Assembly: GCF_035513255.1 (NCBI RefSeq) | Contig: NZ_DATKCI010000015.1 | From: Piscinibacter sp. | GTDB taxonomy: Bacteria; Pseudomonadota; Gammaproteobacteria; Burkholderiales; Burkholderiaceae_C | Length of the DNA: 64,000 bases | Reading direction: 5' to 3' (one strand) | Part shown: positions 1-64,000 of the stretch, in pieces | How the letters are laid out: each line of letters opens with the position of its first letter | Position numbering within the stretch: the first letter of the stretch is position 1 | The notes under the pieces: model-generated | The model's database searches: none | The model's input: only the letters and a program-made list of their open reading frames with translations | Told to the model about the DNA's origin: nothing | Program-made: the position numbers and the translations under genes

Positions 1-1027
1 TCGTGATGTCCTGCGGGCGCACCAGCTGGCCGTTCACTTCCCAGGTGCCGTTGACCAGCGCGAAGTCCTGGAACACGACCTTGATCGTGTCGAGGTAGTA
101 CTCCGCCGGCATGTCGAGCACGGCGTTGTACTCGTCGTAGAACTTGCGGTGCGCCTCGGCGCTTTCGTCGTCGCCGCGCACGAGATCGAGGAAGTAGTCG
201 TAATGCGAACTCAAGTGGCGGTCCGGATTCATCGCGACGAAGCCGGTGTGCTGCAGGAACCCGGGGTACACGCGACGCCCGGTGCCAGGGTAGTTGACCG
301 GCACGCGGTAGATCACGTTGTGCTCGAACCAGTCGTGGCTCTTGTTCATCGCGAGGTTGTTGACAGCCGTGGGCGAGCGGCGCGCATCGATGGGGCCGCC
401 CATCATCGTCATCGTGCGCGGCGTCGGCTCGCCGTTGCTGGCCATCAGCGAGATGGCGGCCAGCACCGGCACGGTCGGCTGGCACACCGAGATCACGTTG
501 ACCTCGGGTCCGACGTGGCGGATGAACTCCTGCATGTAGCCGACGTAGTCGTCGAGGTGGAACGGCCCCTTGTCGATCGGCACCATGCGCGCGTCGGTCC
601 AGTCGGTGATGTAGACCTTGTGCTGCTGCAGCAGCGACATGACCGTGTCGCGCAGCAGCGTGGAGTGGTGGCCCGACAGCGGCGAGATGACCAGCACGGT
701 GGGCTGGTCCTTCATCTCGCTGAGCATCGGCAGGTTGTCGGTGAAGCGCTTGAAGCGCAGCAGCCGGCAGAACGGCTTTTCGATCGCCACCTGTTCCTGC
801 ACCGCCACCTCGACGCCGCTGACGGTGACCGAGGTGATGTTGAACTCCGGCTTCTCGTATTCCTTGGACAGCCGGTGCATCAGGTCCAGGCCGGCGGACA
901 CACGGTGCGCCATCGGCGTGTGCGTGAACGGCGACAGCGGGTGGTTGTACAGCTTGGACGACGCGCTCGCGAATTCCGCGAACGGACTCAGCAGGGCGCG
1001 CTGGGCTTCATAGAGCTGATACAGCAT
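1..1027 (-). CDS. phaZ: Intracellular polyhydroxyalkanoate (PHB) depolymerase, 3' end runs off the window
   Basis: Manually translated minus-strand frame (absent from ORF track, no stop in window): MLYQLYEAQRALLSPF...PLSGHHSTLLRDTV...VISVCQPTVP (catalytic Cys motif of intracellular PhaZ1 type)...MGGPID. Confidence 0.93.
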   Translation of the reverse strand, partial: MLYQLYEAQRALLSPFAEFASASSKLYNHPLSPFTHTPMAHRVSAGLDLMHRLSKEYEKPEFNITSVTVSGVEVAVQEQVAIEKPFCRLLRFKRFTDNLPMLSEMKDQPTVLVISPLSGHHSTLLRDTVMSLLQQHKVYITDWTDARMVPIDKGPFHLDDYVGYMQEFIRHVGPEVNVISVCQPTVPVLAAISLMASNGEPTPRTMTMMGGPIDARRSPTAVNNLAMNKSHDWFEHNVIYRVPVNYPGTGRRVYPGFLQHTGFVAMNPDRHLSSHYDYFLDLVRGDDESAEAHRKFYDEYNAVLDMPAEYYLDTIKVVFQDFALVNGTWEVNGQLVRPQDIT

Positions 1028-1130
1028 CAACGTTCCTTGATCGGGTCAAATACAAGAGGAAAAAGCGCTTGCTCGCCGAGTATCCAGCGTCGGGGGCGGT
1101 GCCTGCGTACGCAGTAACCACTTGTTTTGG

Positions 1131-1142
1131 TGCGTCGCAGCA
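1131..1142. promoter_or_regulatory. Putative PhaR-type operator at the phaZ promoter
   Basis: TGCGTCGCAGCA fits the TGCRNYGCASMA-type PhaR box; it abuts a minus-strand TAGAAT -10 (1142-1147) upstream of phaZ. Confidence 0.5.
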
Positions 1143-1198
1143 TTCTAGAGTTCAACGCAGTCGGAAACCAGATGCATCCCGATGCAATCGCTCGTTTC

Positions 1199-2398
1199 TC
1201 AGTTCACTTGTGCGATTGCACGAACGACTGCGTCGATGTTCTTGCTGTTCAGGGCCGCCACGCAGATGCGCCCCGAGTCCACGCCGTAGATGCCGAATTC
1301 GTCTCGCAGGCGATGCATCTGCTGCTTGCCGAGCCCGGAGTAGCTGAACATTCCCTTTTGCCGCGTGATGAAGCTCATGTCCTGCTGGACGCCGGCGGCT
1401 TTCAACTTGTCCTGCAGCGCCTGGCGCATCTGCTTGATGCGCACGCGCATCGCGGCGAGTTCCTCCTCCCACAACGAGCGCAGCGCCGGCGTGGTCAGCA
1501 CGGTCGCAACGACCTGCGCACCGTGGGTCGGCGGATTGGAGTAGTTCGTGCGGATCACGCGCTTCAATTGACTGAGCACGCGGCCGGCTTCTTCCTTGGA
1601 TTCGCAGATCACACTCAATGCGCCCACGCGCTCGCCGTACAGCGAAAAGCTCTTGGAGAAGCTGGTGGCGACGAAGAAGTCGATGCCGGCCGCCATGAAC
1701 AGGCCGATCACCGCACCGTCTTCGGCGATCCCTTCGCCGAAGCCCTGGTAGGCCATGTCGAGGAAGGGCACCAGTCCGCGGGACGCGACCGTAGCGATGA
1801 CCTGCTTCCACTGGTCTGGCGTGATGTCATAGCCGGTCGGGTTGTGGCAGCAGGCATGCAGAACAACGATCGTGCCCGCCGGGGCGGCGGCGAGCGCGGC
1901 GAGCATGCCGCCGAAGTCGATGTCGCGGCAGGCGGTGTCGTAGTACGGATAGTTCTCGACGACGAAGCCGGCGCTCTCGAACAGCGCGCGGTGGTTTTCC
2001 CAGCTCGGGTCGCTGATCAGCACCTTCGCGTTGGGGTTCACGCGCTTCAGGAAGTCGGCACCGACCTTCAGCCCGCCGGTGCCGCCCACCGCCTGCGCGG
2101 TGGCGATGCGTCCGGCCTGGACGGCCTCGCTGTCGGCTCCGAAGACGAGCCCCTGCACCGCCTTGTCGTAGGCGGCGATGCCGTCGATCGGCAGGTAGCC
2201 GCGGGCCTTCGGCGCCTCGACCATCTGCTTCTCGGCTTGGGCCACGCACTTCAGCAGCGGAAGCTTTCCATCGTCGTCGTAATACACGCCGACACCCAGG
2301 TTCACCTTGGCCGGATTGGGGTCGGCATTGAACTGCTCGTTCAGGCCCAGGATGGGGTCGCGGGGCGCCATTTCGACGGCGGCGAAAAGCGAAGTCAT
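1199..2398 (-). CDS. tyrB: Aromatic amino acid/aspartate aminotransferase (class I PLP)
   Basis: APRDPILGL, KVNLGVGVY, HACCHNPTG, DMAYQGF, SFSKSFSLYGERVGAL motifs. Confidence 0.92.
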   Translation of the reverse strand: MTSLFAAVEMAPRDPILGLNEQFNADPNPAKVNLGVGVYYDDDGKLPLLKCVAQAEKQMVEAPKARGYLPIDGIAAYDKAVQGLVFGADSEAVQAGRIATAQAVGGTGGLKVGADFLKRVNPNAKVLISDPSWENHRALFESAGFVVENYPYYDTACRDIDFGGMLAALAAAPAGTIVVLHACCHNPTGYDITPDQWKQVIATVASRGLVPFLDMAYQGFGEGIAEDGAVIGLFMAAGIDFFVATSFSKSFSLYGERVGALSVICESKEEAGRVLSQLKRVIRTNYSNPPTHGAQVVATVLTTPALRSLWEEELAAMRVRIKQMRQALQDKLKAAGVQQDMSFITRQKGMFSYSGLGKQQMHRLRDEFGIYGVDSGRICVAALNSKNIDAVVRAIAQVN

Positions 2399-2538
2399 GT
2401 CAGTCCTTGCGGGGGTCGTGAAGAAGCGTGTCAGTAGAGTGGATCGGCGAAATGGGCTACGCTTTCCGATTGCCCGGTGCCTTCCTTCCGAGGGAGAACC
2501 CTGGGATTTTATCTGGGACGTTCATCTGGATATCCGCA

Positions 2539-4655
<2,117 letters not shown>

Positions 4656-4659
<4 letters not shown>

Positions 4660-5150
4660 CGGCGCGCCGCGTGCTGATGGTCTGCATGGGCAACATCTGC
4701 CGTTCGCCGACGGCCGAGGCGGTGCTGCGTCACAAGTTGCGCGAAGCTGGCTTGGATCACGTGGTCGTCGATTCGGCCGGCACTCACGCGTACCACGTCG
4801 GCGACCCGCCCGACCCCCGCTCGACCCGGCATGCATCGCGCCGCGGCTACGACCTGTCCGCGCTGCGCGCCCGCAAGGTTTGCCGAGCCGATTTCGAGCA
4901 GTTCGACCTTGTCCTCGCGATGGACTGGGAGAACCTGGAATTGCTCGGCGATCAATGCCCCGCCGAGCACCGCGGCAAGCTGCGCCGCCTGACCGAGTTC
5001 GCTCGCCGCCTCGATGCCGAGATCGTTCCCGACCCCTATTACAGCGGCGCCGACGGCTTCGAGCATGTGCTGGACATCGTCGAAGACGCCTGTGAAGGCC
5101 TCGTCGCACACCTGCTTGCTGCGCCGCACCAAACCGGCGGAACTTCCTGA
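4656..5150 (+). CDS. Low molecular weight protein-tyrosine phosphatase
   Basis: [13 protein letters not shown] (CX5R) and DPYY motifs; ATGA overlap with the uvrB stop. Confidence 0.93.
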
Positions 5151-5153
5151 GCC

Positions 5154-5207
5154 AATGCCGACCGAATTAGTCGGCTTCCGTTATACTTGACCACAGCACT
5201 CGGATTA
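5154..5207 (+). promoter_or_regulatory. Two tandem IscR type-1 binding sites (autoregulation)
   Basis: AATGCCGACCGAATTAGTCGGCTTC and ATACTTGACCACAGCACTCGGATTA resemble ATASYYGACTRWWWYAGTCRRSTAT; located upstream of iscR, the second contains TTGACC. Confidence 0.75.
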
Positions 5208-5316
5208 GAGCGAGGGTTTCCCTGCAAGGGTTACCCCGCGCCTCGGGTAGGTGGACAAGCAGGAGCCGGGAGTTCTGGTTGTTTTGTTGCGCCGTCAAGG
5301 CTTCAGGAGAATTTCA

Positions 5317-5850
5317 ATGCGTTTGACCACCAAAGGCCGCTTCGCGGTCACCGCCATGATCGATCTGGCCTTGCGCGAGCATTCCGGGCCCGTGGCCCTG
5401 GCGGCGATCAGCGCGCGTCAGCAGATTTCGCTGTCCTATCTGGAACAGCTGTTCGGCAAGCTGCGCCGGCATGAGCTCGTCGAAAGCACGCGTGGCCCCG
5501 GCGGCGGCTATTCGCTTGGCCGCAAATCCGAAGAGATCACCGTGGCCGACATCATCGTCGCGGTCGACGAGCCGATCGACGCCACCGGCTGCGGCGGCAA
5601 GGACAACTGCATGGGCGAGGACACCGGCCGTTGCATGACGCACGACCTGTGGGCGAGCCTCAACACCAAGATGATCGAGTACCTCGATTCGATCTCGCTG
5701 AAGTCGCTGGTCGACGAACAGCTCGCCAAAGGCGTCTCGATCGAGGAGCACCCCGTGAAGCGCGCGATCTCGACACAGCCGGTGGTCAAGCCGATCAAGG
5801 TGAACGCCCCGAATTCCGTTTTCGCACTCGGCAACGCATTCTCGAAGTAG
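5317..5850 (+). CDS. iscR: Fe-S cluster assembly transcription factor IscR
   Basis: MRLTTKGRFAVTAM, Rrf2 wHTH, C-X5-C-X7-C-X2-H ligands (CGGKDNCMGEDTGRCMTH); RBS CAGGAG. Confidence 0.96.
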   Translation: MRLTTKGRFAVTAMIDLALREHSGPVALAAISARQQISLSYLEQLFGKLRRHELVESTRGPGGGYSLGRKSEEITVADIIVAVDEPIDATGCGGKDNCMGEDTGRCMTHDLWASLNTKMIEYLDSISLKSLVDEQLAKGVSIEEHPVKRAISTQPVVKPIKVNAPNSVFALGNAFSK

Positions 5851-5908
5851 CCGCCACGTTTGACCCTGCGGCGACATGGAAGACGCCGCGTTGAGCACAC
5901 TCGCCCCC

Positions 5909-7129
5909 ATGGAAAAGACCCCGCACTTCCCGATCTACATCGACTATGCGGCCACCACGCCGGTCGACCAGCGTGTCGTCGACGCGATGATCCCCTGGTT
6001 GCGCGAGCATTTCGGCAACCCGGCGTCGCGCAGCCACGCATGGGGCTGGGAGGCCGAGGCGGCCGTCGAGAAGGCGCGTGAGCAAGTGGCGCAGCTGATC
6101 GGCGCCGATCCGCGCGAAATCGTCTGGACCTCCGGCGCAACCGAGTCGATCAACCTCGCGTTGAAGGGCGCTGCGAACTTCTACAAGACCCGCGGCAAGC
6201 ATTTGATCACCGTGAAGACCGAGCACAAGGCCGTGCTCGACACGATGCGCGAGCTGGAGCGCCAGGGCTTCGAAGTCACCTATCTCGATGTGCGGGAAGA
6301 TGGTCTCATCGACCTTGACGTGTTCAAGACGGCGATCCGGCCCGACACGATCCTCGCCTCGGTGATGTACGTCAACAACGAGATTGGCGTCATTCAGGAC
6401 ATTCCGGCCATCGGCGCGATCTGCCGCGAGCGCGGGATCATCTTCCACGTCGATTCGGCACAGGCCACCGGCAAGCTGGAGATCGATGTCACCAAGCTGC
6501 CGGTTGACCTGATGAGCCTCGCGTCGCACAAGACCTACGGCCCGAAAGGCGTCGGCGCCCTGTTTGTGCGGCGCAAGCCGCGCGTGCGCATCGAAGCGCA
6601 GATGCACGGCGGCGGCCACGAGCGCGGCATGCGTTCCGGCACGCTGCCGTCGCACCAGATCGTCGGCATGGGCGAGGCCTACCGCATCGCGCGCGCCGAG
6701 ATGGGCGCCGAGAGCGAGCGCATCCGCATGCTCCACACACGGCTGCTGGACGGCCTGTCCGACATCGAGCAGACCTTCCTCAACGGCCATCCCGAAAAGC
6801 GCGTGCCCCACAACGTGAACATGTCGTTCAACTACGTGGAAGGCGAGTCGCTGATCATGGGCATCAAGGGCGTCGCGGTGTCGTCAGGTTCGGCCTGTAC
6901 CTCTGCGAGCCTGGAGCCGAGCTACGTGCTGCGTGCGCTCGGCCGCAGCGACGAACTTGCGCACTCGTCGTTGCGCATGACGATCGGGCGCTTCACGACG
7001 GTCGAAGAGATCGACTATGTCGTGAGCACTCTGAAGGACCGCGTGGCCAAGCTGCGCGAGCTCTCTCCGCTGTGGGAGATGTACAAGGACGGCGTCGACA
7101 TCAGCGCCATCCAGTGGGCCGCGCATTGA
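5909..7129 (+). CDS. iscS: Cysteine desulfurase
   Basis: [19 protein letters not shown] (PLP Lys), SSGSACTS; start uncertain (5876/5891/5909). Confidence 0.96.
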
Positions 7130-7144
7130 TGTTTGGAGAATGAC

Positions 7145-7570
7145 ATGGCATACAGTGACAAAGTCGTAGAGCACTACGAAAACCCCCGCAACGTCGGCTC
7201 CTTCGCGAAGGGCGACGAAACTGTCGGCACCGGCATGGTCGGCGCACCGGCCTGCGGCGACGTGATGAAGCTGCAGATCAAGGTGAATCCGAAGACCGGC
7301 CTGATCGAGGACGCCAAGTTCAAGACCTACGGCTGCGGTTCGGCCATCGCGTCGAGCTCGCTCGTGACCGAATGGGTCAAGGGCAAGTCGCTCGACGAGG
7401 CCATGACGATCAAGAACACGCAGATCGCCGAAGAGCTGGCGTTGCCGCCGGTGAAGATCCACTGCTCGATCCTCGCCGAAGACGCAATCAAGGCGGCGGT
7501 GAACGACTACAAGGCCAACCAGACCAAGAGCGGCGCGAACACGTTGTCGCCGGCCGCTCAGGCGCATTGA
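7145..7570 (+). CDS. iscU: Fe-S scaffold protein
   Basis: [34 protein letters not shown]. Confidence 0.97.
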
Positions 7571-7574
7571 TCCG

Positions 7575-7898
7575 ATGGCCGTCACCTTGACCGCGGCGGC
7601 AGCACGCCACGTGTCGCGCTACATCACGAAGCGCGGCAAGGGCGTCGGCGTGCGCCTGGGCGTAAAGACGACGGGCTGCTCCGGCCTCGCCTACAAGCTC
7701 GAGTACGCCGACGACGTGGCGCCGGAAGATGTGGTGTTCGAGGGCCATGGCGTCAAGGTGCTGATCGATCCCAAGAGCCTGCCGTACCTCGACGGCACCG
7801 AGCTGGACTTCGTGCGCGAAGGCCTCAACGAAGGCTTCAAGTTCCGCAATCCCCGCGAGAAAGACCGCTGCGGCTGCGGCGAGTCGTTCCGCGTGTGA
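7575..7898 (+). CDS. iscA: A-type Fe-S carrier
   Basis: TTGCSG and CGCGESF motifs. Confidence 0.96.
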
Positions 7899-7959
7899 GC
7901 GATTTCCCGACCTGAAGAGGCGCAACGCCGCGCCTCTGCGGTGTCGCCTGAGCATTCCC

Positions 7960-8478
7960 ATGAAGCTGACCAGCGACGACTTCGAACTGTTCGGCGTGCC
8001 GCGGCGCTTCGAGCAAGACCGCGCCGCGCTCGATGCGCGCTGGCGCTCGCTGCAGGCCGAGGTGCACCCCGACCGCTTCGCGGCCGACGGTGCCGCGTCG
8101 CAGCGTGTGGCGATGCAGTGGGCCGTGCGTGTCAACGAGGCCTATGAGCGGCTGAAGGATCCTGTCCAGCGAGCGGCCTATTTGTGCGAGCTGAATGGCC
8201 GTCCGGTGGAGATTCAGAACAACACCGCAATGCCGGCTGCTTTCCTGGTGCAGCAGATGGAATGGCGCGAAGCTCTCGACGACGCGGAGTCGGAGGACGA
8301 AGTCGATGCGCTGGCCGCCCAGGTCGCGGCGCGCCGAAACAGCGCGCTGGCCGAACTGCGTGACACGCTGGATGGGCGCCGCGACTTCGAAACGGCGGCG
8401 CAGCAGGTCAGAGCCCTCATGTTCATCGAGCGCTTTGCGCAGGACATCGATCAGCGGCTGGAAGCGTTGGGACAATAA
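7960..8478 (+). CDS. hscB: Fe-S co-chaperone HscB
   Basis: J-domain HPD motif (VHPDRF), position in the isc operon. Confidence 0.95.
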
Positions 8479-8482
8479 CGAC

Positions 8483-10339
<1,857 letters not shown>

Positions 10340-10342
10340 GGC

Positions 10343-10681
10343 ATGCCCATCATCAAGATCCTGCCGCACCCCGAGTACTGCCCGAACGGCGCCGAGATCA
10401 AGGCCGATCCCGGCACCTCCGTCTGCGAGGCGCTGCTCGAGCACGACATCGAGATCGAGCACGCCTGCGAGATGAGCTGCGCGTGCACGACCTGTCACGT
10501 CGTCGTGCGCGAGGGCTTCGACTCGCTCGGAGAGATGGACGAAGCCGAAGAAGACCTGCTCGACCGCGCCTGGGGACTCGAAGCCACCTCACGGCTGTCG
10601 TGCCAGGCGATCCTGTCGCAGCAGGACGTGACCGTCGAGATCCCGAAGTACTCGATCAACTACGCCAAAGAGAAGCACTGA
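10343..10681 (+). CDS. fdx: ISC [2Fe-2S] ferredoxin
   Basis: HACEMSCACTTCH...RLSCQ. Confidence 0.96.
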   Translation: MPIIKILPHPEYCPNGAEIKADPGTSVCEALLEHDIEIEHACEMSCACTTCHVVVREGFDSLGEMDEAEEDLLDRAWGLEATSRLSCQAILSQQDVTVEIPKYSINYAKEKH

Positions 10682-10708
10682 ACCCGGCGCGTTTGCCGCC
10701 GGGGTTTA
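10682..10708. terminator. Hairpin between convergent fdx and mscS-family gene
   Basis: AACCCGGCG-cgtttgc-CGCCGGGGTTT. Confidence 0.55.
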
Positions 10709-11767
10709 CGCCAGCGGCGTGGCCGTTTGCTGCATGTCGAGCTCGGCCCGCATCCGCGGCAGCGCCTGCGGATGCTCGCGCTGAATGAAGCCGATCAGGG
10801 CTTCGCGCAGCTCGCAGCGCAGTTCGAAGTTCTGCGACGACGAAGCCGAGCTCGCGAGGATGCGCAGCTGCATGCAGCGTTCGCTCGCATCGGTGACCTG
10901 CACGGCGCACACGCGCCGGTCCCAGTTCGGGGACGCCTCGCACACACGCTGCGCCTCGCCTCGGATCGGCTCGACCGGCAGCGTGTAGTCGACCCACAGC
11001 ATCACGGTGCCCAGCAGATCGGCGCTGCACCGGGTCCAGTTCTGAAACGGATTTTCGATGAACCACGACAGCGGGACAACGAGGCGTCGCTCGTCCCAGA
11101 TCTTCAGCACGACGAAGGTCGACGTGATTTCCTCGACCCGGCCCCATTCGCCCTCGACGATGAGTACGTCGTCGATGCGGATCGGCTGCGCCAGCGCGAT
11201 CTGCAAGCCGGCCAGCAGGTTGCTGAATACCGACCGCGCGGCGATGCCGACGATCAGTCCGGCGACGCCGGCCGAGGCGAGCAGGCTCGCGCCGAGCTGC
11301 CGCGCGCGCGGGAACGTCATGAGGATGAAGGCGACACCGGCGAAGAGCACCACGCCGATGGCGATGCGCGCAAGCACGCGGGTCTGGGTTTGCACCCGCC
11401 GCGCTTCGAGGTTGTCGGCAACGTTCGACGGATTCAAGGCGACCACGCCGTTTGCGACGCCCTGGATCGCTGCCGCGGCGAGCCAACTGACGGTTGCGAT
11501 GGTCAGAATGCCGTTCAGGTGCTGCACGGCGGCGAGGCCGGGGAGCTCGTCCGGCACACCTTGCCAGACAACCTGCAGCGCGGCCAGTGGCAGGAGGAAC
11601 TGCGCCGGCCGGTCGCATTGCCGGACGACGGCGCTGAGCACGGTGGAGAAGCCGGCAAGACGGTAGGCCAGCGAGCGCAGCAGTCGGTGTGCGACGAGCG
11701 CGGCGAGTACGACGGCGACCGCCAGCAGGGCCAGCCGGCCCCAGGGGCCAAGGTTCGGCAGATCCAT
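10706..11767 (-). CDS. MscS-family mechanosensitive channel
   Basis: LLASAGVAGLIVGIAA..SNLLAGLQIAL.QPIRIDD, GEWGRVEEI, RRLVVP motifs. Confidence 0.9.
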   Translation of the reverse strand: MDLPNLGPWGRLALLAVAVVLAALVAHRLLRSLAYRLAGFSTVLSAVVRQCDRPAQFLLPLAALQVVWQGVPDELPGLAAVQHLNGILTIATVSWLAAAAIQGVANGVVALNPSNVADNLEARRVQTQTRVLARIAIGVVLFAGVAFILMTFPRARQLGASLLASAGVAGLIVGIAARSVFSNLLAGLQIALAQPIRIDDVLIVEGEWGRVEEITSTFVVLKIWDERRLVVPLSWFIENPFQNWTRCSADLLGTVMLWVDYTLPVEPIRGEAQRVCEASPNWDRRVCAVQVTDASERCMQLRILASSASSSQNFELRCELREALIGFIQREHPQALPRMRAELDMQQTATPLA

Positions 11768-11789
11768 CGAGTCAGGTTAGCATGGCCCC

Positions 11790-12614
11790 ATGAACAGGTT
11801 GCAATACGCCCTCGTCGCCGTGCTGGCCGTAGTCGTGATCGCAGTCGGCGTGATGTTTTGGAAGGAGCGGGAGGCCGAACCGCCGCCGCCGATGCAGCCG
11901 CCGGTGGCGGCCGTGCCGCCCGAGCCGGCCGCGCCCGCGCCGTCGGAGCCGGCGATCAAACACCCGATCGAGTCGGCGCCGGTGGCCGAAACGCCCGCCG
12001 CCGCGCCGCTCGACCTCGTCGGCGAGCTCACCGGCCTGTTCGGACGCAAGGCCGTGCTGTCGATGCTGCAGACCGACGACTTTCCGCGCCGCTTCGTCGC
12101 CACGGTCGACAACCTGACGCGCCCGCAGGCGCCGGTCAGTGTCTGGCCGGTGAACCCGACGCCGGGGCGTTTCACGGTGGGCAGCGAGGGCGGCGAAGAG
12201 GTGATCAGCGCCGACAACGGCTTGCGCTATACGCCCTTCATGCTGCTGGTCGAGACGGTGGAGATGCGCGAGGCGGTCGCCGTGTACGTCCGCCAGTACC
12301 CGCTGTTCCAGCAGGCCTATGAAGAGCTGGGCTACCCGAAGCAGTACTTCAACGACCGGCTTGTCCAAGTCATCGACCACCTGCTGGCCACGCCCGAGCC
12401 CACCGGGCCGCTGAAGGTGCGCCTGACGGAGGTTCGCGGGCCGGTGCAGCCGGAGCGCCCGTGGGTGTTCTACGAGTTCGCCGATCCGGCACTCGAGTCG
12501 CTGTCTTCCGGCCAGAAGATCCTGCTGCGCATGGGCCCCGTCAATGAACGGCGGATGAAGGCGAAGCTCGCTGAAATCCGGCGCCTCGTGACCGGCGGTG
12601 CCGTCGGTCGCTAG
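11790..12614 (+). CDS. DUF3014-like membrane-anchored protein
   Basis: N-terminal TM, Pro-rich linker, RRFVATVDN, YPLFQQAYEELGYP..YFNDRLV, LSSGQKILLRMG pattern recalled for DUF3014. Confidence 0.8.
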   Translation: MNRLQYALVAVLAVVVIAVGVMFWKEREAEPPPPMQPPVAAVPPEPAAPAPSEPAIKHPIESAPVAETPAAAPLDLVGELTGLFGRKAVLSMLQTDDFPRRFVATVDNLTRPQAPVSVWPVNPTPGRFTVGSEGGEEVISADNGLRYTPFMLLVETVEMREAVAVYVRQYPLFQQAYEELGYPKQYFNDRLVQVIDHLLATPEPTGPLKVRLTEVRGPVQPERPWVFYEFADPALESLSSGQKILLRMGPVNERRMKAKLAEIRRLVTGGAVGR

Positions 12615-12642
12615 AACCCGCTATCGCGCTCTATCCATCGTG

Positions 12643-13833
12643 ATGCCCAGCTTGCTGCCGGTGGCCGCCGACCTGGCGTGGCCGTTTGCCGTGGCCCTCG
12701 CCTGGATCGCCGGCGAACTGGGCCACCGGTGGCTGCGCCTGCCTCGCATCAGCATGTACGGGCTGGTCGGCTTCGGCCTGGCCGCCACGCAGCTCGGGGT
12801 GCTGCCGTCGGCAGCCGACAGCGGCAGCACGATGCTGCTGGCCAACATCGCGTTCGGGCTGATCCTGTTCGAGTTCGGCTACCGCATCAACCTGCGCTGG
12901 CTGCGCACGAACCCGTGGATCGCGGCCACCGGGCTGTTGGAGGCCGCGGCCACGTTCGTGGCGGTCTACGTCGTGGCCGCCGGCTTCGGCATGTCCGCGC
13001 TGACCTCGCTGCTGCTGGCGTCGATTGCGATGTCGACCTCGCCGGCGGCCGTGATGCGCGTCGTCAACGAGCAGCGCAGCTCCGGGCAGGTGACCGAGCG
13101 GGTGCTGCATCTGTCCGCGTTCAATTGCGTGCTCGCCGTGTTCGCGTTCAAGGTCGTCGTCGGCTTCTGGACCTACGAGAGTTCCGGCAGCGTGCTGCAT
13201 GCGGTCTCGAACAGCCTGGTCGTACTCGGCGCCTCCGCGGGGCTGGGGGCCGTCTTCGGCCTCGGCGTGCCGGCGCTGCTCAGGCGGATCGGCCGGCTCA
13301 GCCGCGATGCGACGGTGGCATTTGCGCTCGCCGTGATCCTGCTGGTTGCGATCACACATGCGCTGAAGCTGTCGCCGGTGCTGGCGGCGCTGACTTTCGG
13401 CTTCGCCGCGCGCCACCGGCGCGTGGCGCTGAACCAGGCGCAGCGCAACTTCGGCGCGCTCGGCGACCTGCTCGCGATCGTGCTGTTCGTGTTCGTCGCG
13501 ACCACGCTCGAATGGCATCGCGTGCTGGCCGGCGCCGGGCTGGCGCTCGCGCTGATCGCCGTGCGCTCGGCCGCCAAGGTGCTCGCGGTGGCCTCGCTCG
13601 CGCGCGTGAGCGGCGTGTCGTGGCGCAAGGGCGTGCTGACCGGCTTGGCGCTGACTCCGATCTCGGTATTCGCGATCCTCGTGCTCGAGGAATCGCGCTT
13701 TCTCGGCATCGACTTCATCGACCAGCTCGCGCCACTGGCGGCGGCCACGCTGCTGCTCGACCTGATCGGTCCGGTGGTGACGCAGCGCAGTCTGATGGCC
13801 GCCGGCGAGAGCGCCGAATCCACGGACACATGA
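12643..13833 (+). CDS. Cation:proton antiporter (CPA2-like, no KTN domain)
   Basis: About 12 hydrophobic segments, LILFEFG, STSPAAV, LTPIS motifs; start ATG 12643. Confidence 0.8.
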
Positions 13834-13834
13834 C

Positions 13835-14974
13835 ATGCCGCTAGAACCCTTCAAGACCTCCGAGCCACTGACCTTGGGCGTCGAGCTCGAGCTGCAGCTC
13901 GTCAGCCTGAGCAACCTGGATCTGATCGACGCCAGCCCCGACATGCTGGACCTCTTGAACCGGCGGCATTTTCCGGGCAACGTCGTGCCGGAGATCACCG
14001 AAAGCATGATCGAGGTATCGACCGACATCCATACCGGCCACGCCGGCCTGGTGGAGCAGCTGCGGCTCATCCGAGATTCGCTGGTGGCCGCCGGCGACAT
14101 GCTCAACGTCGGGATGTGCGGCGGCGGCACGCATCCGTTCCAGCAATGGTCCGAGCGCAAGATCTTTTCCAAGCCGCGCTTCAAGGAGGTGTCGCTGCTG
14201 TACGGCTACCTGGCCAAGCAGTTCACGATCTTCGGCCAGCACGTGCACGTCGGCTGCGCGTCAGGCGACGACGCGCTGCTCCTGCTGCATTCGCTGAGCC
14301 GCTACGTGCCGCATTTCATCGCACTGTCGGCGTCGTCGCCGTTCGTGCAGCGCAAGGACACGCTGTTCCAGTCGTCGCGGCTCAATTCGGTGTTCGCGTT
14401 CCCGCTGAGCGGCCGGGCGCCGTTCGCGCTGCAATGGAGCGACTTCGAAGGCGGCTACTTCGCCCGGATGGAGCACACCGGCATCGTCAAGAGCATGAAG
14501 GACTTCTACTGGGACATCCGGCCCAAGCCGGAGTTCGGCACGATCGAGCTGCGCGTGTGCGACACGCCGCTGACGGTGGAGCGCGCCGCGGCGCTCGCTG
14601 CTTACCTGCAGGCCTTGTGCCGCTGGCTGCTCGAACGCAGCGAGCCGGCCCCGACGGAAGACGACTACCTGGTCTACAACTACAACCGCTTCCAGGCCTG
14701 CCGCTTCGGCCTCGACGGTACGGTCGTGCACCCGAAGACCTATGAGACGCTGTCGCTGCGCGAGGACATCCTCGCCACGCTGCGCCGCCTGCAGCCGCAC
14801 GCCGAGGCGCTGGGCGGCGTGCCGGCACTGGAGCACCTGTACGACACCACGCACCAGGGCAGCGATGCGAGCTACCTGCGCCGGCAGTACGAGGAGCGCG
14901 GCAGTTCCGAGGGCATGGTGGATTCGGCGATCCGCTGTTTTCGCGAGAGCGGCGTACAGCAGGGGTCTTCGTAG
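13835..14974 (+). CDS. ybdK: YbdK-family carboxylate-amine ligase (GCS2)
   Basis: [43 protein letters not shown]. Confidence 0.9.
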
Positions 14975-14995
14975 CCCGGATGAAATCCGGGCTAC
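14971..14995. repeat. GTAG-type REP, perfect palindrome
   Basis: GTAGCCCGGAT-GAA-ATCCGGGCTAC; same core at 24311, 50207, 58913. Confidence 0.9.
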
Positions 14996-15025
14996 GGACG
15001 TCAACCGAGTCAATCCAGGTCGACC

Positions 15026-15063
15026 GGCGCCAATACGGTGCCTCACCGCCCTTGCATGGGGCA
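15026..15063 (+). promoter_or_regulatory. Paired NtrC-like enhancer boxes
   Basis: GGCGCCAATACGGTGCC (15026-15042) and CGCCCTTGCATGGGGCA (15047-15063), centres 21 bp apart, resemble TGCACCA-N3-TGGTGCA, upstream of a sigma54 promoter. Confidence 0.6.
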
Positions 15064-15114
15064 TGCTTGAACGCCGGCGGCTCGTGCATCGATGCAATGA
15101 GGCGCCGTGTTCGG

Positions 15115-15130
15115 TGGCACCTGTCTTGCT
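15115..15130 (+). promoter_or_regulatory. sigma54 (-24/-12) promoter of the flavoprotein-cytochrome operon
   Basis: TGGCAC-CTGTC-TTGCT, exact consensus. Confidence 0.9.
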
Positions 15131-15169
15131 AAGACCTGCCCCAAGCGGCGTTCGAGACGCTGCGCGGAA

Positions 15170-15254
15170 GCCAACGGCGGCCTCGGCGCAGCGTGAACGT
15201 TCGGGGACAACGAAGTCCAGCCTGCCATCGCGGCGGGCTGGACTTTTTTCTTTT
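15170..15254 (+). promoter_or_regulatory. ANTAR (NasT) tandem-hairpin leader with overlapping intrinsic terminator
   Basis: P1 GCC-AACGGC-GGC (15170-15181), P2 GGAC-AACGAA-GTCC (15205-15218), both A1/G4 hexaloops; the P2 3' arm overlaps terminator AGTCCAGCCTGCC..GGCGGGCTGGACT-TTTTT. Confidence 0.9.
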
Positions 15255-15267
15255 GAGGAACGCGTCA

Positions 15268-17262
15268 GTGCTTGCAGAAGTGCGCATCGAGATCGCAGCG
15301 GTCGCGGCGCGGCCGGTGGCCGATGCGCCCGTCGTCGTCGTCGGCGCCGGGCCGGTCGGCGTGCGTTTCGCGCAGGAGCTGCGCCGGCGCTGTCCCCAGC
15401 AGCCGCTGGTGGTCTACGGCAGCGAGCCTTGGGCGCCGTACAACCGGGTGCAGCTCTCCGCCTTTCTGGCCGGCAAAACCGATTGGTCATCGCTGACGCA
15501 AGGCCTCGCGCTGCCCGAAGACCCGAACGCGGACGTTCGGCTGCATTGCGCGGTGACCGCCATCGATCGCGCGGGGCGGTGCGTACAGGATGCGAGCGGC
15601 CGCTGGCAGCCGTATGCCAGCCTCGTGCTGGCCATCGGATCGCGCGCTCGCGTGCCCGACATTCCCGGCATCGGTCAGGCCAACGTCTTCGTCTTCCGCG
15701 ACCTCAACGACACGCAGCGGCTTTTCGCGCGGCGCGCGCGCAGCCGACGCACGGTGGTGCTCGGCGGTGGCCTGCTGGGGCTCGAGGCGGCGCGCGCGAT
15801 GCAGCGGCTGAACACCGACGTGTGGGTGATCGAACATGCGCCGCGGCTGATGGCAAGCCAGCTCGACGACGAAGGCTCAGCGCTGCTGCGCGCGCAGGTG
15901 GAGGCGGCGGGCATCCACGTGCTGACCGACACGCGTGTCAAGGCGGTGCACGGGCACGGGCGCGTCGAGGGTGTCGCGCTGCGCGGCGGCGAGCGCGTCG
16001 ATTGCGACACGGTTGTCGTTGCTGCCGGCATCCAGCCGAACGTCGACCTCGCGGTCGCCTGCGGTCTGCCGGTGGGGCGCGGCATCCGCGTGGACGACGC
16101 GATGCGCACCGGCGATCCGCACATCTACGCGATCGGTGAATGCGCGGAACACCGCGGTGCGGTCTACGGCATCGTCGCACCCGGCTTCGAGCAGGCGTCG
16201 GTCGCCGTGCACAGCGTCGCCGGCGGACAGGCGCATTACGAAGGCTCGCTGGTCGCGACACGCCTGAAAGTGCTAGATCTGCCGGTGTTCTCGATGGGCC
16301 AGCTCGGCCTCGCGGGGGACGACGCCGAGCTGCGCAGCGTGTGTCACGACGCCGGCGCCGACGGTACACACCGCCGGATCGCGGTGCGGCGCGGCCGCCT
16401 CGTCGGCGCGCTCGCGGTCGGGGCTTGTCGCGAAATGAGCCGGCTGCAGGAGGCGGTGCTCGCACGCCGCCGCGTGATGCCCTGGCAACTTTGGCGGTTC
16501 CGCCGCAGCGGCTCGCTGTGGCCCGCGGAAGAAGCGACCAGCGTCGTGCATTGGCCCGGTGCCGCGATCGTCTGCAACTGCAACGGCGTCACGCGCGCGC
16601 AGCTGGGCGACGCGATGAAGGCCGGCTGCCGCAGCGTCGGCGAACTGGCGGCGTGCACCCGAGCGTCCACCGTCTGCGGTTCGTGCAAGCCGCTGCTGGC
16701 GGAACTCGCGGGGAGCGGCGCGGCGCCGGAGCCGGTGCGCGGCTGGCGCGGGCTCGCCGCCGTCGCATTGATCGCGTTCGCCTTCGCGCTCGCGATCGCC
16801 GTGCTGCCGGGGCTTCCCTACATGGACTCGGTGCAGGCCGCATGGCAGTGGGATCGCCTGTGGCGCGATAGCTTGTACAAGCAGGTGAGCGGATTCGGCG
16901 TGCTGGGCTTGACGGCGATCGGGCTGTTGCTGACGTTTCGCAAGCGCATCGCCCGCCTGCGCCTCGGGCATTTCGACACCTGGCGCTTCGCCCATGTCGC
17001 GATCGGCCTCGCGGTGCTCGCCGTGTTGTACGTGCACACCGGCGGGCGACTCGGCAGCCAGCTCGACGGCGCGCTGATGGTGGCGTTCACCGGCCTGATC
17101 CTCGTCGGCGGCGCGAGCGCCGCCGTCATCGCGTTCGAACACCGCCTGGCGCCGTCTCTCGTTCGGCGCTGGCGCAGCCGCAGCGTGTGGCTGCACATCC
17201 TTCTGTTCTGGCCCGTACCCGTCCTGCTCGGCTTTCACGTGCTCAAGAGCTACTACTTCTGA
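15268..17262 (+). CDS. NirB-like NAD(P)H:FAD oxidoreductase + BFD [2Fe-2S] domain fused to a ferric-reductase/NOX-like diheme-b membrane domain
   Basis: VGAGPVG, LGGGLLGLEAA, IYAIGEC; CNC...CGSC; five C-terminal TMs with two H-X13-H pairs; no siroheme/[4Fe-4S] domain. GTG start after GAGGA. Confidence 0.85.
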   Translation: MLAEVRIEIAAVAARPVADAPVVVVGAGPVGVRFAQELRRRCPQQPLVVYGSEPWAPYNRVQLSAFLAGKTDWSSLTQGLALPEDPNADVRLHCAVTAIDRAGRCVQDASGRWQPYASLVLAIGSRARVPDIPGIGQANVFVFRDLNDTQRLFARRARSRRTVVLGGGLLGLEAARAMQRLNTDVWVIEHAPRLMASQLDDEGSALLRAQVEAAGIHVLTDTRVKAVHGHGRVEGVALRGGERVDCDTVVVAAGIQPNVDLAVACGLPVGRGIRVDDAMRTGDPHIYAIGECAEHRGAVYGIVAPGFEQASVAVHSVAGGQAHYEGSLVATRLKVLDLPVFSMGQLGLAGDDAELRSVCHDAGADGTHRRIAVRRGRLVGALAVGACREMSRLQEAVLARRRVMPWQLWRFRRSGSLWPAEEATSVVHWPGAAIVCNCNGVTRAQLGDAMKAGCRSVGELAACTRASTVCGSCKPLLAELAGSGAAPEPVRGWRGLAAVALIAFAFALAIAVLPGLPYMDSVQAAWQWDRLWRDSLYKQVSGFGVLGLTAIGLLLTFRKRIARLRLGHFDTWRFAHVAIGLAVLAVLYVHTGGRLGSQLDGALMVAFTGLILVGGASAAVIAFEHRLAPSLVRRWRSRSVWLHILLFWPVPVLLGFHVLKSYYF

Positions 17263-17264
17263 GC

Positions 17265-18707
17265 ATGCGACGAGACCAACGACGACTCTGGATCACCTGG
17301 GGACTGCTGACCGTGATCATCGCCGCCACGTTCGCCACCGCGCTGCTGTGGAAGCGCTCGGCCACGCTGCCGGTGCTCGCGAGCGCACGCGCGGCCTTGG
17401 TGCCCGGCCAGACGACGCACGGCCACCACCAGATCGAACTCGCCTGCGAGAGCTGCCACAGCTCGCCGTTCGGCGGCGGCGCCGTGATGCAGGAGGCCTG
17501 CGTGAATTGCCACGGCGCGGCGCTGAAGGAAGGCGACGACAAGCACCCGGCGTCGAAGTTCGACGACCCGCGCAACGCGTTCCGCCTCGCGAAGATCGAT
17601 GCGCAACAGTGCATCGCCTGTCATGTCGAGCACCGTCCGGCCGCAACGCACGCGATGGGCCTCACGCAGCCGAAGGACTACTGCTTCCACTGCCACAGCG
17701 GCCCGGACGAGATGCCGGCCGACCACAAGGGCCTGCCTTTCGACGGCTGCATGGCGGCCGGCTGCCACAACTACCACGACAACCGGGCGCTGTACGAAGA
17801 CTTCCTGCTGAAGCACGCCGGCGAGCCGCCGTTGCTGGACAAGCGGCAGCTGCCCGAACGCGACCTGCTGACGGCGCTGCAGGAGTCGCTGGCCTACCCG
17901 CAGGCGCGTTATCCGGTCCAGCCGTTGGCGGCCGCGGCGGTCGACGCACCGCGGGGTCACCGTGCCGATCCCAAGATTCACGCCGACTGGCTGGGCACCG
18001 CGCATGCGAAGGCCGGCGTCAACTGCAGCGGCTGCCACGTCGTCGGCGCCACGGTGCCCGAAGGCGAACCGCGTCCGGCGAACGATGGGCAATGGGTCGA
18101 GCGCCCGGCCACGCCGCAGTCCTGCCAAGGGTGCCATGTGGTGGAGACGAAAGGCTTTCTTTCGGGCAAGCACGGCATGCGCTTGGCGCAGGGCCTGTCG
18201 CCGATGGCGCCCGCACAAGCCAGGCTGCCGATGCGCAGCGAGGCGGCGCACGCCGAGCTGAGCTGCACGAGCTGCCACACCGCGCACCGCTTCGACACGA
18301 AGGCGGCGGCGGTCGATTCCTGCCTCTCGTGCCATGACGACACACACTCGCTGGCCTACAAGCAGTCGCCGCACCGCGAGCTGTGGCGGCGTGAACTGCA
18401 GGGCGAGCTGCCGCCGGGCTCCGGTGTCACCTGCGCGAGCTGCCACATGCCGCGGGTCCGCGTGAGCACCGACGAAGGTTCGCGCATGGCCGTGCAGCAC
18501 AACCAGAACGACACGTTGCAGCCCAACGAAAAGATGATCCGGCCCGCCTGCATGAGCTGCCATGGCCTGGGCTTTTCCATCGATGCCTTGGCCGATCGCG
18601 CGCTGATCGATCGCAACTTCGCGGGCCAGCCGTCGCGCCACGTCGAAAGCATTGACATGGCGGTGCGCAAGGACCAGCAGTCATCGCGTGCACGCGAGCG
18701 GCCGTGA
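17265..18707 (+). CDS. Membrane-anchored multiheme cytochrome c (10 CxxCH + 1 CX4CH)
   Basis: N-terminal TM anchor; CESCH, CVNCH, CIACH, CFHCH, CMAAGCH, CSGCH, CQGCH, CTSCH, CLSCH, CASCH, CMSCH; ATG 2 nt after the upstream stop. Confidence 0.92.
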   Translation: MRRDQRRLWITWGLLTVIIAATFATALLWKRSATLPVLASARAALVPGQTTHGHHQIELACESCHSSPFGGGAVMQEACVNCHGAALKEGDDKHPASKFDDPRNAFRLAKIDAQQCIACHVEHRPAATHAMGLTQPKDYCFHCHSGPDEMPADHKGLPFDGCMAAGCHNYHDNRALYEDFLLKHAGEPPLLDKRQLPERDLLTALQESLAYPQARYPVQPLAAAAVDAPRGHRADPKIHADWLGTAHAKAGVNCSGCHVVGATVPEGEPRPANDGQWVERPATPQSCQGCHVVETKGFLSGKHGMRLAQGLSPMAPAQARLPMRSEAAHAELSCTSCHTAHRFDTKAAAVDSCLSCHDDTHSLAYKQSPHRELWRRELQGELPPGSGVTCASCHMPRVRVSTDEGSRMAVQHNQNDTLQPNEKMIRPACMSCHGLGFSIDALADRALIDRNFAGQPSRHVESIDMAVRKDQQSSRARERP

Positions 18708-18759
18708 CCGCCGGCATCGCGGCCGTCGCCATCCCTTTTTCAACCCCGAGGAGAGAACC

Positions 18760-19317
18760 ATGAAACCGAGTCGACATCTTCCGATCCTTCTGGCTGCGCT
18801 GGTTGCCGGCGGCACGGCCGCCGCCGAGGGCATATCGCCGCAGCAGATGACCGACGCGCTGCATGCCGTGATGGCCGCCGACCGCGCCGTCTACACCAAG
18901 CTGATCGTCAACCGGCTGCAGAACGAAGAGAAGCTCATCAAGGCCAGTGAGCACTGGAAGGACGACAAGGCCCTCGTGTTGCCGGCGCAGATGTTCCGCT
19001 ATGGCGCGGAGGAGGTGGCCAAGACCAACAAGAGCTTCAGCTACTCGCTGCTGTCGACCTGGCCGGTGAACAAGCAGAACGCGCCGCGCACACCGGCGGA
19101 GAAGGAGGGCCTCGCGTTCATCGAGAAGAACCCGACGAAGGCCTACTACAAGACGGAGGACCTCGGTGGCAAGAAGTTCTTCACGGCCGTCTACGCGGAC
19201 CGGGCCATCGCGCCGGCCTGCATCACCTGCCACAACCAGCACAAGGACAGCCCGCGCACCGACTTCAAGATCGGCGACACGATGGGCGGCGTGGTCATCC
19301 GCGTGCCGATGAACTGA
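18760..19317 (+). CDS. Secreted mono-heme c protein, Tll0287-like/DUF3365 family
   Basis: Sec signal (..GGTAAA/EG), LPAQM, PVNKQNAP, ACITCH near the C-terminus, GDTMGGVVIRVP; RBS GAGGAG. Confidence 0.8.
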   Translation: MKPSRHLPILLAALVAGGTAAAEGISPQQMTDALHAVMAADRAVYTKLIVNRLQNEEKLIKASEHWKDDKALVLPAQMFRYGAEEVAKTNKSFSYSLLSTWPVNKQNAPRTPAEKEGLAFIEKNPTKAYYKTEDLGGKKFFTAVYADRAIAPACITCHNQHKDSPRTDFKIGDTMGGVVIRVPMN

Positions 19318-19349
19318 GCATCCAAGCAACCCAGCCGAAAGGACACCTC

Positions 19350-19763
19350 ATGACACCGCAACAAGTCGCCCTGGTTCAGGCCTCGTGGCAAAAAATCGTG
19401 CCGATCAAGGACAAGGCCGCCGAGCTCTTCTACGGCAAGCTGTTCGAGATGGACCCCTCGCTGAAACCCCTGTTCAAGGGAGACATGGCCGACCAGGGCC
19501 GCAAGCTCACCGCGATGATCAACACCGCGGTCGTCAACCTGCACCAGCTCGACGGCATCGTCGGCGCCGTGCAGGACCTGGGCCGCCGCCACGTCGGCTA
19601 CGGCGTGAAGGACGAGCACTACGACACGGTCGGCGGCGCGCTGCTGTGGACCTTGGGTGCCGGCCTCGGCGACGCGTTCACCGACGACGTGAAGACCGCG
19701 TGGACGCAAACCTACGGCATTCTGGCCAGCGCGATGAAGGGGGCGGCGAAAGCGCCGGCCTGA
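19350..19763 (+). CDS. Single-domain bacterial globin (flavohemoglobin-like globin domain only)
   Basis: B10 Tyr (LFY), CD1 Phe (LFK), E7 Gln (DQGRKL), F8 His (RRHVGYGV); no reductase domain. Confidence 0.92.
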   Translation: MTPQQVALVQASWQKIVPIKDKAAELFYGKLFEMDPSLKPLFKGDMADQGRKLTAMINTAVVNLHQLDGIVGAVQDLGRRHVGYGVKDEHYDTVGGALLWTLGAGLGDAFTDDVKTAWTQTYGILASAMKGAAKAPA

Positions 19764-19799
19764 CATCGGTTTGGTGCGCCGCAGCACCGATGTGGTTCG
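19762..19799 (+). promoter_or_regulatory. Paired NtrC-like boxes upstream of the ABC transporter promoter
   Basis: GACATCGGTTTGGTGCG and AGCACCGATGTGGTTCG, centres 21 bp apart as in the first pair; the same bases also form a hairpin. Confidence 0.45.
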
Positions 19800-19859
19800 C
19801 AGAGCTCGGCGAGCGCGCGCATAGCGTGCGCCCGCCGGGCGACACAGCTGGAAACGGCG

Positions 19860-19875
19860 TGGCACGCGACCTGCT
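19860..19875 (+). promoter_or_regulatory. sigma54 promoter of the nitrate-type ABC operon
   Basis: TGGCAC-GCGAC-CTGCT (one mismatch at -12). Confidence 0.75.
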
Positions 19876-19885
19876 ATGACTCTCC

Positions 19886-20000
19886 CGAGACCACAGCATC
19901 GTGGTCTCGACAACTCACGAACATTGGGCAACGGCGTCCGATCGTTCAGTACGCAGCTTTTGCCGGTTGCGTGCTGGCGATCGGCCGCCGTTTGTCTTTT
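19886..20000 (+). promoter_or_regulatory. Second ANTAR-type leader with long terminator hairpin
   Basis: Hairpin CGAGACCAC-AGCATC-GTGGTCTCG, then GGGC-AACGGC-GTCC, whose loop pairs alternatively with CGCCGTTTGTC-TTTT in a ~70-nt stem. Confidence 0.7.
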
Positions 20001-20030
20001 CCCGAATCGATTTGCACCAGGAGATCCTCG

Positions 20031-21404
20031 ATGACGTCCGCCCGCTCCCGACTGAACCGTCGCCGCTTCCTCGCCAACGCGACCGCACTCGCCGGCGCCT
20101 CGACGATCGCCCTGCCGGGATTCGCGCAGAAGAAGGATCGCCCCGAGAAGGAGGTGCTGAAGTTCGGCTTCATCAAGCTGACCGACTGCGTGCCGCTGAT
20201 CATCGCCTACGAGAAGAAGTACTTCGACGACGAGGGGCTGTTCGTCACGCTCGAAGCGCAGGCCAACTGGAAGGTGCTGCTCGACCGCGTGATCGACGGC
20301 CAGCTCGACGGCGCGCACATGCTCGCCGGCCAGCCGCTGGGCGCGAGCGTGGGCTTCGGCACCAAGGCCGACGTGATCACCGCCTTCAGCATGGACCTGA
20401 ACGGCAACGCGATCACCGTCTCGAACGCGGTGTGGAAGGAGATGAAGCCGCTGCTCCCGATGGAAGACGGCCGCGTGAAGCACCCGATCAAGGCCGACGT
20501 GCTGAAGAAGGTCGTCGACAAGTACAAGCAGCAGGGCAAGCCGTTCAAGATGGGCATGGTGTTCCCGGTCTCCACGCACAACTACGAGCTGCGCTACTGG
20601 CTAGCCGCCGGCGGACTGAAGCCCGGCTACTACACGGCCGGCGACATCACCGGCACGTCGGATGCCGACGTGCTGCTGTCGGTCACGCCGCCGCCGCAGA
20701 TGCCCGCCACGCTGGAGGCCGGCACGATCAACGGCTACTGCGTCGGCGAGCCGTGGAACCAGCAGGCGGTGTTCAAGGGCATCGGCGTGCCCGTGATCAC
20801 CGACTACGAGATCTGGAAGAACAACCCCGAGAAGGTCTTCGGCGTCACGCGCGGCTGGGCCGAACAGAACCCGAAGACGCACATCGCCGTCGTCAAGGCG
20901 CTGATCCGCGCCTGCATGTGGCTCGATGCCAGCATGGCCAACCGCGTCGAGGCGGTGAAGCTGCTGTCCAAGTCGAACTACGTCGGCGCCGACGAAGAGG
21001 TTATCGGCAACAGCATGACCGGCACCTTCGAATACGAGAAGGGCGACAAGCGGCCGCTGCCGGACTTCAACGTCTTCTTCCGCTACCACGCGACCTATCC
21101 GTTCTACAGCGATGCGATCTGGTACCTGACGCAGATGCGTCGCTGGGGGCAGATCACCGAGAACAAGCCCGACAGCTGGTACTTCGAGACCGCGAAGAAG
21201 GTCTACCGGCCGGAGATCTACATGCAGGCGGCCAAGGCGCTCGTGGCCGAAGGCAAGGCGAAGGAGAGCGACTTCCCGATGAAGAGCGACGGCTACCGCG
21301 GCCCGCAGGAAGGATTCATCGACGGCATCGTCTACGACGCGAAGAAGCCCAACGACTACCTGCGCAAATTCAAGATCGGCCTGAAGGCGGACAAGAGCGT
21401 CTGA
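20031..21404 (+). CDS. nrtA: Nitrate/nitrite-type ABC transporter substrate-binding protein (NrtA/CmpA family)
   Basis: Tat signal RRRFL; [37 protein letters not shown]. Confidence 0.88.
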
Positions 21405-21438
21405 CGTGCCTGCGGCACATGCGGCAAAGGAGCCTGCA

Positions 21439-22407
21439 ATGGAACAAGTGATGAAGCTGTTTGGCGGCCTCGCGGCCAGCGACCCTCGCGAGCTCGCACG
21501 TTCGCTGATGTTGAACCTCGGCGTGCCGGTGATCGCGTTCGCGCTGTTCCTCTCGCTGTGGGCATTCGGTGCGTCGCGCGTGCAGACCAGCCTCGGCGCC
21601 GTGCCCGGGCCGGCGCAGGTGCTGGCCCAGGCGAAGGCGCTGTTCGACGATCACGTCGAGGAGCGTGCCAAGCGCGCCGAGTTCTACGAGCGGCAGGCGC
21701 AGCGCAACCGCGAGCGGCTGGCGGAAGATCCGAACGCCGAAGTGCGCGTGTTCAACTGGACCGGCAAGCCGACTTACCTGGACCAGATCGTCACGAGCCT
21801 GATCACGGTGTTCACCGGCTTCCTGATCGCCACCGCCGTCGCCGTGCCGGTGGGCATTCTCTGCGGCTCGTCGCGCATCGTGCAGGCCGCGCTGAACCCG
21901 ATGGTGCAGGTGTTCCGGCCGGTGTCGCCGCTGGCCTGGCTGCCGATCGTGACGCTGATCGTCAGCGCGGTCTACGTGACCGCCGGCGAGCCGATGTTCC
22001 AGAAGTCGTTCCTGATCTCGGCCATCACCGTGACGCTGTGTTCGCTGTGGACCACGCTGCTGAACACCGCAATCGGCGTCACGTCGGTCGACAAGGACCT
22101 GGTCAACGTCGGCCGCGTGCTGCAACTGCCGTGGACGACCCGCGTGCGCAAGATCGTGCTGCCGTCGGCACTGCCCTACATCTTCACCGGCATGCGGCTG
22201 TCGCTCGGCGTCGGCTGGATGGTGCTGATCGCCGCGGAGATGCTCGCGCAGAACCCGGGGCTCGGCAAGTTCGTCTGGGACGAATTCCAGAACGGCAGCT
22301 CCGACTCGCTGAGCCGCATCATGGTCGCGGTGTTCACGATCGGCATCATCGGCTTTCTGCTCGACCGGCTGATGCTCGGCTTGCAGCACCTGGCGTCGCG
22401 CGCATGA
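21439..22407 (+). CDS. nrtB: Nitrate-type ABC transporter permease
   Basis: [33 protein letters not shown]; long periplasmic insertion after TM1. Confidence 0.88.
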
Positions 22408-24236
22408 ACGGGCTGTTGAAAAGCATGAACAACGCAGCCACCGTGCCCCTGGTCGATGCGAGCGCCGCTGCCGCAGCGCCGCGGATCGCGGCCGTTCCCG
22501 ATGCGGCGGCGCTCGAGTTGCGCGGCGTCGCCAAACGCTACGGCAGCGGCCGTGCTGCCACCGAGGTGCTGCACGACATCAACCTGCGCATCGCGCCGGG
22601 TGAGTTTGTTGCGATCGTCGGCTTTTCCGGCAGCGGCAAGACGACGCTCGTGAACCTGCTCGCGGGTCTCGCGACGGCCGACGACGGCGAGGTGCTCAAG
22701 CAAGGTCAACCGATCCGCGGACCGGGGCCGGACCGCGGCATCGTCTTTCAGAGCTATTCGCTGATGCCGTGGCTCACCGTGCGCCAGAACGTCGCGCTGG
22801 CGGTGGACTGCGTGTACGCCGGCGAGTCGGCCCGGGCGCGCGCCGAGCGGGTCAAGCATTACGTGGCGATGGTCGGCCTGAGCGCCGCCATCGACAAGAA
22901 GCCGGCGCAGCTGTCCGGCGGCATGCGCCAGCGCGTGTCGGTGGCGCGTGCGCTTGCGACCAACCCCGACGTGCTGCTGCTCGACGAGCCGCTGTCGGCG
23001 CTCGATGCGCTCACGCGCGCGAACCTGCAGGACGAGATCACCCGCATCTGGAGCGAGGAGAAGAAGACCGTTCTGCTGATCACCAACGACGTCGACGAGG
23101 CGCTGATCCTCGCGGACCGCATCATCCCGCTGAACCCGGGGCCGAAGGCGACCTTGGGACCCGCGTTCGAGGTCGACATCGCCAGGCCGCGCGACCGGCG
23201 CGAAATGAACCACGATGCCCGCTTCAAGGCGCTGCGCGGCGAGATCACGCAGTACCTGATCGACGTGGCGCACCGGCGCGAGGCGGGAACCAGCGCCAAG
23301 GTGATCCAGCTGCCGGTGCTCGTGCCGCGCGTGGAGGGCCGCAAGCTGCCGTCCCTCGCGTCGCTGGCGGGCATGCGGCATGCGGCGCAGCTCGAGGCGA
23401 TGGCGCAACGGGAGTCGGGCGCCGCGAAGACGGCCGAGCATGCGAAGTTGTCCGACGCGCGCTTTGTCGAGTTCTCGCAGGTCGTCAAGGTCTACCCGAC
23501 GCCGCGCGGCCCGCAGACCGTCGTCGACGGCTTCGACCTGAAGATGCGCAAAGGCGAGTTCGTCTCGGTGATCGGCCCTTCGGGCTGCGGCAAGTCGACG
23601 GTTCTGTCGATGGTCGCGGGGTTGACCGACATCACCGAGGGCGGCGTCATCCTCGACGGCCGCGAGATCGCCGGCGCCGCGCCGGACCGCGGCCTCGTGT
23701 TCCAGTCGCCGAGCCTCGTCCCCTGGCTCAGCGCGTACGAGAACGTGATGCTCGGCGTGCAACGTGTGTTCGCCGACGCGTCAGCGGCGCAGCGCCGCAG
23801 CACCGTCGAGTACTACCTGTCGCGGGTCGGCCTGGCCGATGCGATGCACAAGCGCGCCGGCGAGCTGTCCAACGGCATGAAGCAGCGCGTGGGCATCGCG
23901 CGCGCATTCGCGCTGAACCCCAAGTTGCTGCTGCTCGACGAGCCGTTCGGCATGCTGGACTCGCTGACGCGCTGGGACCTGCAGGAAGTGCTGATGGAGG
24001 TGTGGGCGCGCAACCAGGTCACGGCGATCATGGTCACGCACGACGTCGACGAAGCGATCCTGCTGGCCGATCGTGTGGTGATGATGACCAACGGCCCGAA
24101 CGCGAAGATCGGCAAGGTGATGGACGTGACGCTGCCGCGCCCGCGTTCGCGCGCCGCGCTGCTGGCGCATCCGCGCTACTACGAGTTGCGCGAGGAGCTG
24201 ATCACGTTCCTGGAAGACTGCGGCCGCCAGCATTGA
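22404..24236 (+). CDS. Fused tandem ABC ATPase (NrtC/NrtD-like double NBD)
   Basis: Two full NBDs in one frame: [24 protein letters not shown] and [24 protein letters not shown]. Confidence 0.9.
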
Positions 24237-24331
24237 GTGGGCCGGATGACGATCCGTCGGCGCATCGAACGGGCGCCGCTCCCGGATTGCATCCGGGCTG
24301 CTGATATCGAGTAGCCCGGATGAAATCCGGG
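24237..24331. repeat. REP cluster: degenerate (+) copy, (-) copy and (+) copy between convergent genes
   Basis: GTGGGCCGGATGACGATCCG (24237), CCCGGATTGCATCCGGGCTGC (24281-24301), GTAGCCCGGATGAAATCCGGG (24311-24331). Confidence 0.85.
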
Positions 24332-24364
24332 GATCGGTGCGTCGGACGAACTACCGCAACGAAG

Positions 24365-25567
24365 TCACTCGCGCCGGCGGATCTTGAATGCGTCGGCATA
24401 GACCGCCGGCTCGGTTCCGTCCCAGACCACGCCGTCCATCAGACGGCTCGAGCGCATCGGGCTGGTCGGCACCGGAATGTTCAGCGCCGACGCCGCCTCG
24501 CGGTACAGCGCGATCTGGTTGATCTGAGACGCGACGCCGAGGTAGTCGGGGTGTTCCTTCAGGAGGCCCCATCGTTTCTGCTGCGTCAGGAACCACATGC
24601 CGTCCGACAGGTACGGGAAGTTCACTTCGCCGTCGCGGAAGAAGCTCATGTGGTGCGGGTCTTCCCAGGTCCGCCCGAGGCCGTTGGTGTAGCAGCCGAC
24701 GATGCGCTCGAGGATCACGTCGACCGAGGTGTCGACGAAAGGCTTGGCGGCGATCGTCTCGGCCATCTTGCGCCGGTTCGCCGCGGTCGCGTCGATCCAG
24801 CGGCTCGCCTCGAGCACCGCCATCACGACCGCGCGACAGGTGTTCGGGTAGCGCCGGACGTAGTCGGCCGTGCTCGCGACGACCTTTTCCGGGTGGTTGC
24901 GCCAGATGTCCTGCGAGCTTGCGGCATGCACCGACACGCCGTCGAGAATGCCGCGGTGGTTCCACGGCTCGCCGACCGAAAAACCGTCCATGTTGCCGGC
25001 GCGTGCGTTGGCGACCATCTGCGGCGGCGGCACGACGATGGTCTTCACGTCGGCGAACGGGTCGATGCCGGCCGAGGCGAGCCAGTAGTACAGCCACATC
25101 GCGTGCGTCCCGGTGGGGAAGGTTTGCGCGAAGGTGTAATCGCGCCGCTCGCTGCGCAGCAACACGGCCAGCGATCCGAGATCGACGGCCCCCTTGTCGG
25201 CGAGGCGCCGCGACAGCGACAGCCCCTGGCCGTTGTTGTTGATCGTCATCAGCACGGCCATGTCCTTCTTCGGGCCGCCGACACCGAGGTGAACGCCGTA
25301 GACGAGGCCGTACAGCACATGCGCCATGTCGATGTCGCCGCGCACCAGTTTGTCGCGCACGCCGGCCCAGGATGCTTCCTTCGTGGGCACGATGCGGATG
25401 CCGTGCTTCCGGTCGAAACCGAGCACCGACGCCATCACCACCGAGGCGCAGTCGGTCAGCGGCATGAAGCCGATGCGAACCTCCTCGCGCTCGGGCTTGT
25501 CGCTGCCGGCGAGCCGCAGGATGGGGCGGGGCGGTCGGCCATGGGGTCCGGGGACGGTGTGGTTCAT
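24365..25567 (-). CDS. nasS: Cytoplasmic nitrate/nitrite sensor NasS
   Basis: NrtA-like fold (IGFMPLTDCAS, FPTGTHAMWLYYWL, VGEPWN) but no signal peptide; directly downstream of an ANTAR regulator. Confidence 0.85.
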   Translation of the reverse strand: MNHTVPGPHGRPPRPILRLAGSDKPEREEVRIGFMPLTDCASVVMASVLGFDRKHGIRIVPTKEASWAGVRDKLVRGDIDMAHVLYGLVYGVHLGVGGPKKDMAVLMTINNNGQGLSLSRRLADKGAVDLGSLAVLLRSERRDYTFAQTFPTGTHAMWLYYWLASAGIDPFADVKTIVVPPPQMVANARAGNMDGFSVGEPWNHRGILDGVSVHAASSQDIWRNHPEKVVASTADYVRRYPNTCRAVVMAVLEASRWIDATAANRRKMAETIAAKPFVDTSVDVILERIVGCYTNGLGRTWEDPHHMSFFRDGEVNFPYLSDGMWFLTQQKRWGLLKEHPDYLGVASQINQIALYREAASALNIPVPTSPMRSSRLMDGVVWDGTEPAVYADAFKIRRRE

Positions 25568-25605
25568 GCGAAATCGAGCCTGACAGGGGAGGTGGAGTGC
25601 ATCGG

Positions 25606-26238
25606 TCAGCCCAGCAACTCGGCCACGTCGACGACGCGCTGCGCGACGTCGGCGATCTTCAGCCCCTTGTCCATCGCGGTCTTGCGCAGCCGCGCGTAGG
25701 CCTCGGGTTCGCCGATGTCGTGGCGCTTCATCAGCAGCCCCTTCGCTCGGTCGATCAGCTTGCGGTCGTTGAGCTGGTTGCGCGCCTCGGCGAGCGCCTG
25801 CAGCAGCGACTCCTGGTGCTGGAAGCGTGCCATCGCGACGTCGAGCACCGGCCGGATTCGCTCGGGTGCCAGGCCGGCGACCACGTAGGCCGTCACGCCG
25901 GCGGCGATTGCGTCACGCACGTGGGACGTGTCGTTGTCCTCGGTGAACAGCACGATCGGCCTGCGGGCGTCGCGCGTGGCCATCACGACGTGCTCCAGCG
26001 TGTCGCGCGCCTGGCTCTCGGCATCGATGATGATCATGTCGGGGCCGATCTGCGCGAGCCGGTCGGGCAGGAAGACGTCGGCCGGCAGCACGGCGACGAT
26101 GTTGTAGCCATGCTCGAGCATGCCGATGCGCAGGCTGCGCGAGCGCTCCGCCGCCACCTGCGCCTCGGGGTCGGCAGGGTCGGGGGCAAGCGTCTCGGGC
26201 GCGACGATGACGATGCGCAGGGCCTGGGCCGAGGTCAT
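25606..26238 (-). CDS. nasT: ANTAR-domain antiterminator NasT
   Basis: Pseudo-receiver (PDMIIIDAES) + ANTAR (DRKLIDRAKGLLM..EPEAYARLRKTAMD); start ATG 26238. Confidence 0.92.
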   Translation of the reverse strand: MTSAQALRIVIVAPETLAPDPADPEAQVAAERSRSLRIGMLEHGYNIVAVLPADVFLPDRLAQIGPDMIIIDAESQARDTLEHVVMATRDARRPIVLFTEDNDTSHVRDAIAAGVTAYVVAGLAPERIRPVLDVAMARFQHQESLLQALAEARNQLNDRKLIDRAKGLLMKRHDIGEPEAYARLRKTAMDKGLKIADVAQRVVDVAELLG

Positions 26239-26250
26239 GGCGACCGGCGA

Positions 26251-26266
26251 AGCAACATCTGCGCCA
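26251..26266 (-). promoter_or_regulatory. sigma54 promoter of nasTS
   Basis: Minus strand TGGCGC-AGATG-TTGCT. Confidence 0.8.
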
Positions 26267-26293
26267 TTGCGTCGTCCAAGAACGACCGGGCGC

Positions 26294-26317
26294 AAAAAAG
26301 CCCGCTCGCGGCGGGCT
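26294..26317 (-). terminator. Intrinsic terminator of the small orphan gene
   Basis: Minus strand AGCCCGC-cgcga-GCGGGCT-TTTTT. Confidence 0.85.
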
Positions 26318-26336
26318 CTCTCTGTTTGGGGTGGGG

Positions 26337-26621
26337 TCAGCGGCCCGGGTGGGACGACATGGCTCGCCGCAGCCACCCGCCCAGCGGGCGCAACGACCAG
26401 AACTGCGAATCGGTGGCGACCGCCTCGCGCTCGATGAGGAGGTCGCGGGCTTCCAGCATCTCGATGAAGTGGCGAACCTCGTAGCGCTTGAGTCCGCTCA
26501 AGTCCGCCAGTTGGGCGAGCGTGACATGGCGGTGCGACATGTCGCTCGCCATGCGGCGATAGGCGGTTCGGTCGAAGGGGGACGTCAACTCCGGCCACGC
26601 GCTGAGACGGTACTCTTTCAT
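26337..26621 (-). CDS. Small hypothetical protein, possible winged HTH (94 aa)
   Basis: MKEYRLSAWPEL...TLAQLADLSGLKRYEVRHFIEML; GGAG RBS, followed by a strong terminator. Confidence 0.7.
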   Translation of the reverse strand: MKEYRLSAWPELTSPFDRTAYRRMASDMSHRHVTLAQLADLSGLKRYEVRHFIEMLEARDLLIEREAVATDSQFWSLRPLGGWLRRAMSSHPGR

Positions 26622-26830
26622 GGCTCCAACGACTTTCTTGGTTGTGGCGGTTGCTTCGGGGCAACCGTTCTCGGGAAACGCAGGGTAGTTCCTGTTCTTT
26701 GGAACGTGAAGGGAATTCTTACCGATACCGGGTAATCCCTGAGTAGAAACGTGTGTCGAGTTGTGATTGGCGCGACGCGGCGCCGGAAGCCTGACGCCGC
26801 TGACGACAGGCGCCACCGTAAACTTGGTCG

Positions 26831-27862
26831 ATGAACGTTCTCGGCATTGAATCGTCCTGCGACGAAACCGGCGTCGCACTGGTCGAGTGCGCGGCGGGCG
26901 GCGCCACGCCGGTGCTGCGCGCACAGGCGCTGCACAGCCAGATCGACATGCACCAGGCCTATGGCGGCGTCGTGCCCGAACTCGCGTCGCGCGACCACAT
27001 CCGCCGCGTGCTGCCGCTCACGCGAAAGGTGCTCGCTGATGCCGGATCGTCGCTCGACGAGGTCGACGTCGTCGCGTTCACGCAGGGCCCCGGGCTTGCC
27101 GGGGCGTTGCTCGTCGGCGCCGGCGTGGCCTGCGCGCTGGGTGCGGCCCTCGGCCGCCCGGTGCTGGGCGTGCATCATCTGGAGGGCCATCTGCTGTCGC
27201 CGTTCCTGTCGGCTGACCCGCCCGAGTTTCCGTTCGTCGCGCTGCTCGTCTCCGGCGGCCACACGCAGTTGATGCGGATCGACGACGTCGGCAGCTACGA
27301 GCTGCTCGGCGAGACCATCGACGACGCGGCCGGCGAGGCCTTCGACAAGTCGGCCAAGCTGATGGGGCTGGGCTATCCCGGCGGGCCGGCGCTCGCGCGA
27401 CTGGCCGAGTTCGGCGACGCGAGCGTGTTCGATCTGCCGCGGCCCCTGCTTCACAGCGGCACGCTCGACTTCTCGTTCGCCGGCCTGAAGACCGCCGTGC
27501 GCACGCGGGTGCACAAGCTCGGCAGCAACGTCTGCGAGCAGGACAAGGCGCATCTCGCGGCTGCCACGCAGGAGGCGATCGTCGACGTGCTGGTCCACAA
27601 GTCGATGGCCGCGCTGAAGGAGACGGGGCTCAAGCGAATCGTAGTGGCCGGCGGCGTGGGCGCGAACGCCCGGCTGCGCGAGCAACTGAATGCGCAATGT
27701 GCGAAGCGCCAGATCAAAGTTCACTACCCCGAGCTCGCGCTTTGCACCGACAACGGCGCGATGATCGCGCTGGCCGCGGCGATGCGCTTGCAGCGCGGCC
27801 TGGCGCAGGTGCGCAGCGACCATGCGTTCAACGTCCTGCCGCGCTGGCCGCTGGTGGGTTGA
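26831..27862 (+). CDS. tsaD: t6A tRNA threonylcarbamoyltransferase subunit
   Basis: [38 protein letters not shown]. Confidence 0.97.
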
Positions 27863-27867
27863 CTGCG

Positions 27868-29028
27868 ATGAGAGACATCATCGACCGGCTGCCGGGTTCG
27901 AAGATCCGGGAAGTGGCCAATGCGGGCATGGGCCGCGACGATGTGCTCGCGTTCTGGTTCGGCGAGAGCGACGAGCCCACGCCTGAGGCAATCCGCGAGG
28001 CCGCGGTGGTGTCGCTGAACCGCGGCGAAACCTTCTACGCGCACAACCTGGGGCTGCCGGCGCTGCGCGACGCGTTGGCCGACCACATGAGCGCCCTGCA
28101 TCCGGCGGTTGCCGCGAGCCGCATTGCCGTCACCTCGTCGGGCGTCAGCGCGCTGATGATCGCGATGCAGGCGCTGGCGGGCGCCGGCGACGAGGTGGTC
28201 GCCGTGGTTCCGGTGTGGCCCAACCTGACCGCGCAGCCGGCGATCCTCGGGGCGATCGTGAAGCGCGTACCGCTGAAGGTGCGCAAAGGCGCGTGGACGC
28301 TGGACCTCGAGGCGCTGCTCGACGCGGTGACCGAGCGCACCGCGGTGCTGCTGGTCAACGCACCCAACAACCCGACCGGCTGGACGCTGACCCGGGACGA
28401 GCAGCAGGCGATCCTTGCGCATTGCCGCCGGACTGGCACGTGGATCGTCGCCGACGAGGTCTACGAACGCATCTACTTCGAGTCCGGCGCCTCCGCCGCG
28501 CCGAGTTTCCTCGACGTCGCGAACGCGGACGACCGCCTGGTCGTCGTGCACAGTTTCTCGAAGAGCTTTCTGATGACGGGCTGGCGCCTCGGCTGGATGG
28601 TGGTGCCCGAGCGCCTCACGTCGGCCATCGGCAAGCTGATCGAGTTCAATACTTCCTGCGCGCCGGTGTTCGTGCAGCGTGCCGGCCTGGCCGCGCTGTC
28701 AGGGGCGGACGATTTTGTCCCCGGACTCGTGCAGCGGCTGAAGGGCTGCCGCGACACGCTGGTCCCGCAACTCGCGGCGTTGCCCGGCCTGCAGGTGGCC
28801 GATCCGCGAGGCGGCATGTACGCGTTCTTCCGCGTCGAGGGCCAGGACGATTCGCTGGCCTTTGCCAAGCGGCTCGTCGCGCAGGCGGGCCTGGGGCTCG
28901 CGCCGGGCGCCGCCTTCGGCGACGAGGCGGAAGGCTGGCTGCGCTGGTGTTTCGCGTCGCGCGACCCCGGCCGGCTCACCTTGGGCGTGCAGCGGCTGAG
29001 CCGATTCCTGGAGTCGATTCGTCTATAA
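27868..29028 (+). CDS. Class I/II PLP-dependent aminotransferase
   Basis: NAPNNPTG, ADEVY, SFSKSFLMTGWRLG. Confidence 0.92.
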   Translation: MRDIIDRLPGSKIREVANAGMGRDDVLAFWFGESDEPTPEAIREAAVVSLNRGETFYAHNLGLPALRDALADHMSALHPAVAASRIAVTSSGVSALMIAMQALAGAGDEVVAVVPVWPNLTAQPAILGAIVKRVPLKVRKGAWTLDLEALLDAVTERTAVLLVNAPNNPTGWTLTRDEQQAILAHCRRTGTWIVADEVYERIYFESGASAAPSFLDVANADDRLVVVHSFSKSFLMTGWRLGWMVVPERLTSAIGKLIEFNTSCAPVFVQRAGLAALSGADDFVPGLVQRLKGCRDTLVPQLAALPGLQVADPRGGMYAFFRVEGQDDSLAFAKRLVAQAGLGLAPGAAFGDEAEGWLRWCFASRDPGRLTLGVQRLSRFLESIRL

Positions 29029-29187
29029 TCGACGGGCTTTGCCCATGGGGGTTGCCCCTGGGCGGAGCAGCAAGCACGGCGCTGGTCGGTTTCACCGGCG
29101 TTCGCAAGTTCAACACCAGGAAACCGTTGCAGCCTTCATGACTGAGCACAGTCAGTGGCGCACGGCATCCGCCACACAGGAAACACC
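29024..29187 (+). promoter_or_regulatory. rpsO promoter (-10 TATAAT) and structured 5' leader
   Basis: TATAAT at 29024-29029; three hairpins in the ~150 nt before the ATG. Confidence 0.55.
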
Positions 29188-29451
29188 ATGAATACCACTG
29201 ACAAGGCCGAGGTCGTCAAGGCCCACGCGCGCGGCACCAACGACACCGGATCGCCCGAAGTCCAGGTCGCCCTGCTGACCGCCCGCATCAACGAGCTGAC
29301 CCCGCACTTCAAGACGCACAAGAAGGACCATCACGGCCGCCGCGGCCTGCTGAAGATGGTCAATGCGCGCAAGAGCCTGCTGGCCTACCTGAAGAACAAG
29401 GACGCGCAGCGCTACACCGCACTGATCCACAACCTGGGTCTGCGCAAGTAA
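29188..29451 (+). CDS. rpsO: 30S ribosomal protein S15
   Basis: [27 protein letters not shown]. Confidence 0.98.
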
Positions 29452-29470
29452 GCCGCCGATGAGAGCAAGA

Positions 29471-29502
29471 AGCCTGTCTGGAACCCCAGAACAGGCTTTT
29501 TT
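29471..29502 (+). terminator. rpsO terminator
   Basis: AGCCTGTCTG..CAGAACAGGCT-TTTTT. Confidence 0.85.
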
Positions 29503-29531
29503 GCGTTTGAAAGCCCAGCACCCACGATGAC

Positions 29532-29581
29532 GATGTGTCATTCCACCGCCGTTTCGCCGCGAGCGTCGTTGGAATGGCATC
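29532..29581 (+). promoter_or_regulatory. pnp leader stem (probable RNase III/PNPase autoregulation site)
   Basis: TGTCATTCCA pairs with TGGAATGGCA between rpsO and pnp, as in the known pnp leader architecture. Confidence 0.6.
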
Positions 29582-29651
29582 GCGCCAGGGCGCCTGAGCT
29601 TCGGGTCGAAGAACGCCACCCGAAAGGCGTTCGCCATAACCGGAGAACACG

Positions 29652-31781
<2,130 letters not shown>

Positions 31782-31842
31782 TCGGCGCAGAACTTCGGTG
31801 GCGCGCACCGCGAGCCACCGGAACGAACCGCTGCCTCCACCG

Positions 31843-32835
31843 ATGAAAGCCATCGAGATCACGTCCCCCGGCGCGCCCGAGGTGCTGCGTCCTGCCGAAC
31901 GGCCGGACCCCGTTGCAGGCACCGGCGAGGTCCTCGTTCGTGTGTCGGCCTCCGGGGTCAACCGGCCCGACGTTCTGCAGCGCAAGGGCCTGTACCCGGT
32001 GCCACCGGGCGCATCGGACATTCCGGGCCTGGAAGTCGCCGGCACCATCGTCGACGGCGACGAGGCGGCGATGAACGAGGCCGGGCTGAAGCGCGGCGAC
32101 CGTGTCTGCGCGCTGGTGGCCGGCGGCGGTTATGCCGAACTGTGCACCGCGCCGGTCGGCCAGTGCCTGCCGGTACCGGCGAACCTGAGCGACATCGAGG
32201 CGGCAAGCCTGCCGGAAACCTTCTTTACCGTCTGGTCCAACGTGTTCGATCGCGGCCACCTGCACGCCGGGGAAACCTTGCTCGTGCAAGGCGGCAGCAG
32301 CGGCATCGGCGTCACGGCGATCCAGCTGGCGAAGGCCGCCGACGCGAAAGTCATCGTGACGGTCGGCTCGGACGCGAAGGCAGCAGCCTGCATCGCGCTC
32401 GGCGCCGACGAGGCCATCAACTACAAGACCCATGACTTCGTGGCCGAAGTGCAGCGCATCACCGAAGGGCGGGGCGCGCATGTCATCCTCGACATGGTCG
32501 CCGGCGACTACGTGGCGCGCGAATTGGGCTGCCTGTCCGACGACGGCCGGCTCGTCATCATCGCAGTGCAAGGCGGCGTGAAGTCGCAGATCGACGCCGG
32601 CGCGGTGCTGCGCCGCCGCTTGACGATCACCGGCTCGACGCTGCGTCCGCGATCGGTGCAGTTCAAGGCGGCGATCGCCCGCGCGCTGCGGGAAAAGGTG
32701 TGGCCGTGGCTTGAAAGCGGCAAGGTTCAACCGGTGGTGCACCAGGTGTTCCCTGCCGAGCAAGCGGCCCAGGCCCACGCGTTGATGGAATCAAACCAGC
32801 ACATCGGCAAGCTGGTGCTGGCATGGCAGACATGA
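31843..32835 (+). CDS. NAD(P)H-quinone oxidoreductase (PIG3/MDR family)
   Basis: GVNRPD, PGLEVAG, GGSSGIG, GSTLR, HIGKLVL. Confidence 0.92.
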
Positions 32836-32852
32836 GTCCGGAGAAACACACG

Positions 32853-33593
32853 ATGCGTCGCAAACTGGTGGTCGGCAACTGGAAGATGAACGGCAGTCGG
32901 CTCGCCAACACCGAGTTGCTGGCCGGGCTGGAAGCCGCTGGACCCTTCGATGCCGACGTGGCCGTTTGCCCGCCGTTTCCGTACCTCGCCGACGTGGCCT
33001 TGTCCCTGCAGGGCAAGCGCATCGCCTGGGGTGCGCAGGACTGCTCGAGCCACGAGGACGGCGCCTACACCGGCGAGGTGTCCGCCGCGATGCTGGCCGA
33101 GTTCGGTTGCAAGTACGTGATCGTTGGGCACTCCGAGCGGCGCGCCTACCACGCCGAATCCGACCAGCGGGTGGCCGACAAGGCGAAGGTGGCACTTGCC
33201 CACCACCTGACGCCGATCGTCTGCGTCGGCGAGACGCTCGTCGAACGCGAGGCCGAGCAGACCGCGGCGGTGGTCAAGCGCCAGATGTCCGCGGTGATCC
33301 ACACGCTCGGCCATTGCATCTCGCAGGTCGTCGTTGCCTATGAGCCGGTGTGGGCCATCGGCACCGGCAAGACCGCGACGCCGGAGCAGGCGCAAGCGGT
33401 GCATGCGCTGCTGCGCACGCAACTGCACGCCGCGACGCCGAAGTCCGACGAAATGCAGATCCTCTACGGCGGCAGCGTCAAGCCCGACAACGCCGCCACG
33501 CTGTTTTGCCAGCCCGACATCGACGGCGGGCTGATCGGGGGCGCGTCCCTCAAGGCGGCCGATTTCGCCGCCATTTGTCGTGCGGCGGCCTGA
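32853..33593 (+). CDS. tpiA: Triosephosphate isomerase
   Basis: [30 protein letters not shown]. Confidence 0.98.
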
Positions 33594-33632
33594 GGCCGGC
33601 GCCATCACCCAGTTTTTTGGAGTTGAGAAGAA

Positions 33633-34016
33633 ATGAGCAGCTGGATGCTGAATTTGGTGGTAATGATGCAGATCCTCACGGCGCTCGCGATGATCGGCTT
33701 GGTGCTCGTGCAGCACGGCAAAGGTGCCGACATGGGCGCGTCGTTCGGCAGCGGGGCGTCGGGCAGCCTGTTCGGGGCCACCGGCAGCGCGAACTTCCTG
33801 TCGCGCTCGACGGCAGTGCTCGCGGCCGTGTTCTTCGCCTGCACGCTGGCGCTGGCTTACATCTCGAATGACCGCACCCGTCCCGAAAGCGGCAGCGTGC
33901 TCGACCGTCCGAGCACATCGATCCCGGCGGAGAACGGCGCGACTTCGGTTCCGGCCGATGCGGCCCCGACCCCTGCGGCCCCGGCGTCCGGCGCCGCGGC
34001 GATTCCTTCGAATTGA
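33633..34016 (+). CDS. secG: Preprotein translocase subunit SecG
   Basis: LVQHGKGADMGASFGSG..SLFG. Confidence 0.96.
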   Translation: MSSWMLNLVVMMQILTALAMIGLVLVQHGKGADMGASFGSGASGSLFGATGSANFLSRSTAVLAAVFFACTLALAYISNDRTRPESGSVLDRPSTSIPAENGATSVPADAAPTPAAPASGAAAIPSN

Positions 34017-34157
34017 TGCAGATCGAGAAGGGCTCGAAAGGGGCGGCAATGCGCCGCTCGCATTGAGGAAGGCCCTTCTTTGAGGTTAGAATCAGCGGCT
34101 GTTCGGAGAGCCATTCCTCATGCAATCCGACGCCCGCTTGACGAGTAGTTCAGAGTG

Positions 34158-34242
34158 GCCGACGTGGTGAAATTGGTAGACACGCTATCTTGAGGGGGTA
34201 GTGGCGAAAGCTGTGCGAGTTCGAGTCTCGCCGTCGGCACCA
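34158..34242 (+). tRNA. tRNA-Leu (GAG)
   Basis: Acceptor GCCGACG/CGTCGGC + ACCA, D-loop GGTA, anticodon loop TTGAGGG, long variable arm, GTTCGAG T-loop. Confidence 0.97.
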
Positions 34243-34303
34243 GATCTTCTTGCGCGAGATTCGTCCCGGGTCTCGCTCGAGCCCCAAGCCGACCCGAGCC
34301 ACC

Positions 34304-34663
34304 ATGAATCTGGAACCGTACCTGCCCGTCATCCTGTTCATTCTGGTGGGCGTGGCAGTCGGAGTGGTTCCACAGCTCATCGGCTTCGTCTTCGGCCCGC
34401 GCCGCCCCGATGCGGCGAAGAATTCCCCCTACGAATGCGGCTTCGAAGCCTTCGAAGACGCGCGCATGAAGTTCGACGTGCGCTACTACCTCGTGGCCAT
34501 TCTGTTCATTCTGTTCGACCTCGAAATCGCCTTTCTCTTCCCGTGGGCGGTCGCGCTGCGCGAAATCGGTCCCGTGGGCTTCTGGGCCATGATGGTCTTC
34601 CTGGGCATCCTCGTCGTCGGCTTCGCCTACGAGTGGAAAAAGGGTGCCCTGGACTGGGAATGA
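34304..34663 (+). CDS. nuoA: NADH-quinone oxidoreductase subunit A
   Basis: PYECGF, FILFDLE, KGALDWE. Confidence 0.97.
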
Positions 34664-34676
34664 TGGAGTAACCACG

Positions 34677-35153
34677 ATGGGCATCGAAGGCGTTCTCAAA
34701 GAAGGTTTCGTCACCACCAGTCTCGACACGGTGATCAACTGGTCGAAGACCGGGTCGCTGTGGCCGATGACGTTCGGCCTCGCCTGCTGCGCGGTCGAGA
34801 TGATGCACGTCGGCGCGGCGCGCTACGACATCGACCGCTTCGGCATGCTGTTTCGTCCGAGTCCGCGCCAGTCCGACCTGATGATCGTCGCCGGCACCTT
34901 GTGCAACAAGATGGCACCGGCGCTGCGCAAGGTTTACGACCAGATGGCCGAACCGCGCTGGGTGCTGTCGATGGGCTCGTGCGCGAACGGCGGCGGCTAC
35001 TACCACTACAGCTACTCGGTCGTGCGCGGCTGCGACCGCATCGTGCCGGTGGACGTCTACGTGCCCGGCTGCCCGCCGACGGCCGAGGCGCTGCTGTACG
35101 GGATCATCCAGCTGCAGGCGAAGATTCGCCGCGAAAACACGATCGCGCGGTAA
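34677..35153 (+). CDS. nuoB: NADH-quinone oxidoreductase subunit B
   Basis: [22 protein letters not shown]. Confidence 0.97.
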
Positions 35154-35157
35154 CGGC

Positions 35158-35754
35158 ATGACGAGAATCGAAACCCTTCAAGCCGCACTGGAGTCCGTGC
35201 TCGGCAGCAAGCTTCGCAAGCTCGTGCGCGATCGCGGCGAGATCACCATCACAGTGTCGCCTGCCGACTACGTCGAAGCGTCGCTGGCATTGCGCGACGA
35301 CCCGTCGCTGAAATTCGAGCAACTGATCGACCTGTGCGGCCTGGACTACTCGGGCTACAAGGACCAGCCGTGGGACGGGCCGCGCTTTTGCGTCGTCTCG
35401 CACTTGCTGTCGATCAGCCACAACTGGCGTGTGCGCCTCAAGGTCTTCGCCGACGACGACGACGTGCCGACCGTCGCCTCGCTCACCGACGTGTGGAGTG
35501 CTGCCAACTGGTTCGAGCGCGAGGCCTTCGACCTCTTCGGCATCATCTTCGACGGCCACATCGACCTGCGCCGCATCCTCACCGACTACGGTTTCATCGG
35601 ACATCCGTTCCGCAAGGACTTCCCGGTCTCCGGCCATGTCGAGATGCGCTACGACCTCGATCAGAAGCGCGTCATCTACCAACCGGTGACGATCGAGCCG
35701 CGCGAGATCACGCCGCGCATCGTCCGCGAAGACAACTACGGCGGGTTGCAGTGA
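35158..35754 (+). CDS. nuoC: NADH-quinone oxidoreductase subunit C
   Basis: [20 protein letters not shown]. Confidence 0.97.
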
Positions 35755-35775
35755 CGGGCGCCGGCGCGAAGCATC

Positions 35776-37029
35776 ATGGCTGAGATCAAGAACTACACCC
35801 TCAACTTCGGGCCGCAGCATCCGGCGGCCCACGGCGTGCTGCGCCTCGTGCTCGAGCTCGACGGCGAGGTGATCCAGCGCGCCGATCCGCACATCGGCTT
35901 GCTGCACCGCGCGACCGAGAAACTCGCCGAGACGCGAACCTACATCCAGTCGCTGCCGTACATGGACCGCCTCGACTATGTGTCGATGATGTGCAACGAG
36001 CACGCGTACTGTCTCGCGATCGAGAAACTGATCGGCGTCGACGTGCCGGAGCGCGCCCAGTACATCCGCGTGATGTTCAGCGAATTGACGCGGCTCCTGA
36101 ACCACCTGCTGTGGCTCGGCGCACACGGGCTCGACTGCGGTGCGATGAACATCTTCATCTACTGCTTCCGCGAGCGCGAAGACCTGTTCGACATGTACGA
36201 AGCCGTGTCGGGGGCCCGCATGCACGCCGCCTACTTTCGTCCGGGCGGCGTCTATCGCGACCTGCCGGACGAGATGCCGCAGTACAAGGCATCGAAGGTT
36301 CGCAATGCGAAGACCATTGCCCAGCTGAACGAGAACCGCCAGGGCTCGCTTCTCGACTTCATCGACGACTTCGTTCAGCGCTTCCCGAAGTACGTCGACG
36401 AATACGAGACACTGCTCACCGACAACCGCATCTGGAAGCAGCGCACGGTCGGCATCGGCGTCGTGAGCCCGGAGCGTGCGATGAACCTCGGGTTCACGGG
36501 CGCGATGCTGCGCGGATCGGGCGTCGAGTGGGACCTGCGCAAGAAGCAGCCCTACGAGGTGTACGACCGCATGGATTTCGACATTCCGGTCGGCGTGAAC
36601 GGCGACACCTACGACCGCTACCTCGTCCGCATCGAGGAGATGCGCCAGTCAAACCGCATCATCAAGCAGTGCTCGGACTGGCTGCGCAAGAATCCCGGCC
36701 CGGTGATCACCGACAACCACAAGGTGGCCCCGCCGTCCCGGCTGGAAATGAAGTCCAGCATGGAAGAGCTGATCCATCACTTCAAGTTGTTCACCGAAGG
36801 CTTTCACGTGCCCGAAGGCGAGGCCTACGCCGCCGTGGAGCATCCGAAGGGCGAGTTCGGCATCTACCTCGTCAGCGACGGCGCGAACAAGCCGTACCGG
36901 CTGAAGATCCGCGCCCCCGGCTTCCCGCACCTGGCCGCGCTCGACGAGATGTCGCGCGGCCACATGATCGCCGACGCGGTGGCCGTCATCGGCACGATGG
37001 ACATTGTGTTTGGAGAGATCGACCGATGA
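35776..37029 (+). CDS. nuoD: NADH-quinone oxidoreductase subunit D
   Basis: [30 protein letters not shown]. Confidence 0.98.
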
Positions 37030-37514
37030 TGTCCGACGCGATGGAAAAACGCTTCGCCCGGGAAGTGGCCAAGTACCCGCCGGAGCAGAAGCAGTCCGCG
37101 GTGATGGCCTGCCTGGCCATCGTCCAGCAGGAGCGGGGCTTCGTCTCGGCCGACAGTGAAAAGATGGTGGCCGATTACCTCGGCATGCCGGTCATCGCGG
37201 TGCACGAGGTCACCACGTTCTACAACATGTACAACCAGCAGCCGCTGGGCCGCTTCAAGTTCAACGTCTGCACCAACCTCCCTTGCCAGCTGCGCGACGG
37301 CCAGCAGGCGCTCGAGCACCTGTGCAGCCGGCTCAGCGTGGAAGAGGGCGGCACGACGGCCGACGGCCTGTTCACCGTGCAGAAGAGCGAATGCCTGGGC
37401 GCCTGCGCCGATGCGCCGGTGATGCTGGTCAACGACCGCGAGATGTGCAGCTTCATGAGCAACCAGCGGCTCGACGAGCTGCTGGACGTGCTCGCGTCGC
37501 AGGCGAAGGAATGA
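37026..37514 (+). CDS. nuoE: NADH-quinone oxidoreductase subunit E
   Basis: VCTNLPC..ECLGAC [2Fe-2S] motif; ATGA overlap with nuoD. Confidence 0.96.
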
Positions 37515-38869
37515 GGCACGACGGCATGCTGGACCTGTCCAAGTTCAAGGCCACCGGAAGCGAGACCTGCTTCCACGACCGCCACATCCAGCCGCAGATC
37601 TATGCGGGCCTGGACGGGCGCAACTGGCGCCTGAAGGACTACGAGGCGCGCGGCGGCTACCAGGCGCTGCGCAAGATGCTCGGCAAGGACGGAGGCGAAG
37701 GCATGACGCCGGAGCAGGTCGTCGCCGAAGTCAAGACCTCGGGCCTGCGCGGACGCGGCGGCGCAGGCTTCCCGACCGGCCTGAAGTGGAGTTTCATGCC
37801 GCGCATGTACCCCGGTGCGAAGTACCTCGTCTGCAATTCAGACGAAGGCGAACCCGGCACCTGCAAGGACCGCGACATCCTGATGTTCAACCCGCACATC
37901 GTCATCGAAGGCATGGCGATTGCGGCCTATGCGATGGGCATCAGCGTCGGCTACAACTACATCCACGGCGAGATCTTCGAGGTCTACGACCGCTTCGAGG
38001 AAGCCCTCGAGGAGGCACGCCAGGCCGGCTACCTCGGCAACGAGATCCTCGGCTCCGGCTTCAACTTCCAGCTGCATGCATCGCACGGTTTCGGCGCCTA
38101 CATCTGCGGCGAAGAGACTGCGCTGCTCGAGTCGCTGGAAGGCAAGAAGGGCCAGCCGCGTTTCAAGCCGCCGTTCCCCGCCAGCTATGGCCTGTACGGG
38201 AAGCCGACGACGATCAACAACACCGAAACCTTCGCGGCCGTGCCGTGGATCATCGGCAACGGCGGGCAGCCGTACCTCGAGATCGGCAAGCCCAACAACG
38301 GCGGCACGAAGATTTTCTCGGTGGTCGGCGACGTGGAACGCCCCGGCAACTTCGAGGTGCCGCTGGGCACGCCGTTCGCAACGCTGCTCGAACTCGCCGG
38401 CGGCGTGCGCAAGGGCCGCACGCTGAAGGCGGTGATCCCGGGCGGCTCGTCGGCACCGGTGCTGCCGGCGGCCGTGATGATGGACACGACGATGGACTAC
38501 GACGCGATCGCAAAGGCCGGCTCCATGCTCGGCTCGGGCGCCGTCATCGTGATGGACGACAGCCGCTGCATGGTGAAGAGCCTGCTGCGCCTGTCGTACT
38601 TCTACATGCACGAGAGCTGCGGGCAGTGCACGCCGTGCCGCGAAGGCACCGGCTGGCTGTGGCGCATGGTCGATCGCATCGAGCACGGCCAGGGCAAGCC
38701 CGCCGACATCGAGCTGTTGAATTCGGTCGCCGACAACATCCAGGGCCGCACGATCTGCGCGCTGGGCGATGCCGCGGCGATGCCGGTGCGCGCGATGATC
38801 AAGCACTTCCGCGACGAGTTCGTCCATCACATCGAACACAAGACCTGCGCCGTTTCGGTGCAGGTCTGA
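37511..38869 (+). CDS. nuoF: NADH-quinone oxidoreductase subunit F
   Basis: [31 protein letters not shown]. Confidence 0.97.
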
Positions 38870-38882
38870 CGGTCCACGCAAC

Positions 38883-41213
38883 ATGATCGAAATCGAACTC
38901 GACGGCCGGAAAGTCCAGGTGCCCGAAGGCAGCATGGTGATGCATGCCGCCGACAAGGCCGGCACCTACATTCCGCACTTCTGCTACCACAAGAAACTCA
39001 GCATCGCGGCCAACTGCCGCATGTGCCTGGTCGACGTCGAGAAGGCGCCGAAGCCGATGCCTGCCTGTGCGACACCGGTCACGCAAGGCATGATCGTTCG
39101 CACCAAGAGCGACAAGGCGGTCAAGGCGCAGCAGAGCGTGATGGAGTTTCTGCTGATCAACCACCCGCTCGACTGCCCGATCTGCGACCAGGGTGGCGAG
39201 TGTCAGCTGCAGGACCTGGCCATCGGCTACGGCGCCTCGTCGTCGCGCTATGAAGAAGAAAAGCGCGTCGTCTTCCACAAGGAAGTCGGCCCGCTGCTGT
39301 CGATGGAAGAGATGACGCGCTGCATCCATTGCACGCGCTGCGTCCGCTTCGGCCAGGAAGTGGCCGGCGTGATGGAGCTCGGCATGATCCATCGCGGCGA
39401 ACACGCCGAGATCACGACGATCACCGGCGACACCGTCGATTCCGAGCTGTCGGGCAACATGATCGATCTGTGCCCGGTTGGTGCCATCACGAGCAAGCCG
39501 TTCCGCTACCAGGCCCGCACCTGGGAGCTGTCGCGCCGCAAGAGCGTGAGCCCGCACGACAGCACCGGCGCCAACTTGATCGTGCAGGTCAAGGCCAACA
39601 AGGTAATGCGCGTCGTTCCGCTGGAGAACGAAGACGTCAACGAATGCTGGCTCGCCGACCGCGACCGCTTCTCGTACGAAGCGCTGAACAGCGACGACAG
39701 GCTGAACGCGCCGATGCTCAAGCAAGGCGGCGAGTGGAAGGCAGTCGACTGGGCCACCGCGCTCGACTACATCGTGCGCGGCCTGACGCAGATCAAGGCC
39801 GACCACGGCGCCGACCGCATCGGCGCGCTCGGCTCGCCGCACAGCACGGCGGAAGAATTGCACCTTCTGGCCAAACTGATGCGCGGCCTCGGCAGCGAGA
39901 ACATCGACCACCGCACGCGGCACGCCGACTTCACGCTGCCCGAAGGTGACGCCTCCGGTGCGCCGGTGGCGCATTGGCTGGGTACGAGCATTGCGTCGCT
40001 TGGCCACCTGCAACGGGTGCTGGTCGTCGGCTCGTTCCTGCGCAAGGACCATCCGCTGTTCGCCCAGCGTTTGCGCCAGGCCGCGAAGAAGGGCGCACGC
40101 ATCCACAGCATCCATGCCGTGCACGACGATTGGGCGATGCCGGTGGCCGACATGATCACCGTCGCGCCGAGCGGCTGGCTGGGCGCGATGGCGTCGGTGG
40201 CCGCCGCGATCGCCACGAGCAAGGGTCTGAGCGCCCCGGTCGCGGCCGATGAGTCCGCCGAAGCGCGAGCGATTGCCGCGTCGCTGCTGTCCGGCGAGCG
40301 CAAGGCCGTGCTGCTCGGCAATGCCGCCGCTCAGCATCCGCAGGCGAGCCAGCTGCTGTCGCTGGCCAACTGGATCGGCGAGCACACCGGCGCCACGGTG
40401 GGCTACCTGGGCGAGGCCGCGAATAGCGTCGGCGCGCAACTCGTCAATGCGCTGCCCGGCCCCGGCGGTCTGAACGCCGGGCAGATGCTGAGCGGATCGC
40501 TGAAAGCCTGCCTGCTGCTCAACGTCGAGCCGGCGTTCGACGCCGCGAACCCGAGCGCCGCCATCGAGTCGCTGCGGTCGGCCGAGATGGTCGTCGCGAT
40601 GACGCCGTTCCGCAATGCCGCGGTCGACTGCGCCGACGTGCTGCTGCCGGTCGCGCCGTTCAGCGAGACCTCCGGCAGCTTCGTCAACGCCGAGGGCCGA
40701 ATCCAGCGCTTTCACGGTGTCGTCAAGCCGCTCGCCGATACGCGACCGGCGTGGAAGGTGCTGCGTGTGCTGGGCAACATGCTCGGGCTGCAGGGCTTCG
40801 ACTTCGAGACCCCGGACGACGTGCGCGCCGAGGCGCTGCCGGATGGCGTGGCGAGCCGGCTCAGCAACCGGGGCACCGCCTCGGTATCGAACGTCGCCGA
40901 ATCGTCCGGCGATCTCGAGCGCATCGCTGACGTGCCGATCTACTGCACCGATTCGCTGGTCCGCCGTGCCGTGTCGCTGCAGCTGACGGCCGATGCCGCG
41001 CCGCCGGTGGCGAGCCTGTCGTCGGCCCTGTGGACGCAGCTCGCCTTGAACGACGGCGATTCGGTGCGCCTGGCGCAAGGCGGCGCGTCGACCGTGCTGC
41101 CGGCGCGGTGCGACGCCACGCTGGCGCGCAACGCGGTCCGTGTTCCGGCGGGCCATCCGTCGACGGCGCCGCTGGGCGCGATGTTCGGCCCCATCAGCGT
41201 CGGCAAAGCCTGA
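38883..41213 (+). CDS. nuoG: NADH-quinone oxidoreductase subunit G
   Basis: [29 protein letters not shown]. Confidence 0.97.
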
Positions 41214-41221
41214 GAACCGCG

Positions 41222-42286
41222 ATGCTCGAAACCCTTCACACCTACGGTAACTCGATGCTCGGCGGCGCCTGGCCGGTGACCTGGACGCTGATGAAGATCG
41301 TCGCCCTCGTGCTGCCGCTGATGCTGTGCGTGGCCTACCTCACGCTGTGGGAACGCAAGGCCATCGGTTGGTCGCAGATTCGCCCGGGACCGAACCGCGT
41401 CGGCCCGCTGGGCCTGCTGCAGCCGATCGCCGATGCGGTGAAGCTGATCTTCAAGGAGATCATTCTCCCGTCCGCAGCGAACCGGCCGCTGTTCCTGATC
41501 GCGCCGGTGATGACCATCATGCCGGCGCTGGCCGCCTGGGCGGTGATCCCGTTCGGCCCCGAAGTAGCGCTGGCCAACATCAACGCCGGCCTGCTGTTCC
41601 TGATGGCGATCACGTCGATGGAGGTCTACGGCGTCATCGTCGCCGGCTGGGCCTCGAACTCGAAGTACGCTTTTCTCGGCGCGCTGCGCGCGTCGGCGCA
41701 GATGGTCAGCTACGAGATCGCGATGGGCTTTGCGTTCGTCGTCGTGCTGATGGTCGCCGGCAGCCTGAACCTGACCGACATCGTGATGGGCCAGGCCGAC
41801 GGCCGGTTCGCGGACATGGGGCTGACCTTCCTGTCGTGGAACTGGCTGCCGCTGCTGCCGATCTTCGTCGTCTACGTGATCGCCGGCATCGCCGAGACCA
41901 ACCGCCATCCGTTCGACGTGGTCGAGGGCGAGTCCGAAATCGTCGCCGGGCACATGGTCGAGTACTCCGGCATGGCCTTCGCGATGTTCTTCCTTGCCGA
42001 GTACGCGAACATCATCCTCGTGTCCACGGTCGCCTCGGTGCTGTTCCTCGGCGGCTGGCTGTCGCCGATCGACAGCGCGATCTTCACCTGGATTCCCGGC
42101 TGGATCTGGCTGGGCATCAAGACCTTCATCGTCTGCACGTTGTTCTTGTGGGTGCGTGCCACGTTCCCGCGCTTCCGCTACGACCAGATCATGCGCTTGG
42201 GCTGGAAGATCTTCATTCCGGTCACGCTGGTCTGGCTGGTGGTCGTGGGACTGTGGATCCAGTCGCCCTGGAACATCTGGAAGTAA
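41222..42286 (+). CDS. nuoH: NADH-quinone oxidoreductase subunit H
   Basis: [29 protein letters not shown]. Confidence 0.97.
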
Positions 42287-42301
42287 AGCGTAGGTCCCAC
42301 C

Positions 42302-42799
42302 ATGGCTGCTGCAACCCCGATCCGAGACCTCATTTCGAGCTTCATGCTCATCGAGCTGTTCAAGGGCATGGCCCTGACCGGCAGGCACTTCTGGTCGCGC
42401 AAGATCACCATTCAGTACCCCGAAGAGAAGACGCCGCTGTCGCCGCGCTTTCGCGGCCTGCACGCGCTGCGCCGCTATGAAAACGGCGAAGAGCGCTGCA
42501 TCGCTTGCAAGCTGTGCGAAGCGGTGTGCCCGGCGCTGGCGATCACGATCGAGTCCGACATCCGCGACGACGGCTCGCGCCGCACGACGCGCTACGACAT
42601 CGACCTGACCAAGTGCATCTTCTGCGGCTTTTGCGAGGAAAGCTGCCCGGTCGACTCCATCGTCGAGACGCACATCCTCGAATACCACGGGGAGAAGCGC
42701 GGCGACCTGTATTTCACGAAGGACATGCTGCTCGCCGTCGGCGACCGCTACGAAAAGGAAATCGCCGCCAACAGGGAGGCCGACGCCCGCTACCGCTGA
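42302..42799 (+). CDS. nuoI: NADH-quinone oxidoreductase subunit I
   Basis: Two CxxCxxCxxxCP ferredoxin motifs. Confidence 0.97.
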
Positions 42800-42863
42800 G
42801 CCTCGCGCTCATCGACGCGGCCGGCGCCTGCGAGGGCGGCCCGGCCCGGTGCTCGACAACAAC

Positions 42864-43502
42864 ATGCAAACCATCACCGCGCTCTTCTACATCTTCTCTG
42901 CCGTGCTGTTGCTCGCCTCGTTCAAGGTGATCACCGCGCGCAGCCCCGTGTACGCCGCGCTGTACCTGGTGCTCGCCTTCTTCTCGGCCGCCTGCGTCTG
43001 GATGCTGCTGCGCGCCGAGTTTCTCGCGATTTCGCTGGTGCTCGTCTACGTGGGGGCCGTGATGGTGCTGTTCCTCTTCGTCGTGATGATGCTGGATGTC
43101 AACACCGATTCGATCCGGGAGGGCTTCTGGAAGCACTTTCCGGTCGCGCTGCTCGTGGGTGTCGTCATCGCACTCGAGATGGCGCTGGTGCTGATGCCGG
43201 GCTTCGACGTGCGCACGGCGCCGGTGCCCGATGCGGCCGCGCTGAGCCTGGGCAACACGAAACTGCTGGGCATCGAGGTCTACACGAAGTACCTCTACCC
43301 GCTGCAGATCGCCGCGGTGCTGCTGCTGGTGGCGATCATCGCGGCGATCGCGCTGACGCTGCGCCGCCGCAAGGATTCGAAGTTCATCGACCCGTCGGAG
43401 CAGGTGAGGGCCAAGAAGGCCGACCGCGTGCGCATCGTGAAGATGCCGCCGACCATCGAATTGCCGGCGGCGCCGTCCGAGCCGGGTGGAGAAAAAGCAT
43501 GA
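42864..43502 (+). CDS. nuoJ: NADH-quinone oxidoreductase subunit J
   Basis: [17 protein letters not shown]; start may be GTG 42849. Confidence 0.95.
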
Positions 43503-43816
43503 GCCTCGGACCCGTCGCGCTCGGCCACTACCTGTCGCTCGGGGCGATCCTGTTTTCGCTGTCGGTGATCGGCATCTTCCTGAACCGCAAGAATCTCATC
43601 GTGCTCTTGATGTGCATCGAGCTGATGCTGCTCGCGGTGAACCTGAATTTCGTCGCCTTTTCCCACTACCTCGGCGACATGGCGGGGCAGGTGTTCGTCT
43701 TCTTCATCCTGACGGTGGCGGCCGCCGAGTCGGCGATCGGCCTGGCGATTCTCGTCGTGCTGTTCCGCAATCGGGCGACGATCAACGTCGACGAACTCGA
43801 CGCGCTGAAGGGCTGA
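43499..43816 (+). CDS. nuoK: NADH-quinone oxidoreductase subunit K
   Basis: [18 protein letters not shown]. Confidence 0.97.
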
Positions 43817-43823
43817 TACCAGA

Positions 43824-45845
43824 ATGTCTGCACAACTCTCCGCAACGACACTGCTGTGGGTGCCGCTGGCACCGCTCGCGGGCGCAGTTCTGGCCGGCTT
43901 CTTCGGCAAGACGATCGGCCGGCGCGGCGCACACACGGTCACGATCCTCGGCGTCCTGATCTCGTTCATCCTCTCCGTGATGGTGCTGAAGTCGGTCGCG
44001 CTCGACGGTGCGCGCTTCAACGAAACCATCTACGAGTGGATGGTGCTGGGCGACCTGAAGATGGAAATCGGCTTCCTCGTCGACGGCTTGACGGCGATGA
44101 TGATGGCGGTCGTGACTTTCGTGTCGCTGATGGTGCACATCTACACGATCGGCTACATGGAGGAGGACCCGGGCTACCAGCGCTTCTTCTCGTACATCTC
44201 GCTGTTCACCTTCTCGATGCTGATGCTCGTGATGAGCAACAACTTCCTGCAGCTGTTCTTCGGCTGGGAAGCGGTGGGCCTGGTGTCGTATCTGCTGATC
44301 GGCTTCTGGTACACGCGGCCGACGGCGATCTTCGCCAACATGAAGGCCTTCATCGTCAACCGGGTCGGCGACTTCGGCTTCATTCTCGGCATAGGCCTGA
44401 TCGTGGCCTACGCCGGCACGCTGGACTATGCCGAGGCGTTCGCCAAGGGGCCCGAACTGGCGGCGCTGTCCTTCCCCGGCAGCGACTGGATGCTGATGAC
44501 GGTGATCTGTGTGTGCCTGTTCATCGGCGCGATGGGCAAAAGCGCGCAGTTCCCGCTGCACGTGTGGCTGCCCGACTCGATGGAGGGCCCGACGCCGATC
44601 TCCGCGCTGATTCACGCAGCGACGATGGTGACGGCCGGCATCTTCATGGTCGCGCGCATGTCGCCGCTGTTCGAGCTGTCCGATGCGGCGCTGAGCTTCG
44701 TGCTGGTCATCGGCGCGATCACGGCGCTGTTCATGGGCTTCCTCGGCATCATTCAGAACGACATCAAGCGCGTCGTTGCCTACTCCACGCTGTCGCAGCT
44801 GGGCTACATGACGGTCGCGCTCGGCGCGTCGGCCTACTCGGTGGGCGTGTTCCACCTGATGACGCACGCCTTCTTCAAAGCGCTGCTGTTCCTCGCCGCC
44901 GGCTCGGTGATCATCGGCATGCACCATGACCAGGACATCCGCAACATGGGCGGCCTGCGCAAGTACATGCCGATCACGTGGATCACGTCGCTGCTCGGTT
45001 CGCTGGCGCTGATCGGCACGCCGCTTTTCGCCGGCTTTTATTCGAAGGACAGCATCATCGAGGCGGTGCACGCGAGCAACCTGCCCGGATCCGGCTTCGC
45101 CTATTTCGCTGTGGTCGCCGGCGTGTTCGTCACGGCGTTCTATTCGTTCCGCATGTACTTCCTCGTCTTCCACGGCAAGGAACGCTTCCATCACAAGCCG
45201 TTCCCGGGTGAGCACGACCACCACGACGACCACGCCGAGCACCACGACCCGCACGAGTCGCCCTGGGTGGTGACCGCGCCGCTGGTGCTGCTGGCGGTGC
45301 CGTCGGTGGTCATCGGCTACTGGACCATCGGCCCCATGCTGTACGGCGACTTCTTCAAGGATTCGATCATCGTCGACGCCGCCCGCCATCCGGCGATGGC
45401 GCAGATGACGGAGCACTTCCACGGAGCGCTCGCGATGGCGGTGCACGGGCTGACGACGCTGCCGTTCTGGCTTGCGGTAGCCGGTGTGGCGACGGCCTAT
45501 GTCTTCTACCTGCGCAAGCCCGAGATCCCCGCGGCCATCAAGGCGCGCTTCGGCTTCGTCTACCGGCTGCTCGACAACAAGTACTACATGGACTGGTTCA
45601 ACGAACACGTGCTTGCCGCGGCGGCCCGCGTGGCGGGTCGTGGCCTGTGGAAGGGCGGCGACGCGGCGCTGATCGACGGTGTCGTCATCGACGGGTCGGC
45701 GCGTGCGGTGGGCGGCATCGCCGCCATCGTTCGCCTGTTCCAGACCGGCTACCTCTACTGGTATGCGCTGGTGATGATCCTCGGTGTCATCGGCCTGATG
45801 ACCTGGCAGTTGTGGCCCTATCTGCGCGCCTTCGGGCACGTCTGA
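43824..45845 (+). CDS. nuoL: NADH-quinone oxidoreductase subunit L
   Basis: GWEAVG, GKSAQFPLHVWLP, HAATMVTAG. Confidence 0.97.
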   Translation: MSAQLSATTLLWVPLAPLAGAVLAGFFGKTIGRRGAHTVTILGVLISFILSVMVLKSVALDGARFNETIYEWMVLGDLKMEIGFLVDGLTAMMMAVVTFVSLMVHIYTIGYMEEDPGYQRFFSYISLFTFSMLMLVMSNNFLQLFFGWEAVGLVSYLLIGFWYTRPTAIFANMKAFIVNRVGDFGFILGIGLIVAYAGTLDYAEAFAKGPELAALSFPGSDWMLMTVICVCLFIGAMGKSAQFPLHVWLPDSMEGPTPISALIHAATMVTAGIFMVARMSPLFELSDAALSFVLVIGAITALFMGFLGIIQNDIKRVVAYSTLSQLGYMTVALGASAYSVGVFHLMTHAFFKALLFLAAGSVIIGMHHDQDIRNMGGLRKYMPITWITSLLGSLALIGTPLFAGFYSKDSIIEAVHASNLPGSGFAYFAVVAGVFVTAFYSFRMYFLVFHGKERFHHKPFPGEHDHHDDHAEHHDPHESPWVVTAPLVLLAVPSVVIGYWTIGPMLYGDFFKDSIIVDAARHPAMAQMTEHFHGALAMAVHGLTTLPFWLAVAGVATAYVFYLRKPEIPAAIKARFGFVYRLLDNKYYMDWFNEHVLAAAARVAGRGLWKGGDAALIDGVVIDGSARAVGGIAAIVRLFQTGYLYWYALVMILGVIGLMTWQLWPYLRAFGHV

Positions 45846-45866
45846 TCGGGCTCGGAGAACAAGAAC

Positions 45867-47342
45867 ATGGGATTGCTGAGCCTTGCCATCTGGCTGCCGA
45901 TCGTCGCGGGTGCCGTGCTGCTGGCGTTCGGTCGGGATGAACACGTCAAAGTGGTTCGCTGGACCGCGCTCGTTGCCGCGCTGGCGAGCTTTCTGGTGAC
46001 GATTCCGCTGATCACCCGCTTCGACACCACAACCGCCGCGATGCAGTTCGAGGAGAACCTTGCCTGGATCGAGCGCTTCAACGTGTACTACCGCCTCGGC
46101 GTCGACGGCATCTCGGTGTGGTTCGTGCTGCTGACGGCCTTCATCACCGTTATCGTCGTGATCTCGGCCTGGGAAGTGATCACCGAACGGGTCAACCAGT
46201 ACATGGGCGCGTTCCTGATCCTGTCGGGGATGATGGTGGGCGTGTTTGCCGCGCTCGACGGCCTGCTGTTCTTCGTGTTCTTCGAGGCCACGCTGATTCC
46301 GATGTACATCATCATCGGGATGTGGGGTGGGCCGCGTCGAGTCTATGCCGCGTTCAAGTTCTTCCTGTACACGCTCGCCGGCTCACTGTTGATGCTGGTG
46401 GCGCTGATTTACCTGTACTACAAGTCCGGCGGCAGTTTCGATATCCTGGCCTGGCATGACCTGCCGCTCAGCATGGACGTGCAGGCGTTGCTGTTCTTCG
46501 CATTCCTCGCCGCGTTTGCGGTCAAGGTGCCAATGTGGCCGGTGCACACCTGGCTGCCCGACGCTCACGTCGAGGCGCCGACCGGCGGCTCGGTCGTGCT
46601 GGCCGCGATCATGCTGAAGCTGGGCGCCTACGGCTTCTTGCGCTTCTCGATGCCGATCACGCCCGACGCGGCGCACGAGTACGCCTGGTTCATCATCGGA
46701 CTGTCGCTGATCGCCGTGCTCTACATCGGCCTGGTCGCGCTGGTGCAGCAGGACATGAAGAAGCTGGTCGCGTATTCGTCGGTCGCCCACATGGGTTTCG
46801 TGACGCTCGGCTTCTTCATCTTCAACGAGCTGGGCGTGTCCGGCGGCCTCGTGCAGATGATCTCGCACGGCTTCGTCTCGGGCGCGATGTTCCTGTGCAT
46901 CGGCGTGCTCTACGACCGCGTGCATTCGCGCGAGATCTCGAGCTACGGCGGCGTCGTCAACACGATGCCGAAGTTCGCCGCGCTGGCGGTGTTCTTCGCG
47001 ATGGCCAACTGCGGGCTGCCCGGCACGGCAGGATTCGTCGGCGAGTGGATGGTCATTCTCGGCACCGTGAAGGTCAGCTTCTGGCTCGCCGCACTCGCCG
47101 CGACAACGCTGATCTTCGGCGCCGCCTACACGCTGTGGATGGTCAAGCGCGTCTACTTCGGGCCGGTAGCCAACGAGGACGTGCGCGCGCTGAAAGACGT
47201 CAACGCGCGCGAGTTCGCGATGCTGTCGGTGCTCGCGATTGCGGTGCTGTGGATGGGTGTCTATCCGAAGCCCTTCACCGACACGATGCATGTGTCGGTC
47301 ACCGAGCTGCTGAAACACGTTGCGGTGTCCAAGCTGAACTGA
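45867..47342 (+). CDS. nuoM: NADH-quinone oxidoreductase subunit M
   Basis: FFEATLIP, PVHTWLPDAH, YSSVAHMG. Confidence 0.97.
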   Translation: MGLLSLAIWLPIVAGAVLLAFGRDEHVKVVRWTALVAALASFLVTIPLITRFDTTTAAMQFEENLAWIERFNVYYRLGVDGISVWFVLLTAFITVIVVISAWEVITERVNQYMGAFLILSGMMVGVFAALDGLLFFVFFEATLIPMYIIIGMWGGPRRVYAAFKFFLYTLAGSLLMLVALIYLYYKSGGSFDILAWHDLPLSMDVQALLFFAFLAAFAVKVPMWPVHTWLPDAHVEAPTGGSVVLAAIMLKLGAYGFLRFSMPITPDAAHEYAWFIIGLSLIAVLYIGLVALVQQDMKKLVAYSSVAHMGFVTLGFFIFNELGVSGGLVQMISHGFVSGAMFLCIGVLYDRVHSREISSYGGVVNTMPKFAALAVFFAMANCGLPGTAGFVGEWMVILGTVKVSFWLAALAATTLIFGAAYTLWMVKRVYFGPVANEDVRALKDVNAREFAMLSVLAIAVLWMGVYPKPFTDTMHVSVTELLKHVAVSKLN

Positions 47343-47349
47343 GAACGAC

Positions 47350-48828
47350 ATGGACATGAACTGGACCGCCGTCTACCCCGAGATCGTCCTGCTGACGATG
47401 GCTCTGATCGTCGCGATGGTCGACCTGTGGGTCAAGGATCCGCGCCGCACGCCGACCTACCTGCTGACGCAGCTGTCGCTCGGCGTCGTCGCGGTGATGC
47501 ACCTCGTCGACTTCAACCAGGGCCTCACCGTCTACGCGATGCAGCGCATGGTCGTGGCCGACCCGATGGGGCACCTGCTGGGCTTCTTCGCGACGGCCGC
47601 CACGATGGTCGCGCTGGTTTACGCGCGCCCCTACGCCGCCGACCGCGAGATGCTCAAGGGTGAGCTCTTCACGCTCGCGATGTTTTCGCTGCTCGGCATC
47701 AACGTGATGCTGTCGGCGAACAACTTCCTCGTCATCTACCTCGGCCTGGAGCTGATGAGTTTGTCGCTGTACGCGCTGACGGCGATGCGGCGCGACAACC
47801 TGAACGCCACCGAAGCGGCGATGAAGTACTTCGTGCTCGGCGCGCTGGCCAGCGGCTTCCTGCTCTACGGCCTGTCGATGATGTACGGCGCCACCGGCTC
47901 GCTCGAGATCGGCGAGGTCTTCAAGGCCATCGGCACCGGCCAGGCGAACAAGGCGGTGCTGATCCTCGGCGTGGTCTTCGTCGTCGCGGGGCTTGGCTTC
48001 AAGCTGGGCTCGGTGCCGTTCCACATGTGGGTGCCCGACGTGTACCACGGCGCGCCCACCGCGATCACGCTGCTGATCGGCGGCGCGCCCGAGTTCGCCG
48101 CGTTCGCGATCACGATCCGCCTGCTGGTCGAAGGCATGCTGGGCCTGGCGGTCGACTGGCAGCAGATGCTGGTCGTGCTGTCGCTCGGCTCGCTCGCGCT
48201 CGGCAACCTCGCCGCGATCGCGCAGACGAACATCAAGCGCATGCTTGCCTATTCGACGATCGGCCAGATGGGCTTCATGCTGCTGGGCCTGTGCTCCGGC
48301 GTCGTCAACAACAACACGCTGTCCGCGGCGAATGCCTACAGCTCGGCGATGTTCTACGTCGTCACCTACGTGCTGACGACGCTCGGCACCTTCGGTGTCA
48401 TCATGCTGCTGGCACGCCAGGGCTTCGAGTCCGACCAGATCGACGACTTCAAGGGCCTCGCGCGCCGCAGCCCGTGGTACGCCGGCGTGATGGCGATCTT
48501 CATGTTCTCTCTGGCCGGCATTCCGCCGACGGTGGGTTTCTACGCGAAGCTCGCGGTGCTGCAGGCGCTCGTGTCGACCAACGTCGAGAGCTACATCTGG
48601 CTCGCGGTCGCGGCGGTGATGCTGTCGCTGATCGGCGCGTTCTACTACATCCGCCTCGTGAAGATCATGTACTTCGACGAACCGGTGGAAACGGCCCCCA
48701 TCGTCGCCGGCGGCGACGTGCGCGCGCTGCTGTCCATCAACGGCGCGGCCGTGTTGCTGTTCGGTCTCGTGCCGGGCGGGTTGATGGCGATGTGCGCCGA
48801 GGCGATCGTCAAGGCGTTGGGCACCTGA
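47350..48828 (+). CDS. nuoN: NADH-quinone oxidoreductase subunit N
   Basis: EAAMKYF, PFHMWVPDVY, KRMLAYS. Confidence 0.97.
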   Translation: MDMNWTAVYPEIVLLTMALIVAMVDLWVKDPRRTPTYLLTQLSLGVVAVMHLVDFNQGLTVYAMQRMVVADPMGHLLGFFATAATMVALVYARPYAADREMLKGELFTLAMFSLLGINVMLSANNFLVIYLGLELMSLSLYALTAMRRDNLNATEAAMKYFVLGALASGFLLYGLSMMYGATGSLEIGEVFKAIGTGQANKAVLILGVVFVVAGLGFKLGSVPFHMWVPDVYHGAPTAITLLIGGAPEFAAFAITIRLLVEGMLGLAVDWQQMLVVLSLGSLALGNLAAIAQTNIKRMLAYSTIGQMGFMLLGLCSGVVNNNTLSAANAYSSAMFYVVTYVLTTLGTFGVIMLLARQGFESDQIDDFKGLARRSPWYAGVMAIFMFSLAGIPPTVGFYAKLAVLQALVSTNVESYIWLAVAAVMLSLIGAFYYIRLVKIMYFDEPVETAPIVAGGDVRALLSINGAAVLLFGLVPGGLMAMCAEAIVKALGT

Positions 48829-48832
48829 AGTC

Positions 48833-49135
48833 GTGGCATCCTCGGCCGCAGTCTGGCTGGTGATCCTCGTGGCGGTCATCGCCGCCAACCTGCCATTCGT
48901 CAACGAGCGGCTGTTCGTCGTCGGGCCGAAGCGCGATCCGAAGCACCTCGGATGGCGGCTGCTGGAGCTCGTGCTGCTGTGGGGTCTCACGCTCGGCGTG
49001 GGCTTCGCGCTCGAGGCGCGCATCGGACAGATCCAGGTCCAGGGTTGGCAGTTCTATGCCGCCTTCGGTTGCCTGTTCCTCACGCTGGCGTTCCCCGGGT
49101 TCGTCTGGCGCTACCTGAAACGCCACCGTGGATGA
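48833..49135 (+). CDS. DUF2818-like small membrane protein
   Basis: AANLPF..ERLF, Q.WQFY, FPGFVWRYL; usual position after nuoN in Burkholderiales. Confidence 0.8.
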   Translation: MASSAAVWLVILVAVIAANLPFVNERLFVVGPKRDPKHLGWRLLELVLLWGLTLGVGFALEARIGQIQVQGWQFYAAFGCLFLTLAFPGFVWRYLKRHRG

Positions 49136-49142
49136 GACAAGC

Positions 49143-49730
49143 ATGAACCCACCCTCGGACGACGCCCACCTGCGCGAGGAAGCGATCCAGTCGGAACAGG
49201 TCTTTCACGGCCGGCTGCTCGACGTCCGCCGCGACACCGTGCGGCTGCCGACCGGTGACACGGCGGTGCGCGAATACGTCGTGCATCCGGGGGCCGTGAT
49301 GGTCGTGCCGCTGCTCGACGACGGGCGCCTCGTCATCGAGCGGCAGTTTCGCTATCCCGTCGGCCGCGTGATGATCGAGTTTCCCGCCGGCAAGCTCGAT
49401 CCGGGTGAGTCGCCGCTGACCTGTGCCGTGCGCGAACTGGCCGAGGAAACGGGCTACCGCGCGCGCGAGTGGGCGCGCGCCGGCCTGCACCACAACGCGA
49501 TCGGCTACTCGAATGAGCGCATCGAGGTCTGGTTCGCGCGCGGGCTGAGCCCCGGCGAACGCCTGCTCGACCACGGCGAGTTTCTGGACGTGCAGACCGC
49601 GACGCTGGACGAACTGCTGGCCCTCGCCGGGCGGGGCGAACTGACCGACGCGAAGACGCTGATCGGGCTCATGTGGTTGCAGAATTGGCAAGCCGGCCGC
49701 TGGCCGCTGGACTGGCAGGCAGCAGCCTAG
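49143..49730 (+). CDS. Nudix hydrolase (ADP-ribose pyrophosphatase-like)
   Basis: Nudix box GKLDPGESPLTCAVRELAEETG; start could be 49128. Confidence 0.92.
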   Translation: MNPPSDDAHLREEAIQSEQVFHGRLLDVRRDTVRLPTGDTAVREYVVHPGAVMVVPLLDDGRLVIERQFRYPVGRVMIEFPAGKLDPGESPLTCAVRELAEETGYRAREWARAGLHHNAIGYSNERIEVWFARGLSPGERLLDHGEFLDVQTATLDELLALAGRGELTDAKTLIGLMWLQNWQAGRWPLDWQAAA

Positions 49731-49757
49731 GCGGCGGGCAGCCATAATCGGGGCACC

Positions 49758-50210
49758 ATGAAGGTTCTGAACCTGCGCTGCGCGCACGATCATCCGTTCG
49801 AGGGCTGGTTCGCCTCCGACGACGATTTCCAGTCGCAGCTGCAGCGCAGCCTCATCGAATGCCCGATGTGCGGAGACAAGACCGTGACGCGGCTGCCGTC
49901 GGCGCCGCGCTTGAACGTCTCCGGCGCGCGCGAACCGTCGTCGACACCAGCCAAGCCGCCGTCGACCGACGCGCCCGTTCCGGTGACAATGGAAGCCGCC
50001 TGGCTGCGCGCTGTGCAGCACGTGATGAGCCACACTGTCGACGTCGGCGATCGGTTTGCCGAAGAGGCCCGACGCATTCACTACGGCGAGGTCGACGAAC
50101 GCGCGATCCGCGGCCGCGCGACGCCCGACGAGGCGATGGCGCTGAAGGAAGAGGGCATCGAGGTGATGTCGCTGCCGGTGCCGGCGGCGTTGAAGGGGCC
50201 GGTTCAGTAG
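49758..50210 (+). CDS. DUF1178-like zinc-ribbon protein
   Basis: CAHDHPFEGWF..CPMCG, VGDRFAEEARRIHYGE. Confidence 0.85.
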   Translation: MKVLNLRCAHDHPFEGWFASDDDFQSQLQRSLIECPMCGDKTVTRLPSAPRLNVSGAREPSSTPAKPPSTDAPVPVTMEAAWLRAVQHVMSHTVDVGDRFAEEARRIHYGEVDERAIRGRATPDEAMALKEEGIEVMSLPVPAALKGPVQ

Positions 50211-50273
50211 CCCGGATGAAATCCGGGGTTTCGGTGCGTCGACAAGCACCGCTCCGAATCGCATCCGGGCTAC
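50207..50273. repeat. REP doublet (REPIN-like hairpin)
   Basis: GTAGCCCGGATGAAATCCGG..CGGTGC..GCACCG..CATCCGGGCTAC between convergent genes. Confidence 0.9.
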
Positions 50274-51673
50274 AACAGGCGGCCCGGGTTCATCAGATTG
50301 GCGGGATCCAGCGCCGCCTTGATCGCGCGCATCATCGACATCGCCGCCGGCGACTTGCGGTGCACCAGTTCCTCTCGCTTGAGTTGTCCGATGCCGTGCT
50401 CGGCCGAAATCGATCCGGCATGCGCCGACACCGCGTCGTACACCAGGCGGTTGACCGCCGCTTCGTGCTCACGCAGGAAGTCGGCCGCCGCCACGCCGGC
50501 CGGCGCCTGCAGGTTGTAGTGCAGGTTGCCGTCGCCCAGGTGCCCGAAGTTGACGAGCCGGGCGCCGGGAAACGCCGCGAGCAGCGCCGCGTCGGTGGCG
50601 GCAACGAACGCGGGAATGCGCGACACCGGCAACGAGATGTCGTGCTTGATATTGAGCCCCTCTTCGGCCTGCGCGAGCGGGATCGACTCGCGCAAGTGCC
50701 ACATCGCCTTCGACTGCTCCAGGCTCTCGGCCAGCGCCGCGTCGTCGATCACGCCGTCTTCGAGCGCTGATTCAAGCAGCGATTCGAACAGCCCGCGTGC
50801 ATGCGCTTCGCTCTCGGCGTCTGACTGTTCGAGCAGCACCGTCCACGGCGCTGGTGGCAGCGGCTGCGCCAGCTGCGGAAAATGCGTGCGCACCAGGTCA
50901 AGCGCAAACCGGCCCATCACCTCGAAGCCGGTCAGCCCGGCGCCGAGCCGGCGTTGCGCTCGCTGCAGCAGCTGCACGGCGGCGTCCAGCGTCGGCAGCG
51001 CGGCAAGCGCGGTCATCTTCGCCGCCGGCTGCGGATAGAGCTTCAGCGTGGCGCCGGTGATGATGCCCAGCGTGCCTTCGCTGCCGATGAACAGGTCGCG
51101 CAGGTCGTAGCCGGTGTTGTCCTTGCGCAGTCCGGCCAGGCCATCCCAAACCTCGCCGGCGGCGGTGACGACCTCCAGTCCCAGGCACAGTTCGCGTGCG
51201 TTGCCGTAGCGCAGCACCTGCGTGCCGCCGGCGTTGGCTGCGAGGTTGCCGCCTATCGTGCAGCTGCCTTCGGCGGCGAGGCTCAGCGGAAACAGCAGGC
51301 CGTGCGACGCAGCGGTCTCCTGCAGCGCCTGAAGCACGCAGCCGGCGTCCACCGTCATCGTGAAGTTGGCTTCGTCGACCTGCCGCACGCGGTTCATCCG
51401 CGTGAGGCTCAGCAGCACCTGTGTGCCGCTCGCGTCGGGCACCGAGCCGCCGACGAGGCCGGTGTTGCCGCCTTGCGGCACGATGCCGGTGCCCTGCGCG
51501 GCGCAGGCTGTGACGACGGCCGCGACTTCGGCGGTCGTCGCCGGCCGCACAACCGCGAGCGCGCGACCTCGATAGCGCTTGCGCCAGTCGAGCTCCCAGG
51601 CCGATAGATCGCCATCCGCCAGCACGTTGGCGGCGCCAACCGCCGTGCGCAGTTCGTCGAGCAGCTTGCTCAC
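50270..51673 (-). CDS. FAD-binding oxidoreductase (D-2-hydroxyacid dehydrogenase family)
   Basis: PQGGNTGLVGGS, GNLAANAGG, GSEGTLG, GHLGDGNLH, SAEHGIG; GTG start overlapping the upstream stop. Confidence 0.92.
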   Translation of the reverse strand: MSKLLDELRTAVGAANVLADGDLSAWELDWRKRYRGRALAVVRPATTAEVAAVVTACAAQGTGIVPQGGNTGLVGGSVPDASGTQVLLSLTRMNRVRQVDEANFTMTVDAGCVLQALQETAASHGLLFPLSLAAEGSCTIGGNLAANAGGTQVLRYGNARELCLGLEVVTAAGEVWDGLAGLRKDNTGYDLRDLFIGSEGTLGIITGATLKLYPQPAAKMTALAALPTLDAAVQLLQRAQRRLGAGLTGFEVMGRFALDLVRTHFPQLAQPLPPAPWTVLLEQSDAESEAHARGLFESLLESALEDGVIDDAALAESLEQSKAMWHLRESIPLAQAEEGLNIKHDISLPVSRIPAFVAATDAALLAAFPGARLVNFGHLGDGNLHYNLQAPAGVAAADFLREHEAAVNRLVYDAVSAHAGSISAEHGIGQLKREELVHRKSPAAMSMMRAIKAALDPANLMNPGRLL

Positions 51674-52044
51674 GACACCGCCTCCTTGGCGTGACGCAAC
51701 CGCCAGCGCACGTGGACCGCGCAGGCGGTGAACAGCGTCAGGCACAGCACCACCTCGATCACCGCCAGCGCAGCGCTCGGTCCGCGGTCGCTGGTGGCGC
51801 GCACCACGCCTTCGATGAAGTAGACCCAAACGAACAGGCTGACCCAGCGGTAGGTGTACATGCGGTTCTTCATCAGCCCCGCCAGCGGAATCGCGAGCGG
51901 TAGCACCTTCCAGGCCAGCGTGCCGCGGCCGGTCGGCGCGAGCCACAGCTCCCAGGCGAGTCCGAGGACGATCAAGGCCAGCACGCTGGACACCGCGAGC
52001 GCGCGGGTCCAGGCGACGGTGGGGGGCAGGGTCGCATCGCTCAT
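51670..52044 (-). CDS. DUF2069-like membrane protein
   Basis: WELWLAP, RMYTYRWVSL, YFIEGVVRA pattern. Confidence 0.8.
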   Translation of the reverse strand: MSDATLPPTVAWTRALAVSSVLALIVLGLAWELWLAPTGRGTLAWKVLPLAIPLAGLMKNRMYTYRWVSLFVWVYFIEGVVRATSDRGPSAALAVIEVVLCLTLFTACAVHVRWRLRHAKEAVS

Positions 52045-52064
52045 TGCTGGCATCATAGCCAGCG

Positions 52065-53300
52065 ATGAACTTCCCCACGACCCTGCGAGCCACGTGGCAA
52101 GGCCACGTGACCCGCCTCGTGCAGACGCTGCAGACCTGGCCGTGGCTGGAGACGCTGCAGACGCTGCGCCAGCGCTTCCGCGAAGACCGCCTCGGCATCA
52201 CCGCCAGCAGCCTCACGTTCACGACGCTGATCTCGCTGGTGCCGCTCGTCACGGTGATGCTGGCGGTGTTCTCCGCCTTTCCGATGTTCGCAAGCGTGCA
52301 GGGCAGCGTCGAGAAGTACTTCCTGCGGGCGCTGGTGCCCGACAGCATTGCCAAGCCGGTGCTGAGCGCGCTGACGCAGTTCGCCAGCAAGGCCAACAGC
52401 CTCGGCAGCGTCGGCCTGATCATCCTGATATTCACCGCGCTGGCGCTGATGCTCACGATAGACCGCACGCTGAACGCGATCTGGCGCGTGCGCACGCCAC
52501 GGCCGATCGCGCAGCGCGTGCTGGTGTACTGGGCCGCGGTCACGCTCGGGCCGCTGCTCGTCGGCGGAAGCATCACGCTGACCTCGTACGCGCTGTCGGC
52601 GTCCAAGGGGCTGGTCGGCGGGATGCCGGGCGGCGTGAAGCTGCTTCTCGACGCGCTGGTGTTCGGCTTGCAGGCCGCCGGTGTCGCGGCGCTGTTCCAC
52701 TACGTGCCGAACACGACGGTGCGCTGGCGCCACGCGATCGCCGGCGGCGTGTTCGTCGCGATCGGGCTCGAAGTCGCGCAGTGGGGGCTGGCGTGGTACC
52801 TGAGCCGGATTCCGTCGTTCTCGCTGGTCTACGGCACCTTTGCCACTTTGCCGATCCTGCTGGTCTGGATCTACCTCGGCTGGGTCATCGTGCTGCTCGG
52901 TGCGGTGATCGCGGCCTACGCGCCCAGCCTGCAGATGCGCGTCGTTCGGCTGCCCGACCTCCCGGGCTCGCGTTTCCACCTCGCCGTGACCTTGCTGCGC
53001 ACGCTCGCGCGTGCCCGTCTGACCACTAGACACGGCATGAGCCTGCCGGAACTCGCCGAGGCCTTGCGCACCGATCCGCTGCAGATCGAGCCCATCCTCG
53101 ACACGCTGGTGGCGATCGACTGGGCAGGCCGGCTCGACGAGGGCGGCACCGCGCGCTACGTGCTGCTGTGCGACCCGGGCACGACGCCGGCGGCGCCGGT
53201 GCTGTCGCAGCTGTTGCTCGAGCCGTCGCCGACGTTGCGCCGCTTCTGGCAGCGCGCCGGCTTCAGCGACATGACGCTGCGCGAGCTGATCGACGACTGA
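52065..53300 (+). CDS. YihY/BrkB-family inner membrane protein
   Basis: ASSLTFTTLISLVP, TLNAIW, YGTFATLPILLVWIYLGW. Confidence 0.9.
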   Translation: MNFPTTLRATWQGHVTRLVQTLQTWPWLETLQTLRQRFREDRLGITASSLTFTTLISLVPLVTVMLAVFSAFPMFASVQGSVEKYFLRALVPDSIAKPVLSALTQFASKANSLGSVGLIILIFTALALMLTIDRTLNAIWRVRTPRPIAQRVLVYWAAVTLGPLLVGGSITLTSYALSASKGLVGGMPGGVKLLLDALVFGLQAAGVAALFHYVPNTTVRWRHAIAGGVFVAIGLEVAQWGLAWYLSRIPSFSLVYGTFATLPILLVWIYLGWVIVLLGAVIAAYAPSLQMRVVRLPDLPGSRFHLAVTLLRTLARARLTTRHGMSLPELAEALRTDPLQIEPILDTLVAIDWAGRLDEGGTARYVLLCDPGTTPAAPVLSQLLLEPSPTLRRFWQRAGFSDMTLRELIDD

Positions 53301-54578
53301 TCAGGTGCTCTCCTCACGGTGCAGCTGGCCGGCGCCGCAGTGCATCGCCTGGTCCTTGCCGAGGTGCTTGGCCGCGTACATCGCGTCGTCGGCGAGCTGC
53401 AGCAGTTTCATCGGATGCTGCGCGTCGGCCGGGGCCAGCGCATAGCCGATGCTGGCGCTGGTGAGGGACGACACGTCGCGCACGGCGGCCAGCATGTGCA
53501 GCGCCAGAGCCTGCGCGCCGGCCGCGTCGCGCACGGCGGCGAGCACCAGGAATTCGTCGCCGCCGAAGCGGCCCACGGCATCGTCGGCCCGCACGGCGGC
53601 CTGCAGGGCACCGGCCACGTTGACCAGCAGCCGGTCGCCTTCGCGGTGGCCGAGCCGATCGTTGACGGCCTTGAAGCCGTCGAGGTCGACGAAGAACAGC
53701 GCCACCGGCGTCTGCTGCGCATCGAGCATCGCCGCCTCCACGCGATCCATCATCGTGCGCCGGCTCAGCACGTCGGTCAGGGCGTCGCGCTCGACGCTGC
53801 GGCGGAGCCTTTCCTGCGCCATCGTCAGCTCGTGCACGTCGATGGTCACCGTGTAGACGCCGCGCACCTGGCGTCGCGCATCGAAGTCGGGCACGTAGCT
53901 CGTGCGCAGCCAGCGCGGCCCTTGCGGCAGGCGGTCGACGAGGCGTGTGTACTGCACCGTCTGGCCCTTCAGCGCGCGCTCGAAGTACGGCGCGTGCTCG
54001 GCCCAGCGCTTGGCGCCGCGCACCTCGCCGATATGCCGGCCGAGCAACTGGTCCGTCGAGAGGCCGATCGCGTTGCAATAGGCCTTGTTGACGAAGCGCA
54101 GCACGAAGCCGCGGTCGACGTACGTGAGCGGGTAGGGAATGTTCTCGGTGAAGCGGTCCAGCCGCTCGCGTGCCGCTTCGAGGGCTTCGCGGGCGAGCAC
54201 GTCGGCATGAATGTCGAAGGCGATCGTGAAGACCGCTTCGACCTCGGCGTTCGGTCCGATGTCGGGGAACACCTGGACACGTGCCCAACGCGAGGACTTG
54301 CTGCCGTGCGTCAGGCGCCGTTCGTAGTGGACGGTGCGGCCCTCGAAGGCATCGCGAAACGCCGACTCCGCGCGGGCCCAGGCGTCGTCGCCGAAGATCT
54401 CCTGCAGCGTGCGGCCGATCAGCTCGTCGCGCGGTCGCTCGGCCCATCCGAGGTAGGGCTCGTTGCAGAAGACCAGCCTGCTGTGCGCGTCCCAGCGCCC
54501 GATCGGCAGGTCGATCACATCGACCAGGCGCTCGATGTGCGAGAGGCGATGCGAAGGCGGAAAGGTGGAGGACGACAT
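53301..54578 (-). CDS. PAS-PAS-GGDEF diguanylate cyclase
   Basis: Two PAS-like repeats; DALTDVLSRR, FVDLDGFKAVND, RADD I-site and RFGGDEF. Confidence 0.92.
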   Translation of the reverse strand: MSSSTFPPSHRLSHIERLVDVIDLPIGRWDAHSRLVFCNEPYLGWAERPRDELIGRTLQEIFGDDAWARAESAFRDAFEGRTVHYERRLTHGSKSSRWARVQVFPDIGPNAEVEAVFTIAFDIHADVLAREALEAARERLDRFTENIPYPLTYVDRGFVLRFVNKAYCNAIGLSTDQLLGRHIGEVRGAKRWAEHAPYFERALKGQTVQYTRLVDRLPQGPRWLRTSYVPDFDARRQVRGVYTVTIDVHELTMAQERLRRSVERDALTDVLSRRTMMDRVEAAMLDAQQTPVALFFVDLDGFKAVNDRLGHREGDRLLVNVAGALQAAVRADDAVGRFGGDEFLVLAAVRDAAGAQALALHMLAAVRDVSSLTSASIGYALAPADAQHPMKLLQLADDAMYAAKHLGKDQAMHCGAGQLHREEST

Positions 54579-54586
54579 CGGCGAAG

Positions 54587-54916
54587 TCAGAACGGAATCT
54601 TGCCGGTCCAGATGTCCTTGTACATGACCCAGTCACCCATGAAGCTGTAGAGCGGCCGCTTGAACGACGCCGGCTTGTTCTTCTCGAAGACGAAATGCCC
54701 GAGCCACGCGAAGCCGTAGCCGGCGAGCAAGCCGTACAGCAGGTACTGCGGTCGGCCGGTGGCCAGCAGCATCGCCAGGCACACGAGCGCCAGCGTGGAG
54801 CCGGCGAAGTGCAGCCGGCGGCAGGTGCGGTTCTGGTGTTCGCCCAGATAGAACGGGTAGAACTCGGCGAAGCTCTTGAACGACTTCGGGTCGGTGACGG
54901 CGGTGGCGATGTTCAT
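54587..54916 (-). CDS. DUF962-like membrane protein
   Basis: FYPFYLGEH..RRLHF.G, GHFVFEKNKPASF. Confidence 0.85.
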   Translation of the reverse strand: MNIATAVTDPKSFKSFAEFYPFYLGEHQNRTCRRLHFAGSTLALVCLAMLLATGRPQYLLYGLLAGYGFAWLGHFVFEKNKPASFKRPLYSFMGDWVMYKDIWTGKIPF

Positions 54917-54925
54917 CGGCGACTC

Positions 54926-55729
54926 CTACTTCAGTGCATCCCGCAAGGCATTCAACACCGCGTCGGGCACCTCCGACATCAGGGAATGTCCCCCGGGCAG
55001 CGTCCGCACCTTGGCGTTCAGGGCGGAGGCGATGTCGCGGGTGGCCTTCGGCGTGGTCATCTGGTCGTGCTCGCCGAGGATGAAGGTGACCGGGCATCGG
55101 ACCTGTGCAGCGGCTTCCAGCCCGTGCGCATAGCGGTCGCAGACACCGAAGTCGTGCAGGAAGAGGTTGCCCTCCTGCGGGCCGCTCGCCTGCATGCGTC
55201 GCATCAGCGCCTGGTTGGCCCCGTGCAGCCAGGTGCCGGGGCCGGGATACGACGGTTTCGCCGCCGTCGTCGAGTGCGAGAAGGCGTTGACCATGTCGAT
55301 GGCCTTCAGCGGCGCCTCGCGGGCCGTGGTCATCAGCGTGTCGGACACCTTCATCGGGTAGGCGATGCCGATCATCACGAGTCGCGTGATGCGCTGCGGC
55401 GCGCGGGCCGCCGCTTCGAGTGCGATCAAGGAGCCCATGCTGTGGCCGACCAGCGCGGCCTGCTGCACGTCTGCCGCATCGAGCAGAGCGAGCACCCAGT
55501 CCGCCAGCGCTTCCACGTCGGCCAGCGGCGGACCCTCGCTGCGGCCGTGCCCGGGCTGGTCGACGGCGAGCACCGCGTGGCCGTGGTGCGCAGCCCAGCG
55601 CGCAAGCAGCGTCCACACGCTGTGGTCGTGCAGCGCGCCGTGGATGAACACCAGGCAAGGCAGCGTCGGGTCGAAAGGTTTGCCGCCGGTGTAGGCGTAG
55701 GCCTGGCGGCCGTTCACGTCGATCCGCAT
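54926..55729 (-). CDS. Alpha/beta hydrolase
   Basis: FIHGA, VGHSMG nucleophile elbow, GGH; overlaps the upstream stop. Confidence 0.9.
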   Translation of the reverse strand: MRIDVNGRQAYAYTGGKPFDPTLPCLVFIHGALHDHSVWTLLARWAAHHGHAVLAVDQPGHGRSEGPPLADVEALADWVLALLDAADVQQAALVGHSMGSLIALEAAARAPQRITRLVMIGIAYPMKVSDTLMTTAREAPLKAIDMVNAFSHSTTAAKPSYPGPGTWLHGANQALMRRMQASGPQEGNLFLHDFGVCDRYAHGLEAAAQVRCPVTFILGEHDQMTTPKATRDIASALNAKVRTLPGGHSLMSEVPDAVLNALRDALK

Positions 55730-57030
55730 CAGCGCACCGCCTTTTCCGCGGCCTTCAGCGCCCGCTTCAGGTCGTCGATCAGGTCGTCGGGGTCTTCGAG
55801 GCCGATCGACAGCCGGATCGTGCCCGGCGTGATGCCGGCCTGCGCCAGCGCCGCGTCGTCCATCCGGAAATGCGTCGTCGATGCCGGGTGGATCACCAGC
55901 GAGCGGCAATCGCCGACGTTGGCGAGGTGCGAGAAGATCTTCAGCGCCTCGATGAAGGCCTTGCCCTGCTCGCGGCTGCCCTTGAGCCCGAAGCTGAACA
56001 CGGACCCGCAGCCGCGCGGCAGCAGCCGCTTGGCCAGCGCATGGCCGGGGTGGCCTTCGAGCTCGGGATAGCCCACGCTTTCCACCATCGGATGCGACGC
56101 CAGGAAGGCGACCACCTTGCGGGTGTTCTCCACGTGCCGGGCCATCCGCAGCGGCAGCGTCTCGATGCCTTGCAGGATCAGCCACGCGGTGTGCGGGCTC
56201 ATACAGGCACCGAAGTCGCGAAGGCCTTCACGCCGAGCGCGCAGCAGGAAGGCGCCGACAGTGCTTTCCTCGCTGAACACCATGCCGTGGAAACCTTCGT
56301 ACGGCGCGGTCAGCTCGGGGAATCGGCCCGAGGCCTCCCAGTCGAAGCCGCCGCCGTCGACCAGCACGCCGCCGATAACGGTGCCATGGCCGGACAGGAA
56401 CTTGGTGGCGGAATGAAACACCAGATCGGCGCCGAGCCGCAGCGGCTGCATCAGGTAGGGTGTCGTGAAGGTCGAATCGAGCAGCAGCGGCAGTCCGTGT
56501 TCGTGCGCCAGGGTGGCGACCGTCGGCACGTCGAGCACGTCCAGCCCCGGGTTGCCGAGCGTCTCGCCGAACAGCAGCCGGGTCGTGGGCCGGATCGCGC
56601 CACGCCAGCCGTCGATGTCGCCCGGTTTCACGAAGGTCGTTTCGATGCCGAAACGAGCCAGTGTGTAGTGCAACAGGTTGTGCGAGCCGCCGTACAGCGC
56701 CGAGCTCGAGACGATGTGCGATCCGGCGCCGGCGAGCGTGCAGATCGCGAGGTGCAGCGCCGCCTGGCCGCTGGCGGTCGCGATCGCGCCGATGCCGCCG
56801 TCGAGCGCCGCAACGCGCTCCTCCAGTACCGCATTGGTCGGGTTGGAGATGCGGCTGTAGACGTGGCCGGAGCGCTCCATATTGAACAGCGAGGCGGCGT
56901 GGTCGCTGTTCTCGAAGACAAATGAGGTGGACAGGTGGATCGGCACGGCGCGCGCCCCGGTGGCCGGGTCGGGCGTGGCGCCGGCGTGCAGCGCGAGGGT
57001 GTCGAAACCGGGGTCGGAAGAGCCGGGCAT
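55729..57030 (-). CDS. metY: O-acetylhomoserine aminocarboxypropyltransferase (OAH sulfhydrylase)
   Basis: TLALHAG, YSRISNPT, HSATKFLSGHG, ANVGDCRSLVIHPASTTH. Confidence 0.88.
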   Translation of the reverse strand: MPGSSDPGFDTLALHAGATPDPATGARAVPIHLSTSFVFENSDHAASLFNMERSGHVYSRISNPTNAVLEERVAALDGGIGAIATASGQAALHLAICTLAGAGSHIVSSSALYGGSHNLLHYTLARFGIETTFVKPGDIDGWRGAIRPTTRLLFGETLGNPGLDVLDVPTVATLAHEHGLPLLLDSTFTTPYLMQPLRLGADLVFHSATKFLSGHGTVIGGVLVDGGGFDWEASGRFPELTAPYEGFHGMVFSEESTVGAFLLRARREGLRDFGACMSPHTAWLILQGIETLPLRMARHVENTRKVVAFLASHPMVESVGYPELEGHPGHALAKRLLPRGCGSVFSFGLKGSREQGKAFIEALKIFSHLANVGDCRSLVIHPASTTHFRMDDAALAQAGITPGTIRLSIGLEDPDDLIDDLKRALKAAEKAVR

Positions 57031-57129
57031 GCGGAGGTGTCCTCGTGGAGGTCCTTGCGGGTGAGCGGGGTGTTGCTCCTCGGCATTGTGGGCTATATTG
57101 GTTCGTCCACGGACCGGAAGGAGCCTCCC

Positions 57130-57600
57130 ATGAAAGTCAGCGACATCCTGCGCGTGAAGGGCGGAACCCTCTACACCATTTCCCCCGACCAGCCACTGAT
57201 CCAGGCGGTGACGACGATGGCCGACAACGACATCGGCTCGCTCGTGGTCATGGACCACGGCGACCTGGTGGGCATGCTGACCTTCCGCGAGGTGATCCAG
57301 TCGGTCGTCAAGAACGGCGGCATCGTCGGCAGCACGCAGGTGCAAAGCGTGATGGACGACCACCCGCTCACCGCCACCCCGGAAACCGAGATCGACGAAG
57401 TGCGCCGCATGATGCTCGGCCGCCACGCCCGCTACATGCCGGTGATCACGCAGCGCACCTTGATGGGCGTGATCTCGTTCTACGACGTCGCCAAGGCCGT
57501 GGTCGACAGTCAGGACTTCGAGAACCGCATGCTGAAGGCCTACATCCGCGACTGGCCGGTCGACGAGTCGCGCGACGAGCAGACGTCGGCGCCGACCTGA
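57130..57600 (+). CDS. Tandem CBS-domain protein
   Basis: Two CBS repeats (IGSLVV..GMLT; GVISFYD); RBS AAGGAG. Confidence 0.9.
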   Translation: MKVSDILRVKGGTLYTISPDQPLIQAVTTMADNDIGSLVVMDHGDLVGMLTFREVIQSVVKNGGIVGSTQVQSVMDDHPLTATPETEIDEVRRMMLGRHARYMPVITQRTLMGVISFYDVAKAVVDSQDFENRMLKAYIRDWPVDESRDEQTSAPT

Positions 57601-57621
57601 GCCGATTAGCCCCCGACGAGC

Positions 57622-57643
57622 ACCGCCGAAAGGCGGTTTTTTT
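57622..57643 (+). terminator. Intrinsic terminator after the CBS gene
   Basis: ACCGCC-GAAA-GGCGGT-TTTTTT. Confidence 0.9.
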
Positions 57644-57646
57644 GTT

Positions 57647-57736
57647 CCCTCTCCCCCTGGGAGACGGTTAGGGTGAGGGGCGCGGCCGTCCATGTGAATC
57701 CCGCCCTCACCCCAGCCCTTTGCCCGGGGGAGAGGG
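57647..57736. repeat. CCCTCTCCC/GGGAGAGGG-type long inverted repeat
   Basis: CCCTCTCCCCCTGGGAGACGGTTAGGGTGAGGG ... CCCTCACCCCAGCCCTTTGCCCGGGGGAGAGGG. Confidence 0.8.
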
Positions 57737-57778
57737 GGAGTGCCCCGGTAAAATCGCCCATCGACTCCAGGGCCCTCC

Positions 57779-58885
57779 ATGTCCGGCAGCACCTTCGGCA
57801 GCATCCTCCGCGTCACGAACTTCGGCGAATCGCACGGGCCCGCCATCGGCTGCGTGATCGACGGCTGCCCGCCCGGCATGGTGCTGTCCGAGGCCGACAT
57901 CCAGCCCGAGCTCGACCGGCGGCGCCCCGGCACCTCGCGCCACGTGACCCAGCGCAACGAACCGGATGCGGTGGAAATCCTCTCCGGTGTCTACGAGGGC
58001 AGGACCACCGGCACGCCGATCTGTCTGCTGATTCGCAACACCGACCAGCGCAGCAAGGACTACGGCAACATCGCGCAGAGCTTCCGCCCCGGCCACGCCG
58101 ACTACACCTACTGGCACAAGTACGGCATCCGCGACCCACGCGGCGGCGGGCGTTCGTCGGCGCGGCTGACGGCGCCGATGGTCGGCGCCGGCGCCGTGGC
58201 GCGCAAGTGGCTGCAGCAGGCCTACGGCACGAGCTTCGTCGGCTACATGACGCAGCTCGGCGACATCGCGATCCCGTTCGAGTCGCTGGACCACGTGCCG
58301 AGCAACCCCTTCTTCGCGCCGAACGCGAGCGACATCGCGCAGCTCGAGGCCTACATGGACGAGCTGCGCAAGGCCGGCGACAGCTGCGGCGCGCGCATCA
58401 CCGTGGTCGCCCGCCAGGTGCCGGTGGGGCTGGGCGCGCCCCTGTTCGACAAGCTCGACGCCGACATCGCCTACGCGATGATGGGCATCAACGCGGTGAA
58501 GGGCGTGGAGATCGGCGCCGGCTTCGCAAGCGTGGCCCAGCGCGGCACGACCCATGGCGACGAGCTGACGCCGGAAGGCTTCATGAGCAACAACGCCGGC
58601 GGCGTGCTCGGCGGCATTTCGACCGGGCAGGACATCACGGTGTCGATCGCGATCAAGCCCACCAGTTCGATCCGCAGCCCGCGCCATTCGATCGATGTGG
58701 CCGGCGAGCCGACGATCGTCGAAACCTTCGGCCGCCACGACCCCTGCGTCGGTATCCGCGCGACGCCGATCGCCGAGGCGATGCTCGCGCTGGTGCTGAT
58801 GGACCACGCGCTGCTGCACCGTGCGCAGTGCGCCGAGGTGAGCGTGGCCACGCCGAAGATTCCGGCCGACGGCCGGCCGGGCTGA
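57779..58885 (+). CDS. aroC: Chorismate synthase
   Basis: [34 protein letters not shown]. Confidence 0.98.
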
Positions 58886-58912
58886 ACTGCCGTCACCCCG
58901 GTTGAAGTTGGT

Positions 58913-58980
58913 GTAGCCCGGATGAAATCCGGGGGCTGCGCAGGCGTGAAGACACGTTCCCCGGATTTCATCCGGGCTGC
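58913..58980. repeat. REP doublet (REPIN-like hairpin)
   Basis: GTAGCCCGGATGAAATCCGGGG...CCCCGGATTTCATCCGGGCTGC. Confidence 0.9.
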
Positions 58981-59062
58981 GGACGACAATGCTGCGCCCT
59001 CGTGCAGCCTTCGCTCGCCGGAGCCATAATCCGCGCCCCACGCAGTCAGATCGGAGCCCCCC

Positions 59063-60088
59063 ATGCAAACCACCCGCCTCGGTTCCACCGGCCTCGCCGT
59101 CTCCCGCATCTGCCTGGGCATGATGACCTACGGCACGCCGCAGTGGCGCCCGTGGGTGCTCGAAGAAGAAGCCAGCCGACCGCTGGTGCGGCACGCCGTC
59201 GAGCTCGGCATCAACTTCTTCGACACCGCCGACATGTATTCCGCCGGCGAAAGCGAGGTGCTGACCGGCAAGTTCCTGCGCGAGTTCTGCCGGCGCGACG
59301 AGATCGTCATCGCGACCAAGCTGTACTTCCCGGTCGACCTCGGTTTTCGCGGCGTCGCCCCCGACAGCACGAAGACGGTGGAGCGGCCCAATCAAAGCGG
59401 CCTGTCGCGCAAGCGCATCCTCCACGCGGTCGACGCGAGCCTGCAGCGCCTGGGCACCGACTACATCGACATCTACCAGATCCACCGCTGGGACCCGCAC
59501 ACGCCGATCGAAGAGACGATGGAGGCGCTGCACGACGTCGTGAAGGCCGGCAAGGTGCGCTACCTCGGCGCGAGCTCGATGTGGGCCTGGCAGTTCGCGA
59601 AGGCGCAGCAGGCGGCGCGCGACAACGGCTGGACCCGCTTCGTCAGCATGCAGAACCACTACAACCTCGCCTACCGCGAAGAGGAGCGCGAGATGATCCC
59701 GCTGTGCCGCGACCAGGGCGTTGCGCTGCTGCCGTGGAGCCCGCTCGCGCGCGGCTTCCTGGCCGGAAACCGCAAGGCCGGCGACGCCGCTTCCGGTGCC
59801 ACCTCGCGCGCCCAGACCGACGACCTCGCGCAGAAGTACTACTACCGGAGCAGTGACTTCGCCGCCGTCGAGCGCCTGTCGGCGCTGGCGGCGCAAAAAG
59901 GCGTCAGCAACGCGACGCTGGCCTACGCCTGGCTGCTGCACAAGGGCGTCACCGCGCCCATCGTCGGCGCGAGCAAGCTGCACCAGCTCGACCAGGCGGT
60001 GGCGGCGGCCGGGATCGAGCTCACCGACGACGAAGCGGCCCGGCTCGAAGCCGGCTACGAGCCGCATCCGGTGATCGGCCACACCTGA
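59063..60088 (+). CDS. Aldo/keto reductase
   Basis: ICLGMMTYG, FDTADMYS, IATK, DIYQIHRWD, PWSPLARG. Confidence 0.94.
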   Translation: MQTTRLGSTGLAVSRICLGMMTYGTPQWRPWVLEEEASRPLVRHAVELGINFFDTADMYSAGESEVLTGKFLREFCRRDEIVIATKLYFPVDLGFRGVAPDSTKTVERPNQSGLSRKRILHAVDASLQRLGTDYIDIYQIHRWDPHTPIEETMEALHDVVKAGKVRYLGASSMWAWQFAKAQQAARDNGWTRFVSMQNHYNLAYREEEREMIPLCRDQGVALLPWSPLARGFLAGNRKAGDAASGATSRAQTDDLAQKYYYRSSDFAAVERLSALAAQKGVSNATLAYAWLLHKGVTAPIVGASKLHQLDQAVAAAGIELTDDEAARLEAGYEPHPVIGHT

Positions 60089-60223
60089 GGCGGGTCGACG
60101 CGAGCGTGCCCCCGCCGCGCAGCCTGACCCCCGGAATCTGCAATCCGTCGCATGTGGGATTGCCGGCCATCGCCGGACTCCTACACTGCGACCGCTTCAC
60201 GAGAGCGGACAAGGAGATCAACA

Positions 60224-61432
60224 ATGGGCAAGGGATGGGTGATGAGCGGCGTCGGCGTGGCGGTCGCCATCGGCATCGCCGCCGCGGTGTGGGTCGGTCG
60301 CAGCGACCGAGGGCAGGCGGAAGCCGCCGTCAATGACCAGCCCTCGGGGCAGGCCGCCCAAGACGGCAAGGGGCCCAAGAAGCCCGACGTCCCGCTGGAA
60401 TTCACCCCGCGCGAGGTCGTGCAGCCGGTGCTCGCCGGCATGCCGCTGCCGATGGAGTTTTCCGGCCCGCTTGTGGCGCCGTCGACCGCCGTCGTGCGCG
60501 CCCGCTCCGGCGGCACGCTGTTGTCGCTGCACGTGGGCGAGGGCAGCCGCGTCAAGGCCGGCCAGGTGCTCGGCGCGATCGACCTGGCCGAGCTGGCCGG
60601 GCGCGTTGCCGAACGCAATGCGATGCTGGCCTCGGCCAAGGCGCAGCTCGCGCAGGCGGAACGCACGCATGCGTCGAACCAGCGGCTGGCCGATCAGCAG
60701 TTCATCTCGCCGATCGCGCTCGAGTCCTCGCGTTCGGCGCTGGAGACCGCGCGTGCCCAGGTCAACGCCGCTCGGGCCCAGCTCGACACGATGCGCGTGG
60801 GCCTGCGCGATGCCGCCCTGGTCGCGCCGATCGCCGGCGTCGTGCACAAGCGCCATGTCGTCCCCGGGGAAAAACTCAGCGTCGAGCAGCCGGTGCTGAG
60901 CATCGTCGACATCACCCGGCTCGAACTCGCCGGCAGCGTCGGCACGCACGAGGTGTCGCGGCTCGCGCCTGGCATGCCGGTGCAGGTGCAGGTCGAGGGC
61001 CACGCCGATGCGGTGACCGGGCGGCTCGCGCGCATTGCGCCGGCCGCCGAGCCCGGCACCCGCTCCATCGGTGTGACGATCGCTCTGGCGAACCCGAAGG
61101 AGACCTTCCGCGCCGGGCAGTACGCGATGGGGCGTGTGGTGCTGGACGACCCGACGCGGCGGCTGACGCTGCCGGTGTCCGCCATCGGCAGCACCTCCGG
61201 CCAGCATCACGTGTGGGTGATCGAGAACGGCGAATTGCTGCGCCGCGCCGTCATCACCGGGCGGCGCGACGAGCGCGAAGCCCGCGTCGAGGTGCTGCAG
61301 GGGCTGTCCCCCGGCAGCGTTGTACTCGCGGCGCGCTTCGACAACCTGCGCGAGGGCGCCAAGGCTGTCGTCGTGGCCCGCACGGCGCCGGTGGCGTCGG
61401 CCTCGGCGTCGTCGGCAGTCGTCGCCAAGTAA
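60224..61432 (+). CDS. RND efflux periplasmic adaptor (MFP)
   Basis: N-terminal TM, lipoyl-like VKAGQVL, coiled hairpin, LVAPIAGVV; RBS AAGGAG. Confidence 0.92.
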   Translation: MGKGWVMSGVGVAVAIGIAAAVWVGRSDRGQAEAAVNDQPSGQAAQDGKGPKKPDVPLEFTPREVVQPVLAGMPLPMEFSGPLVAPSTAVVRARSGGTLLSLHVGEGSRVKAGQVLGAIDLAELAGRVAERNAMLASAKAQLAQAERTHASNQRLADQQFISPIALESSRSALETARAQVNAARAQLDTMRVGLRDAALVAPIAGVVHKRHVVPGEKLSVEQPVLSIVDITRLELAGSVGTHEVSRLAPGMPVQVQVEGHADAVTGRLARIAPAAEPGTRSIGVTIALANPKETFRAGQYAMGRVVLDDPTRRLTLPVSAIGSTSGQHHVWVIENGELLRRAVITGRRDEREARVEVLQGLSPGSVVLAARFDNLREGAKAVVVARTAPVASASASSAVVAK

Positions 61433-61447
61433 CGCAAGGGATTCGCC

Positions 61448-64000
61448 ATGTGGATCACCCGCGTCTCGATCAACAACCCCGTCTTCGCCTCGATGGTGAT
61501 GGTCGCGCTGTGCGTGCTCGGGCTGTTCGCCTATGTGCGGCTCGGCGTCGAACAGATGCCCGACATCCAGTTCCCCGGCGCCGCGGTCGAGGTGAGCTAC
61601 CCCGGCGCGTCGCCCGAGGCCGTGGAGCGCGAGATCAGCAAGCCGGTCGAGGAAGCGCTGAACAGCATTGCCGGCGTCAAGCGCATCACCTCGCGCAGCT
61701 TCGAGGGCCAGAGCCAGACCTGGGTCGAGTTCAGTCTCGACGCCGACATGGCCCGCGCGATGCAGGACCTGCGCGACCGCGTGGCGGCGGCGCAGGCGGC
61801 GTTCCCGCGCGACGCCAAGGCGCCGTCGGTCTTCCGCTTCAACAACGAGAACTCCGAGCCGACGGTGGTGCTGGCGGTGCTGTCGCCCACGCGTTCTGCA
61901 CGCGAGCTGTCGCTGCTCGCCGACCAGACCGTCAACAAGCGCCTGCAGCGTGTCGAAGGCGTTGCGCGTGTCGATGTGACCGGCATGGCGCAGCGCGAGG
62001 TGCGCATCGACCTCGATCCCGAGCGGCTGCGCGCCTACGGCGTGACACCGGCGGAGGTCGCCACGGCCCTGCGCGAGGCCAACAGCGACCAGCCGGTGGG
62101 CTTGTTGACCGACTCAACCCAGGACGCGATCCTGCGCGTCGAAGGCCGCGTGCGAGACCCGCGCCAGTTCGGTGACGTGATCGTGGCCCGCCGCGGCAGT
62201 CACTCGCTGACGCTCGGCGACCTCGGCACGCTGGTCGAGCGCGAACGCGAGCCGGACTCCGTCGCGCGCATCAACGGGCAGCGCGCGGTCACCTTCAACG
62301 TCTTCAAGCAGCAGGACGCCAACGTCGTTGCGACCGGCGACGCGGTGAAGGCGGCGATGGACGAGTTGCGCAAGACGCTGCCGCAGGACGTCGAGCTGCG
62401 GCTGATCTTCGCGTCGAGCGACTTCGTGAAGGGCTCGCTGAAGGGGCTGCAGCACACGCTGATCGAAGGCGCGCTGCTGACGGTGGCGATCGTCTTCCTG
62501 TTCCTGCACTCGTGGCGCTCCACGGTGATCACCGGCCTCACGCTGCCGATCGCGGTGATCTCCAGCTTCATCGCGGTGCACGCCTTCGGCTTCACGCTGA
62601 ACTTCATGACGATGATGGCGCTGAGCCTGTGCATCGGCCTCCTGATCGACGACGCGATCGTCGTGCGAGAGAACATCGTGCGCCACCTGCACATGGGCAA
62701 GGACCATTTCACCGCGGCACGCGAAGGCACCGACGAGATCGGCCTGGCGGTGATGGCCACGACCTTCGCGATCTGCGCGGTCTTCGTGCCGGTGGCGTTC
62801 ATGGGCGGCATCGTCGGCAAGTTCTTCTATCCGTTCGGCATCACCGTCGTCGTGGCGGTGCTCGTGAGCCTGTTCGTCAGCTTCACGCTCGACCCGATGC
62901 TCTCCAGCATCTGGCGCGACCCGCCTGGCGTGCAGGCGCGCAACTGGCCGGTGGTGCGCCATCTGATCCGCTTCACCGATCACGGGCTGGACCTGCTGCA
63001 CACGGTTTACGAGAAGCTGATCCGCTGGGCCTTCAGCGCTCGCCGCTACACGCTTCGCGTGCCGCCGCTGCCGGTCTACGCCCGACCGTTCGGCGCCGAC
63101 GGCCGGCGCGACCGGTCGCAGCCGCGCCGCCTGCGGCTGGCCACGTTGACGCCGCGCGGCGTGATCGTCGGTGTGGGCGTGGCGAGCTTCGTCGGCGCGC
63201 TCGCGCTGGCGCCGCTGGTGGGCAGCGAGTTCGTTCCGCAGACCGACCAGAGCTTCACCCAGCTGTCGATCCGCATGGCCGTGGGCTCCAGCCTCGAGCG
63301 CAGCGATGCGAAGGTCAAGCAGGTGGAAGAAATCGTCGCGTCGTTTCCCGAGGTCAAGACGATCTCGGCCAATGTCGGCGGGCAAGGGCAGGGCTTCGCG
63401 GTCGGCCGCGGGCAGGCCACGCTGAACATCGGCCTCGTCGACCGCCGCGAGCGCGACCGCACGCAAAAGGAAGTCGAAGACGCGATCCGCGAGGCGATCG
63501 CGAAGATCCCCGGCATCGAGACCGCGGTCGGCTTCGACCGGCCGATCTTCGTGGCCATTCTCGGCAACGATCCCGTGGGGCTGTCGCGCCTGGCGACCGA
63601 GTTCGCCGGGAAGATCAAGACGATCCCCGGCATCACCGACGTCGACCTGTCGGTGAAGCCCGGCCTGCCCGCCTACGCGGTGCGGCTGCGCCCCGGCGCC
63701 GTGCGCGAGCTCGGCCTCACCGCACCCGAGCTCGCCTCCAGCCTGCGCGCCTACGTGAACGGCGAGGTGGCGACCTACTGGACCACCCCCGACGGCGAAC
63801 AGGTCGAGGTGCTGCTGCGGCTGCCGCAGGAGCAGCGCGAGCGTGTCGAGCAGATGCGCCGGCTGCCGGTGGCCTTTGCGGCCGACGGCACGCCGATCAC
63901 GCTCGACAGCGTCGCGACGATCGAGCAGGTGTTCAACCCCGACGTGATCCGGCGCCAGAACCTGCAGCGCCGCGAGGCGATCTTCGCCGGCGTGCAGGGC
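61448..64000 (+). CDS. RND efflux permease (AcrB/MdtC-like), runs off the window
   Basis: Manually translated: MWITRVSINNPVFA..YPGASPEAVE..IGLLIDDAIVVRENI (TM4 proton-relay Asp pair); open to the window end. Confidence 0.95.
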   Translation, partial: MWITRVSINNPVFASMVMVALCVLGLFAYVRLGVEQMPDIQFPGAAVEVSYPGASPEAVEREISKPVEEALNSIAGVKRITSRSFEGQSQTWVEFSLDADMARAMQDLRDRVAAAQAAFPRDAKAPSVFRFNNENSEPTVVLAVLSPTRSARELSLLADQTVNKRLQRVEGVARVDVTGMAQREVRIDLDPERLRAYGVTPAEVATALREANSDQPVGLLTDSTQDAILRVEGRVRDPRQFGDVIVARRGSHSLTLGDLGTLVEREREPDSVARINGQRAVTFNVFKQQDANVVATGDAVKAAMDELRKTLPQDVELRLIFASSDFVKGSLKGLQHTLIEGALLTVAIVFLFLHSWRSTVITGLTLPIAVISSFIAVHAFGFTLNFMTMMALSLCIGLLIDDAIVVRENIVRHLHMGKDHFTAAREGTDEIGLAVMATTFAICAVFVPVAFMGGIVGKFFYPFGITVVVAVLVSLFVSFTLDPMLSSIWRDPPGVQARNWPVVRHLIRFTDHGLDLLHTVYEKLIRWAFSARRYTLRVPPLPVYARPFGADGRRDRSQPRRLRLATLTPRGVIVGVGVASFVGALALAPLVGSEFVPQTDQSFTQLSIRMAVGSSLERSDAKVKQVEEIVASFPEVKTISANVGGQGQGFAVGRGQATLNIGLVDRRERDRTQKEVEDAIREAIAKIPGIETAVGFDRPIFVAILGNDPVGLSRLATEFAGKIKTIPGITDVDLSVKPGLPAYAVRLRPGAVRELGLTAPELASSLRAYVNGEVATYWTTPDGEQVEVLLRLPQEQRERVEQMRRLPVAFAADGTPITLDSVATIEQVFNPDVIRRQNLQRREAIFAGVQG

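Follow-up and report, generated by a model that had tools for sequence, protein, structure and literature searches.

We analysed a 64 kb stretch of DNA (hereafter the window) from the Piscinibacter/Rhizobacter-like genome of a soil betaproteobacterium, in which genes were called by GC3 frame analysis together with Pfam and NCBIfam scans. These place a haem operon of four genes on the plus strand (15268–19763), with nrtABCD and nasS-nasT downstream. The initial annotation had described the order flavoprotein–cytochrome b fusion, 11-haem cytochrome c, Tll0287-like protein and globin, and all four genes were found as placed. The features are as follows:

15027..15041, plus strand: NtrC-like half-palindrome GCGCCAATACGGTGC, one mismatch to GCACC-N5-GGTGC, 88 bp upstream of the first sigma54 promoter
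15115..15130, plus strand: putative sigma54 (−24/−12) promoter of the haem operon TGGCACCTGTCTTGCT, a pattern match
15150..15255, plus strand: ANTAR antitermination leader 1, of the haem operon, two hexaloop hairpins and a terminator
15268..17262, plus strand: flavoprotein–membrane fusion, Pyr_redox_2, Rubredoxin_C and Fer2_BFD domains and a five-helix membrane domain
17265..18707, plus strand: membrane-anchored 11-haem cytochrome c, ten CXXCH motifs and one CX4CH (CMAAGCH)
18760..19317, plus strand: secreted c-type haem protein of the Tll0287/DUF3365 (sCache_haem) kind, PF11845
19350..19763, plus strand: cytoplasmic single-domain globin of the Hmp/Vgb/Cgb type, with TyrB10, GlnE7 and HisF8
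19784..19798, plus strand: NtrC-like site GCACCGATGTGGTTC, 76 bp upstream of the second sigma54 promoter
19860..19875, plus strand: putative sigma54 promoter of nrtABCD TGGCACGCGACCTGCT, a pattern match
19885..20005, plus strand: nrtA leader (leader 2), a hairpin with loop AGCAUC, a hairpin with loop AACGGC and an alternative terminator
20031..21404, plus strand: nrtA, periplasmic nitrate/nitrite-binding protein (NMT1_2, 2e-99)
21406..22407, plus strand: nrtB, permease (TIGR01183, 3e-46; 158 bits, below the cut-off of 209)
22404..24236, plus strand: fused nrtC/nrtD ATPase with two ABC domains (TIGR01184, 604 bits, over the cut-off)
24365..25567, minus strand: nasS, cytoplasmic NrtA-like nitrate/nitrite sensor (NMT1_2, 2e-92; match without a signal sequence region)
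25606..26238, minus strand: nasT, ANTAR RNA-binding antiterminator (ANTAR, 9e-22)
26251..26266, minus strand: sigma54-like motif TGGCGCAGATGTTGCT, a pattern match, ending 12 nt before the nasT ATG

The cytochrome ATG lies 2 nt after the stop codon of the fusion gene, and the start of nrtC/D overlaps the end of nrtB (ATGA). An NrtA-type binding protein, NrtB and an NrtC/D ATPase are all present, as expected of an NrtABCD importer, and the Pfam and NCBIfam profiles confirm both this nitrate-type ABC importer and nasT-nasS.

Three sigma54 promoters had been proposed. The pattern TGGCRC-N5-YTGCT, which was fitted after the sites had been seen, matched exactly three times in the 64 kb [15115, 19860 and 26251(−); 0.25 expected], and 0 of 100 shuffles reached three matches. 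Each match lies directly upstream of one of the three transcription units, in the correct orientation. Of these, the nasT motif carries the least weight, since it would leave the transcript with almost no leader. Allowing up to one mismatch to GCACC-N5-GGTGC, we obtained 15 NtrC-like matches in the window versus 6.65 expected. Of the NtrC-like box pairs described earlier, one site stands at each plus-strand promoter (15027 and 19784, the latter inside a palindrome 3′ of the globin stop); no convincing second box was found beside either.

Both ANTAR leaders of the initial annotation were recovered, the first in textbook form. In leader 1 (MFE −70.8 kcal/mol, z=−5.96) tandem A1/G4 hexaloop hairpins P1 (AACGGC, 15173–15178) and P2 (AACGAA, 15209–15214) are followed by an intrinsic terminator (15-bp stem, 15212–15246, then a T-run) that P2 overlaps and competes with. 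Leader 2 (z=−7.81) has one canonical (AACGGC) and one non-canonical loop (AGCAUC), and its alternative terminator (19975–19990) is also followed by a T-run. Among related loci, at least 21 of 77 have dual A1/G4 hexaloop hairpins with a T-run after them ahead of the flavoprotein gene, versus 0–1 of 77 in four controls. NasT binding and nitrate-dependent read-through are predicted at these leaders. Promoter, NtrC-like site and ANTAR leader support the proposed nitrate-assimilation-type control, and the best reading is that the four genes form one operon under sigma54/NtrC and NasS-NasT control.

The N-terminal half of the fusion carries the FAD/NAD(P)H and BFD-type [2Fe-2S] domains of NirB (Pyr_redox_2, 2e-57; Fer2_BFD, 6e-10), including the motif CNC...CGSC. 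Its first ~460 residues align end to end with NirB (TIGR02374, 1e-115), covering only model positions 1–464 of 794 and scoring 388 bits, under the cut-off of 578. Unlike NirB, the fusion has a membrane domain in place of the sirohaem/[4Fe-4S] half, and neither NIR_SIR_ferr nor NIR_SIR was matched in a Pfam scan of the protein. The C-terminal ~180 amino acids (residues 505–689) have no Pfam match and are predicted to form five helices (AF2 pLDDT 84.7). Helices 3 and 5 each carry an H-x13-H pair (H96/H110 and H163/H177 of the domain); these His do not vary among 11 sequences and show at least 90% conservation in a set of 87. From the positively charged loops, both helices are predicted to run from inside to outside. 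Across the 87 sequences the domain thus has two His pairs 12–14 residues apart on two parallel transmembrane helices, the arrangement of the PF01794 type.

Against 1.84 billion representative proteins, the membrane domain formed its own family (920 matches at E≤0.001, 385 at E≤1e-30). It was always C-terminal among the best 150 matches listed, of which the full-length ones have 640–720 amino acids. Searched in six frames with PF01794, the genome yielded only an MsrQ-like gene on contig C228, with which the membrane domain aligned at an hhalign probability of 0.2%. PF01292 (b561/Ni_hydr_CYTB) and PF14358 (DUF4405) matched other loci of the genome and not the fusion (hhalign probability 0.3%), and Foldseek against solved folds gave a best E-value of 0.26. 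Because no known haem-b family matches, the His pattern is the one feature that points to haem binding, and we call the b-type haem putative. As in the NOX/FRE family, bacterial NOX and the Fre-MsrQ-MsrP relay, a cytoplasmic pyridine-nucleotide flavoprotein is coupled to a membrane domain in which two parallel helices each bear a His pair with a spacing of 13 residues, and outward, quinone-free transfer may be proposed for it. However, the fusion has a dehydrogenase of the NirB/NorW (Pyr_redox_2) kind that includes a [2Fe-2S] cluster, whereas theirs is of the FNR type; its five-helix membrane domain has no detectable homology to PF01794 or any solved fold; and the acceptor would be a multihaem cytochrome c instead of O2, Fe(III) or MsrP.

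The cytochrome has an N-terminal membrane helix and exactly 11 conserved non-motif His for its 11 haems. This number fits a pure wire, but a catalytic pocket may still exist, as in NrfA. Its haems 6–7 and 10–11 match the haem 4–5 module of NrfA and octahaem nitrite reductases (ONR; profile E 3e-9 to 1e-8). The periplasmic chain could thus be an ammonium-forming nitrite or hydroxylamine reductase that would add to NirBD another assimilatory or DNRA-like route driven by NAD(P)H. Conserved HGMR, Tyr and K-M-x-R residues could make its catalytic pocket, and nitrate control and the adjoining nitrate/nitrite importer would fit. Yet CXXCK is absent in 10 and in 93 sequences examined, the catalytic haem-1 module of NrfA/ONR found no match in the cytochrome, and PDB profiles matched only electron-transfer di-haem modules. 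We regard such a reductase as unlikely. The name ‘cytochrome c552 nitrite reductase’ that homologues bear in some databases, which would favour it, stems from weak, sub-threshold Cytochrom_C552 matches (22.6 bits for this cytochrome, cut-off 24.1), and NF008339 gave 23.9 bits (cut-off 595). No haem with an open coordination site was identifiable from the sequences; the AF2 model of the cytochrome has a pLDDT of 46.6. Compared with NrfA, ONR and HAO, the cytochrome is likewise periplasmic and linked to nitrogen oxides, and shares the two di-haem modules; it differs in having 11 haems, one CX4CH, no CXXCK and no recognizable catalytic module. NrfA receives its electrons from quinol via NrfH or NrfBCD, whereas those of the module would come from NAD(P)H via the fused flavocytochrome. 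Periplasmic detoxification of NO is a further role of NrfA in E. coli. The operon scan also returned weak MtrC/DmsE-type Pfam/NCBIfam matches.

The third gene product is a PF11845 member (69.2 bits, cut-off 24.1) with a single CXXCH (CITCH). Like other Tll0287/sCache_haem proteins it carries CXXCH, in the stand-alone secreted form, but it always follows an 11-haem cytochrome gene. Tll0287 and a Pseudomonas putida protein have Cys/His axial ligation; in contrast, no Cys is conserved outside CXXCH among 86 relatives of the operon protein, and 48 of the 86 contain no Cys beyond the two of the motif. Some haem domains of the DUF3365 family have a high affinity for NO, the stand-alone proteins studied so far, which have a Cys ligand, bind it weakly, and DUF3365 haem proteins readily make superoxide from O2 (preprint 10.64898/2026.02.01.703092). 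The predicted architecture, in which an NAD(P)H flavoprotein in the cytoplasm is combined with a di-haem domain in the membrane and haem proteins in the periplasm, fits the membrane-to-periplasm haem chain that had been suggested.

The fourth gene product aligns with the globin portion of NO-inducible flavohaemoprotein (8e-21), and the globin fold with TyrB10, GlnE7 and HisF8, as in NO-dioxygenase-type globins, is conserved in 67 globins. By analogy it most likely acts as an NO dioxygenase that regains its electrons from the operon's flavoprotein. Flavohaemoglobin Hmp was not found in the host genome, so the operon globin is the only Hmp-type globin found there. Across 400 genomes of the host's class, the absence of Hmp from genomes with the module was not significant (Hmp in 0/24 with versus 23/376 without, p=0.38).

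A related arrangement is narK-bjgb-flp-nasC of Bradyrhizobium, which is NasT-controlled and in which Flp and Bjgb detoxify NO arising from nitrate assimilation (PMC4724949). There, too, a TyrB10/GlnE7-type single-domain globin stands beside an NAD(P)H flavoprotein resembling the N-terminal half of NirB, among nitrate-assimilation genes and under NasS-NasT antitermination control. Flp is soluble, whereas the flavoprotein described here continues into a membrane domain that putatively binds two haems, and its gene is always followed by those of an 11-haem cytochrome c and a haem-Cache protein, all of them missing from the Bradyrhizobium operon; conversely, the haem operon has no nasC. Since soluble Flp serves both NasC and Bjgb (PMC4724949), the true partners of the fusion could be cytoplasmic (the globin, perhaps NasA). 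The membrane domain and c haems would then act only as an anchor, as an electron buffer or as an overflow to oxygen or to oxidants of the periplasm, where nitrogen oxides would not be converted, and superoxide formation by DUF3365 proteins and bis-His ligation of possibly all 11 haems would agree with this. We consider it quite improbable in view of the conservation of the module. Among 91 loci from many phyla, the membrane domain is encoded directly upstream of the cytochrome in 87, and the Tll0287-like gene follows the cytochrome in 85; this strict order argues that the periplasmic part is central. Globin genes occur at 75 of these loci (67 Hmp-type and eight truncated haemoglobins), and seven of the eight truncated haemoglobins come with their own FNR-like reductase, which suggests that the fusion is not simply the reductase of the globin.

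The module occurs in at least 574 species genomes of many phyla and in ~6% of the sampled genomes of the host's class (24 of 400). Carriers in culture include certain Cupriavidus necator strains, Noviherbaspirillum sedimenti, Catenovulum agarivorans DS-2 and Hahella ganghwensis. Many carriers are lithotrophs or methylotrophs (Thiobacillus, Gallionellaceae, Thiohalomonadales, Acidiferrobacterales, Chromatiaceae, Methylococcales, Methylophilaceae, Nitrospirota), which would suit an inward electron flow, with periplasmic cytochrome c pools of sulfur, iron or methane oxidizers feeding the globin or the nitrate-assimilation enzymes and sparing NAD(P)H. Such transfer would oppose the membrane potential, however; the flavoprotein has kept full NAD(P)H and FAD domains, and heterotrophs (Catenovulum, Cellvibrionaceae, Hahella, Cupriavidus and the Piscinibacter/Rhizobacter-like host) carry the module as well. 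Of all the readings, we find this one the hardest to credit.

In the 51 loci with full flanks, a globin adjoins the module in 44, and nrt, nasT, nirB or nasA lies within 10 kb in 26. The association with nitrate-assimilation genes expected from a neighbourhood survey was thus seen at about half of these loci and not at the rest. Together with the weak MtrC/DmsE-type matches and the typical use of multihaem wires in metal reduction, the unlinked half would be compatible with a chain that reduces Fe(III), another metal or an oxidized periplasmic metabolite, the nitrogen-status regulation being merely shared in some lineages. We think this very unlikely, given that the module is repeatedly linked, across phyla, to nrt/nasT/nirBD, to ANTAR leaders and to NO-type globins and that it co-occurs strongly with NirB; nor was any conserved outer-membrane porin or cytochrome partner seen near the module.

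The island had been interpreted as one in which the sirohaem nitrite reductase is replaced, and its operon was said to lack sirohaem, NirD and molybdoenzyme domains. The latter holds for the island but not for the genome: contig C213 carries a canonical cluster of an MFS transporter, a Ser/Thr kinase, nirB (819 amino acids; TIGR02374, 934 bits, over the cut-off), nirD and nasA (927 amino acids), and contig C157 a cobA/cysG-type methyltransferase gene. The replacement is therefore contradicted by the same genome. An anti-correlation with nirBD had been predicted, and we found the opposite: of the 24 genomes that carry the module, 21 (88%) encode NirB, compared with 133 of the 376 that lack it (Fisher p=4.8e-7), and seven related loci have nirBD within the module's own cluster. 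We conclude that the module accompanies a normal nitrite reductase and does not substitute for it. Like the gene content, gene order, conservation and regulatory signals, this co-occurrence is directly established.

These findings also bear on the purposes suggested in the initial annotation. With nirBD in the genome and positive co-occurrence with NirB, the formation of ammonium for assimilation loses most of its rationale, and an ammonium-forming reductase would leave the near-obligate globin unexplained. Detoxification accompanying assimilation is favoured because an NO-dioxygenase-type globin is near-constant. That the pathway had not been recognized as a characterized one agrees with the literature, in which we found no published description of the module.

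With moderate confidence, we propose a quinone-independent conduit from NAD(P)H to the periplasm, together with a cytoplasmic NO dioxygenase, that clears NO or other nitrogen oxides arising from nitrate assimilation. That the membrane domain binds cofactors, which way the electrons flow and what the substrate is are our inferences. In the NirB-like flavoprotein, electrons from NAD(P)H would enter at the FAD and move on to the BFD-type [2Fe-2S] cluster. They would then cross the membrane through two b haems, held by the four invariant His on two parallel helices with one haem close to each face. From there they would reach the membrane-anchored 11-haem cytochrome c and finally the small Tll0287-like haem-c protein; about half of the relatives have a monohaem cytochrome c in addition. 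The TyrB10/GlnE7 globin, most likely an NO dioxygenase in the cytoplasm, would draw electrons from the same flavoprotein, as Bjgb does from Flp in Bradyrhizobium. The targets would be NO and perhaps hydroxylamine or excess nitrite, by-products of nitrate assimilation by NasA and NirBD, cleared in the cytoplasm by the globin and in the periplasm by the haem chain. It counts against this reading that it gives no reason for NO removal to take 11 periplasmic haems.

More tentatively, the module may be a hitherto unrecognized, membrane-spanning and quinone-independent NAD(P)H:nitrogen-oxide oxidoreductase. Its NirB-derived flavoprotein would be fused to a new, non-homologous di-haem-b conduit that feeds the 11-haem cytochrome and the haem-Cache protein, and these would reduce NO, hydroxylamine or nitrite in the periplasm. 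It would then represent a new branch of the nitrogen cycle in hundreds of species, tied to nitrate assimilation. In the usual picture, nitrate assimilation consists of an importer, NasA and NirBD, and NO release is a side issue left to Hmp or Nor; the module would add at least 13 haems and an NAD(P)H-fed transmembrane electron path to this regulon. Should NO or other nitrogen oxides be what the chain reduces, the estimated release of NO and N2O by aerobic nitrate-assimilating soil and marine bacteria would change. The conduit would also be a second example of flavocytochrome-type electron export, apparently convergent with NOX enzymes, and stand-alone DUF3365 haem proteins would gain a role. 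Cultured carriers of the module exist.

Since the G+C content of the window is 63-71%, genes were called by third-position G+C; naming relied on Pfam and NCBIfam. Three transcription units were found within 15.0-26.3 kb of the window, and across all three the gene inventory of the initial annotation was correct:

15268-17262, plus strand, unit 1: fusion gene, with Pyr_redox_2, Rubredoxin_C and BFD-type [2Fe-2S] domains in the first ~480 residues, followed by a C-terminal membrane domain
17265-18707, plus strand, unit 1: 11-haem cytochrome c gene, product with a membrane helix at the N-terminus and with ten CXXCH motifs plus a single CMAAGCH
18760-19317, plus strand, unit 1: Tll0287/DUF3365 gene, secreted product with one CXXCH
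19350-19763, plus strand, unit 1: globin gene, 137 aa without signal peptide, with TyrB10, GlnE7 and HisF8
20031-21404, plus strand, unit 2: nrtA
21406-22407, plus strand, unit 2: nrtB
22404-24236, plus strand, unit 2: fused nrtC/D
26238-25606, minus strand, unit 3: nasT
25567-24365, minus strand, unit 3: nasS

Against the NirB model TIGR02374, the fusion protein aligned with model positions 1-464 of 794 only and scored 388 bits (cut-off: 578). Its final 180 residues are hydrophobic and matched no Pfam family. The ATG of the cytochrome gene lies 2 bases past the stop codon of the fusion gene, and between 15268 and 19763 we detected no further plus-strand terminator and no sigma70-like promoter; the four genes of unit 1 (the module) were therefore read as one operon.

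The initial annotation had proposed that this module replaces the sirohaem nitrite reductase and that it would be anti-correlated with nirBD among bacteria. In a six-frame search of the entire assembly (6.06 Mb, 99% complete), we found on contig C213 of the same genome a canonical cluster of genes for an MFS transporter, a Ser/Thr kinase, NirB, NirD and NasA, which contradicts a replacement. The NirB encoded there (819 aa) contains NIR_SIR and reached 934 bits with TIGR02374, above the cut-off; NasA is a 927-aa molybdoenzyme with a BFD tail. A sulfite-reductase-like gene adjoining DUF934 and a cobA/cysG-type methyltransferase gene are located on contig C157. Among 400 genomes drawn evenly from the class, the cytochrome (E≤1×10−30) was present in 24 and NirB (over cut-off) in 154. 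Of the genomes carrying the module, 21 of 24 had NirB, compared with 133 of 376 genomes lacking the module (p=4.8×10−7, odds ratio 12.8), so that the expected anti-correlation turned out to be a positive co-occurrence. In seven related loci nirBD is part of the same cluster as the module. We conclude that the module accompanies the sirohaem nitrite reductase and is no stand-in for NirBD.

The genome search revealed no flavohaemoglobin, no NirK and no convincing NirS. An anti-correlation of Hmp with the module in the class was considered and dropped (0/24 versus 23/376, not significant). A fifth, divergent gene of the haem-copper oxidase superfamily (contig C70, 34800-36029; ~463 aa; PF00115, 191 bits), which matched no NCBIfam family at E≤1×10−10, may encode a NorB-like NO reductase. 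Adjoining the nirBD-nasA cluster on C213 (12805-14349; minus strand, 2806-4350, in the extracted locus L004) is an ORF of 514 aa whose ANTAR domain (residues 221-273) precedes a PilJ/NIT-like domain (396-489), whereas in NasR the NIT domain comes before ANTAR. Together with nasT, this ORF gives the genome two ANTAR regulators, one per nitrate cluster.

The membrane domain of the fusion protein has four invariant His residues arranged as two H-x13-H pairs (alignment of 11 sequences), which are at least 90% conserved across 87 sequences. An AF2 model (pLDDT 84.7) contains five transmembrane helices and places the His pairs on helices 3 and 5. Arg/Lys-rich loops (FRKRIARLR and RRWRSRS) precede these two helices; by the positive-inside rule, both should therefore start in the cytoplasm and run parallel. 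In each pair, one His is predicted to lie near the inner and one near the outer face of the membrane. NOX and ferric-reductase domains bind a stack of two b haems with the same geometry. Among 1.84 billion representative proteins, 920 relatives of the domain were obtained at E≤0.001; in the 150 best of these it is always C-terminal, and complete proteins have 640-720 aa.

We looked for homology to the ferric-reductase domain (FRD), cytochrome b561 or DUF4405 and could not demonstrate any: the domain had no match in Pfam nor, in the genome search, to PF01794, PF01292 or PF14358, and hhalign was not significant, with 0.2-0.3% probability against the MsrQ-like and b561 proteins of this genome. 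Foldseek with the model retrieved only generic helical bundles from the PDB (best E=0.26). A W-x3-H-x13-H stretch aligns with the 'RRWQLLH' motif of MsrQ at a score at chance level and is a lead at most. Because the His geometry matches NOX and ferric reductases and homology was not detectable, we infer that the membrane domain probably does the work of a flavocytochrome b without demonstrably belonging to that family.

Conservation of at least 95% across 93 cytochromes was found for all 22 Cys that bind haem, for the 11 His of the motifs and for exactly 11 His outside them. Exactly one extra conserved His for each of the 11 haems fits a protein with eleven bis-His haems, which would be a wire. 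NrfA shows that a distal His may be conserved for catalysis, and by this precedent the His count leaves wire versus catalysis unsettled. In a PDB profile search, the di-haem modules of haems 6-7 and 10-11 matched the haem 4-5 module of NrfA and octahaem nitrite reductases (E from 3×10−9 to 1×10−8); the catalytic module of these enzymes was not matched, and the CXXCK motif is absent from the cytochrome. We regard ammonification of nitrite or hydroxylamine in the periplasm as unlikely. Databases list the homologues as 'cytochrome c3 family', as 'hypothetical' or, from matches below threshold, as 'NrfA'. An AF2 model of the cytochrome from a 10-sequence alignment was unusable (pLDDT 46.6).

The Cys that serves as axial ligand in Tll0287 and in the Pseudomonas putida homologue is missing from the Tll0287-like protein, where conserved His and Met residues could take its place. 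A phmmer search of the PDB for Tll0287 returned nothing relevant, so the assignment rests on Pfam. According to a 2026 preprint (10.64898/2026.02.01.703092), stand-alone DUF3365 members with Cys ligation behave as redox proteins, and tight NO binding is a property of members whose sixth ligand is labile.

Three matches to the sigma54 pattern TGGCRC-N5-YTGCT occur in the 64 kb (0.25 expected; 0/100 shuffles reached three), and each faces one of the three units. These agree in number with the three promoters annotated initially, although the pattern was fitted to the sites post hoc; the nasT site is doubtful, as it ends only 12 nt ahead of the ATG. NtrC-like box pairs had also been annotated; sites matching GCACC-N5-GGTGC with one mismatch were found 88 and 76 bp upstream of the first and second plus-strand promoter, respectively, and convincing second boxes were not seen at either. 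A pattern with an N6 spacer did no better than chance (91 matches, 82 expected), the correct spacer being N5. Upstream of unit 1, the leader has the textbook form of an ANTAR target, with hairpin loops AACGGC and AACGAA, in which the 3′ arm of the second hairpin is shared with a 15-pair terminator followed by T6CT4. The nrtA leader combines a canonical loop (AACGGC), a non-canonical loop (AGCAUC) and an alternative terminator. Directly 3′ of the globin stop codon, a palindrome without T-run (CATCGGT..GTGC gccgca GCAC CGATG, 19766-19798) shares sequence with the NtrC-like site belonging to the nrtA promoter, and for this reason could be a protein-binding site instead of a terminator. A 95-aa ORF without Pfam match (26335-26622, minus strand) lies between tsaD and nasT, and its strong terminator (26287-26317) is just upstream of the nasT sigma54-like motif.

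With the fusion protein as query, only ten full-length relatives were found, all ten in the order fusion, cytochrome, Tll0287-like gene. This number is misleading as to rarity, since the cytochrome as query yielded at least 3598 proteins (E≤1×10−10) in a search limited to 8000 candidates, and relatives were likewise found in at least 574 species genomes. Cultured carriers include Noviherbaspirillum sedimenti, a Cupriavidus necator strain, Catenovulum agarivorans DS-2 and Hahella ganghwensis DSM 17046. Among the taxa represented are Burkholderiales, many Gammaproteobacteria, Hyphomicrobiaceae, Verrucomicrobiota, Planctomycetota, Nitrospirota, Terriglobia, Binatia, Myxococcota and Poribacteria. 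Of 91 loci, 87 encode the membrane domain immediately before the cytochrome and 85 have the Tll0287-like gene after it, exceptions being mostly contig ends; 47 continue with a monohaem cytochrome c. Globins are present in 75 of the 91 (67 Hmp-type, 8 truncated haemoglobins, seven of the latter with their own Fer2-FAD-NAD reductase). Flanks of 5 kb or more on both sides were available for 51 loci; of these, 44 contained a globin, 24 nrt genes and 18 nasT, and 26 had at least one nitrate-assimilation gene. In 21/77 loci, dual A1/G4 hexaloop hairpins (stems of at least 4 pairs) and then a T-run lie ahead of the flavoprotein gene, compared with 0-1/77 in four kinds of control sequence. NasT-type control is therefore recurrent in the family and not peculiar to this genome.

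Several loci have additional features. A complete ccmABCDEFGHI (System I) operon for cytochrome c maturation directly follows the module in Cupriavidus necator (L086:12568-19323) and Noviherbaspirillum sedimenti (L089:12843-19628). System II is the usual one in these lineages, and the operon may be dedicated to maturing the 11-haem protein or its CX4CH site. In a Thiohalomonadales MAG (L161:2810-12400) the whole module is duplicated in tandem, with a truncated haemoglobin gene after the first copy and nrtABC after the second. In a Pseudomonadota MAG (L103:4537-5900), three consecutive globin matches follow the module. In a Bremerella (Planctomycetota) MAG (L013:4992-9718), nrtABCD and a GAF protein gene precede the module, as do genes for a membrane protein of the 4Fe-4S/DmsC-like kind and for a molybdopterin oxidoreductase of 741 aa; this arrangement suggests that the cluster includes a membrane-bound assimilatory-type nitrate reductase.

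From the parts, their locations and their strict order, electrons would pass from NAD(P)H via FAD to the [2Fe-2S] cluster of the fusion protein, then through two b haems to the eleven c haems and on to the Tll0287-like haem, with or without cytochrome c. The same flavoprotein would serve the cytoplasmic globin. Along this path, inward electron flow in lithotrophs is the opposite direction, and we hold it highly improbable. The most likely function of conduit and globin, which we hold at about even odds, is to handle nitrogen-oxide by-products of nitrate assimilation; for this role speak the regulatory context in the window, the repeated association with nrt, nasT, nirBD and nasA, and the near-obligate globins of two different families. 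Hmp-type globins and truncated haemoglobins are both known as NO dioxygenases. Our confidence is higher in the conduit architecture by itself; the substrate is the weak point. A periplasmic acceptor unrelated to nitrogen oxides appears improbable.

A characterised precedent is narK-bjgb-flp-nasC of Bradyrhizobium, under NasS-NasT control, where Flp and Bjgb remove the NO produced by the assimilatory nitrate reductase (PMC4724949). Flp is a flavoprotein like the N-terminal half of NirB, and Bjgb is a single-domain globin (PMC4724949). A role centred on the cytoplasm, with the haem chain only a buffer or sink, seems distinctly unlikely. The module would combine flavocytochrome-type transmembrane electron export with NO defence of the Flp/Bjgb kind; that it constitutes a new nitrogen-oxide reductase system has a real chance, though well below even odds.

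Full-text literature searches yielded no description of the operon, and papers may exist beyond their reach. The PNPase of this genome is 92% identical to that of a Piscinibacter MAG and 90% to that of a Rhizobacter MAG; the sequencing runs containing the window were all soil-metagenome DNA. One wastewater metatranscriptome has contigs covering a module copy of Thiobacillus type together with its nrt genes at >99% identity and at similar depth. DNA carry-over is a possible source of these contigs, so they give only a faint hint that the module is transcribed in nature.

What the first reader, a model, noticed from the sequence alone, without database searches (positions are those of the whole stretch)
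15268..17262. NirB-type diaphorase fused to a NOX/ferric-reductase-like diheme-b membrane domain
The N-terminal ~480 aa match the FAD, NAD(P)H and BFD [2Fe-2S] (CNC..CGSC) modules of NirB/NasB. Where NirB has its siroheme domain there are five TMs with two His pairs (WRFAH-X13-H and WLH-X13-H) on alternate helices, the layout that ligates two b hemes in NOX/ferric reductase/MsrQ domains. NOX-type enzymes use a C-terminal FNR-type flavodomain; an N-terminal pyridine-nucleotide-disulfide-fold donor plus [2Fe-2S] would be a different way to build a transmembrane NAD(P)H oxidase wire.
Basis: partly seen in the sequence, partly recalled or inferred. Interest (0 to 1): 0.85.

Follow-up and report, generated by a model that had tools for sequence, protein, structure and literature searches.

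The report
NADH-driven membrane electron exporter fusion
This gene fuses the NADH-oxidising front half of nitrite reductase NirB to a new five-helix membrane domain with four invariant histidines, and it heads a widespread, unstudied operon that most likely carries electrons from the cytoplasm to haem proteins in the periplasm when nitrogen is scarce or nitrate is present.

Summary
Window 15268-17262 (+) encodes a 664-aa protein: a NirB/ferredoxin-reductase-type FAD/NADH domain, a BFD [2Fe-2S] domain, then five transmembrane helices with two H-x13-H pairs on TM3 and TM5.

It is not a broken nirB. The genome has a full NirB on another contig, and the fusion is a family of about 1000 sequence clusters. 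The four His and four Cys are invariant down to 32% identity.

In 80 loci from three phyla the gene is followed by an 11-haem cytochrome c and a haem-c Cache (DUF3365) protein, often also by a monohaem cytochrome c and a globin. The same membrane domain also occurs fused to an FNR-type flavodomain, and alone. Each time it sits beside the same cytochromes.

Here a sigma54 promoter and an ANTAR/NasT-type leader precede the operon, and nrtABC and nasST follow. The Cupriavidus necator orthologues (H16_B0948, B0950, B0951) rise 22-37-fold on nitrogen depletion.

Best reading: a quinone-independent chain from NADH through FAD, [2Fe-2S] and two haems b to periplasmic haems c. The end substrate is unknown; NO or nitrite is the best guess.

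The membrane domain is not a Pfam ferric-reductase member and is only a twilight-zone relative. Haem binding is untested. I found no published description.

The parts
15115..15129 (+). Sigma54-type -24/-12 promoter element TGGCACctgtcTTGC
   Evidence: This is the only exact match to TGGCAC-N5-TTGC in the window, and it lies in the intergenic region upstream of the gene. C. necator genes induced by nitrogen stress, including the orthologue, are reported to carry sigma54 promoters (PMC3734047).
15157..15253 (+). 5' leader: a hairpin with an AACGGC hexaloop (15157-15194), then a GGAC-AACGAA-GUCC hairpin (15205-15218) whose 3' arm overlaps a 15-bp terminator stem (15212-15246) followed by a U-run. 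This is an ANTAR/NasT-type antitermination layout.
   Evidence: The RNA fold has a z-score of -4.97 against shuffles. The terminator scan finds 15212-15246. The hexaloops were read directly from the sequence. NasT binding is inferred from the adjacent nasS-nasT genes.
15268..17262 (+). Fusion gene (664 aa): flavo-iron-sulfur-cytochrome-b-like membrane protein
15331..16458 (+). Cytoplasmic FAD/NADH dehydrogenase module of NirB / ferredoxin-reductase type (residues 22-397)
   Evidence: Pfam Pyr_redox_2 and Rubredoxin_C. Foldseek matches BphA4, putidaredoxin reductase and rubredoxin reductase at E about 1e-32. E189, at the end of the second Rossmann beta-strand, is nearly invariant, which suggests NADH (inference).
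16567..16707 (+). BFD-type [2Fe-2S] domain (residues 434-480) with C436, C438, C470 and C473
   Evidence: Pfam Fer2_BFD at 5.6e-10. The four Cys are invariant.
16744..17259 (+). Five-TM domain (residues 493-664). The codons of the invariant His are H576 16993-16995, H590 17035-17037, H643 17194-17196 and H657 17236-17238.
   Evidence: The positive-inside count puts the TM2-3 and TM4-5 loops in the cytoplasm.
17265..18707 (+). Membrane-anchored 11-haem cytochrome c (10 CxxCH plus one CxxxxCH). It starts 2 nt after the fusion's stop codon.
   Evidence: All haem motifs plus 12 further His are conserved in 71 homologues. A profile search hits octahaem nitrite reductase TvNiR at 4.8e-10 and NrfA at 3.5e-9. 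It is syntenic in 74 of 80 loci.
18757..19317 (+). Secreted haem-c Cache protein (Tll0287/DUF3365)
   Evidence: Pfam Tll0287-like at 4e-19. It is syntenic in 69 of 80 loci at 47-80% identity. There is no conserved Cys besides CxxCH.
19350..19763 (+). Single-domain globin (137 aa, no signal peptide; Tyr-B10 and His-F8 invariant)
   Evidence: Pfam Globin at 9e-17. It is present in 59 of 80 loci.
19860..19874 (+). Second sigma54-like element (one mismatch) ahead of nrtA
19971..24236 (+). nrtA (19971-21404), nrtB (21406-22407) and nrtC/D (22404-24236): nitrate-type ABC importer
   Evidence: Pfam NMT1_2.
24365..26238 (-). nasS-like binding protein (24365-25567) and nasT ANTAR response regulator (25606-26238)
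   Evidence: Pfam NMT1_2 and ANTAR.

Best explanation
The gene encodes an inner-membrane flavo-iron-sulfur-cytochrome b.

Cytoplasmic part: a NirB-type domain oxidises NADH on FAD and passes single electrons to a BFD-type [2Fe-2S] cluster.

Membrane part: the following five-helix domain is inferred to hold two bis-His haems b. One would lie near the cytoplasmic face (H576/H643) and one near the periplasmic face (H590/H657), so that together they carry the electrons across the membrane.

Periplasmic part: the electrons are taken up by the co-translated, membrane-anchored 11-haem cytochrome c and passed to the secreted haem-c Cache protein. In many genomes a monohaem cytochrome c also takes part.

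The chain does not need the quinone pool, and outward electron flow is helped by the membrane potential.

Regulation: the operon also encodes a cytoplasmic NO-dioxygenase-type globin. It is switched on by nitrogen limitation (sigma54) and by nitrate/nitrite (NasS-NasT antitermination).

The end reaction is not established. The best guess is reduction or detoxification of a nitrogen oxide (NO, nitrite or hydroxylamine) made or met during nitrate assimilation.

Shown: the domain make-up, the invariant ligand residues, the conserved gene order, the swapped donor modules, and induction of the C. necator orthologues on nitrogen depletion. Inferred: haem b binding, the direction and path of electron flow, NADH preference, NasT control and the substrate.
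For: 1. Domains: the FAD/NAD, BFD and five-TM modules are all found.

2. Ligands: the four His and four Cys are invariant in 58 homologues down to 32% identity. The four His are also kept in stand-alone relatives at 28-38% identity.

3. Topology: the N-terminus is inside, by the positive-inside rule. Each H-x13-H pair therefore spans the bilayer on helices that run in-to-out, as in NOX TM3 and TM5 (the NOX comparison is established knowledge).

4. Synteny: the order fusion, 11-haem cytochrome, Cache-haem protein holds in 80 loci of Proteobacteria, Planctomycetota and Verrucomicrobiota. In the window the fusion and the cytochrome genes are 2 nt apart.

5. Donor swap: in P0128, P0175 and P0251 the Pyr_redox_2 domain is absent. 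Instead, a BFD plus an FNR-type FAD_binding_6/NAD_binding_1 module precedes the same membrane domain. The downstream cytochrome is orthologous at 45-50% identity.

6. Remote kinship: sub-threshold Pfam hits fall almost only on dihaem-b membrane families. DUF4405 is hit by 9 of 32 members, Ferric_reduct by 4 and Ni_hydr_CYTB by 3.

7. Regulation: an exact sigma54 element and a hairpin/terminator leader precede the gene. NasT lies just upstream of the module, and NrtAB lie within 8 kb, in roughly a third of the 80 loci.

8. Expression: in C. necator H16, read counts rise for H16_B0948 from 65 to 1456, for B0950 from 60 to 2180 and for B0951 from 110 to 2447 on nitrogen depletion (PMC3734047 supplement; gene identity).

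9. Links to NO: a globin sits in 59 of 80 loci. An H-NOX gene lies beside one stand-alone locus, and an ODP di-iron gene and a globin lie in another. Cache-haem domains that lack the axial Cys bind NO (bioRxiv 10.64898/2026.02.01.703092). The module's Cache protein has no such Cys.
Against: There is no experimental evidence that the membrane domain binds haem.

The domain matches no solved structure. The profile search of PDB sequences found nothing at E<=10, and the best Foldseek match has E=0.05, to a talin rod.

Stand-alone relatives carry no fused donor. The domain could therefore, in principle, take electrons from quinol.

The 11-haem cytochrome has enough conserved His (12) for bis-His ligation of every haem, and it lacks the catalytic-pocket region of NrfA/ONR. 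No catalytic site is evident, and the substrate guess rests on gene context alone.
Confidence: 0.7

Rival explanations
1. The membrane domain is a quinone-reactive dihaem cytochrome b, like NarI, the Geobacter Cbc-type quinol oxidoreductases or CybB. The complex would then be either an NADH:quinone reductase or a quinol:cytochrome-c dehydrogenase. The fused flavoprotein would feed or regulate it, and there would be no direct wire from NADH to the periplasm.
For: Stand-alone homologues without any cytoplasmic donor domain sit next to multihaem cytochromes. Pairs of a dihaem b and a multihaem c that oxidise quinol are well known (established knowledge). There are weak hits to Ni_hydr_CYTB.
Against: Two unrelated NAD(P)H flavodomains, each with a BFD cluster, have been fused to this domain independently. 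That is hard to explain unless electrons enter from the cluster. One stand-alone locus has a small ferredoxin gene beside it. No quinone-site motif was identified.
Confidence: 0.13
2. The flavoprotein works mainly in the cytoplasm, as Flp does in Bradyrhizobium. It would be the reductase of the co-encoded globin (NO dioxygenase) and/or of the assimilatory nitrate reductase. The membrane domain would be mostly an anchor.
For: In B. japonicum the NasT-controlled narK-bjgb-flp-nasC operon pairs a 418-aa FAD/NAD(P)H flavoprotein with a single-domain haemoglobin for NO detoxification and nitrate reduction (PMC4724949). A globin is present in 59 of 80 loci.
Against: An anchor would not need four invariant His, the invariant Arg and Gly around them, or a strictly conserved periplasmic cytochrome partner. 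About a quarter of the loci have no globin, yet they keep the cytochromes. The two roles are not exclusive.
Confidence: 0.1
3. Electrons flow inwards. The periplasmic haem chain would oxidise a reduced nitrogen compound such as hydroxylamine and deliver the electrons to NAD+.
For: The C-terminal half of the cytochrome belongs to the NrfA/ONR/HAO superfamily.
Against: Reducing NAD+ (-320 mV) from such donors, against the membrane potential, is energetically unfavourable (established knowledge). The cytochrome shows no P460-type or open catalytic haem. The operon is induced with assimilation genes rather than energy-metabolism genes.
Confidence: 0.03
4. The gene is an artefact: a frameshifted or misassembled nirB whose sirohaem domain was lost.
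For: The window comes from a soil-metagenome assembly.
Against: The same 630-700-aa architecture occurs in 98 clusters, including complete genomes such as C. necator H16 chromosome 2. A complete NirB lies elsewhere in this genome. The C-terminal domain has its own strongly conserved motifs.
Confidence: 0.01

Closest known systems
NADPH oxidases and ferric reductases of the ferric-reductase-domain (FRD) superfamily (NOX5, bacterial SpNOX/CsNOX5, FRE, STEAP), and the bacterial Fre-MsrQ-MsrP chain
   Same: The logic is the same: NAD(P)H, then flavin, then two stacked bis-His haems b, then an acceptor outside the cytoplasm. The layout also matches: N-terminus inside, His pairs spaced about 13 residues apart, on the third and fifth helices. 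Some variants of this family even carry EF-hands or cNMP-binding domains plus an FNR-type module, which recalls NOX5 and DUOX.
   Different: There are five helices, not six. The flavodomain is N-terminal and of the pyridine-nucleotide-disulfide-reductase fold. A [2Fe-2S] cluster is interposed. The acceptor is a multihaem cytochrome c, not O2, Fe(III) or MsrP. Homology is not demonstrable: the Pfam model misses the protein, hhalign gives 2.8% and Foldseek finds nothing significant.
NirB, the NAD(P)H nitrite reductase large subunit (TIGR02374), and related diaphorases (NasB/NasC, NorW, Flp)
   Same: The first 480 residues align with NirB model positions 1-464: the FAD domain, the NADH domain and the BFD [2Fe-2S] domain. 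The gene is linked to nitrate-assimilation genes.
   Different: The 4Fe-4S/sirohaem catalytic half is absent, and the score of 388 bits is below the cut-off of 578. A true NirB coexists in this genome and in 36 of 50 genomes that carry the module.
The Bjgb-Flp system of the NasT-dependent narK-bjgb-flp-nasC operon, Bradyrhizobium japonicum (PMC4724949)
   Same: An FAD/NAD(P)H flavoprotein and a single-domain globin are co-expressed with nitrate-assimilation genes under NasS-NasT. Their purpose there is to remove NO formed as a by-product.
   Different: Flp is soluble and has no membrane domain. That operon has no periplasmic cytochromes and no Cache-haem protein.
Dihaem-b membrane families DUF4405 (PF14358), Ni_hydr_CYTB (PF01292) and the cytochrome b of bc1/b6f
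   Same: They share two H-x13-H-type pairs on two helices of a helical bundle. Sub-threshold HMM hits point to this group: DUF4405 at 4.5e-5 in a stand-alone relative, and one relative carries a precomputed PF14358 hit.
   Different: No member reaches any family's gathering score. The helix polarity of the His-bearing helices is opposite to that of bc1 helices B and D. No quinone site is evident.
NrfA / octahaem nitrite reductase (TvNiR, ONR) / HAO superfamily (relevant to the partner cytochrome)
   Same: A profile of the partner cytochrome hits TvNiR at 4.8e-10 and NrfA at 3.5e-9. Its CLSCH motif aligns with the catalytic CxxCK motif of TvNiR.
   Different: The motif is CxxCH, not CxxCK. The stretch that holds the catalytic Tyr and His is missing. 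Twelve conserved extra His would allow bis-His ligation of all 11 haems. It looks like a wire derived from an enzyme.

Membership tests
NirB (TIGR02374, nitrite reductase large subunit) | N-terminal FAD/NAD(P)H domains plus a BFD-type [2Fe-2S] domain | tested here: met
   Model positions 1-464 align at E=1e-115. Pfam finds Pyr_redox_2, Pyr_redox and Fer2_BFD.
NirB (TIGR02374, nitrite reductase large subunit) | C-terminal NIR_SIR sirohaem/[4Fe-4S] catalytic domains, and a whole-protein score above the curated cut-off | tested here: not met
   Nothing aligns beyond model position 464 of 794. The score is 388 bits against a cut-off of 578.35. There is no NIR_SIR hit.
Ferric-reductase domain / NOX family (Pfam PF01794) | A match to the Ferric_reduct profile at the gathering score | tested here: not met
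   The window protein has no hit at E<=1. A six-frame search of the whole genome with PF01794 finds only an MsrQ-like gene on another contig. Four of 32 family members give sub-threshold hits, the best at E=0.0022.
Ferric-reductase domain / NOX family (Pfam PF01794) | Profile-profile or fold similarity to FRD proteins | tested here: not met
   hhalign of the domain alignment against 27 MsrQ-like sequences gives 2.8% probability. In Foldseek, DUOX1 appears only at E=1.2 with TM-score 0.31, and no PDB match reaches E<=0.001.
Ferric-reductase domain / NOX family (Pfam PF01794) | Two bis-His pairs, about 13 residues apart, on the third and fifth TM helices, both running in-to-out | tested here: met
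   H576/H590 lie on TM3 and H643/H657 on TM5, and all are invariant. The topology is N-in by the positive-inside rule.
Ferric-reductase domain / NOX family (Pfam PF01794) | Six TM helices followed by a C-terminal FNR-type FAD/NADPH dehydrogenase domain | tested here: not met
   There are five helices and the protein ends 7 residues after the last His. The flavodomain is N-terminal and of the Pyr_redox_2 fold.
Ferric-reductase domain / NOX family (Pfam PF01794) | Binding of two haems b | not testable with these tools
   This needs purified protein or a cofactor-aware model.
BFD-like [2Fe-2S] domain (PF04324) | A profile match and four cluster-binding Cys (C-x-C ... C-x2-C) | tested here: met
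   39.8 bits against a cut-off of 26. C436, C438, C470 and C473 are invariant.
Ferredoxin/rubredoxin reductase group of the pyridine-nucleotide-disulfide oxidoreductase fold | The fold, and two Rossmann GxGxxG motifs | tested here: met
   Foldseek matches BphA4, putidaredoxin reductase and rubredoxin reductase at E about 1e-32 with target TM-score 0.85. Pfam gives 195 bits.
Dihaem-b membrane families that gave weak Pfam hits (DUF4405, Ferric_reduct, Ni_hydr_CYTB, DUF4079, PepSY_TM) | Detectable homology to at least one member family | tested here: inconclusive
   Only sub-threshold hits were found, but they recur. DUF4405 is hit by 9 of 32 members. It scores 4.5e-5 in stand-alone relative P0320, and a precomputed PF14358 hit is recorded for P0328. 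Ferric_reduct scores 5.7e-4 in a distant relative. That these families form one Pfam clan is my recollection, not a tool result.

The most novel reading that the evidence does not exclude
The membrane domain, the 11-haem cytochrome and the haem-c Cache protein form a previously unknown enzyme system. It would be a quinone-independent, NADH-powered periplasmic reductase of a nitrogen oxide (NO, nitrite or hydroxylamine). The catalytic site would be the Cache-haem protein, a sensor fold turned enzyme, fed by a wire derived from NrfA/ONR. It would be a new, widespread accessory branch of bacterial nitrate assimilation or nitrogen scavenging, switched on by NtrC/sigma54 and NasT.
Probability: 0.3. 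Interest if true: 0.9.

Novelty: new variant of a known kind. Interest (0 to 1): 0.72.

Why it matters
Electron export from NAD(P)H across a membrane through two haems b is known mainly from NOX/ferric-reductase proteins. Bacteria are otherwise thought to route periplasmic reductions through the quinone pool.

This family would be a second, independently assembled solution. It combines a different flavoprotein fold, an added iron-sulfur cluster, a new membrane domain and a multihaem cytochrome as acceptor. It is present in about a thousand sequence clusters across at least three phyla and is tied to nitrogen limitation and nitrate assimilation.

It would add an uncharted piece to the nitrogen cycle and to nitrosative-stress defence. 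It would also give the large 'stand-alone' half of the haem-Cache (DUF3365) family a physiological setting.

It is directly testable in Cupriavidus necator H16, a tractable laboratory strain, where the operon H16_B0948-B0951 is induced more than 20-fold by nitrogen depletion.

Tried and rejected
1. Broken or misassembled nirB: rejected. The family is large, complete genomes carry it, and this genome has its own NirB.

2. The module replaces sirohaem nitrite reductase (suggested by another first-reader note): rejected as a rule. A NirB above the cut-off is present in 36 of 50 module-bearing genomes, often on the same contig within about 10-15 kb.

3. Membership of the ferric-reductase family: not supported by the Pfam model, hhalign or Foldseek.

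4. Sequence-profile search of the PDB with the membrane domain: no hit at E<=10.

5. A catalytic, open-coordination haem in the 11-haem cytochrome: not evident, because 12 conserved extra His are available for 11 haems.

6. Cys/His ligation of the Cache haem, as in Tll0287 and the P. putida protein: rejected, because there is no conserved extra Cys.

7. Literature searches for the fusion, DUF3365/Tll0287 with multihaem or nitrate, and the H16_B0948-51 tags: no functional description was found, only the transcriptome listing.

8. Transcript evidence for this organism: only soil-metagenome DNA runs hold the sequence.

9. Measuring His-His and cluster-haem distances in the AlphaFold model: not possible, because coordinates are not exposed.

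10. Presence in close relatives: none of 60 relatives, including 15 of the same genus, has the domain, so it is an accessory and probably transferred module.
Full report
**What is at the site.** The ORF runs from GTG 15268, with a GAGGA ribosome-binding site 8 nt upstream, to TGA 17262 and encodes 664 aa.
- Pfam finds Pyr_redox_2 (residues 22-314, 2e-57), a Rubredoxin_C-type C-terminal domain (330-397) and Fer2_BFD (434-480).
- NCBIfam NirB (TIGR02374) aligns only model positions 1-464 of 794 and scores 388 bits against a cut-off of 578.
- No Pfam family covers residues 485-664.
- AlphaFold2 models are confident: pLDDT 88.1 and pTM 0.69 for the full length, pLDDT 91.1 and pTM 0.85 for the membrane domain alone. 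They give five long helices at 493-512, 535-559, 569-591, 598-622 and 629-663.
- H576-x13-H590 lies on TM3 and H643-x13-H657 on TM5.
- The basic loops TM2-3 and TM4-5 face the cytoplasm. Both His-bearing helices therefore run in-to-out, and each pair spans the bilayer.
- The N-terminal part superposes on NADH-ferredoxin, putidaredoxin and rubredoxin reductases at E about 1e-32.
- E189, at the end of the second Rossmann strand, is nearly invariant. By analogy with this enzyme class, that suggests NADH as the donor (inference).

**It is real and it is a family.**
- A search restricted to residues 485-664 found 98 clusters of 630-700-aa proteins with the same architecture. They include proteins of Cupriavidus necator H16, Noviherbaspirillum sedimenti and Piscinibacter.
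- A profile of the membrane domain found 1002 representative proteins at E<=1e-3 and 383 at E<=1e-30.
- In 58 full-length members down to 32% identity, H576, H590, H643, H657 and the BFD cysteines C436, C438, C470 and C473 are invariant. So are W532, G542, R560, G592, G596 and G614.
- This genome has a complete NirB (934 bits) on another contig.
- A frameshift or assembly artefact is therefore excluded.
- None of 60 relatives, 15 of them in the same genus, has the domain, so it is an accessory and probably transferred module.

**What the membrane domain is related to.**
- A profile search of all PDB sequences gave nothing at E<=10.
- Foldseek with the confident domain model gave no match at E<=0.001. 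The best was a talin rod at E=0.05. DUOX1 appeared at E=1.2 and cytochrome b561 at E=2.8.
- The Pfam Ferric_reduct model, run over the whole genome in six frames, hits only an MsrQ-like gene elsewhere.
- hhalign of the domain alignment against 27 MsrQ-like sequences gives 2.8% probability.
- Scanning all 32 aligned members at a lax threshold shows that the recurrent weak hits are almost all dihaem-b membrane families. DUF4405 is hit by 9 of 32 members (best 0.0028), DUF4079 by 7, Ferric_reduct by 4 (best 0.0022), Ni_hydr_CYTB by 3 and PepSY_TM by 3.
- More distant stand-alone relatives give DUF4405 at 4.5e-5 and Ferric_reduct at 5.7e-4, and one carries a precomputed PF14358 hit.
- I conclude that this is an unclassified family in the twilight zone of the dihaem cytochrome b group. 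It shares the His layout and topology of NOX TM3 and TM5, but it is not a demonstrable FRD member.

**Gene context.**
- In 80 loci from beta-, gamma- and alphaproteobacteria, Planctomycetota and Verrucomicrobiota, the fusion (80 loci) is followed on the same strand by four gene families: an orthologous multihaem cytochrome c (74 loci), a DUF3365/Tll0287 haem-c Cache protein (69), a class I monohaem cytochrome c (39) and a globin (59). A truncated haemoglobin takes the globin's place in a few loci.
- In the window the genes are the fusion (15268-17262), the cytochrome (17265-18707), the Cache-haem protein (18757-19317) and the globin (19350-19763). The gaps between them are 2, 49 and 32 nt, and no terminator lies between them.
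- In C. necator H16 the same four genes are followed by ccmABCDEFGHI.

**The partner proteins.**
- The cytochrome has an N-terminal membrane anchor, ten CxxCH motifs and one CxxxxCH. All are invariant in 71 homologues, as are 12 further His.
- A profile of the cytochrome hits the octahaem nitrite reductase TvNiR (4.8e-10), NrfA (3.5e-9) and IhOCC (4e-7). Its CLSCH motif aligns with the catalytic CxxCK motif of TvNiR, but the stretch that carries the catalytic Tyr and His is missing.
- The cytochrome therefore looks like a wire derived from an enzyme, not an obvious catalyst.
- The Cache-haem protein is the best-conserved member of the module, at 47-80% identity. It has no Cys besides CxxCH, and M176, H162, Y46, Y96 and Y131 are invariant.
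- A recent preprint shows that Cache-haem domains with an axial Cys are redox-type, whereas those without it bind NO tightly (bioRxiv 10.64898/2026.02.01.703092).
- The globin has Tyr-B10 and His-F8, the NO-dioxygenase type (the type assignment is established knowledge).

**Swapped donors and stand-alone forms.** This is the strongest argument for the mechanism.
- Among the profile hits are proteins of 863-1013 aa (P0128, P0175, P0251). They lack the Pyr_redox_2 domain but keep the linker, the BFD domain and the membrane domain. An FNR-type FAD_binding_6/NAD_binding_1 module is inserted between the BFD and the membrane, and cNMP-binding or EF-hand domains sit at the front.
- Their downstream gene is the orthologous cytochrome, at 45-50% identity over 460 aa. 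In one locus the Cache-haem protein follows as well, at 62% identity.
- Two unrelated NAD(P)H flavodomains fused to the same membrane domain, beside the same cytochromes, argue that the domain receives NAD(P)H-derived electrons through the [2Fe-2S] cluster.
- A stand-alone version (189-242 aa, 28-38% identity, all four His kept) occurs in the order cytochrome, Cache-haem protein, membrane protein.
  - One such locus lies beside an H-NOX gene.
  - Another lies inside a nitrate-assimilation cluster: NasT ... ODP di-iron protein, globin, cytochrome, Cache-haem protein, membrane protein, cytochrome c, ferredoxin, NirA-like protein, NasA, CysG.
- Still more distant relatives in this organism's own order (271-287 aa) again precede a membrane-anchored multihaem cytochrome and lie beside a gene that resembles the cytochrome c maturation factor CcmI by its translated sequence.
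- These stand-alone forms keep alive the rival that the domain can be fed by quinol.

**Regulation.**
- Upstream of the gene lies the only exact TGGCAC-N5-TTGC element in the window (15115-15129).
- It is followed by a stable hairpin with an AACGGC hexaloop, and then by a GGAC-AACGAA-GUCC hairpin whose 3' arm is also the 5' arm of a 15-bp terminator (15212-15246) with a U-run.
- This is the layout expected of an ANTAR (NasT) antitermination leader. nasS-nasT and nrtABCD lie immediately downstream.
- In roughly a third of the 80 loci, NasT lies just upstream of the fusion and NrtA and NrtB lie within 8 kb.
- Experimental support comes from C. necator H16. The fusion is H16_B0948, the gene after selB (H16_B0947).
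- In published RNA-seq data, read counts rise on nitrogen depletion: B0948 from 65 to 1456, B0950 (by gene order the DUF3365 protein) from 60 to 2180, and B0951 (the haemoglobin-like protein) from 110 to 2447. The authors note sigma54 promoters upstream of such genes (PMC3734047).

**What the module is not.** It does not replace sirohaem nitrite reductase. A NirB above the cut-off is found in 36 of 50 module-bearing genomes, often on the same contig, and in this genome too. The module is an accessory to nitrate assimilation.

**Most likely mechanism.**
- Electrons pass from NADH to FAD, to the [2Fe-2S] cluster, to an inner haem b (H576/H643), to an outer haem b (H590/H657), to the 11-haem cytochrome c, and on to a monohaem cytochrome c and/or the Cache-haem protein, which reduce a periplasmic substrate.
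- The cytoplasmic globin probably removes NO inside the cell, as in the NasT-controlled Bjgb-Flp system of Bradyrhizobium (PMC4724949).
- The recurring NO-related neighbours are the globin, H-NOX, the ODP di-iron protein and a Cache-haem protein without the axial Cys. Together with nitrate and nitrogen-limitation control, they make NO, nitrite or hydroxylamine the best guesses for the substrate.
- That last step is inference from context only. Haem binding, the direction of electron flow and independence from quinone are inferred, not shown.

**Novelty.**
- I found no paper that describes the fusion or the operon.
- Databases name the fusion 'FAD-dependent oxidoreductase' or, wrongly, 'nitrite reductase (NADH) large subunit'.
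- Other agents of this scan have met homologous operons in at least seven other genomes and read them the same way. That is a repeat of the idea, not independent evidence.
- The principle, an NAD(P)H-to-outside haem-b wire, is known from NOX/FRE and from Fre-MsrQ. The parts and the acceptor are different, so I rate this a new variant of a known kind.

Noticed in passing
P0128, P0175, P0251; loci L120-L123: Variant proteins of 863-1013 aa place EF-hand or three to four cNMP-binding domains in front of a BFD, an FNR-type module and the same membrane domain. They are followed by the orthologous multihaem cytochrome. This is a striking parallel to Ca2+-regulated NOX5/DUOX and hints that electron export may be gated by second messengers.
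   Followed up: partly
P0319-P0328; L124 6001-6570; L126 544-1404 (-); L127 473-1285 (-): Stand-alone homologues of the membrane domain (189-287 aa, four His kept) are always next to a membrane-anchored multihaem cytochrome. One lies beside an H-NOX gene. One lies inside a nasT ... nirA-nasA-cysG cluster with an ODP di-iron protein and a ferredoxin. Others lie beside a gene that resembles CcmI by its translated sequence.
   Followed up: partly
window 18757-19317: The module's Cache-haem (DUF3365) protein is its most conserved member and has no Cys beyond CxxCH. M176, H162 and three Tyr are invariant, so its axial ligation differs from Tll0287 and the P. putida protein. It is a candidate substrate-binding or catalytic subunit.
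   Followed up: partly
window 19860-19874 (+) and 26252-26266 (-): Two further sigma54-like elements, each with one mismatch, lie just upstream of nrtA and of nasT. Together with the exact site at 15115 they suggest NtrC/RpoN control of the whole island.
   Followed up: no
L089 14551-21306 (C. necator H16 chromosome 2): In C. necator the four-gene module is directly followed by a full ccmABCDEFGHI cytochrome c maturation cluster, and selB (H16_B0947) lies directly upstream.
   Followed up: no
L079 8421-10422 and 13698-15754: One Thiohalomonadales genome carries two tandem copies of the cytochrome and Cache-haem pair downstream of a single fusion gene.
   Followed up: no
L073 (record labelled 'uncultured Halobacteria archaeon'): A complete bacterial-type module with NasT and NrtAB sits in a metagenome bin labelled as a haloarchaeon. 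This is probably a mis-binned contig.
   Followed up: no
small NirB-like ORFs next to true nirB (e.g. G060:C1:1986031-1987197, G090:C56:59207-60394): Many genomes that carry the module also have a separate flavoprotein of about 390-470 aa next to nirB. It matches only the first ~400 positions of the NirB model and resembles the Flp/NasB-type electron donor.
   Followed up: no
window 8195-10681 and about 33600-50200: The island is flanked by hscA-fdx of the isc cluster on one side and by what looks like the nuo (NADH dehydrogenase I) operon on the other. These assignments rest on ORF sizes and translations only.
   Followed up: no

What the first reader, a model, noticed from the sequence alone, without database searches (positions are those of the whole stretch)
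18760..19317. Stand-alone periplasmic Tll0287/DUF3365-like heme protein as candidate terminal or catalytic subunit
This domain is mostly known as a heme-c sensor domain on kinases/chemoreceptors; cyanobacterial Tll0287 has His/Cys ligation. Here it is a free secreted protein with only the two CxxCH cysteines, so no Cys distal ligand is available (Met of LPAQM, a Lys/His, or an open site are alternatives). Sitting right after a probably all-bis-His cytochrome, it is the best candidate for the substrate-binding heme.
Basis: inference. Interest (0 to 1): 0.7.

Follow-up and report, generated by a model that had tools for sequence, protein, structure and literature searches.

The report
Cysteine-less haem-Cache subunit of electron exporter
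This small secreted single-haem protein is real, and it is the most conserved and nearly always present partner of an 11-haem cytochrome in a widespread, unstudied operon that appears to push NAD(P)H electrons out to the periplasm alongside nitrate assimilation, probably to deal with nitric oxide or a similar small nitrogen oxide.

Summary
The ORF at 18760-19317 is confirmed. It encodes 185 aa with a Sec signal peptide, one CITCH motif and no third cysteine. It matches Pfam Tll0287-like/DUF3365 (E 4e-19), and its model is closest to Tll0287 (5B82).

New here:
- **Conservation.** This protein belongs to a tight orthogroup, median 70% identity across six phyla.
- **Gene order.** It always follows a NirB-N-type flavoprotein fused to a four-histidine membrane domain and an 11-haem cytochrome. 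A cytoplasmic globin usually comes next.
- **Reverse test.** Starting from the cytochrome, 22 of 24 genomes carry this gene directly downstream.
- **Haem site.** The position of the axial Cys in His/Cys-type relatives is an invariant Ala. Met78 is a doubtful ligand.
- **Partner cytochrome.** It has 12 conserved spare His for 11 haems.
- **Genome association.** 21 of 22 cassette genomes also hold canonical NirB, so the cassette accompanies siroheme nitrite reductase rather than replacing it.

Best reading: the terminal, ligand-accessible periplasmic haem of an NAD(P)H-driven electron-export chain, most likely handling NO. The substrate is inferred, not shown.

The parts
18748..18755 (+). Ribosome-binding site GAGGAGAG, 4 nt before the ATG
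   Evidence: read directly from the sequence
18760..19317 (+). CDS of the stand-alone sCache_heme / Tll0287-like haem-c protein (185 aa plus stop)
18760..18825 (+). Sec signal peptide (residues 1-22, predicted cleavage AAA|EG). Roughly 40-45% of orthologues have a lipobox Cys here instead
   Evidence: sequence; lipobox tallies
18979..18999 (+). Invariant L74-P-A76-Q-M78-F-R80 at the start of helix 75-89. A76 occupies the position of the axial Cys of His/Cys-type relatives. M78 is a doubtful ligand
19219..19233 (+). Haem-c attachment motif C154-I-T-C157-H158 (proximal His), on the short helix 152-160 inserted between strands 138-148 and 174-183
19282..19284 (+). Met175 in GDxMGG at the start of the last strand. 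It is conserved across the whole subclade (46/56 distant stand-alone, 10/11 long or fused) and is an alternative weak sixth-ligand candidate
15268..17262 (+). Operon partner 1: NirB-N-type FAD/NAD(P)H plus BFD [2Fe-2S] flavoprotein fused to a C-terminal membrane domain. The domain has four invariant His in two i/i+14 pairs
   Evidence: 48 orthologues: 4 Cys and 4 His, all 100% conserved
17265..18707 (+). Operon partner 2: N-terminally membrane-anchored 11-haem cytochrome c (10 CxxCH plus one CX4CH), with 12 conserved non-motif His
19350..19763 (+). Operon partner 3: cytoplasmic single-domain globin of the Hmp globin-domain type
   Evidence: present in 62 of 80 related loci
15115..15255 (+). 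Operon leader: sigma-54 promoter TGGCAC-N5-TTGCT (15115-15130), then a 15-bp-stem, T-tailed terminator (15212-15246 plus tail) just before the reductase RBS

Best explanation
The gene encodes the periplasmic end-piece of a four-part redox module.

Shown by sequence and comparative data:
- It is a single-haem-c Cache-fold protein, soluble here and lipid-anchored in many other lineages.
- It lacks the axial cysteine of the His/Cys (Tll0287) type. The ligand position is Ala.
- It is the obligatory and most strongly conserved partner of a membrane-anchored 11-haem cytochrome.
- That cytochrome follows a flavoprotein (FAD, NAD(P)H, [2Fe-2S]) fused to a membrane domain with four invariant histidines.

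Inferred path: NAD(P)H -> FAD -> [2Fe-2S] -> two haems b across the membrane -> 11-haem wire -> this haem.

Inferred function: its sixth coordination site is exchangeable (water, or weakly bound Met78 or Met175), as in the NO-binding Cys-less members of the family. A small nitrogen oxide, most likely NO, binds there. It is then turned over, either reduced or, with O2, dioxygenated to nitrate, using electrons from the chain. The cytoplasmic globin, fed by the same flavoprotein, would do the equivalent job inside the cell.

The module is switched on with nitrate assimilation (sigma-54 promoter, leader terminator, adjacent nasS-nasT and nrtABCD). It accompanies NirBD rather than replacing it. Tandem-domain relatives suggest that the working unit is a dimer.
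For: - **Family and fold:**
- **Conservation:** median identity to the window proteins over 80 loci from six phyla is Tll 70% (min 64), globin 64%, cytochrome 50%, flavoprotein 49%. Sixty of about 160 mature positions are invariant in 43 sequences.
- **Gene order:** flavoprotein-cytochrome-Tll is conserved in every locus with enough flank.
- **Reverse test:** 24 of 401 evenly drawn genomes of the class have the cytochrome, and 22 of those have Tll directly downstream.
- **The cytochrome-Tll pair survives a swap of the reductase.** In L115/L116 the reductase is cNMP_binding+BFD+FAD_binding_6+NAD_binding_1.
- **The cytoplasmic haem-b gene is also swapped:** truncated haemoglobin in L118, chlorite-dismutase-like in L121.
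- **Haem site:** His/Cys-type relatives with exactly three Cys (P0237, P0205) carry the extra Cys at the column of A76, 82 residues before the proximal His, as in the window protein. In 5B82, Cys68 to strand-1 spacing maps to residue 76/77. Y45, D147, N159, H161 and M175 are shared with MCP- and kinase-fused relatives.
- **Precedent:** a Cys-less sCache_heme protein binds NO with koff 6e-4 s-1, whereas a His/Cys stand-alone one binds it weakly (bioRxiv 10.64898/2026.02.01.703092).
- **Cytochrome:** 11 motifs, 12 conserved spare His, no CxxCK.
- **Flavoprotein:** 4 Cys and 4 TM His are invariant in 48 orthologues.
- **Regulation and linkage:**
- **Association with NirB:** 21/22 against 133/378, Fisher p = 1e-8.
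- **Precedent for NO detoxification tied to nitrate assimilation:** narK-bjgb-flp-nasC of Bradyrhizobium (PMC4724949).
Against: - No experiment exists on any member of this orthogroup. Ligation, spin state and ligand binding are all unknown.
- No atomic coordinates were available, so the distal pocket could not be inspected.
- One haem c has no obvious means of multi-electron N-oxide chemistry unless it acts as a dimer.
- 34 of 75 operons encode a further monohaem c5-like cytochrome after this gene, which fits an electron-relay role as well as a terminal role.
- Extreme conservation is also typical of small electron carriers with several partners.
- The globin is missing from about a fifth of loci.
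- The NirB association is not corrected for phylogeny.
- A test for complementary distribution with flavohaemoglobin Hmp was uninformative (0/22 against 23/378, p = 0.26).
- An 11-haem wire is more than a one-electron NO dioxygenase would need.
Confidence: 0.45

Rival explanations
1. Pure electron-transfer adaptor. The haem is stably six-coordinate (His158 with Met78 or Met175). The protein only passes electrons from the 11-haem cytochrome to other periplasmic acceptors: the c5-like cytochrome where present, or the general cytochrome-c pool and its enzymes such as peroxidase, NirK/NirS, Nor or N2OR.
For: - 34 of 75 operons place a class-I monohaem cytochrome right after it.
- Two invariant Met are available.
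- The stand-alone P. putida sCache_heme behaved as a redox protein with weak NO binding.
- High conservation fits a carrier with several docking partners.
- GSU0935 shows that His/Met ligation occurs in this fold.
Against: - The characterised 'redox-type' stand-alone members are His/Cys, and this one has Ala at that position.
- Position 78 is M/F/L in relatives, including His/Cys-type ones.
- Roughly 40-45% of orthologues are lipoproteins, and some relatives are tandem fusions. This argues against a freely diffusing shuttle.
- An 11-haem cytochrome would not need a Cache-fold adaptor to reach a class-I cytochrome.
- The window operon has no c5 gene.
Confidence: 0.25
2. Ligand-gated regulator. 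The protein is a stand-alone NO or redox sensor. When its haem binds NO or changes redox state, it docks on or releases the cytochrome or exporter, or another membrane partner, and so gates electron export instead of transforming the ligand.
For: - The fold is a sensor (Cache) fold.
- The closest relatives outside the orthogroup include MCP- and PAS/kinase-fused proteins with the same pocket residues (P0238, P0249, P0262).
- Cys-less members signal on NO binding (10.64898/2026.05.25.727664).
- In GSU0582 and GSU0935 a redox-linked Met on/off switch is the proposed signal.
Against: - There is no signalling output domain, and no conserved signalling gene in the cassette.
- The gene's position, co-inheritance and higher conservation than its partners fit a stoichiometric subunit.
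- Regulation of the operon is already accounted for by the sigma-54 promoter, the leader terminator and nasS-nasT.
Confidence: 0.12
3. Catalytic subunit of a periplasmic assimilatory nitrite or hydroxylamine reductase. The 11-haem cytochrome stores electrons, and this haem reduces nitrite or NH2OH to ammonium, standing in for siroheme nitrite reductase.
For: - The operon sits by nrtABCD and nasS-nasT.
- The cytochrome has weak NrfA/c552-like similarity, 22.6 bits, below the cut-off.
- Many haems suit a six-electron reaction.
- The orthogroup has many invariant polar residues: H65, R52, R80, Q106, N107, K170.
Against: - Canonical NirB is present in 21 of 22 cassette genomes, sometimes within 10 kb. 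The window's own genome has narK, nirB, nirD and nasA on another contig.
- There is no CxxCK, no Tyr-crosslink context and no similarity to known nitrite-reducing active sites.
- H65 is replaced by Q or Y in other cytochrome-linked variants (P0121, P0132).
- The ABC importer next door brings nitrate and nitrite into the cytoplasm, where NirBD acts.
Confidence: 0.1

Closest known systems
Tll0287 of Thermosynechococcus elongatus (PDB 5B82) and the stand-alone P. putida sCache_heme protein ('Cluster 1', His/Cys type)
   Same: Both belong to Pfam family PF11845. Both have the Cache/PAS-like fold with CxxCH on a short helix inserted before the last strand. Both are secreted, stand-alone proteins.
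   Different: There is no axial Cys; the position is Ala. Identity to 5B82 is only 16% (TM 0.54/0.61). The CxxCH-to-last-strand loop is 11 residues shorter. The gene is locked into an operon with an 11-haem cytochrome and an NAD(P)H flavoprotein-membrane fusion, a context not mentioned in the text held here of the paper that defines the family (the terms operon, nitrate, nitrite and multiheme are absent there).
Cys-less sCache_heme sensors ('Cluster 2'): the P. azotoformans Cache_heme-HAMP NO receptor; Geobacter MCP sensor domains GSU0582 and GSU0935 (PDB 3B47, 3B42)
   Same: Both have a haem-c Cache domain without a Cys ligand. Relatives in the window protein's own subclade are fused to MCP or kinase modules and share Y45, A76, D147, N159, H161 and M175. 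In the known sensors NO (and CO) binds at the sixth site, and a Met from the N-terminal helices can ligate reversibly.
   Different: The window protein has no transmembrane helix, HAMP or output domain. It is paired with redox partners instead of signalling partners. The window genome's own sensor-type paralogues (contigs C163 and C228) score far better against the Pfam model (115-126 bits against 70).
Integrated nitrate-assimilation/NO-detoxification system NarK-Bjgb-Flp-NasC of Bradyrhizobium (PMC4724949)
   Same: A single-domain globin and a NirB-N-like FAD/NAD(P)H flavoprotein are co-expressed with nitrate assimilation under NasS-NasT-type control. The proposed purpose is to remove NO made as a by-product.
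   Different: In Bradyrhizobium everything is cytoplasmic and soluble. Here the flavoprotein carries a four-His membrane domain and feeds a periplasmic chain of 12 haems c, ending in this protein.
NOX / ferric-reductase-domain NAD(P)H oxidases and MtrA-type multihaem wires
   Same: The logic is the same: cytoplasmic NAD(P)H, then a flavin, then two bis-His haems b across the membrane, then an acceptor outside. A multihaem cytochrome serves as the wire.
   Different: The flavin module is different (pyridine-nucleotide-disulfide oxidoreductase plus BFD, not the FNR type, except in variant L115). The outside acceptor is a haem-c Cache protein rather than O2, Fe(III) or an outer-membrane conduit.

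Membership tests
Tll0287-like / DUF3365 / sCache_heme (PF11845) | Match to the family HMM above the curated cut-off | tested here: met
   69.9 bits against 24.1, E 4.1e-19, residues 33-183 on profile positions 14-144
Tll0287-like / DUF3365 / sCache_heme (PF11845) | Canonical CxxCH on a short helix inserted between the last two strands of the Cache fold | tested here: met
   C154-ITC-H158 lies on helix 152-160, between strands 138-148 and 174-183 of the AF2 model. It is invariant in 121/121 orthologues
Tll0287-like / DUF3365 / sCache_heme (PF11845) | Cache/PAS-like fold resembling solved members | tested here: met
   Foldseek top hits are 5B82 (E 5e-6, prob 1.00, TM 0.54/0.61) and 3B42 (E 1e-4), followed by Cache sensor domains (DctB, LuxQ, CitA)
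Tll0287-like / DUF3365 / sCache_heme (PF11845) | Extracytoplasmic location and covalent haem | not testable with these tools
   A signal peptide is evident in the sequence. Orthologues have a signal peptide or a lipobox. Haem attachment needs biochemistry
His/Cys-ligated stand-alone 'redox' subclass (Tll0287, P. putida protein) | Axial cysteine on the helix preceding strand 1 | tested here: not met
   The mature protein has only the two motif Cys. The column that holds the third Cys in His/Cys-type relatives P0237 and P0205 is A76. The spacing to 5B82 Cys68 agrees
Cys-less NO-sensor subclass (Cache_heme-HAMP, MCP or kinase fusions) | Fusion to transmembrane and cytoplasmic signalling modules | tested here: not met
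   185 aa, a single domain, with a stop directly after the last strand
Cys-less NO-sensor subclass (Cache_heme-HAMP, MCP or kinase fusions) | Exchangeable sixth site with slow NO dissociation | not testable with these tools
   Only indirect evidence: Ala at the ligand position, and pocket residues shared with fused relatives
His/Met haem-c PAS/Cache sensors (GSU0935 type) | Met from the N-terminal helices as reversible distal ligand | tested here: inconclusive
   M78 is invariant in 121/121 orthologues and lies 80 residues before His158 (the GSU0935 spacing is 84). However, the column is M/F/L in relatives, including His/Cys-type ones. No coordinates were available to measure distances
Known N-oxide-reducing haem-c active sites (NrfA CxxCK haem, HAO/P460 cross-linked haem) | Lys-ligated CxxCK haem or Tyr/Lys cross-link context | tested here: not met
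   There is no CxxCK in this protein or in the 11-haem cytochrome; all 22 Cys of the cytochrome lie in CxxCH or CX4CH motifs. There is no sequence hit to such enzymes

The most novel reading that the evidence does not exclude
The protein is the first enzyme built on a haem-c Cache fold: a periplasmic NO dioxygenase or NO scavenger. Its ferrous state is regenerated by NAD(P)H electrons carried across the membrane through the four-His domain and the 11-haem wire. Together with the cytoplasmic globin, which is fed by the same flavoprotein, it would form a two-compartment system. That system would convert NO, made by the cell itself or by neighbours, into nitrate, which the adjacent NrtABCD importer and NasA/NirBD then assimilate. 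NO would thus serve as a salvaged nitrogen source.
Probability: 0.15. Interest if true: 0.85.

Novelty: new variant of a known kind. Interest (0 to 1): 0.62.

Why it matters
The sCache_heme family was defined only in 2026. That work divided it into His/Cys stand-alone 'redox' proteins and Cys-less NO sensors fused to signalling modules. This orthogroup fits neither class. It is stand-alone but Cys-less, and it is hard-wired to a multihaem cytochrome and an NAD(P)H-driven membrane exporter.

The cassette is common, found in about 5% of an even sample of the class, and it occurs in Pseudomonadota, Nitrospirota, Verrucomicrobiota, Myxococcota, Methylomirabilota and Poribacteria. It is tied statistically and physically to nitrate assimilation. 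No paper found in the library searched here mentions this operon.

Working out what this haem binds would do three things:
- assign a function to a widespread four-gene module;
- test whether a sensor fold has been recruited as a catalytic or terminal redox subunit;
- possibly reveal how aerobic soil and groundwater bacteria handle NO on the periplasmic side during nitrate assimilation.

Cupriavidus necator carries the cassette, so the question can be tested by genetics.

Tried and rejected
1. **Direct sequence search of the PDB.** The single protein found nothing relevant. A profile reached 5B82 only over residues 82-181, so Cys68 was mapped by spacing, not by alignment. Two further attempts to extend the alignment failed, one with an own-genome paralogue and one with a profile of Cys-type relatives.
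2. **The Tll0287 structure paper.** PMC5465485 is not held.
3. **Model coordinates.** None are returned for the AF2 model, so His158-Met78, His158-Met175 and His158-His65 distances could not be measured. The sixth ligand stays open.
4. **Met78 as His/Met ligand.** This was my first reading, from spacing and 121/121 conservation. I downgraded it after seeing M/F/L at that column in relatives, including His/Cys-type ones, with the Cys two residues upstream.
5. **'The cassette replaces siroheme nitrite reductase'.** Rejected. The window's genome holds nirB, nirD and nasA elsewhere, and 21 of 22 cassette genomes have NirB.
6. **Complementary distribution with flavohaemoglobin Hmp.** The result was 0/22 against 23/378, p = 0.26, which is not informative.
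7. **Expression data.** Only soil-metagenome DNA runs hold the sequence, and no RNA run was listed.
8. **Unsupervised clustering of flanking ORFs.** It was noisy because of antisense ORFs in high-GC DNA, but it did reveal the optional c5-like cytochrome.
9. **Literature searches.** Searches for the operon (DUF3365/Tll0287, PF11845, multihaem plus nitrate assimilation plus globin plus NasT) found no description of it.
Full report
**1. Observation**

The ORF runs from ATG 18760 to the stop at 19315-19317 and encodes 185 aa. The RBS GAGGAGAG lies at 18748-18755. The N-terminus MKPSRHLPILLAALVAGGTAAA|EG is a Sec signal of the SPase-I type.

The protein has exactly two cysteines, both in C154-ITC-H158 (nt 19219-19233). 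Pfam PF11845 (Tll0287-like, formerly DUF3365) matches at 69.9 bits against a cut-off of 24.1. NCBIfam has no model for it.

An AlphaFold2 model built on 43 orthologues has mean pLDDT 85. Its order of elements is: long helix 27-56, a loop, helix 75-89, strand 94-98, helix 112-123, strands 129-135 and 138-148, the short CxxCH helix 152-160, and strand 174-183. Foldseek against the PDB puts Tll0287 (5B82) first (E 5e-6, TM 0.54/0.61). The Geobacter GSU0935 sensor domain (3B42) comes second, followed by Cache sensor domains.

**2. What is already known about the family**

A 2026 preprint (10.64898/2026.02.01.703092) renames the family sCache_heme. It reports CxxCH in at least 99% of members and finds that nearly half of them are stand-alone. 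It contrasts two types:
- a stand-alone His/Cys protein from P. putida, which is redox-like and binds NO weakly;
- a Cys-less, HAMP-linked protein from P. azotoformans, which binds NO with koff 6e-4 s-1.

The version 1 text held here does not contain the words operon, nitrate, nitrite or multiheme. The later version listed was not searched for these terms.

The Geobacter sensors show reversible His/Met ligation (His144-Met60), and NO and CO displace the Met (PMC8396549).

**3. A tight orthogroup in a fixed cassette**

A search of 5.8 billion proteins gave 5134 homologues. The best 120 are all stand-alone, 178-228 aa, and 65-98% identical.

Eighty genome loci were fetched. They come from Beta-, Gamma- and Alphaproteobacteria, Nitrospirota, Verrucomicrobiota, Myxococcota, Methylomirabilota and Poribacteria. 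Wherever the flank suffices, the order is:
- a NirB-N-type flavoprotein with a C-terminal membrane domain;
- the multihaem cytochrome;
- this gene;
- a globin, in 62 of 80 loci.

NrtABCD and NasS/NasT lie nearby in about half of the loci.

Median identity to the window's proteins:

| Protein | Median identity |
|---|---|
| This protein | 70% (min 64) |
| Globin | 64% |
| Cytochrome | 50% |
| Flavoprotein | 49% |

This protein is thus the most constrained member. Sixty positions are invariant in 43 sequences.

The reverse test asked whether the cytochrome can occur without this gene. In 401 genomes drawn evenly from the class, 24 carry a homologue of the cytochrome, and 22 of these have this gene directly downstream. 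One exception has a truncated cytochrome. The other is a distant variant (32% identity) with a cNMP-binding reductase.

**4. Variants that define the core**

| Relative | Identity | Context |
|---|---|---|
| P0121 (two copies fused in tandem) | 55% | Follows a cytochrome and a different reductase (cNMP_binding, BFD, FAD_binding_6, NAD_binding_1) |
| P0124 | 55% | Cytochrome-Tll-monohaem cytochrome c-truncated haemoglobin |
| P0132 | 53% | Flavoprotein-cytochrome-Tll-chlorite-dismutase-like protein (no signal peptide)-NrtA-like |
| C. necator orthologue (P0049) | 73% | Cassette directly followed by ccmABCDEFGHI |

Five relatives at 52% identity or less are not linked to a cytochrome.

The cytochrome-Tll pair is therefore the invariant core. 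The reductase and the cytoplasmic haem-b protein can each be replaced by non-homologous equivalents. The tandem fusions suggest a dimeric working unit.

In 34 of 75 loci a c5-like monohaem cytochrome of 111-141 aa (CxxCH ... MPxRGG) lies between this gene and the globin. The window lacks it. Roughly 40-45% of orthologues carry a lipobox instead of an SPase-I site.

**5. The haem site**

In 121 orthologues, H65, A76, M78, H158, N159, H161 and M175 are invariant or nearly so. Two points bear on the sixth ligand.

First, the Cys position. Relatives of the same subclade with exactly three cysteines (P0237, P0205) carry the third one in the motif P-C at the column of A76. It lies 82 residues before the proximal His, exactly as A76 does. 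In 5B82 the profile alignment pairs residue 82 with K91, which places Cys68 at residue 76/77. So the axial-Cys position is an invariant Ala. The MCP- and kinase-fused relatives P0238, P0249 and P0262 also have Ala there (LPLPATF..), and they share Y45, D147, N159, H161 and M175.

Second, Met78. Its column is M/F/L in relatives, including the His/Cys type (PCEMF, PCELF, PCVFL). It therefore behaves like a hydrophobic packing or haem-contact residue. I rate it a possible ligand, not the likely one. M175 is conserved more widely (46/56 distant stand-alone, 10/11 long or fused), but it is Arg in Tll0287. H65 is Q or Y in other cytochrome-linked variants.

Without coordinates the sixth ligand cannot be settled. 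The pattern fits an exchangeable site best.

**6. The partners**

*Cytochrome.* It has ten CxxCH motifs plus one CX4CH, all 100% conserved in 59 sequences. Twelve conserved His lie outside the motifs. There is no CxxCK and no Cys outside the motifs. An N-terminal membrane helix anchors it.

*Flavoprotein.* Its start is GTG 15268. The four Cys of the BFD [2Fe-2S] site and four histidines in membrane helices are invariant in 48 orthologues. The histidines form two i/i+14 pairs (H576/H590 and H643/H657). That is the arrangement expected for two haems b stacked across the membrane.

*Leader.* It holds a sigma-54 promoter (TGGCAC-N5-TTGCT, 15115-15130) and a 15-bp-stem terminator with a T tail (15212-15246) just before the RBS. 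nasS and nasT lie at 24365-26664 on the minus strand.

**7. Place in nitrogen metabolism**

The window's genome has narK, nirB, nirD and nasA on another contig. It also has two sensor-type sCache_heme proteins.

Of 22 cassette genomes, 21 have a full-length NirB. Among the other 378 genomes of the same sample, 133 do (Fisher p = 1e-8, not corrected for phylogeny). In some genomes nirB lies within 10 kb of the cassette. The cassette therefore accompanies siroheme nitrite reductase and does not replace it.

None of the 22 cassette genomes has a full-length flavohaemoglobin. The background is only 6%, so this says nothing.

**8. Mechanism**

*Shown.* The fold, the motif, the export signal, the absence of the axial Cys, the obligatory linkage to the cytochrome, the conserved cofactor ligands of the partners, and the linkage to nitrate assimilation.

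*Inferred.* Electrons run NAD(P)H -> FAD -> [2Fe-2S] -> two haems b -> 11 haems c -> this haem. The haem has an open or weakly ligated sixth site that binds a small nitrogen oxide, most likely NO. The ligand is then reduced or, with O2, dioxygenated. The globin does the cytoplasmic counterpart. The precedent is the NarK-Bjgb-Flp-NasC system (PMC4724949).

I give this reading 0.45. Within it, the partner and terminal-acceptor part is much firmer (about 0.75) than the identity of the ligand. The rivals are:
- a plain electron adaptor to the c5-like cytochrome or the cytochrome-c pool (0.25);
- a ligand-gated regulator of the chain (0.12);
- a periplasmic assimilatory nitrite or hydroxylamine reductase (0.10).

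**9. Novelty**

The family and its stand-alone forms are known. The following are not described in the literature I could search:
- a Cys-less stand-alone clade;
- its fixed pairing with an 11-haem cytochrome and an NAD(P)H-driven membrane exporter;
- its statistical tie to nitrate assimilation.

I class it as a new variant of a known kind. It is a good experimental target, because Cupriavidus necator carries the cassette.

Earlier AI notes on the neighbouring genes agree with the electron-export reading. Their claim that siroheme nitrite reductase is 'replaced' does not hold at the genome level.

Noticed in passing
related loci, e.g. L018:5856-6248, L075, L001 (between the Tll0287-like gene and the globin): 34 of 75 related operons carry an extra monohaem c5-like cytochrome of 111-141 aa (CxxCH ... 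MPxRGG) after the Tll0287-like gene. The window has only a 32-nt gap there (19318-19349).
   Followed up: partly
L118:3038-3406 and L121:6736-7302: The slot held by the Hmp-type globin in the window is filled by a truncated haemoglobin (PF01152) in one variant and by a 188-aa chlorite-dismutase-like protein (PF06778) in another. Neither has a signal peptide. This is non-orthologous replacement by other cytoplasmic haem-b proteins.
   Followed up: partly
L115/L116:3067-8107: Variant cassette: the reductase is of a different type (cNMP_binding + BFD + FAD_binding_6 + NAD_binding_1, 856 aa), followed by the multihaem cytochrome and a tandem-duplicated Tll0287-like protein (368 aa). A TonB-dependent receptor and ExbB/ExbD lie nearby.
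   Followed up: no
L119:5539-16847 (Cupriavidus necator chromosome record): In C. necator the four-gene cassette is directly followed by the complete cytochrome-c maturation operon ccmABCDEFGHI. There are no nrt or nas genes next to it.
   Followed up: no
window 15115-15255: A near-consensus sigma-54 promoter (TGGCAC-N5-TTGCT, 15115-15130) is followed by a 15-bp-stem T-tailed terminator (15212-15246) just upstream of the reductase RBS. Hairpins with AACGGC and AACGAA loops precede and overlap the terminator. This looks like a NasT/ANTAR antitermination leader.
   Followed up: partly
own genome, contigs C163:3167-4381 (-) and C228:52418-53641 (+): The genome has two further Tll0287-like proteins of the sensor type: one with TM and HAMP only (like the published Cache_heme-HAMP NO receptor), and one with TM and GGDEF. 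Both score much higher on the Pfam model than the window protein.
   Followed up: partly
own genome, contig C213:14215-23981: A canonical nitrate-assimilation cluster (NarK-like transporter, a 587-aa phosphatase/kinase-like ORF, nirB 819 aa, nirD 118 aa, nasA 927 aa) lies on a different contig from the nrtABCD-nasST locus of the window.
   Followed up: partly
L112 (G215:C117), minus strand 7186-10895: A distant paralogous pair: a cNMP-binding + NirB-N + membrane-domain protein (840 aa) and an 11-CxxCH cytochrome (429 aa, 32% identity). No Tll0287-like gene follows; a 1023-aa ORF comes next.
   Followed up: no
window 22404-24236: The nitrate-type ABC transporter has its two ATPase domains fused in one 610-aa protein (NrtC and NrtD fused).
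   Followed up: no

What the first reader, a model, noticed from the sequence alone, without database searches (positions are those of the whole stretch)
19350..19763. Reductase-less globin placed under nitrate-assimilation control
A TyrB10/GlnE7 single-domain globin ends the operon. Such globins (Vgb/Cgb type) act as NO dioxygenases but need an external reductant and are usually controlled by NsrR/FNR-family regulators; here no separate promoter is evident and control appears to be sigma54/NasT. This implies that NO is expected as an intermediate or leak of the adjacent chain. NO dioxygenation regenerates nitrate, so N could be recycled; the NirB-like flavodomain could be the globin's reductant.
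Basis: partly seen in the sequence, partly recalled or inferred. Interest (0 to 1): 0.6.

Follow-up and report, generated by a model that had tools for sequence, protein, structure and literature searches.

The report
Bjgb-type globin ending nitrate-switched haem operon
The gene is a real small haemoglobin with no reductase of its own, in the same family as the Bradyrhizobium globin Bjgb that removes nitric oxide during nitrate assimilation, so the idea is sound but already has a published precedent; what is new is that it closes an unstudied membrane and periplasmic haem operon.

Summary
Observation confirmed. Window 19350-19763 (+) encodes a 137-aa cytoplasmic globin with invariant TyrB10, PheCD1, GlnE7 and HisF8. 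It starts 32 nt after the DUF3365 gene and is the last gene of a four-gene operon. That operon sits behind the window's only exact sigma54 promoter and an ANTAR-type leader with a terminator. nasS-nasT and nrtABC lie next door.

The globin is not Vgb/Cgb-type. Its closest solved relatives are the Methylacidiphilum globins HGbRL and HGbI, then neuroglobin. It is 49% identical to the globin in an nrtABC-narK-globin-flp-nasA locus, the published Bradyrhizobium Bjgb layout. The operon's flavodomain is 38-39% identical to the Flp-type protein there.

Of the 80 closest species, 43 place the globin after DUF3365 in this operon. Another 15 place it inside ordinary nitrate-assimilation clusters. Three genomes carry the operon with no globin at all, so the globin is an optional module.

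Best reading (about 0.6): an NO-scavenging globin co-induced with nitrate assimilation and re-reduced by the NirB/Flp-type flavodomain. NO need not come from the adjacent haem chain.

It is a new member of a known kind. This scan has already met the same operon in at least nine other genomes. No activity was tested.

The parts
15115..15130 (+). sigma54 (-24/-12) promoter of the operon, TGGCAC-N5-TTGCT
   Evidence: It is the only zero-mismatch match to TGGCACNNNNNTTGCW in the 64-kb window. A sigma54 box with at most one mismatch lies upstream of the flavoprotein gene in 24 of 46 related operon leaders.
15170..15256 (+). Leader with two ANTAR-type hexaloop hairpins (loops AACGGC at 15173-15178 and AACGAA at 15209-15214). 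The second hairpin overlaps the 5' arm of an intrinsic terminator (15212-15246 plus T-run).
   Evidence: The terminator has 15 pairs, 9 of them G-C, followed by a T-run. The leader folds at -70.1 kcal/mol, z -4.6. The hexaloops were read from the sequence. AAYGNN hexaloop hairpins occur at 2.5 per kb in operon leaders against 0.18 per kb in the background.
15268..17262 (+). Flavoprotein gene: NirB-N-half/NorW-like FAD-NAD(P)H domain plus BFD [2Fe-2S] domain, fused to a C-terminal membrane domain. It is the only cytoplasmic reductase in the operon and the candidate reductant of the globin.
   Evidence: Pfam Pyr_redox_2 at 2e-57 and Fer2_BFD. NCBIfam NirB positions 1-464 of 794 and NorW at 2e-49. 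It is 38-39% identical to Flp-type proteins beside Bjgb-layout globins, and both halves are conserved in all operon loci.
17265..18707 (+). Membrane-anchored multihaem (about 11 CXXCH-type sites) cytochrome c gene
   Evidence: Translation and motifs. Pfam multihaem families. Conserved upstream of DUF3365 and the globin in related loci.
18760..19317 (+). Periplasmic DUF3365/Tll0287-like c-haem protein gene, directly upstream of the globin
   Evidence: Pfam Tll0287-like at 7e-19. It has a signal peptide and a CITCH motif. In 43 of 80 loci it lies directly upstream of the globin, sometimes with a small cytochrome c gene between them.
19339..19343 (+). Ribosome-binding site AAGGA of the globin gene, inside the 32-nt gap
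   Evidence: Read from the sequence.
19350..19763 (+). Single-domain globin, 137 aa, of the Bjgb/HGbI type; last gene of the operon
19763..19840 (+). Two G+C-rich hairpins after the globin stop, without a U-tract. They may end or stabilise the transcript, but they are not a canonical terminator.
   Evidence: Fold at -55.5 kcal/mol, z -2.3. No terminator was called here.
19860..19990 (+). Second sigma54-like box (19860-19875, one mismatch) and the nrtA leader, with an AAYGNN hairpin near 19930 and a terminator at 19975-19990
20032..24236 (+). Nitrate-type ABC importer genes (nrtA, nrtB, nrtC/D)
   Evidence: Pfam NMT1_2 at 2e-99, BPD_transp_1, and two ABC_tran domains.
24365..26193 (-). nasS (24365-25567) and nasT (25606-26193, with an ANTAR domain): the nitrate/nitrite-responsive antitermination pair
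   Evidence: Pfam NMT1_2 at 2e-92 and ANTAR at 9e-22. This is one of two ANTAR genes in the genome.

Best explanation
The gene encodes a cytoplasmic, reductase-less globin of the Bjgb/HGbI family. It is transcribed as the last gene of the operon, so it is made when nitrogen is scarce (sigma54) and nitrate or nitrite is present (NasS releases NasT, which overrides the leader terminator). Its most likely job is to scavenge nitric oxide made as a by-product of nitrate and nitrite reduction. With O2 it would oxidise NO back to nitrate, using the TyrB10/GlnE7 distal pocket. The ferric haem would be re-reduced with NAD(P)H by the cytoplasmic NirB/Flp-type FAD domain of the operon's first protein. 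The globin is an add-on module, not a core part of the transmembrane haem chain.

Shown here: the gene, its residues and fold, its position in the operon, the regulatory elements in the sequence, and the conserved linkage. Inferred: co-transcription, the NO chemistry and the identity of the reductase.
For: 1. Family. The globin is 49% identical (E 2e-38) to the globin in locus L110, which reads nrtABC-narK-globin-flp-nasA. This is the gene order published for Bradyrhizobium narK-bjgb-flp-nasC (PMC4724949). In that organism bjgb and flp mutants are sensitive to NO donors, and the operon is induced by nitrate through NasS-NasT under aerobic assimilatory conditions.
2. Linkage. Of the 80 closest species, 43 place the globin directly after DUF3365 in flavoprotein-multihaem-DUF3365-(cytochrome c)-globin. 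Another 15 place it in nitrate-assimilation clusters such as nasT-nasS-globin-nrtB-nrtC-nirB-nirD-nasA.
3. Regulation. The window has an exact sigma54 box and two ANTAR-type hexaloop hairpins overlapping a terminator. The same elements are enriched about 14-fold in orthologous leaders. nasS-nasT lie 4.6 kb downstream.
4. Reductase. The window flavodomain is 38-39% identical to Flp-type proteins beside Bjgb-layout globins. It also matches NorW at E 2e-49. A Flammeovirga plasmid rebuilds globin, DUF3365, an FNR-type reductase and a cytochrome c3 in one cluster.
5. Pocket. TyrB10, PheCD1, GlnE7, LeuE11, HisF8 and TyrG5 align with flavohaemoglobin globin domains.
6. Need. With these queries the genome shows no flavohaemoglobin, no Hcp and no clear NirS. 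It does have nirB-nirD-nasA behind sigma54 promoters.
Against: - No activity, expression or mutant data exist for this protein or for any operon-linked member.
- The closest solved relatives are not known NO dioxygenases. HGbI is a very high-affinity O2 binder. HGbRL is a putative sensor with Lys(E10)-His hexacoordination, and this globin keeps that Lys as K52.
- The Glu at H23 of the flavohaemoglobin proximal triad aligns to Ala.
- Relatives of 59% identity are N-terminal domains of HAMP/PAS/MCP chemoreceptors.
- In Bradyrhizobium the bjgb mutant consumed more NO, not less, through NorCB induction, so even the precedent is indirect. Under denitrifying conditions narK-bjgb-flp expression rose in a nasT mutant (PMC6759348).
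- The flavoprotein is membrane-bound and also serves the haem chain. Three genomes have the chain with no globin, so the flavoprotein is not dedicated to the globin.
Confidence: 0.6

Rival explanations
1. The globin is a gas or redox sensor for NO or O2. It would tune the flavoprotein, or the NasS-NasT switch, by protein contact, and would not turn NO over catalytically.
For: The best PDB sequence match is the globin domain of the putative sensor HGbRL, with the haem-ligating Lys52(E10) conserved. Family members of 59% identity are fused to HAMP/PAS/MCP signalling domains (L010). In several genomes the globin lies right beside or between nasT and nasS (L046, L100, L060, L006).
Against: The protein is a bare 137-aa globin with no output domain. 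In the only member studied genetically (Bjgb) the phenotype is nitrosative-stress sensitivity. It sits at the distal end of an enzyme operon, and in other genomes beside transport and reductase genes.
Confidence: 0.15
2. The globin is an obligatory step of a new N-oxide pathway run by the adjacent chain. The periplasmic haem proteins would make NO on purpose or as a main product, and the globin would convert it to nitrate so that nitrogen is recycled into assimilation.
For: The globin lies directly after DUF3365 in the operon in 43 of 80 closest species from at least five phyla. An independent re-assembly of globin, DUF3365, a reductase and a cytochrome occurs on a Flammeovirga plasmid.
Against: In three genomes (G516, G531, G520) the flavoprotein, multihaem and DUF3365 genes are present but no homologue of this globin was found anywhere in the genome at E 1e-15. 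The globin also occurs in canonical nas clusters that lack the chain. On the tree the contexts interleave. The globin and the haem chain are on opposite sides of the membrane.
Confidence: 0.1
3. The globin handles O2 rather than NO. It would buffer or scavenge O2 for O2-sensitive Fe-S or molybdenum enzymes of nitrate assimilation, or act as a deoxy-globin nitrite or hydroxylamine reductase.
For: HGbI, the closest fold (TM 0.91-0.95), has very high O2 affinity and slow autoxidation (PMC4476040). The family resembles neuroglobin.
Against: Nothing ties the gene to oxidases or O2-dependent enzymes. The recurrent partners are nitrate/nitrite transport, regulation and reduction genes. Bjgb genetics point to NO.
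Confidence: 0.1

Closest known systems
Bjgb, the single-domain haemoglobin of Bradyrhizobium japonicum/diazoefficiens (narK-bjgb-flp-nasC; PMC4724949, PMC6759348, PMC6965051)
   Same: It belongs to the same globin family: 49% identity to the globin in a locus with that exact gene order. It has no reductase domain. It is co-encoded with a NirB-N-half-type flavoprotein (38-39% identity). It lies next to nrtABC and a NasS-NasT antitermination pair. In the published model, NO made during nitrate assimilation is removed by the globin, which Flp reduces.
   Different: Here the globin is not in an operon with nitrate reductase or NarK. It closes an operon of a membrane-fused flavoprotein, an 11-haem cytochrome and a DUF3365 haem protein. 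The putative reductase is membrane-anchored and carries a [2Fe-2S] domain. The promoter is sigma54-type. No experiments exist.
Hell's Gate globin I (HGbI, PDB 3S1I) and the globin domain of HGbRL (PDB 3WFW) of Methylacidiphilum infernorum
   Same: These are the closest solved structures. By sequence the E-values are 8e-30 and 7e-34. By fold HGbI gives TM 0.91-0.95 and rmsd 0.9 A. All are compact, lack a D helix, and share TyrB10, GlnE7, LysE10 and the same pocket numbering.
   Different: HGbI and HGbRL are not linked to nitrate assimilation. HGbRL is fused to a Roadblock/LC7 domain and forms a site-swapped dimer. Their functions are unknown; O2 binding and sensing have been proposed.
Vgb (Vitreoscilla), Cgb (Campylobacter) and the globin domain of flavohaemoglobin Hmp/FHP
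   Same: They are M-family 3-on-3 globins with TyrB10, GlnE7, PheCD1, HisF8 and TyrG5. Cgb and Hmp have NO dioxygenase chemistry.
   Different: They are much more distant: E 1e-14 for Vgb, 2e-8 for Cgb and 3e-14 for FHP, with TM 0.83-0.86. The family separates from flavohaemoglobin globin domains with 100% branch support. The flavohaemoglobin 3-residue insert before E7 and the Glu at H23 are absent. Regulation differs too: NssR, FNR and NsrR for those (own knowledge), sigma54 plus ANTAR here.

Membership tests
Bjgb-type single-domain globin linked to nitrate assimilation | Globin fold with HisF8, TyrB10 and GlnE7, and no fused reductase | tested here: met
Bjgb-type single-domain globin linked to nitrate assimilation | Sequence homology to the globin in the narK-globin-flp-nasC layout | tested here: met
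   49% identity, E 2e-38, to the globin of L110 (nrtABC-narK-globin-flp-nasA). The Bjgb reference sequence itself could not be fetched by name.
Bjgb-type single-domain globin linked to nitrate assimilation | Co-encoded NirB-N-half/Flp-type NAD(P)H flavoprotein | tested here: met
   The first gene of the operon is 38-39% identical to Flp-type proteins of L110 and L125 over residues 15-385. NCBIfam NirB positions 1-464.
Bjgb-type single-domain globin linked to nitrate assimilation | Expression controlled by NasS-NasT and nitrate | tested here: inconclusive
   The sequence shows a sigma54 box, two A1/G4 hexaloop hairpins overlapping a terminator, and nasS-nasT nearby. No expression data exist.
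Bjgb-type single-domain globin linked to nitrate assimilation | Protects against NO or consumes NO | not testable with these tools
   This needs a mutant and an enzyme assay.
HGbI/HGbRL group (compact neuroglobin-like bacterial globins without helix D) | Closest sequence and fold; helix D absent; pocket residues F27, Y28, L31, F42, K52, L53, V94, L98, R80, Y84 | tested here: met
   The residues were read against PMC4476040.
Vgb/Cgb-type single-domain globins | Nearest relatives are Vgb, Cgb and flavohaemoglobin globin domains; proximal His-Tyr-Glu triad | tested here: not met
   Vgb, Cgb and FHP are 16 to 26 orders of magnitude weaker in E-value than HGbRL and HGbI. The flavohaemoglobin Glu at H23 aligns to Ala, while TyrG5 is kept. 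The family lies on a separate long branch.
Flavohaemoglobin (Hmp) | Globin fused to an FNR-like FAD/NAD reductase | tested here: not met
   The protein is 137 aa. NF009805 scores 74 bits against a cut-off of 432, over the globin part only.
Globin-coupled sensor | Globin fused to a signalling output domain | tested here: not met
   The ORF is stand-alone and ends at 19763. Some relatives (L010) are fused to HAMP/PAS/MCP domains.

The most novel reading that the evidence does not exclude
One membrane-bound NirB/Flp-type flavoprotein feeds two NO-handling arms at once. In the cytoplasm it would reduce the Bjgb-type globin, which dioxygenates NO back to nitrate. Through its di-haem membrane domain it would also reduce periplasmic haem proteins that deal with NO or another N-oxide outside. 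The operon would then be a two-compartment, nitrate-switched NO-disposal machine, of which the globin is the first component with a recognisable function.
Probability: 0.3. Interest if true: 0.6.

Novelty: new member of a known kind. Interest (0 to 1): 0.35.

Why it matters
The globin is the only operon protein that belongs to a family with a genetically studied member. It is therefore the best clue to what this widespread, uncharacterised NAD(P)H-to-periplasm haem operon is for: handling nitric oxide or a related N-oxide during nitrate assimilation. The comparison also extends the Bjgb family, and its link to nitrate-assimilation genes, well beyond rhizobia. Members of 60-83% identity occur in Beta-, Gamma- and Alphaproteobacteria, Planctomycetota, Verrucomicrobiota, Myxococcota and Bacteroidota. 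For the globin itself the concept is already published, so a specialist would be only mildly surprised.

Tried and rejected
Contexts of named homologues such as the Cupriavidus necator copy could therefore not be fetched. I used the genome search, the fetch from genomes and the search for related loci instead.
- My first tblastn maps used an out-of-frame flavoprotein query (start 15269 instead of 15268) and an out-of-frame NasT query. Those two query rows are void. They were redone correctly. In one search the flavoprotein was still located through the genome's own NirB as query.
- An FNR/Dnr-type box near the globin: none found between 6867 and 22416.
- A sigma70-like promoter within 14800-20200: none found.
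- A flavohaemoglobin elsewhere in the genome: not found with this query. Hcp: none. NirS: only a weak partial hit.
- The Bjgb sequence could not be obtained by name. Membership rests on a locus with the published gene order (L110).
- The careful maximum-likelihood tree did not finish. The quick tree is poorly resolved, with 57 of 115 forks open, and is used only for three well-supported splits.
- Loci without nitrate genes (L022, L038, L068, L069, L090) have unrelated housekeeping neighbours. No alternative conserved partner emerged.
- The canonical nirB leader on contig C213 shows a sigma54 box but no clear ANTAR hairpins. I therefore cannot say that both loci share one NasT regulon.

Full report
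**What is there**

Window 19350-19763 (+) is an ATG-started ORF of 137 codons. It has an AAGGA ribosome-binding site six bases upstream. The product matches Pfam Globin at E 9e-17. It has no signal peptide and no second domain. The NCBIfam flavohaemoprotein model matches only over the globin part, at 74 bits against a cut-off of 432.

In an alignment of 20 homologues (42-83% identity), F27, Y28, F42, Q49 and H81 are invariant. Against two flavohaemoglobin globin domains, these align with B10 Tyr, CD1 Phe, E7 Gln and F8 His. E11 Leu and G5 Tyr are also kept. The Glu at H23 of the flavohaemoglobin proximal triad aligns to Ala, and the three-residue insert before E7 is absent. The AlphaFold model (pLDDT 94.2) is a compact 3-on-3 globin without a D helix.

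**Which globin it is**

It is not of the Vgb/Cgb type.

| Solved relative | Sequence E-value |
|---|---|
| HGbRL globin domain (3WFW) | 7e-34 |
| HGbI (3S1I) | 8e-30 |
| Neuroglobins | about 1e-18 to 1e-15 |
| Vgb | 1e-14 |
| FHP | 3e-14 |
| Cgb | 2e-8 |

Foldseek agrees. HGbI gives TM 0.91-0.95 at rmsd 0.9 A, neuroglobins about 0.9, and flavohaemoglobin and Vgb 0.83-0.86. The haem-pocket residues listed for N-HGbRL (Phe27, Tyr28, Leu31, Phe42, Lys52, Leu53, Val94, Leu98, Arg80, Tyr84; PMC4476040) are present at the same numbers here. They include Lys52(E10), which ligates the haem in the closed HGbRL form.

**Operon and control**

The gene begins 32 nt after the DUF3365/Tll0287-type c-haem protein gene (18760-19317). 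That gene follows a membrane-anchored cytochrome with about 11 haems (17265-18707). Before it comes a flavoprotein (15268-17262) made of a NirB-N-half/NorW-like FAD-NAD(P)H domain, a BFD [2Fe-2S] domain and a C-terminal membrane domain.

- No sigma70-like promoter or terminator lies inside the operon.
- No FNR-type box lies near the globin.
- Upstream of the first gene is the window's only exact TGGCAC-N5-TTGCT match, at 15115-15130.
- The leader that follows carries two hairpins with A1/G4 hexaloops (AACGGC, AACGAA). The second overlaps a 15-pair terminator with a T-run.
- After the globin come two G+C-rich hairpins without a U-tract.
- Next is a second sigma54-like box with its own leader and terminator, followed by nrtA-nrtB-nrtC/D.
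- nasS and nasT lie on the other strand at 24365-26193.

Co-transcription and NasT control are therefore well supported by the sequence, but they are untested.

**Comparative evidence**

The family is large: more than 5000 clusters at E below 1e-5, and 70-80% identity across Burkholderiales genera.

I scanned one genome per species with the family alignment and kept the 80 closest loci (60-83% identity). They come from Beta-, Gamma- and Alphaproteobacteria, Planctomycetota (Rhodopirellula baltica, Stieleria), Verrucomicrobiota, Myxococcota, Bacteroidota and Armatimonadota. I mapped the window's proteins, and the genome's own NirB, NirD, NasA and NarK, onto them.

| Context of the globin | Loci (of 80) |
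|---|---|
| Directly downstream of DUF3365 in flavoprotein(+membrane domain)-multihaem-DUF3365-globin | 43 |
| Among nitrate-assimilation genes without DUF3365 | 15 |
| Neither | 22, of which 9 are on contigs too short to judge |

In the second group a recurring order is nasT-nasS-globin-nrtB-nrtC-nirB-nirD-nasA. One locus has nasT-globin-nasS.

The DUF3365-to-globin gap is bimodal, either 19-140 nt or about 350-490 nt. The long gaps hold a fifth gene, a small periplasmic monohaem cytochrome c that the window lacks.

In proteobacterial operon loci a sigma54 box with at most one mismatch precedes the flavoprotein gene in 24 of 46 leaders. AAYGNN hexaloop hairpins occur at 2.5 per kb there against 0.18 per kb in the background. 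The Planctomycetota and Verrucomicrobiota loci lack both elements.

**Link to the published system**

In a sample of 151 genomes from the order of a Hyphomicrobiales MAG, 34 have a homologue. One locus, L110, from an 8.0-Mb genome, reads nrtABC-narK-globin-flp-nasA. This is the gene order published for Bradyrhizobium blr2803-05 plus narK-bjgb-flp-nasC. Its globin is 49% identical to the window's.

The Flp-type proteins of L110 and L125 are 38-39% identical to residues 15-385 of the window flavoprotein.

In Bradyrhizobium, bjgb and flp mutants are sensitive to NO donors. bjgb is needed for anaerobic growth on nitrate. Flp is proposed as the electron donor to Bjgb. The operon is induced by nitrate through NasS-NasT under aerobic assimilatory conditions (PMC4724949). 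Regulation is more complex under denitrifying conditions (PMC6759348). An earlier survey had already noted that rhizobial single-domain globins are flanked by nitrate and nitrite genes (PMC4648194).

- The globin is optional for the operon. In a 400-genome sample of the phylum, three genomes have DUF3365 orthologues. All three carry flavoprotein-multihaem-DUF3365(-cytochrome c), but none has a homologue of this globin at E 1e-15.
- In the 201-genome Burkholderiales sample, all five genomes with a strong DUF3365 orthologue, the window's own included, have the globin next to it. One of these five is G026, which is flagged unpublished. The statement holds as four of four without it.
- The globin also lives in canonical nas clusters that lack the chain. 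On a quick and poorly resolved tree the three contexts interleave. The whole family is separated from flavohaemoglobin domains (100% support), and the nasS-globin-nrtB group (97%) and the Bjgb-layout group (95%) are clades.

So the constant partner is nitrate and nitrite assimilation with a NirB-type flavodomain, not the haem chain. NO need not be a product of the adjacent chain.

The own genome has a normal nirB-(NIT-domain protein)-nirD-nasA cluster on contig C213, with sigma54 boxes and a second ANTAR gene beside it. With these queries it shows no flavohaemoglobin, no Hcp and no clear NirS.

**Rival readings**

- A sensing role cannot be excluded. The best PDB match is a putative sensor's globin domain. 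LysE10 is conserved. Relatives of 59% identity are N-terminal domains of HAMP/PAS/MCP receptors. Several genomes place the gene beside nasT and nasS.
- A Flammeovirga plasmid carries hemA-globin-DUF3365-hypothetical-FNR-type reductase-cytochrome c3. This is an independent re-assembly. It argues that the globin, the DUF3365 protein, a multihaem cytochrome and an NAD(P)H reductase work together in some way.
- A 2026 preprint on DUF3365 proteins reports no gene-neighbourhood pattern for the stand-alone members. I found no description of this operon in the papers I searched.

**Verdict**

- The globin is a new member of a known kind, the Bjgb type, in a new operon context.
- This scan has already met the same operon in at least nine other genomes, with the same closest-known system named. 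Those are unverified AI notes and are not counted as evidence here.

Noticed in passing
Own genome contig C213, about 11500-24000 (outside the window): There is a canonical nitrate-assimilation cluster here. It holds a second nasT (ANTAR at 13531-13689, minus strand) with a NasS-like ORF, a NarK-like MFS gene (start 14305), nirB (start 17590), a Tat-signal NIT-domain-like protein, nirD and nasA. Sigma54 boxes lie at 14163 and 17538. So the genome is not missing a sirohaem nitrite reductase, and it has two NasT paralogues.
   Followed up: partly
L023-L099, gap between DUF3365 and globin (e.g. L030:8605-9001): About half of the related operons carry a fifth gene in this gap. It encodes a periplasmic monohaem cytochrome c of 110-130 aa (CxxCH ... 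MPPRGG). The window lacks it; its gap is 32 nt.
   Followed up: partly
L134, L135, L136 (genomes G516, G531, G520): These loci hold flavoprotein-multihaem-DUF3365(-cytochrome c) operons. No homologue of this globin was found anywhere in those genomes at E 1e-15. These are globin-less versions of the operon.
   Followed up: yes
L010:7962-10799 (+); L011 is similar: A 945-aa protein has an N-terminal globin 59% identical to the window globin. The globin is fused to HAMP, PAS and MCP signalling domains. This is an M-family globin-coupled chemoreceptor.
   Followed up: partly
L130 (Flammeovirga kamogawensis plasmid p1, NZ_CP076130.1, record 321834-327587): The annotated cluster reads hemA, globin family protein, DUF3365 protein, hypothetical protein, ferredoxin-NADP reductase, cytochrome c3 family protein. 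It has the same parts with a different reductase family and order.
   Followed up: no
L046:8449-11032; also L100, L060, L006: The globin gene lies between or directly beside nasT and nasS in several Thiobacillus- and Hydrogenophilales-type genomes.
   Followed up: no
L058 and L077 (Flavobacteriaceae MAG contigs): Two globin copies of this family lie head to tail, about 20 nt apart.
   Followed up: no
window 5251-10339 (+): An ordinary isc cluster: an Rrf2/IscR-type regulator, IscS, IscU, HscB and HscA. It is unrelated to the finding.
   Followed up: no
Genomes of the window's own family (f1): No DUF3365 orthologue was found in the 12 sampled genomes of the same family. Of the 4 of these searched for the globin, none has a family member; one has only a distant flavohaemoglobin-type match (31% identity, E 5.5e-14). 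The closest globin (83% identity, L002/L022) lies in another family and has no operon context. This patchy distribution suggests horizontal transfer of the island.
   Followed up: no
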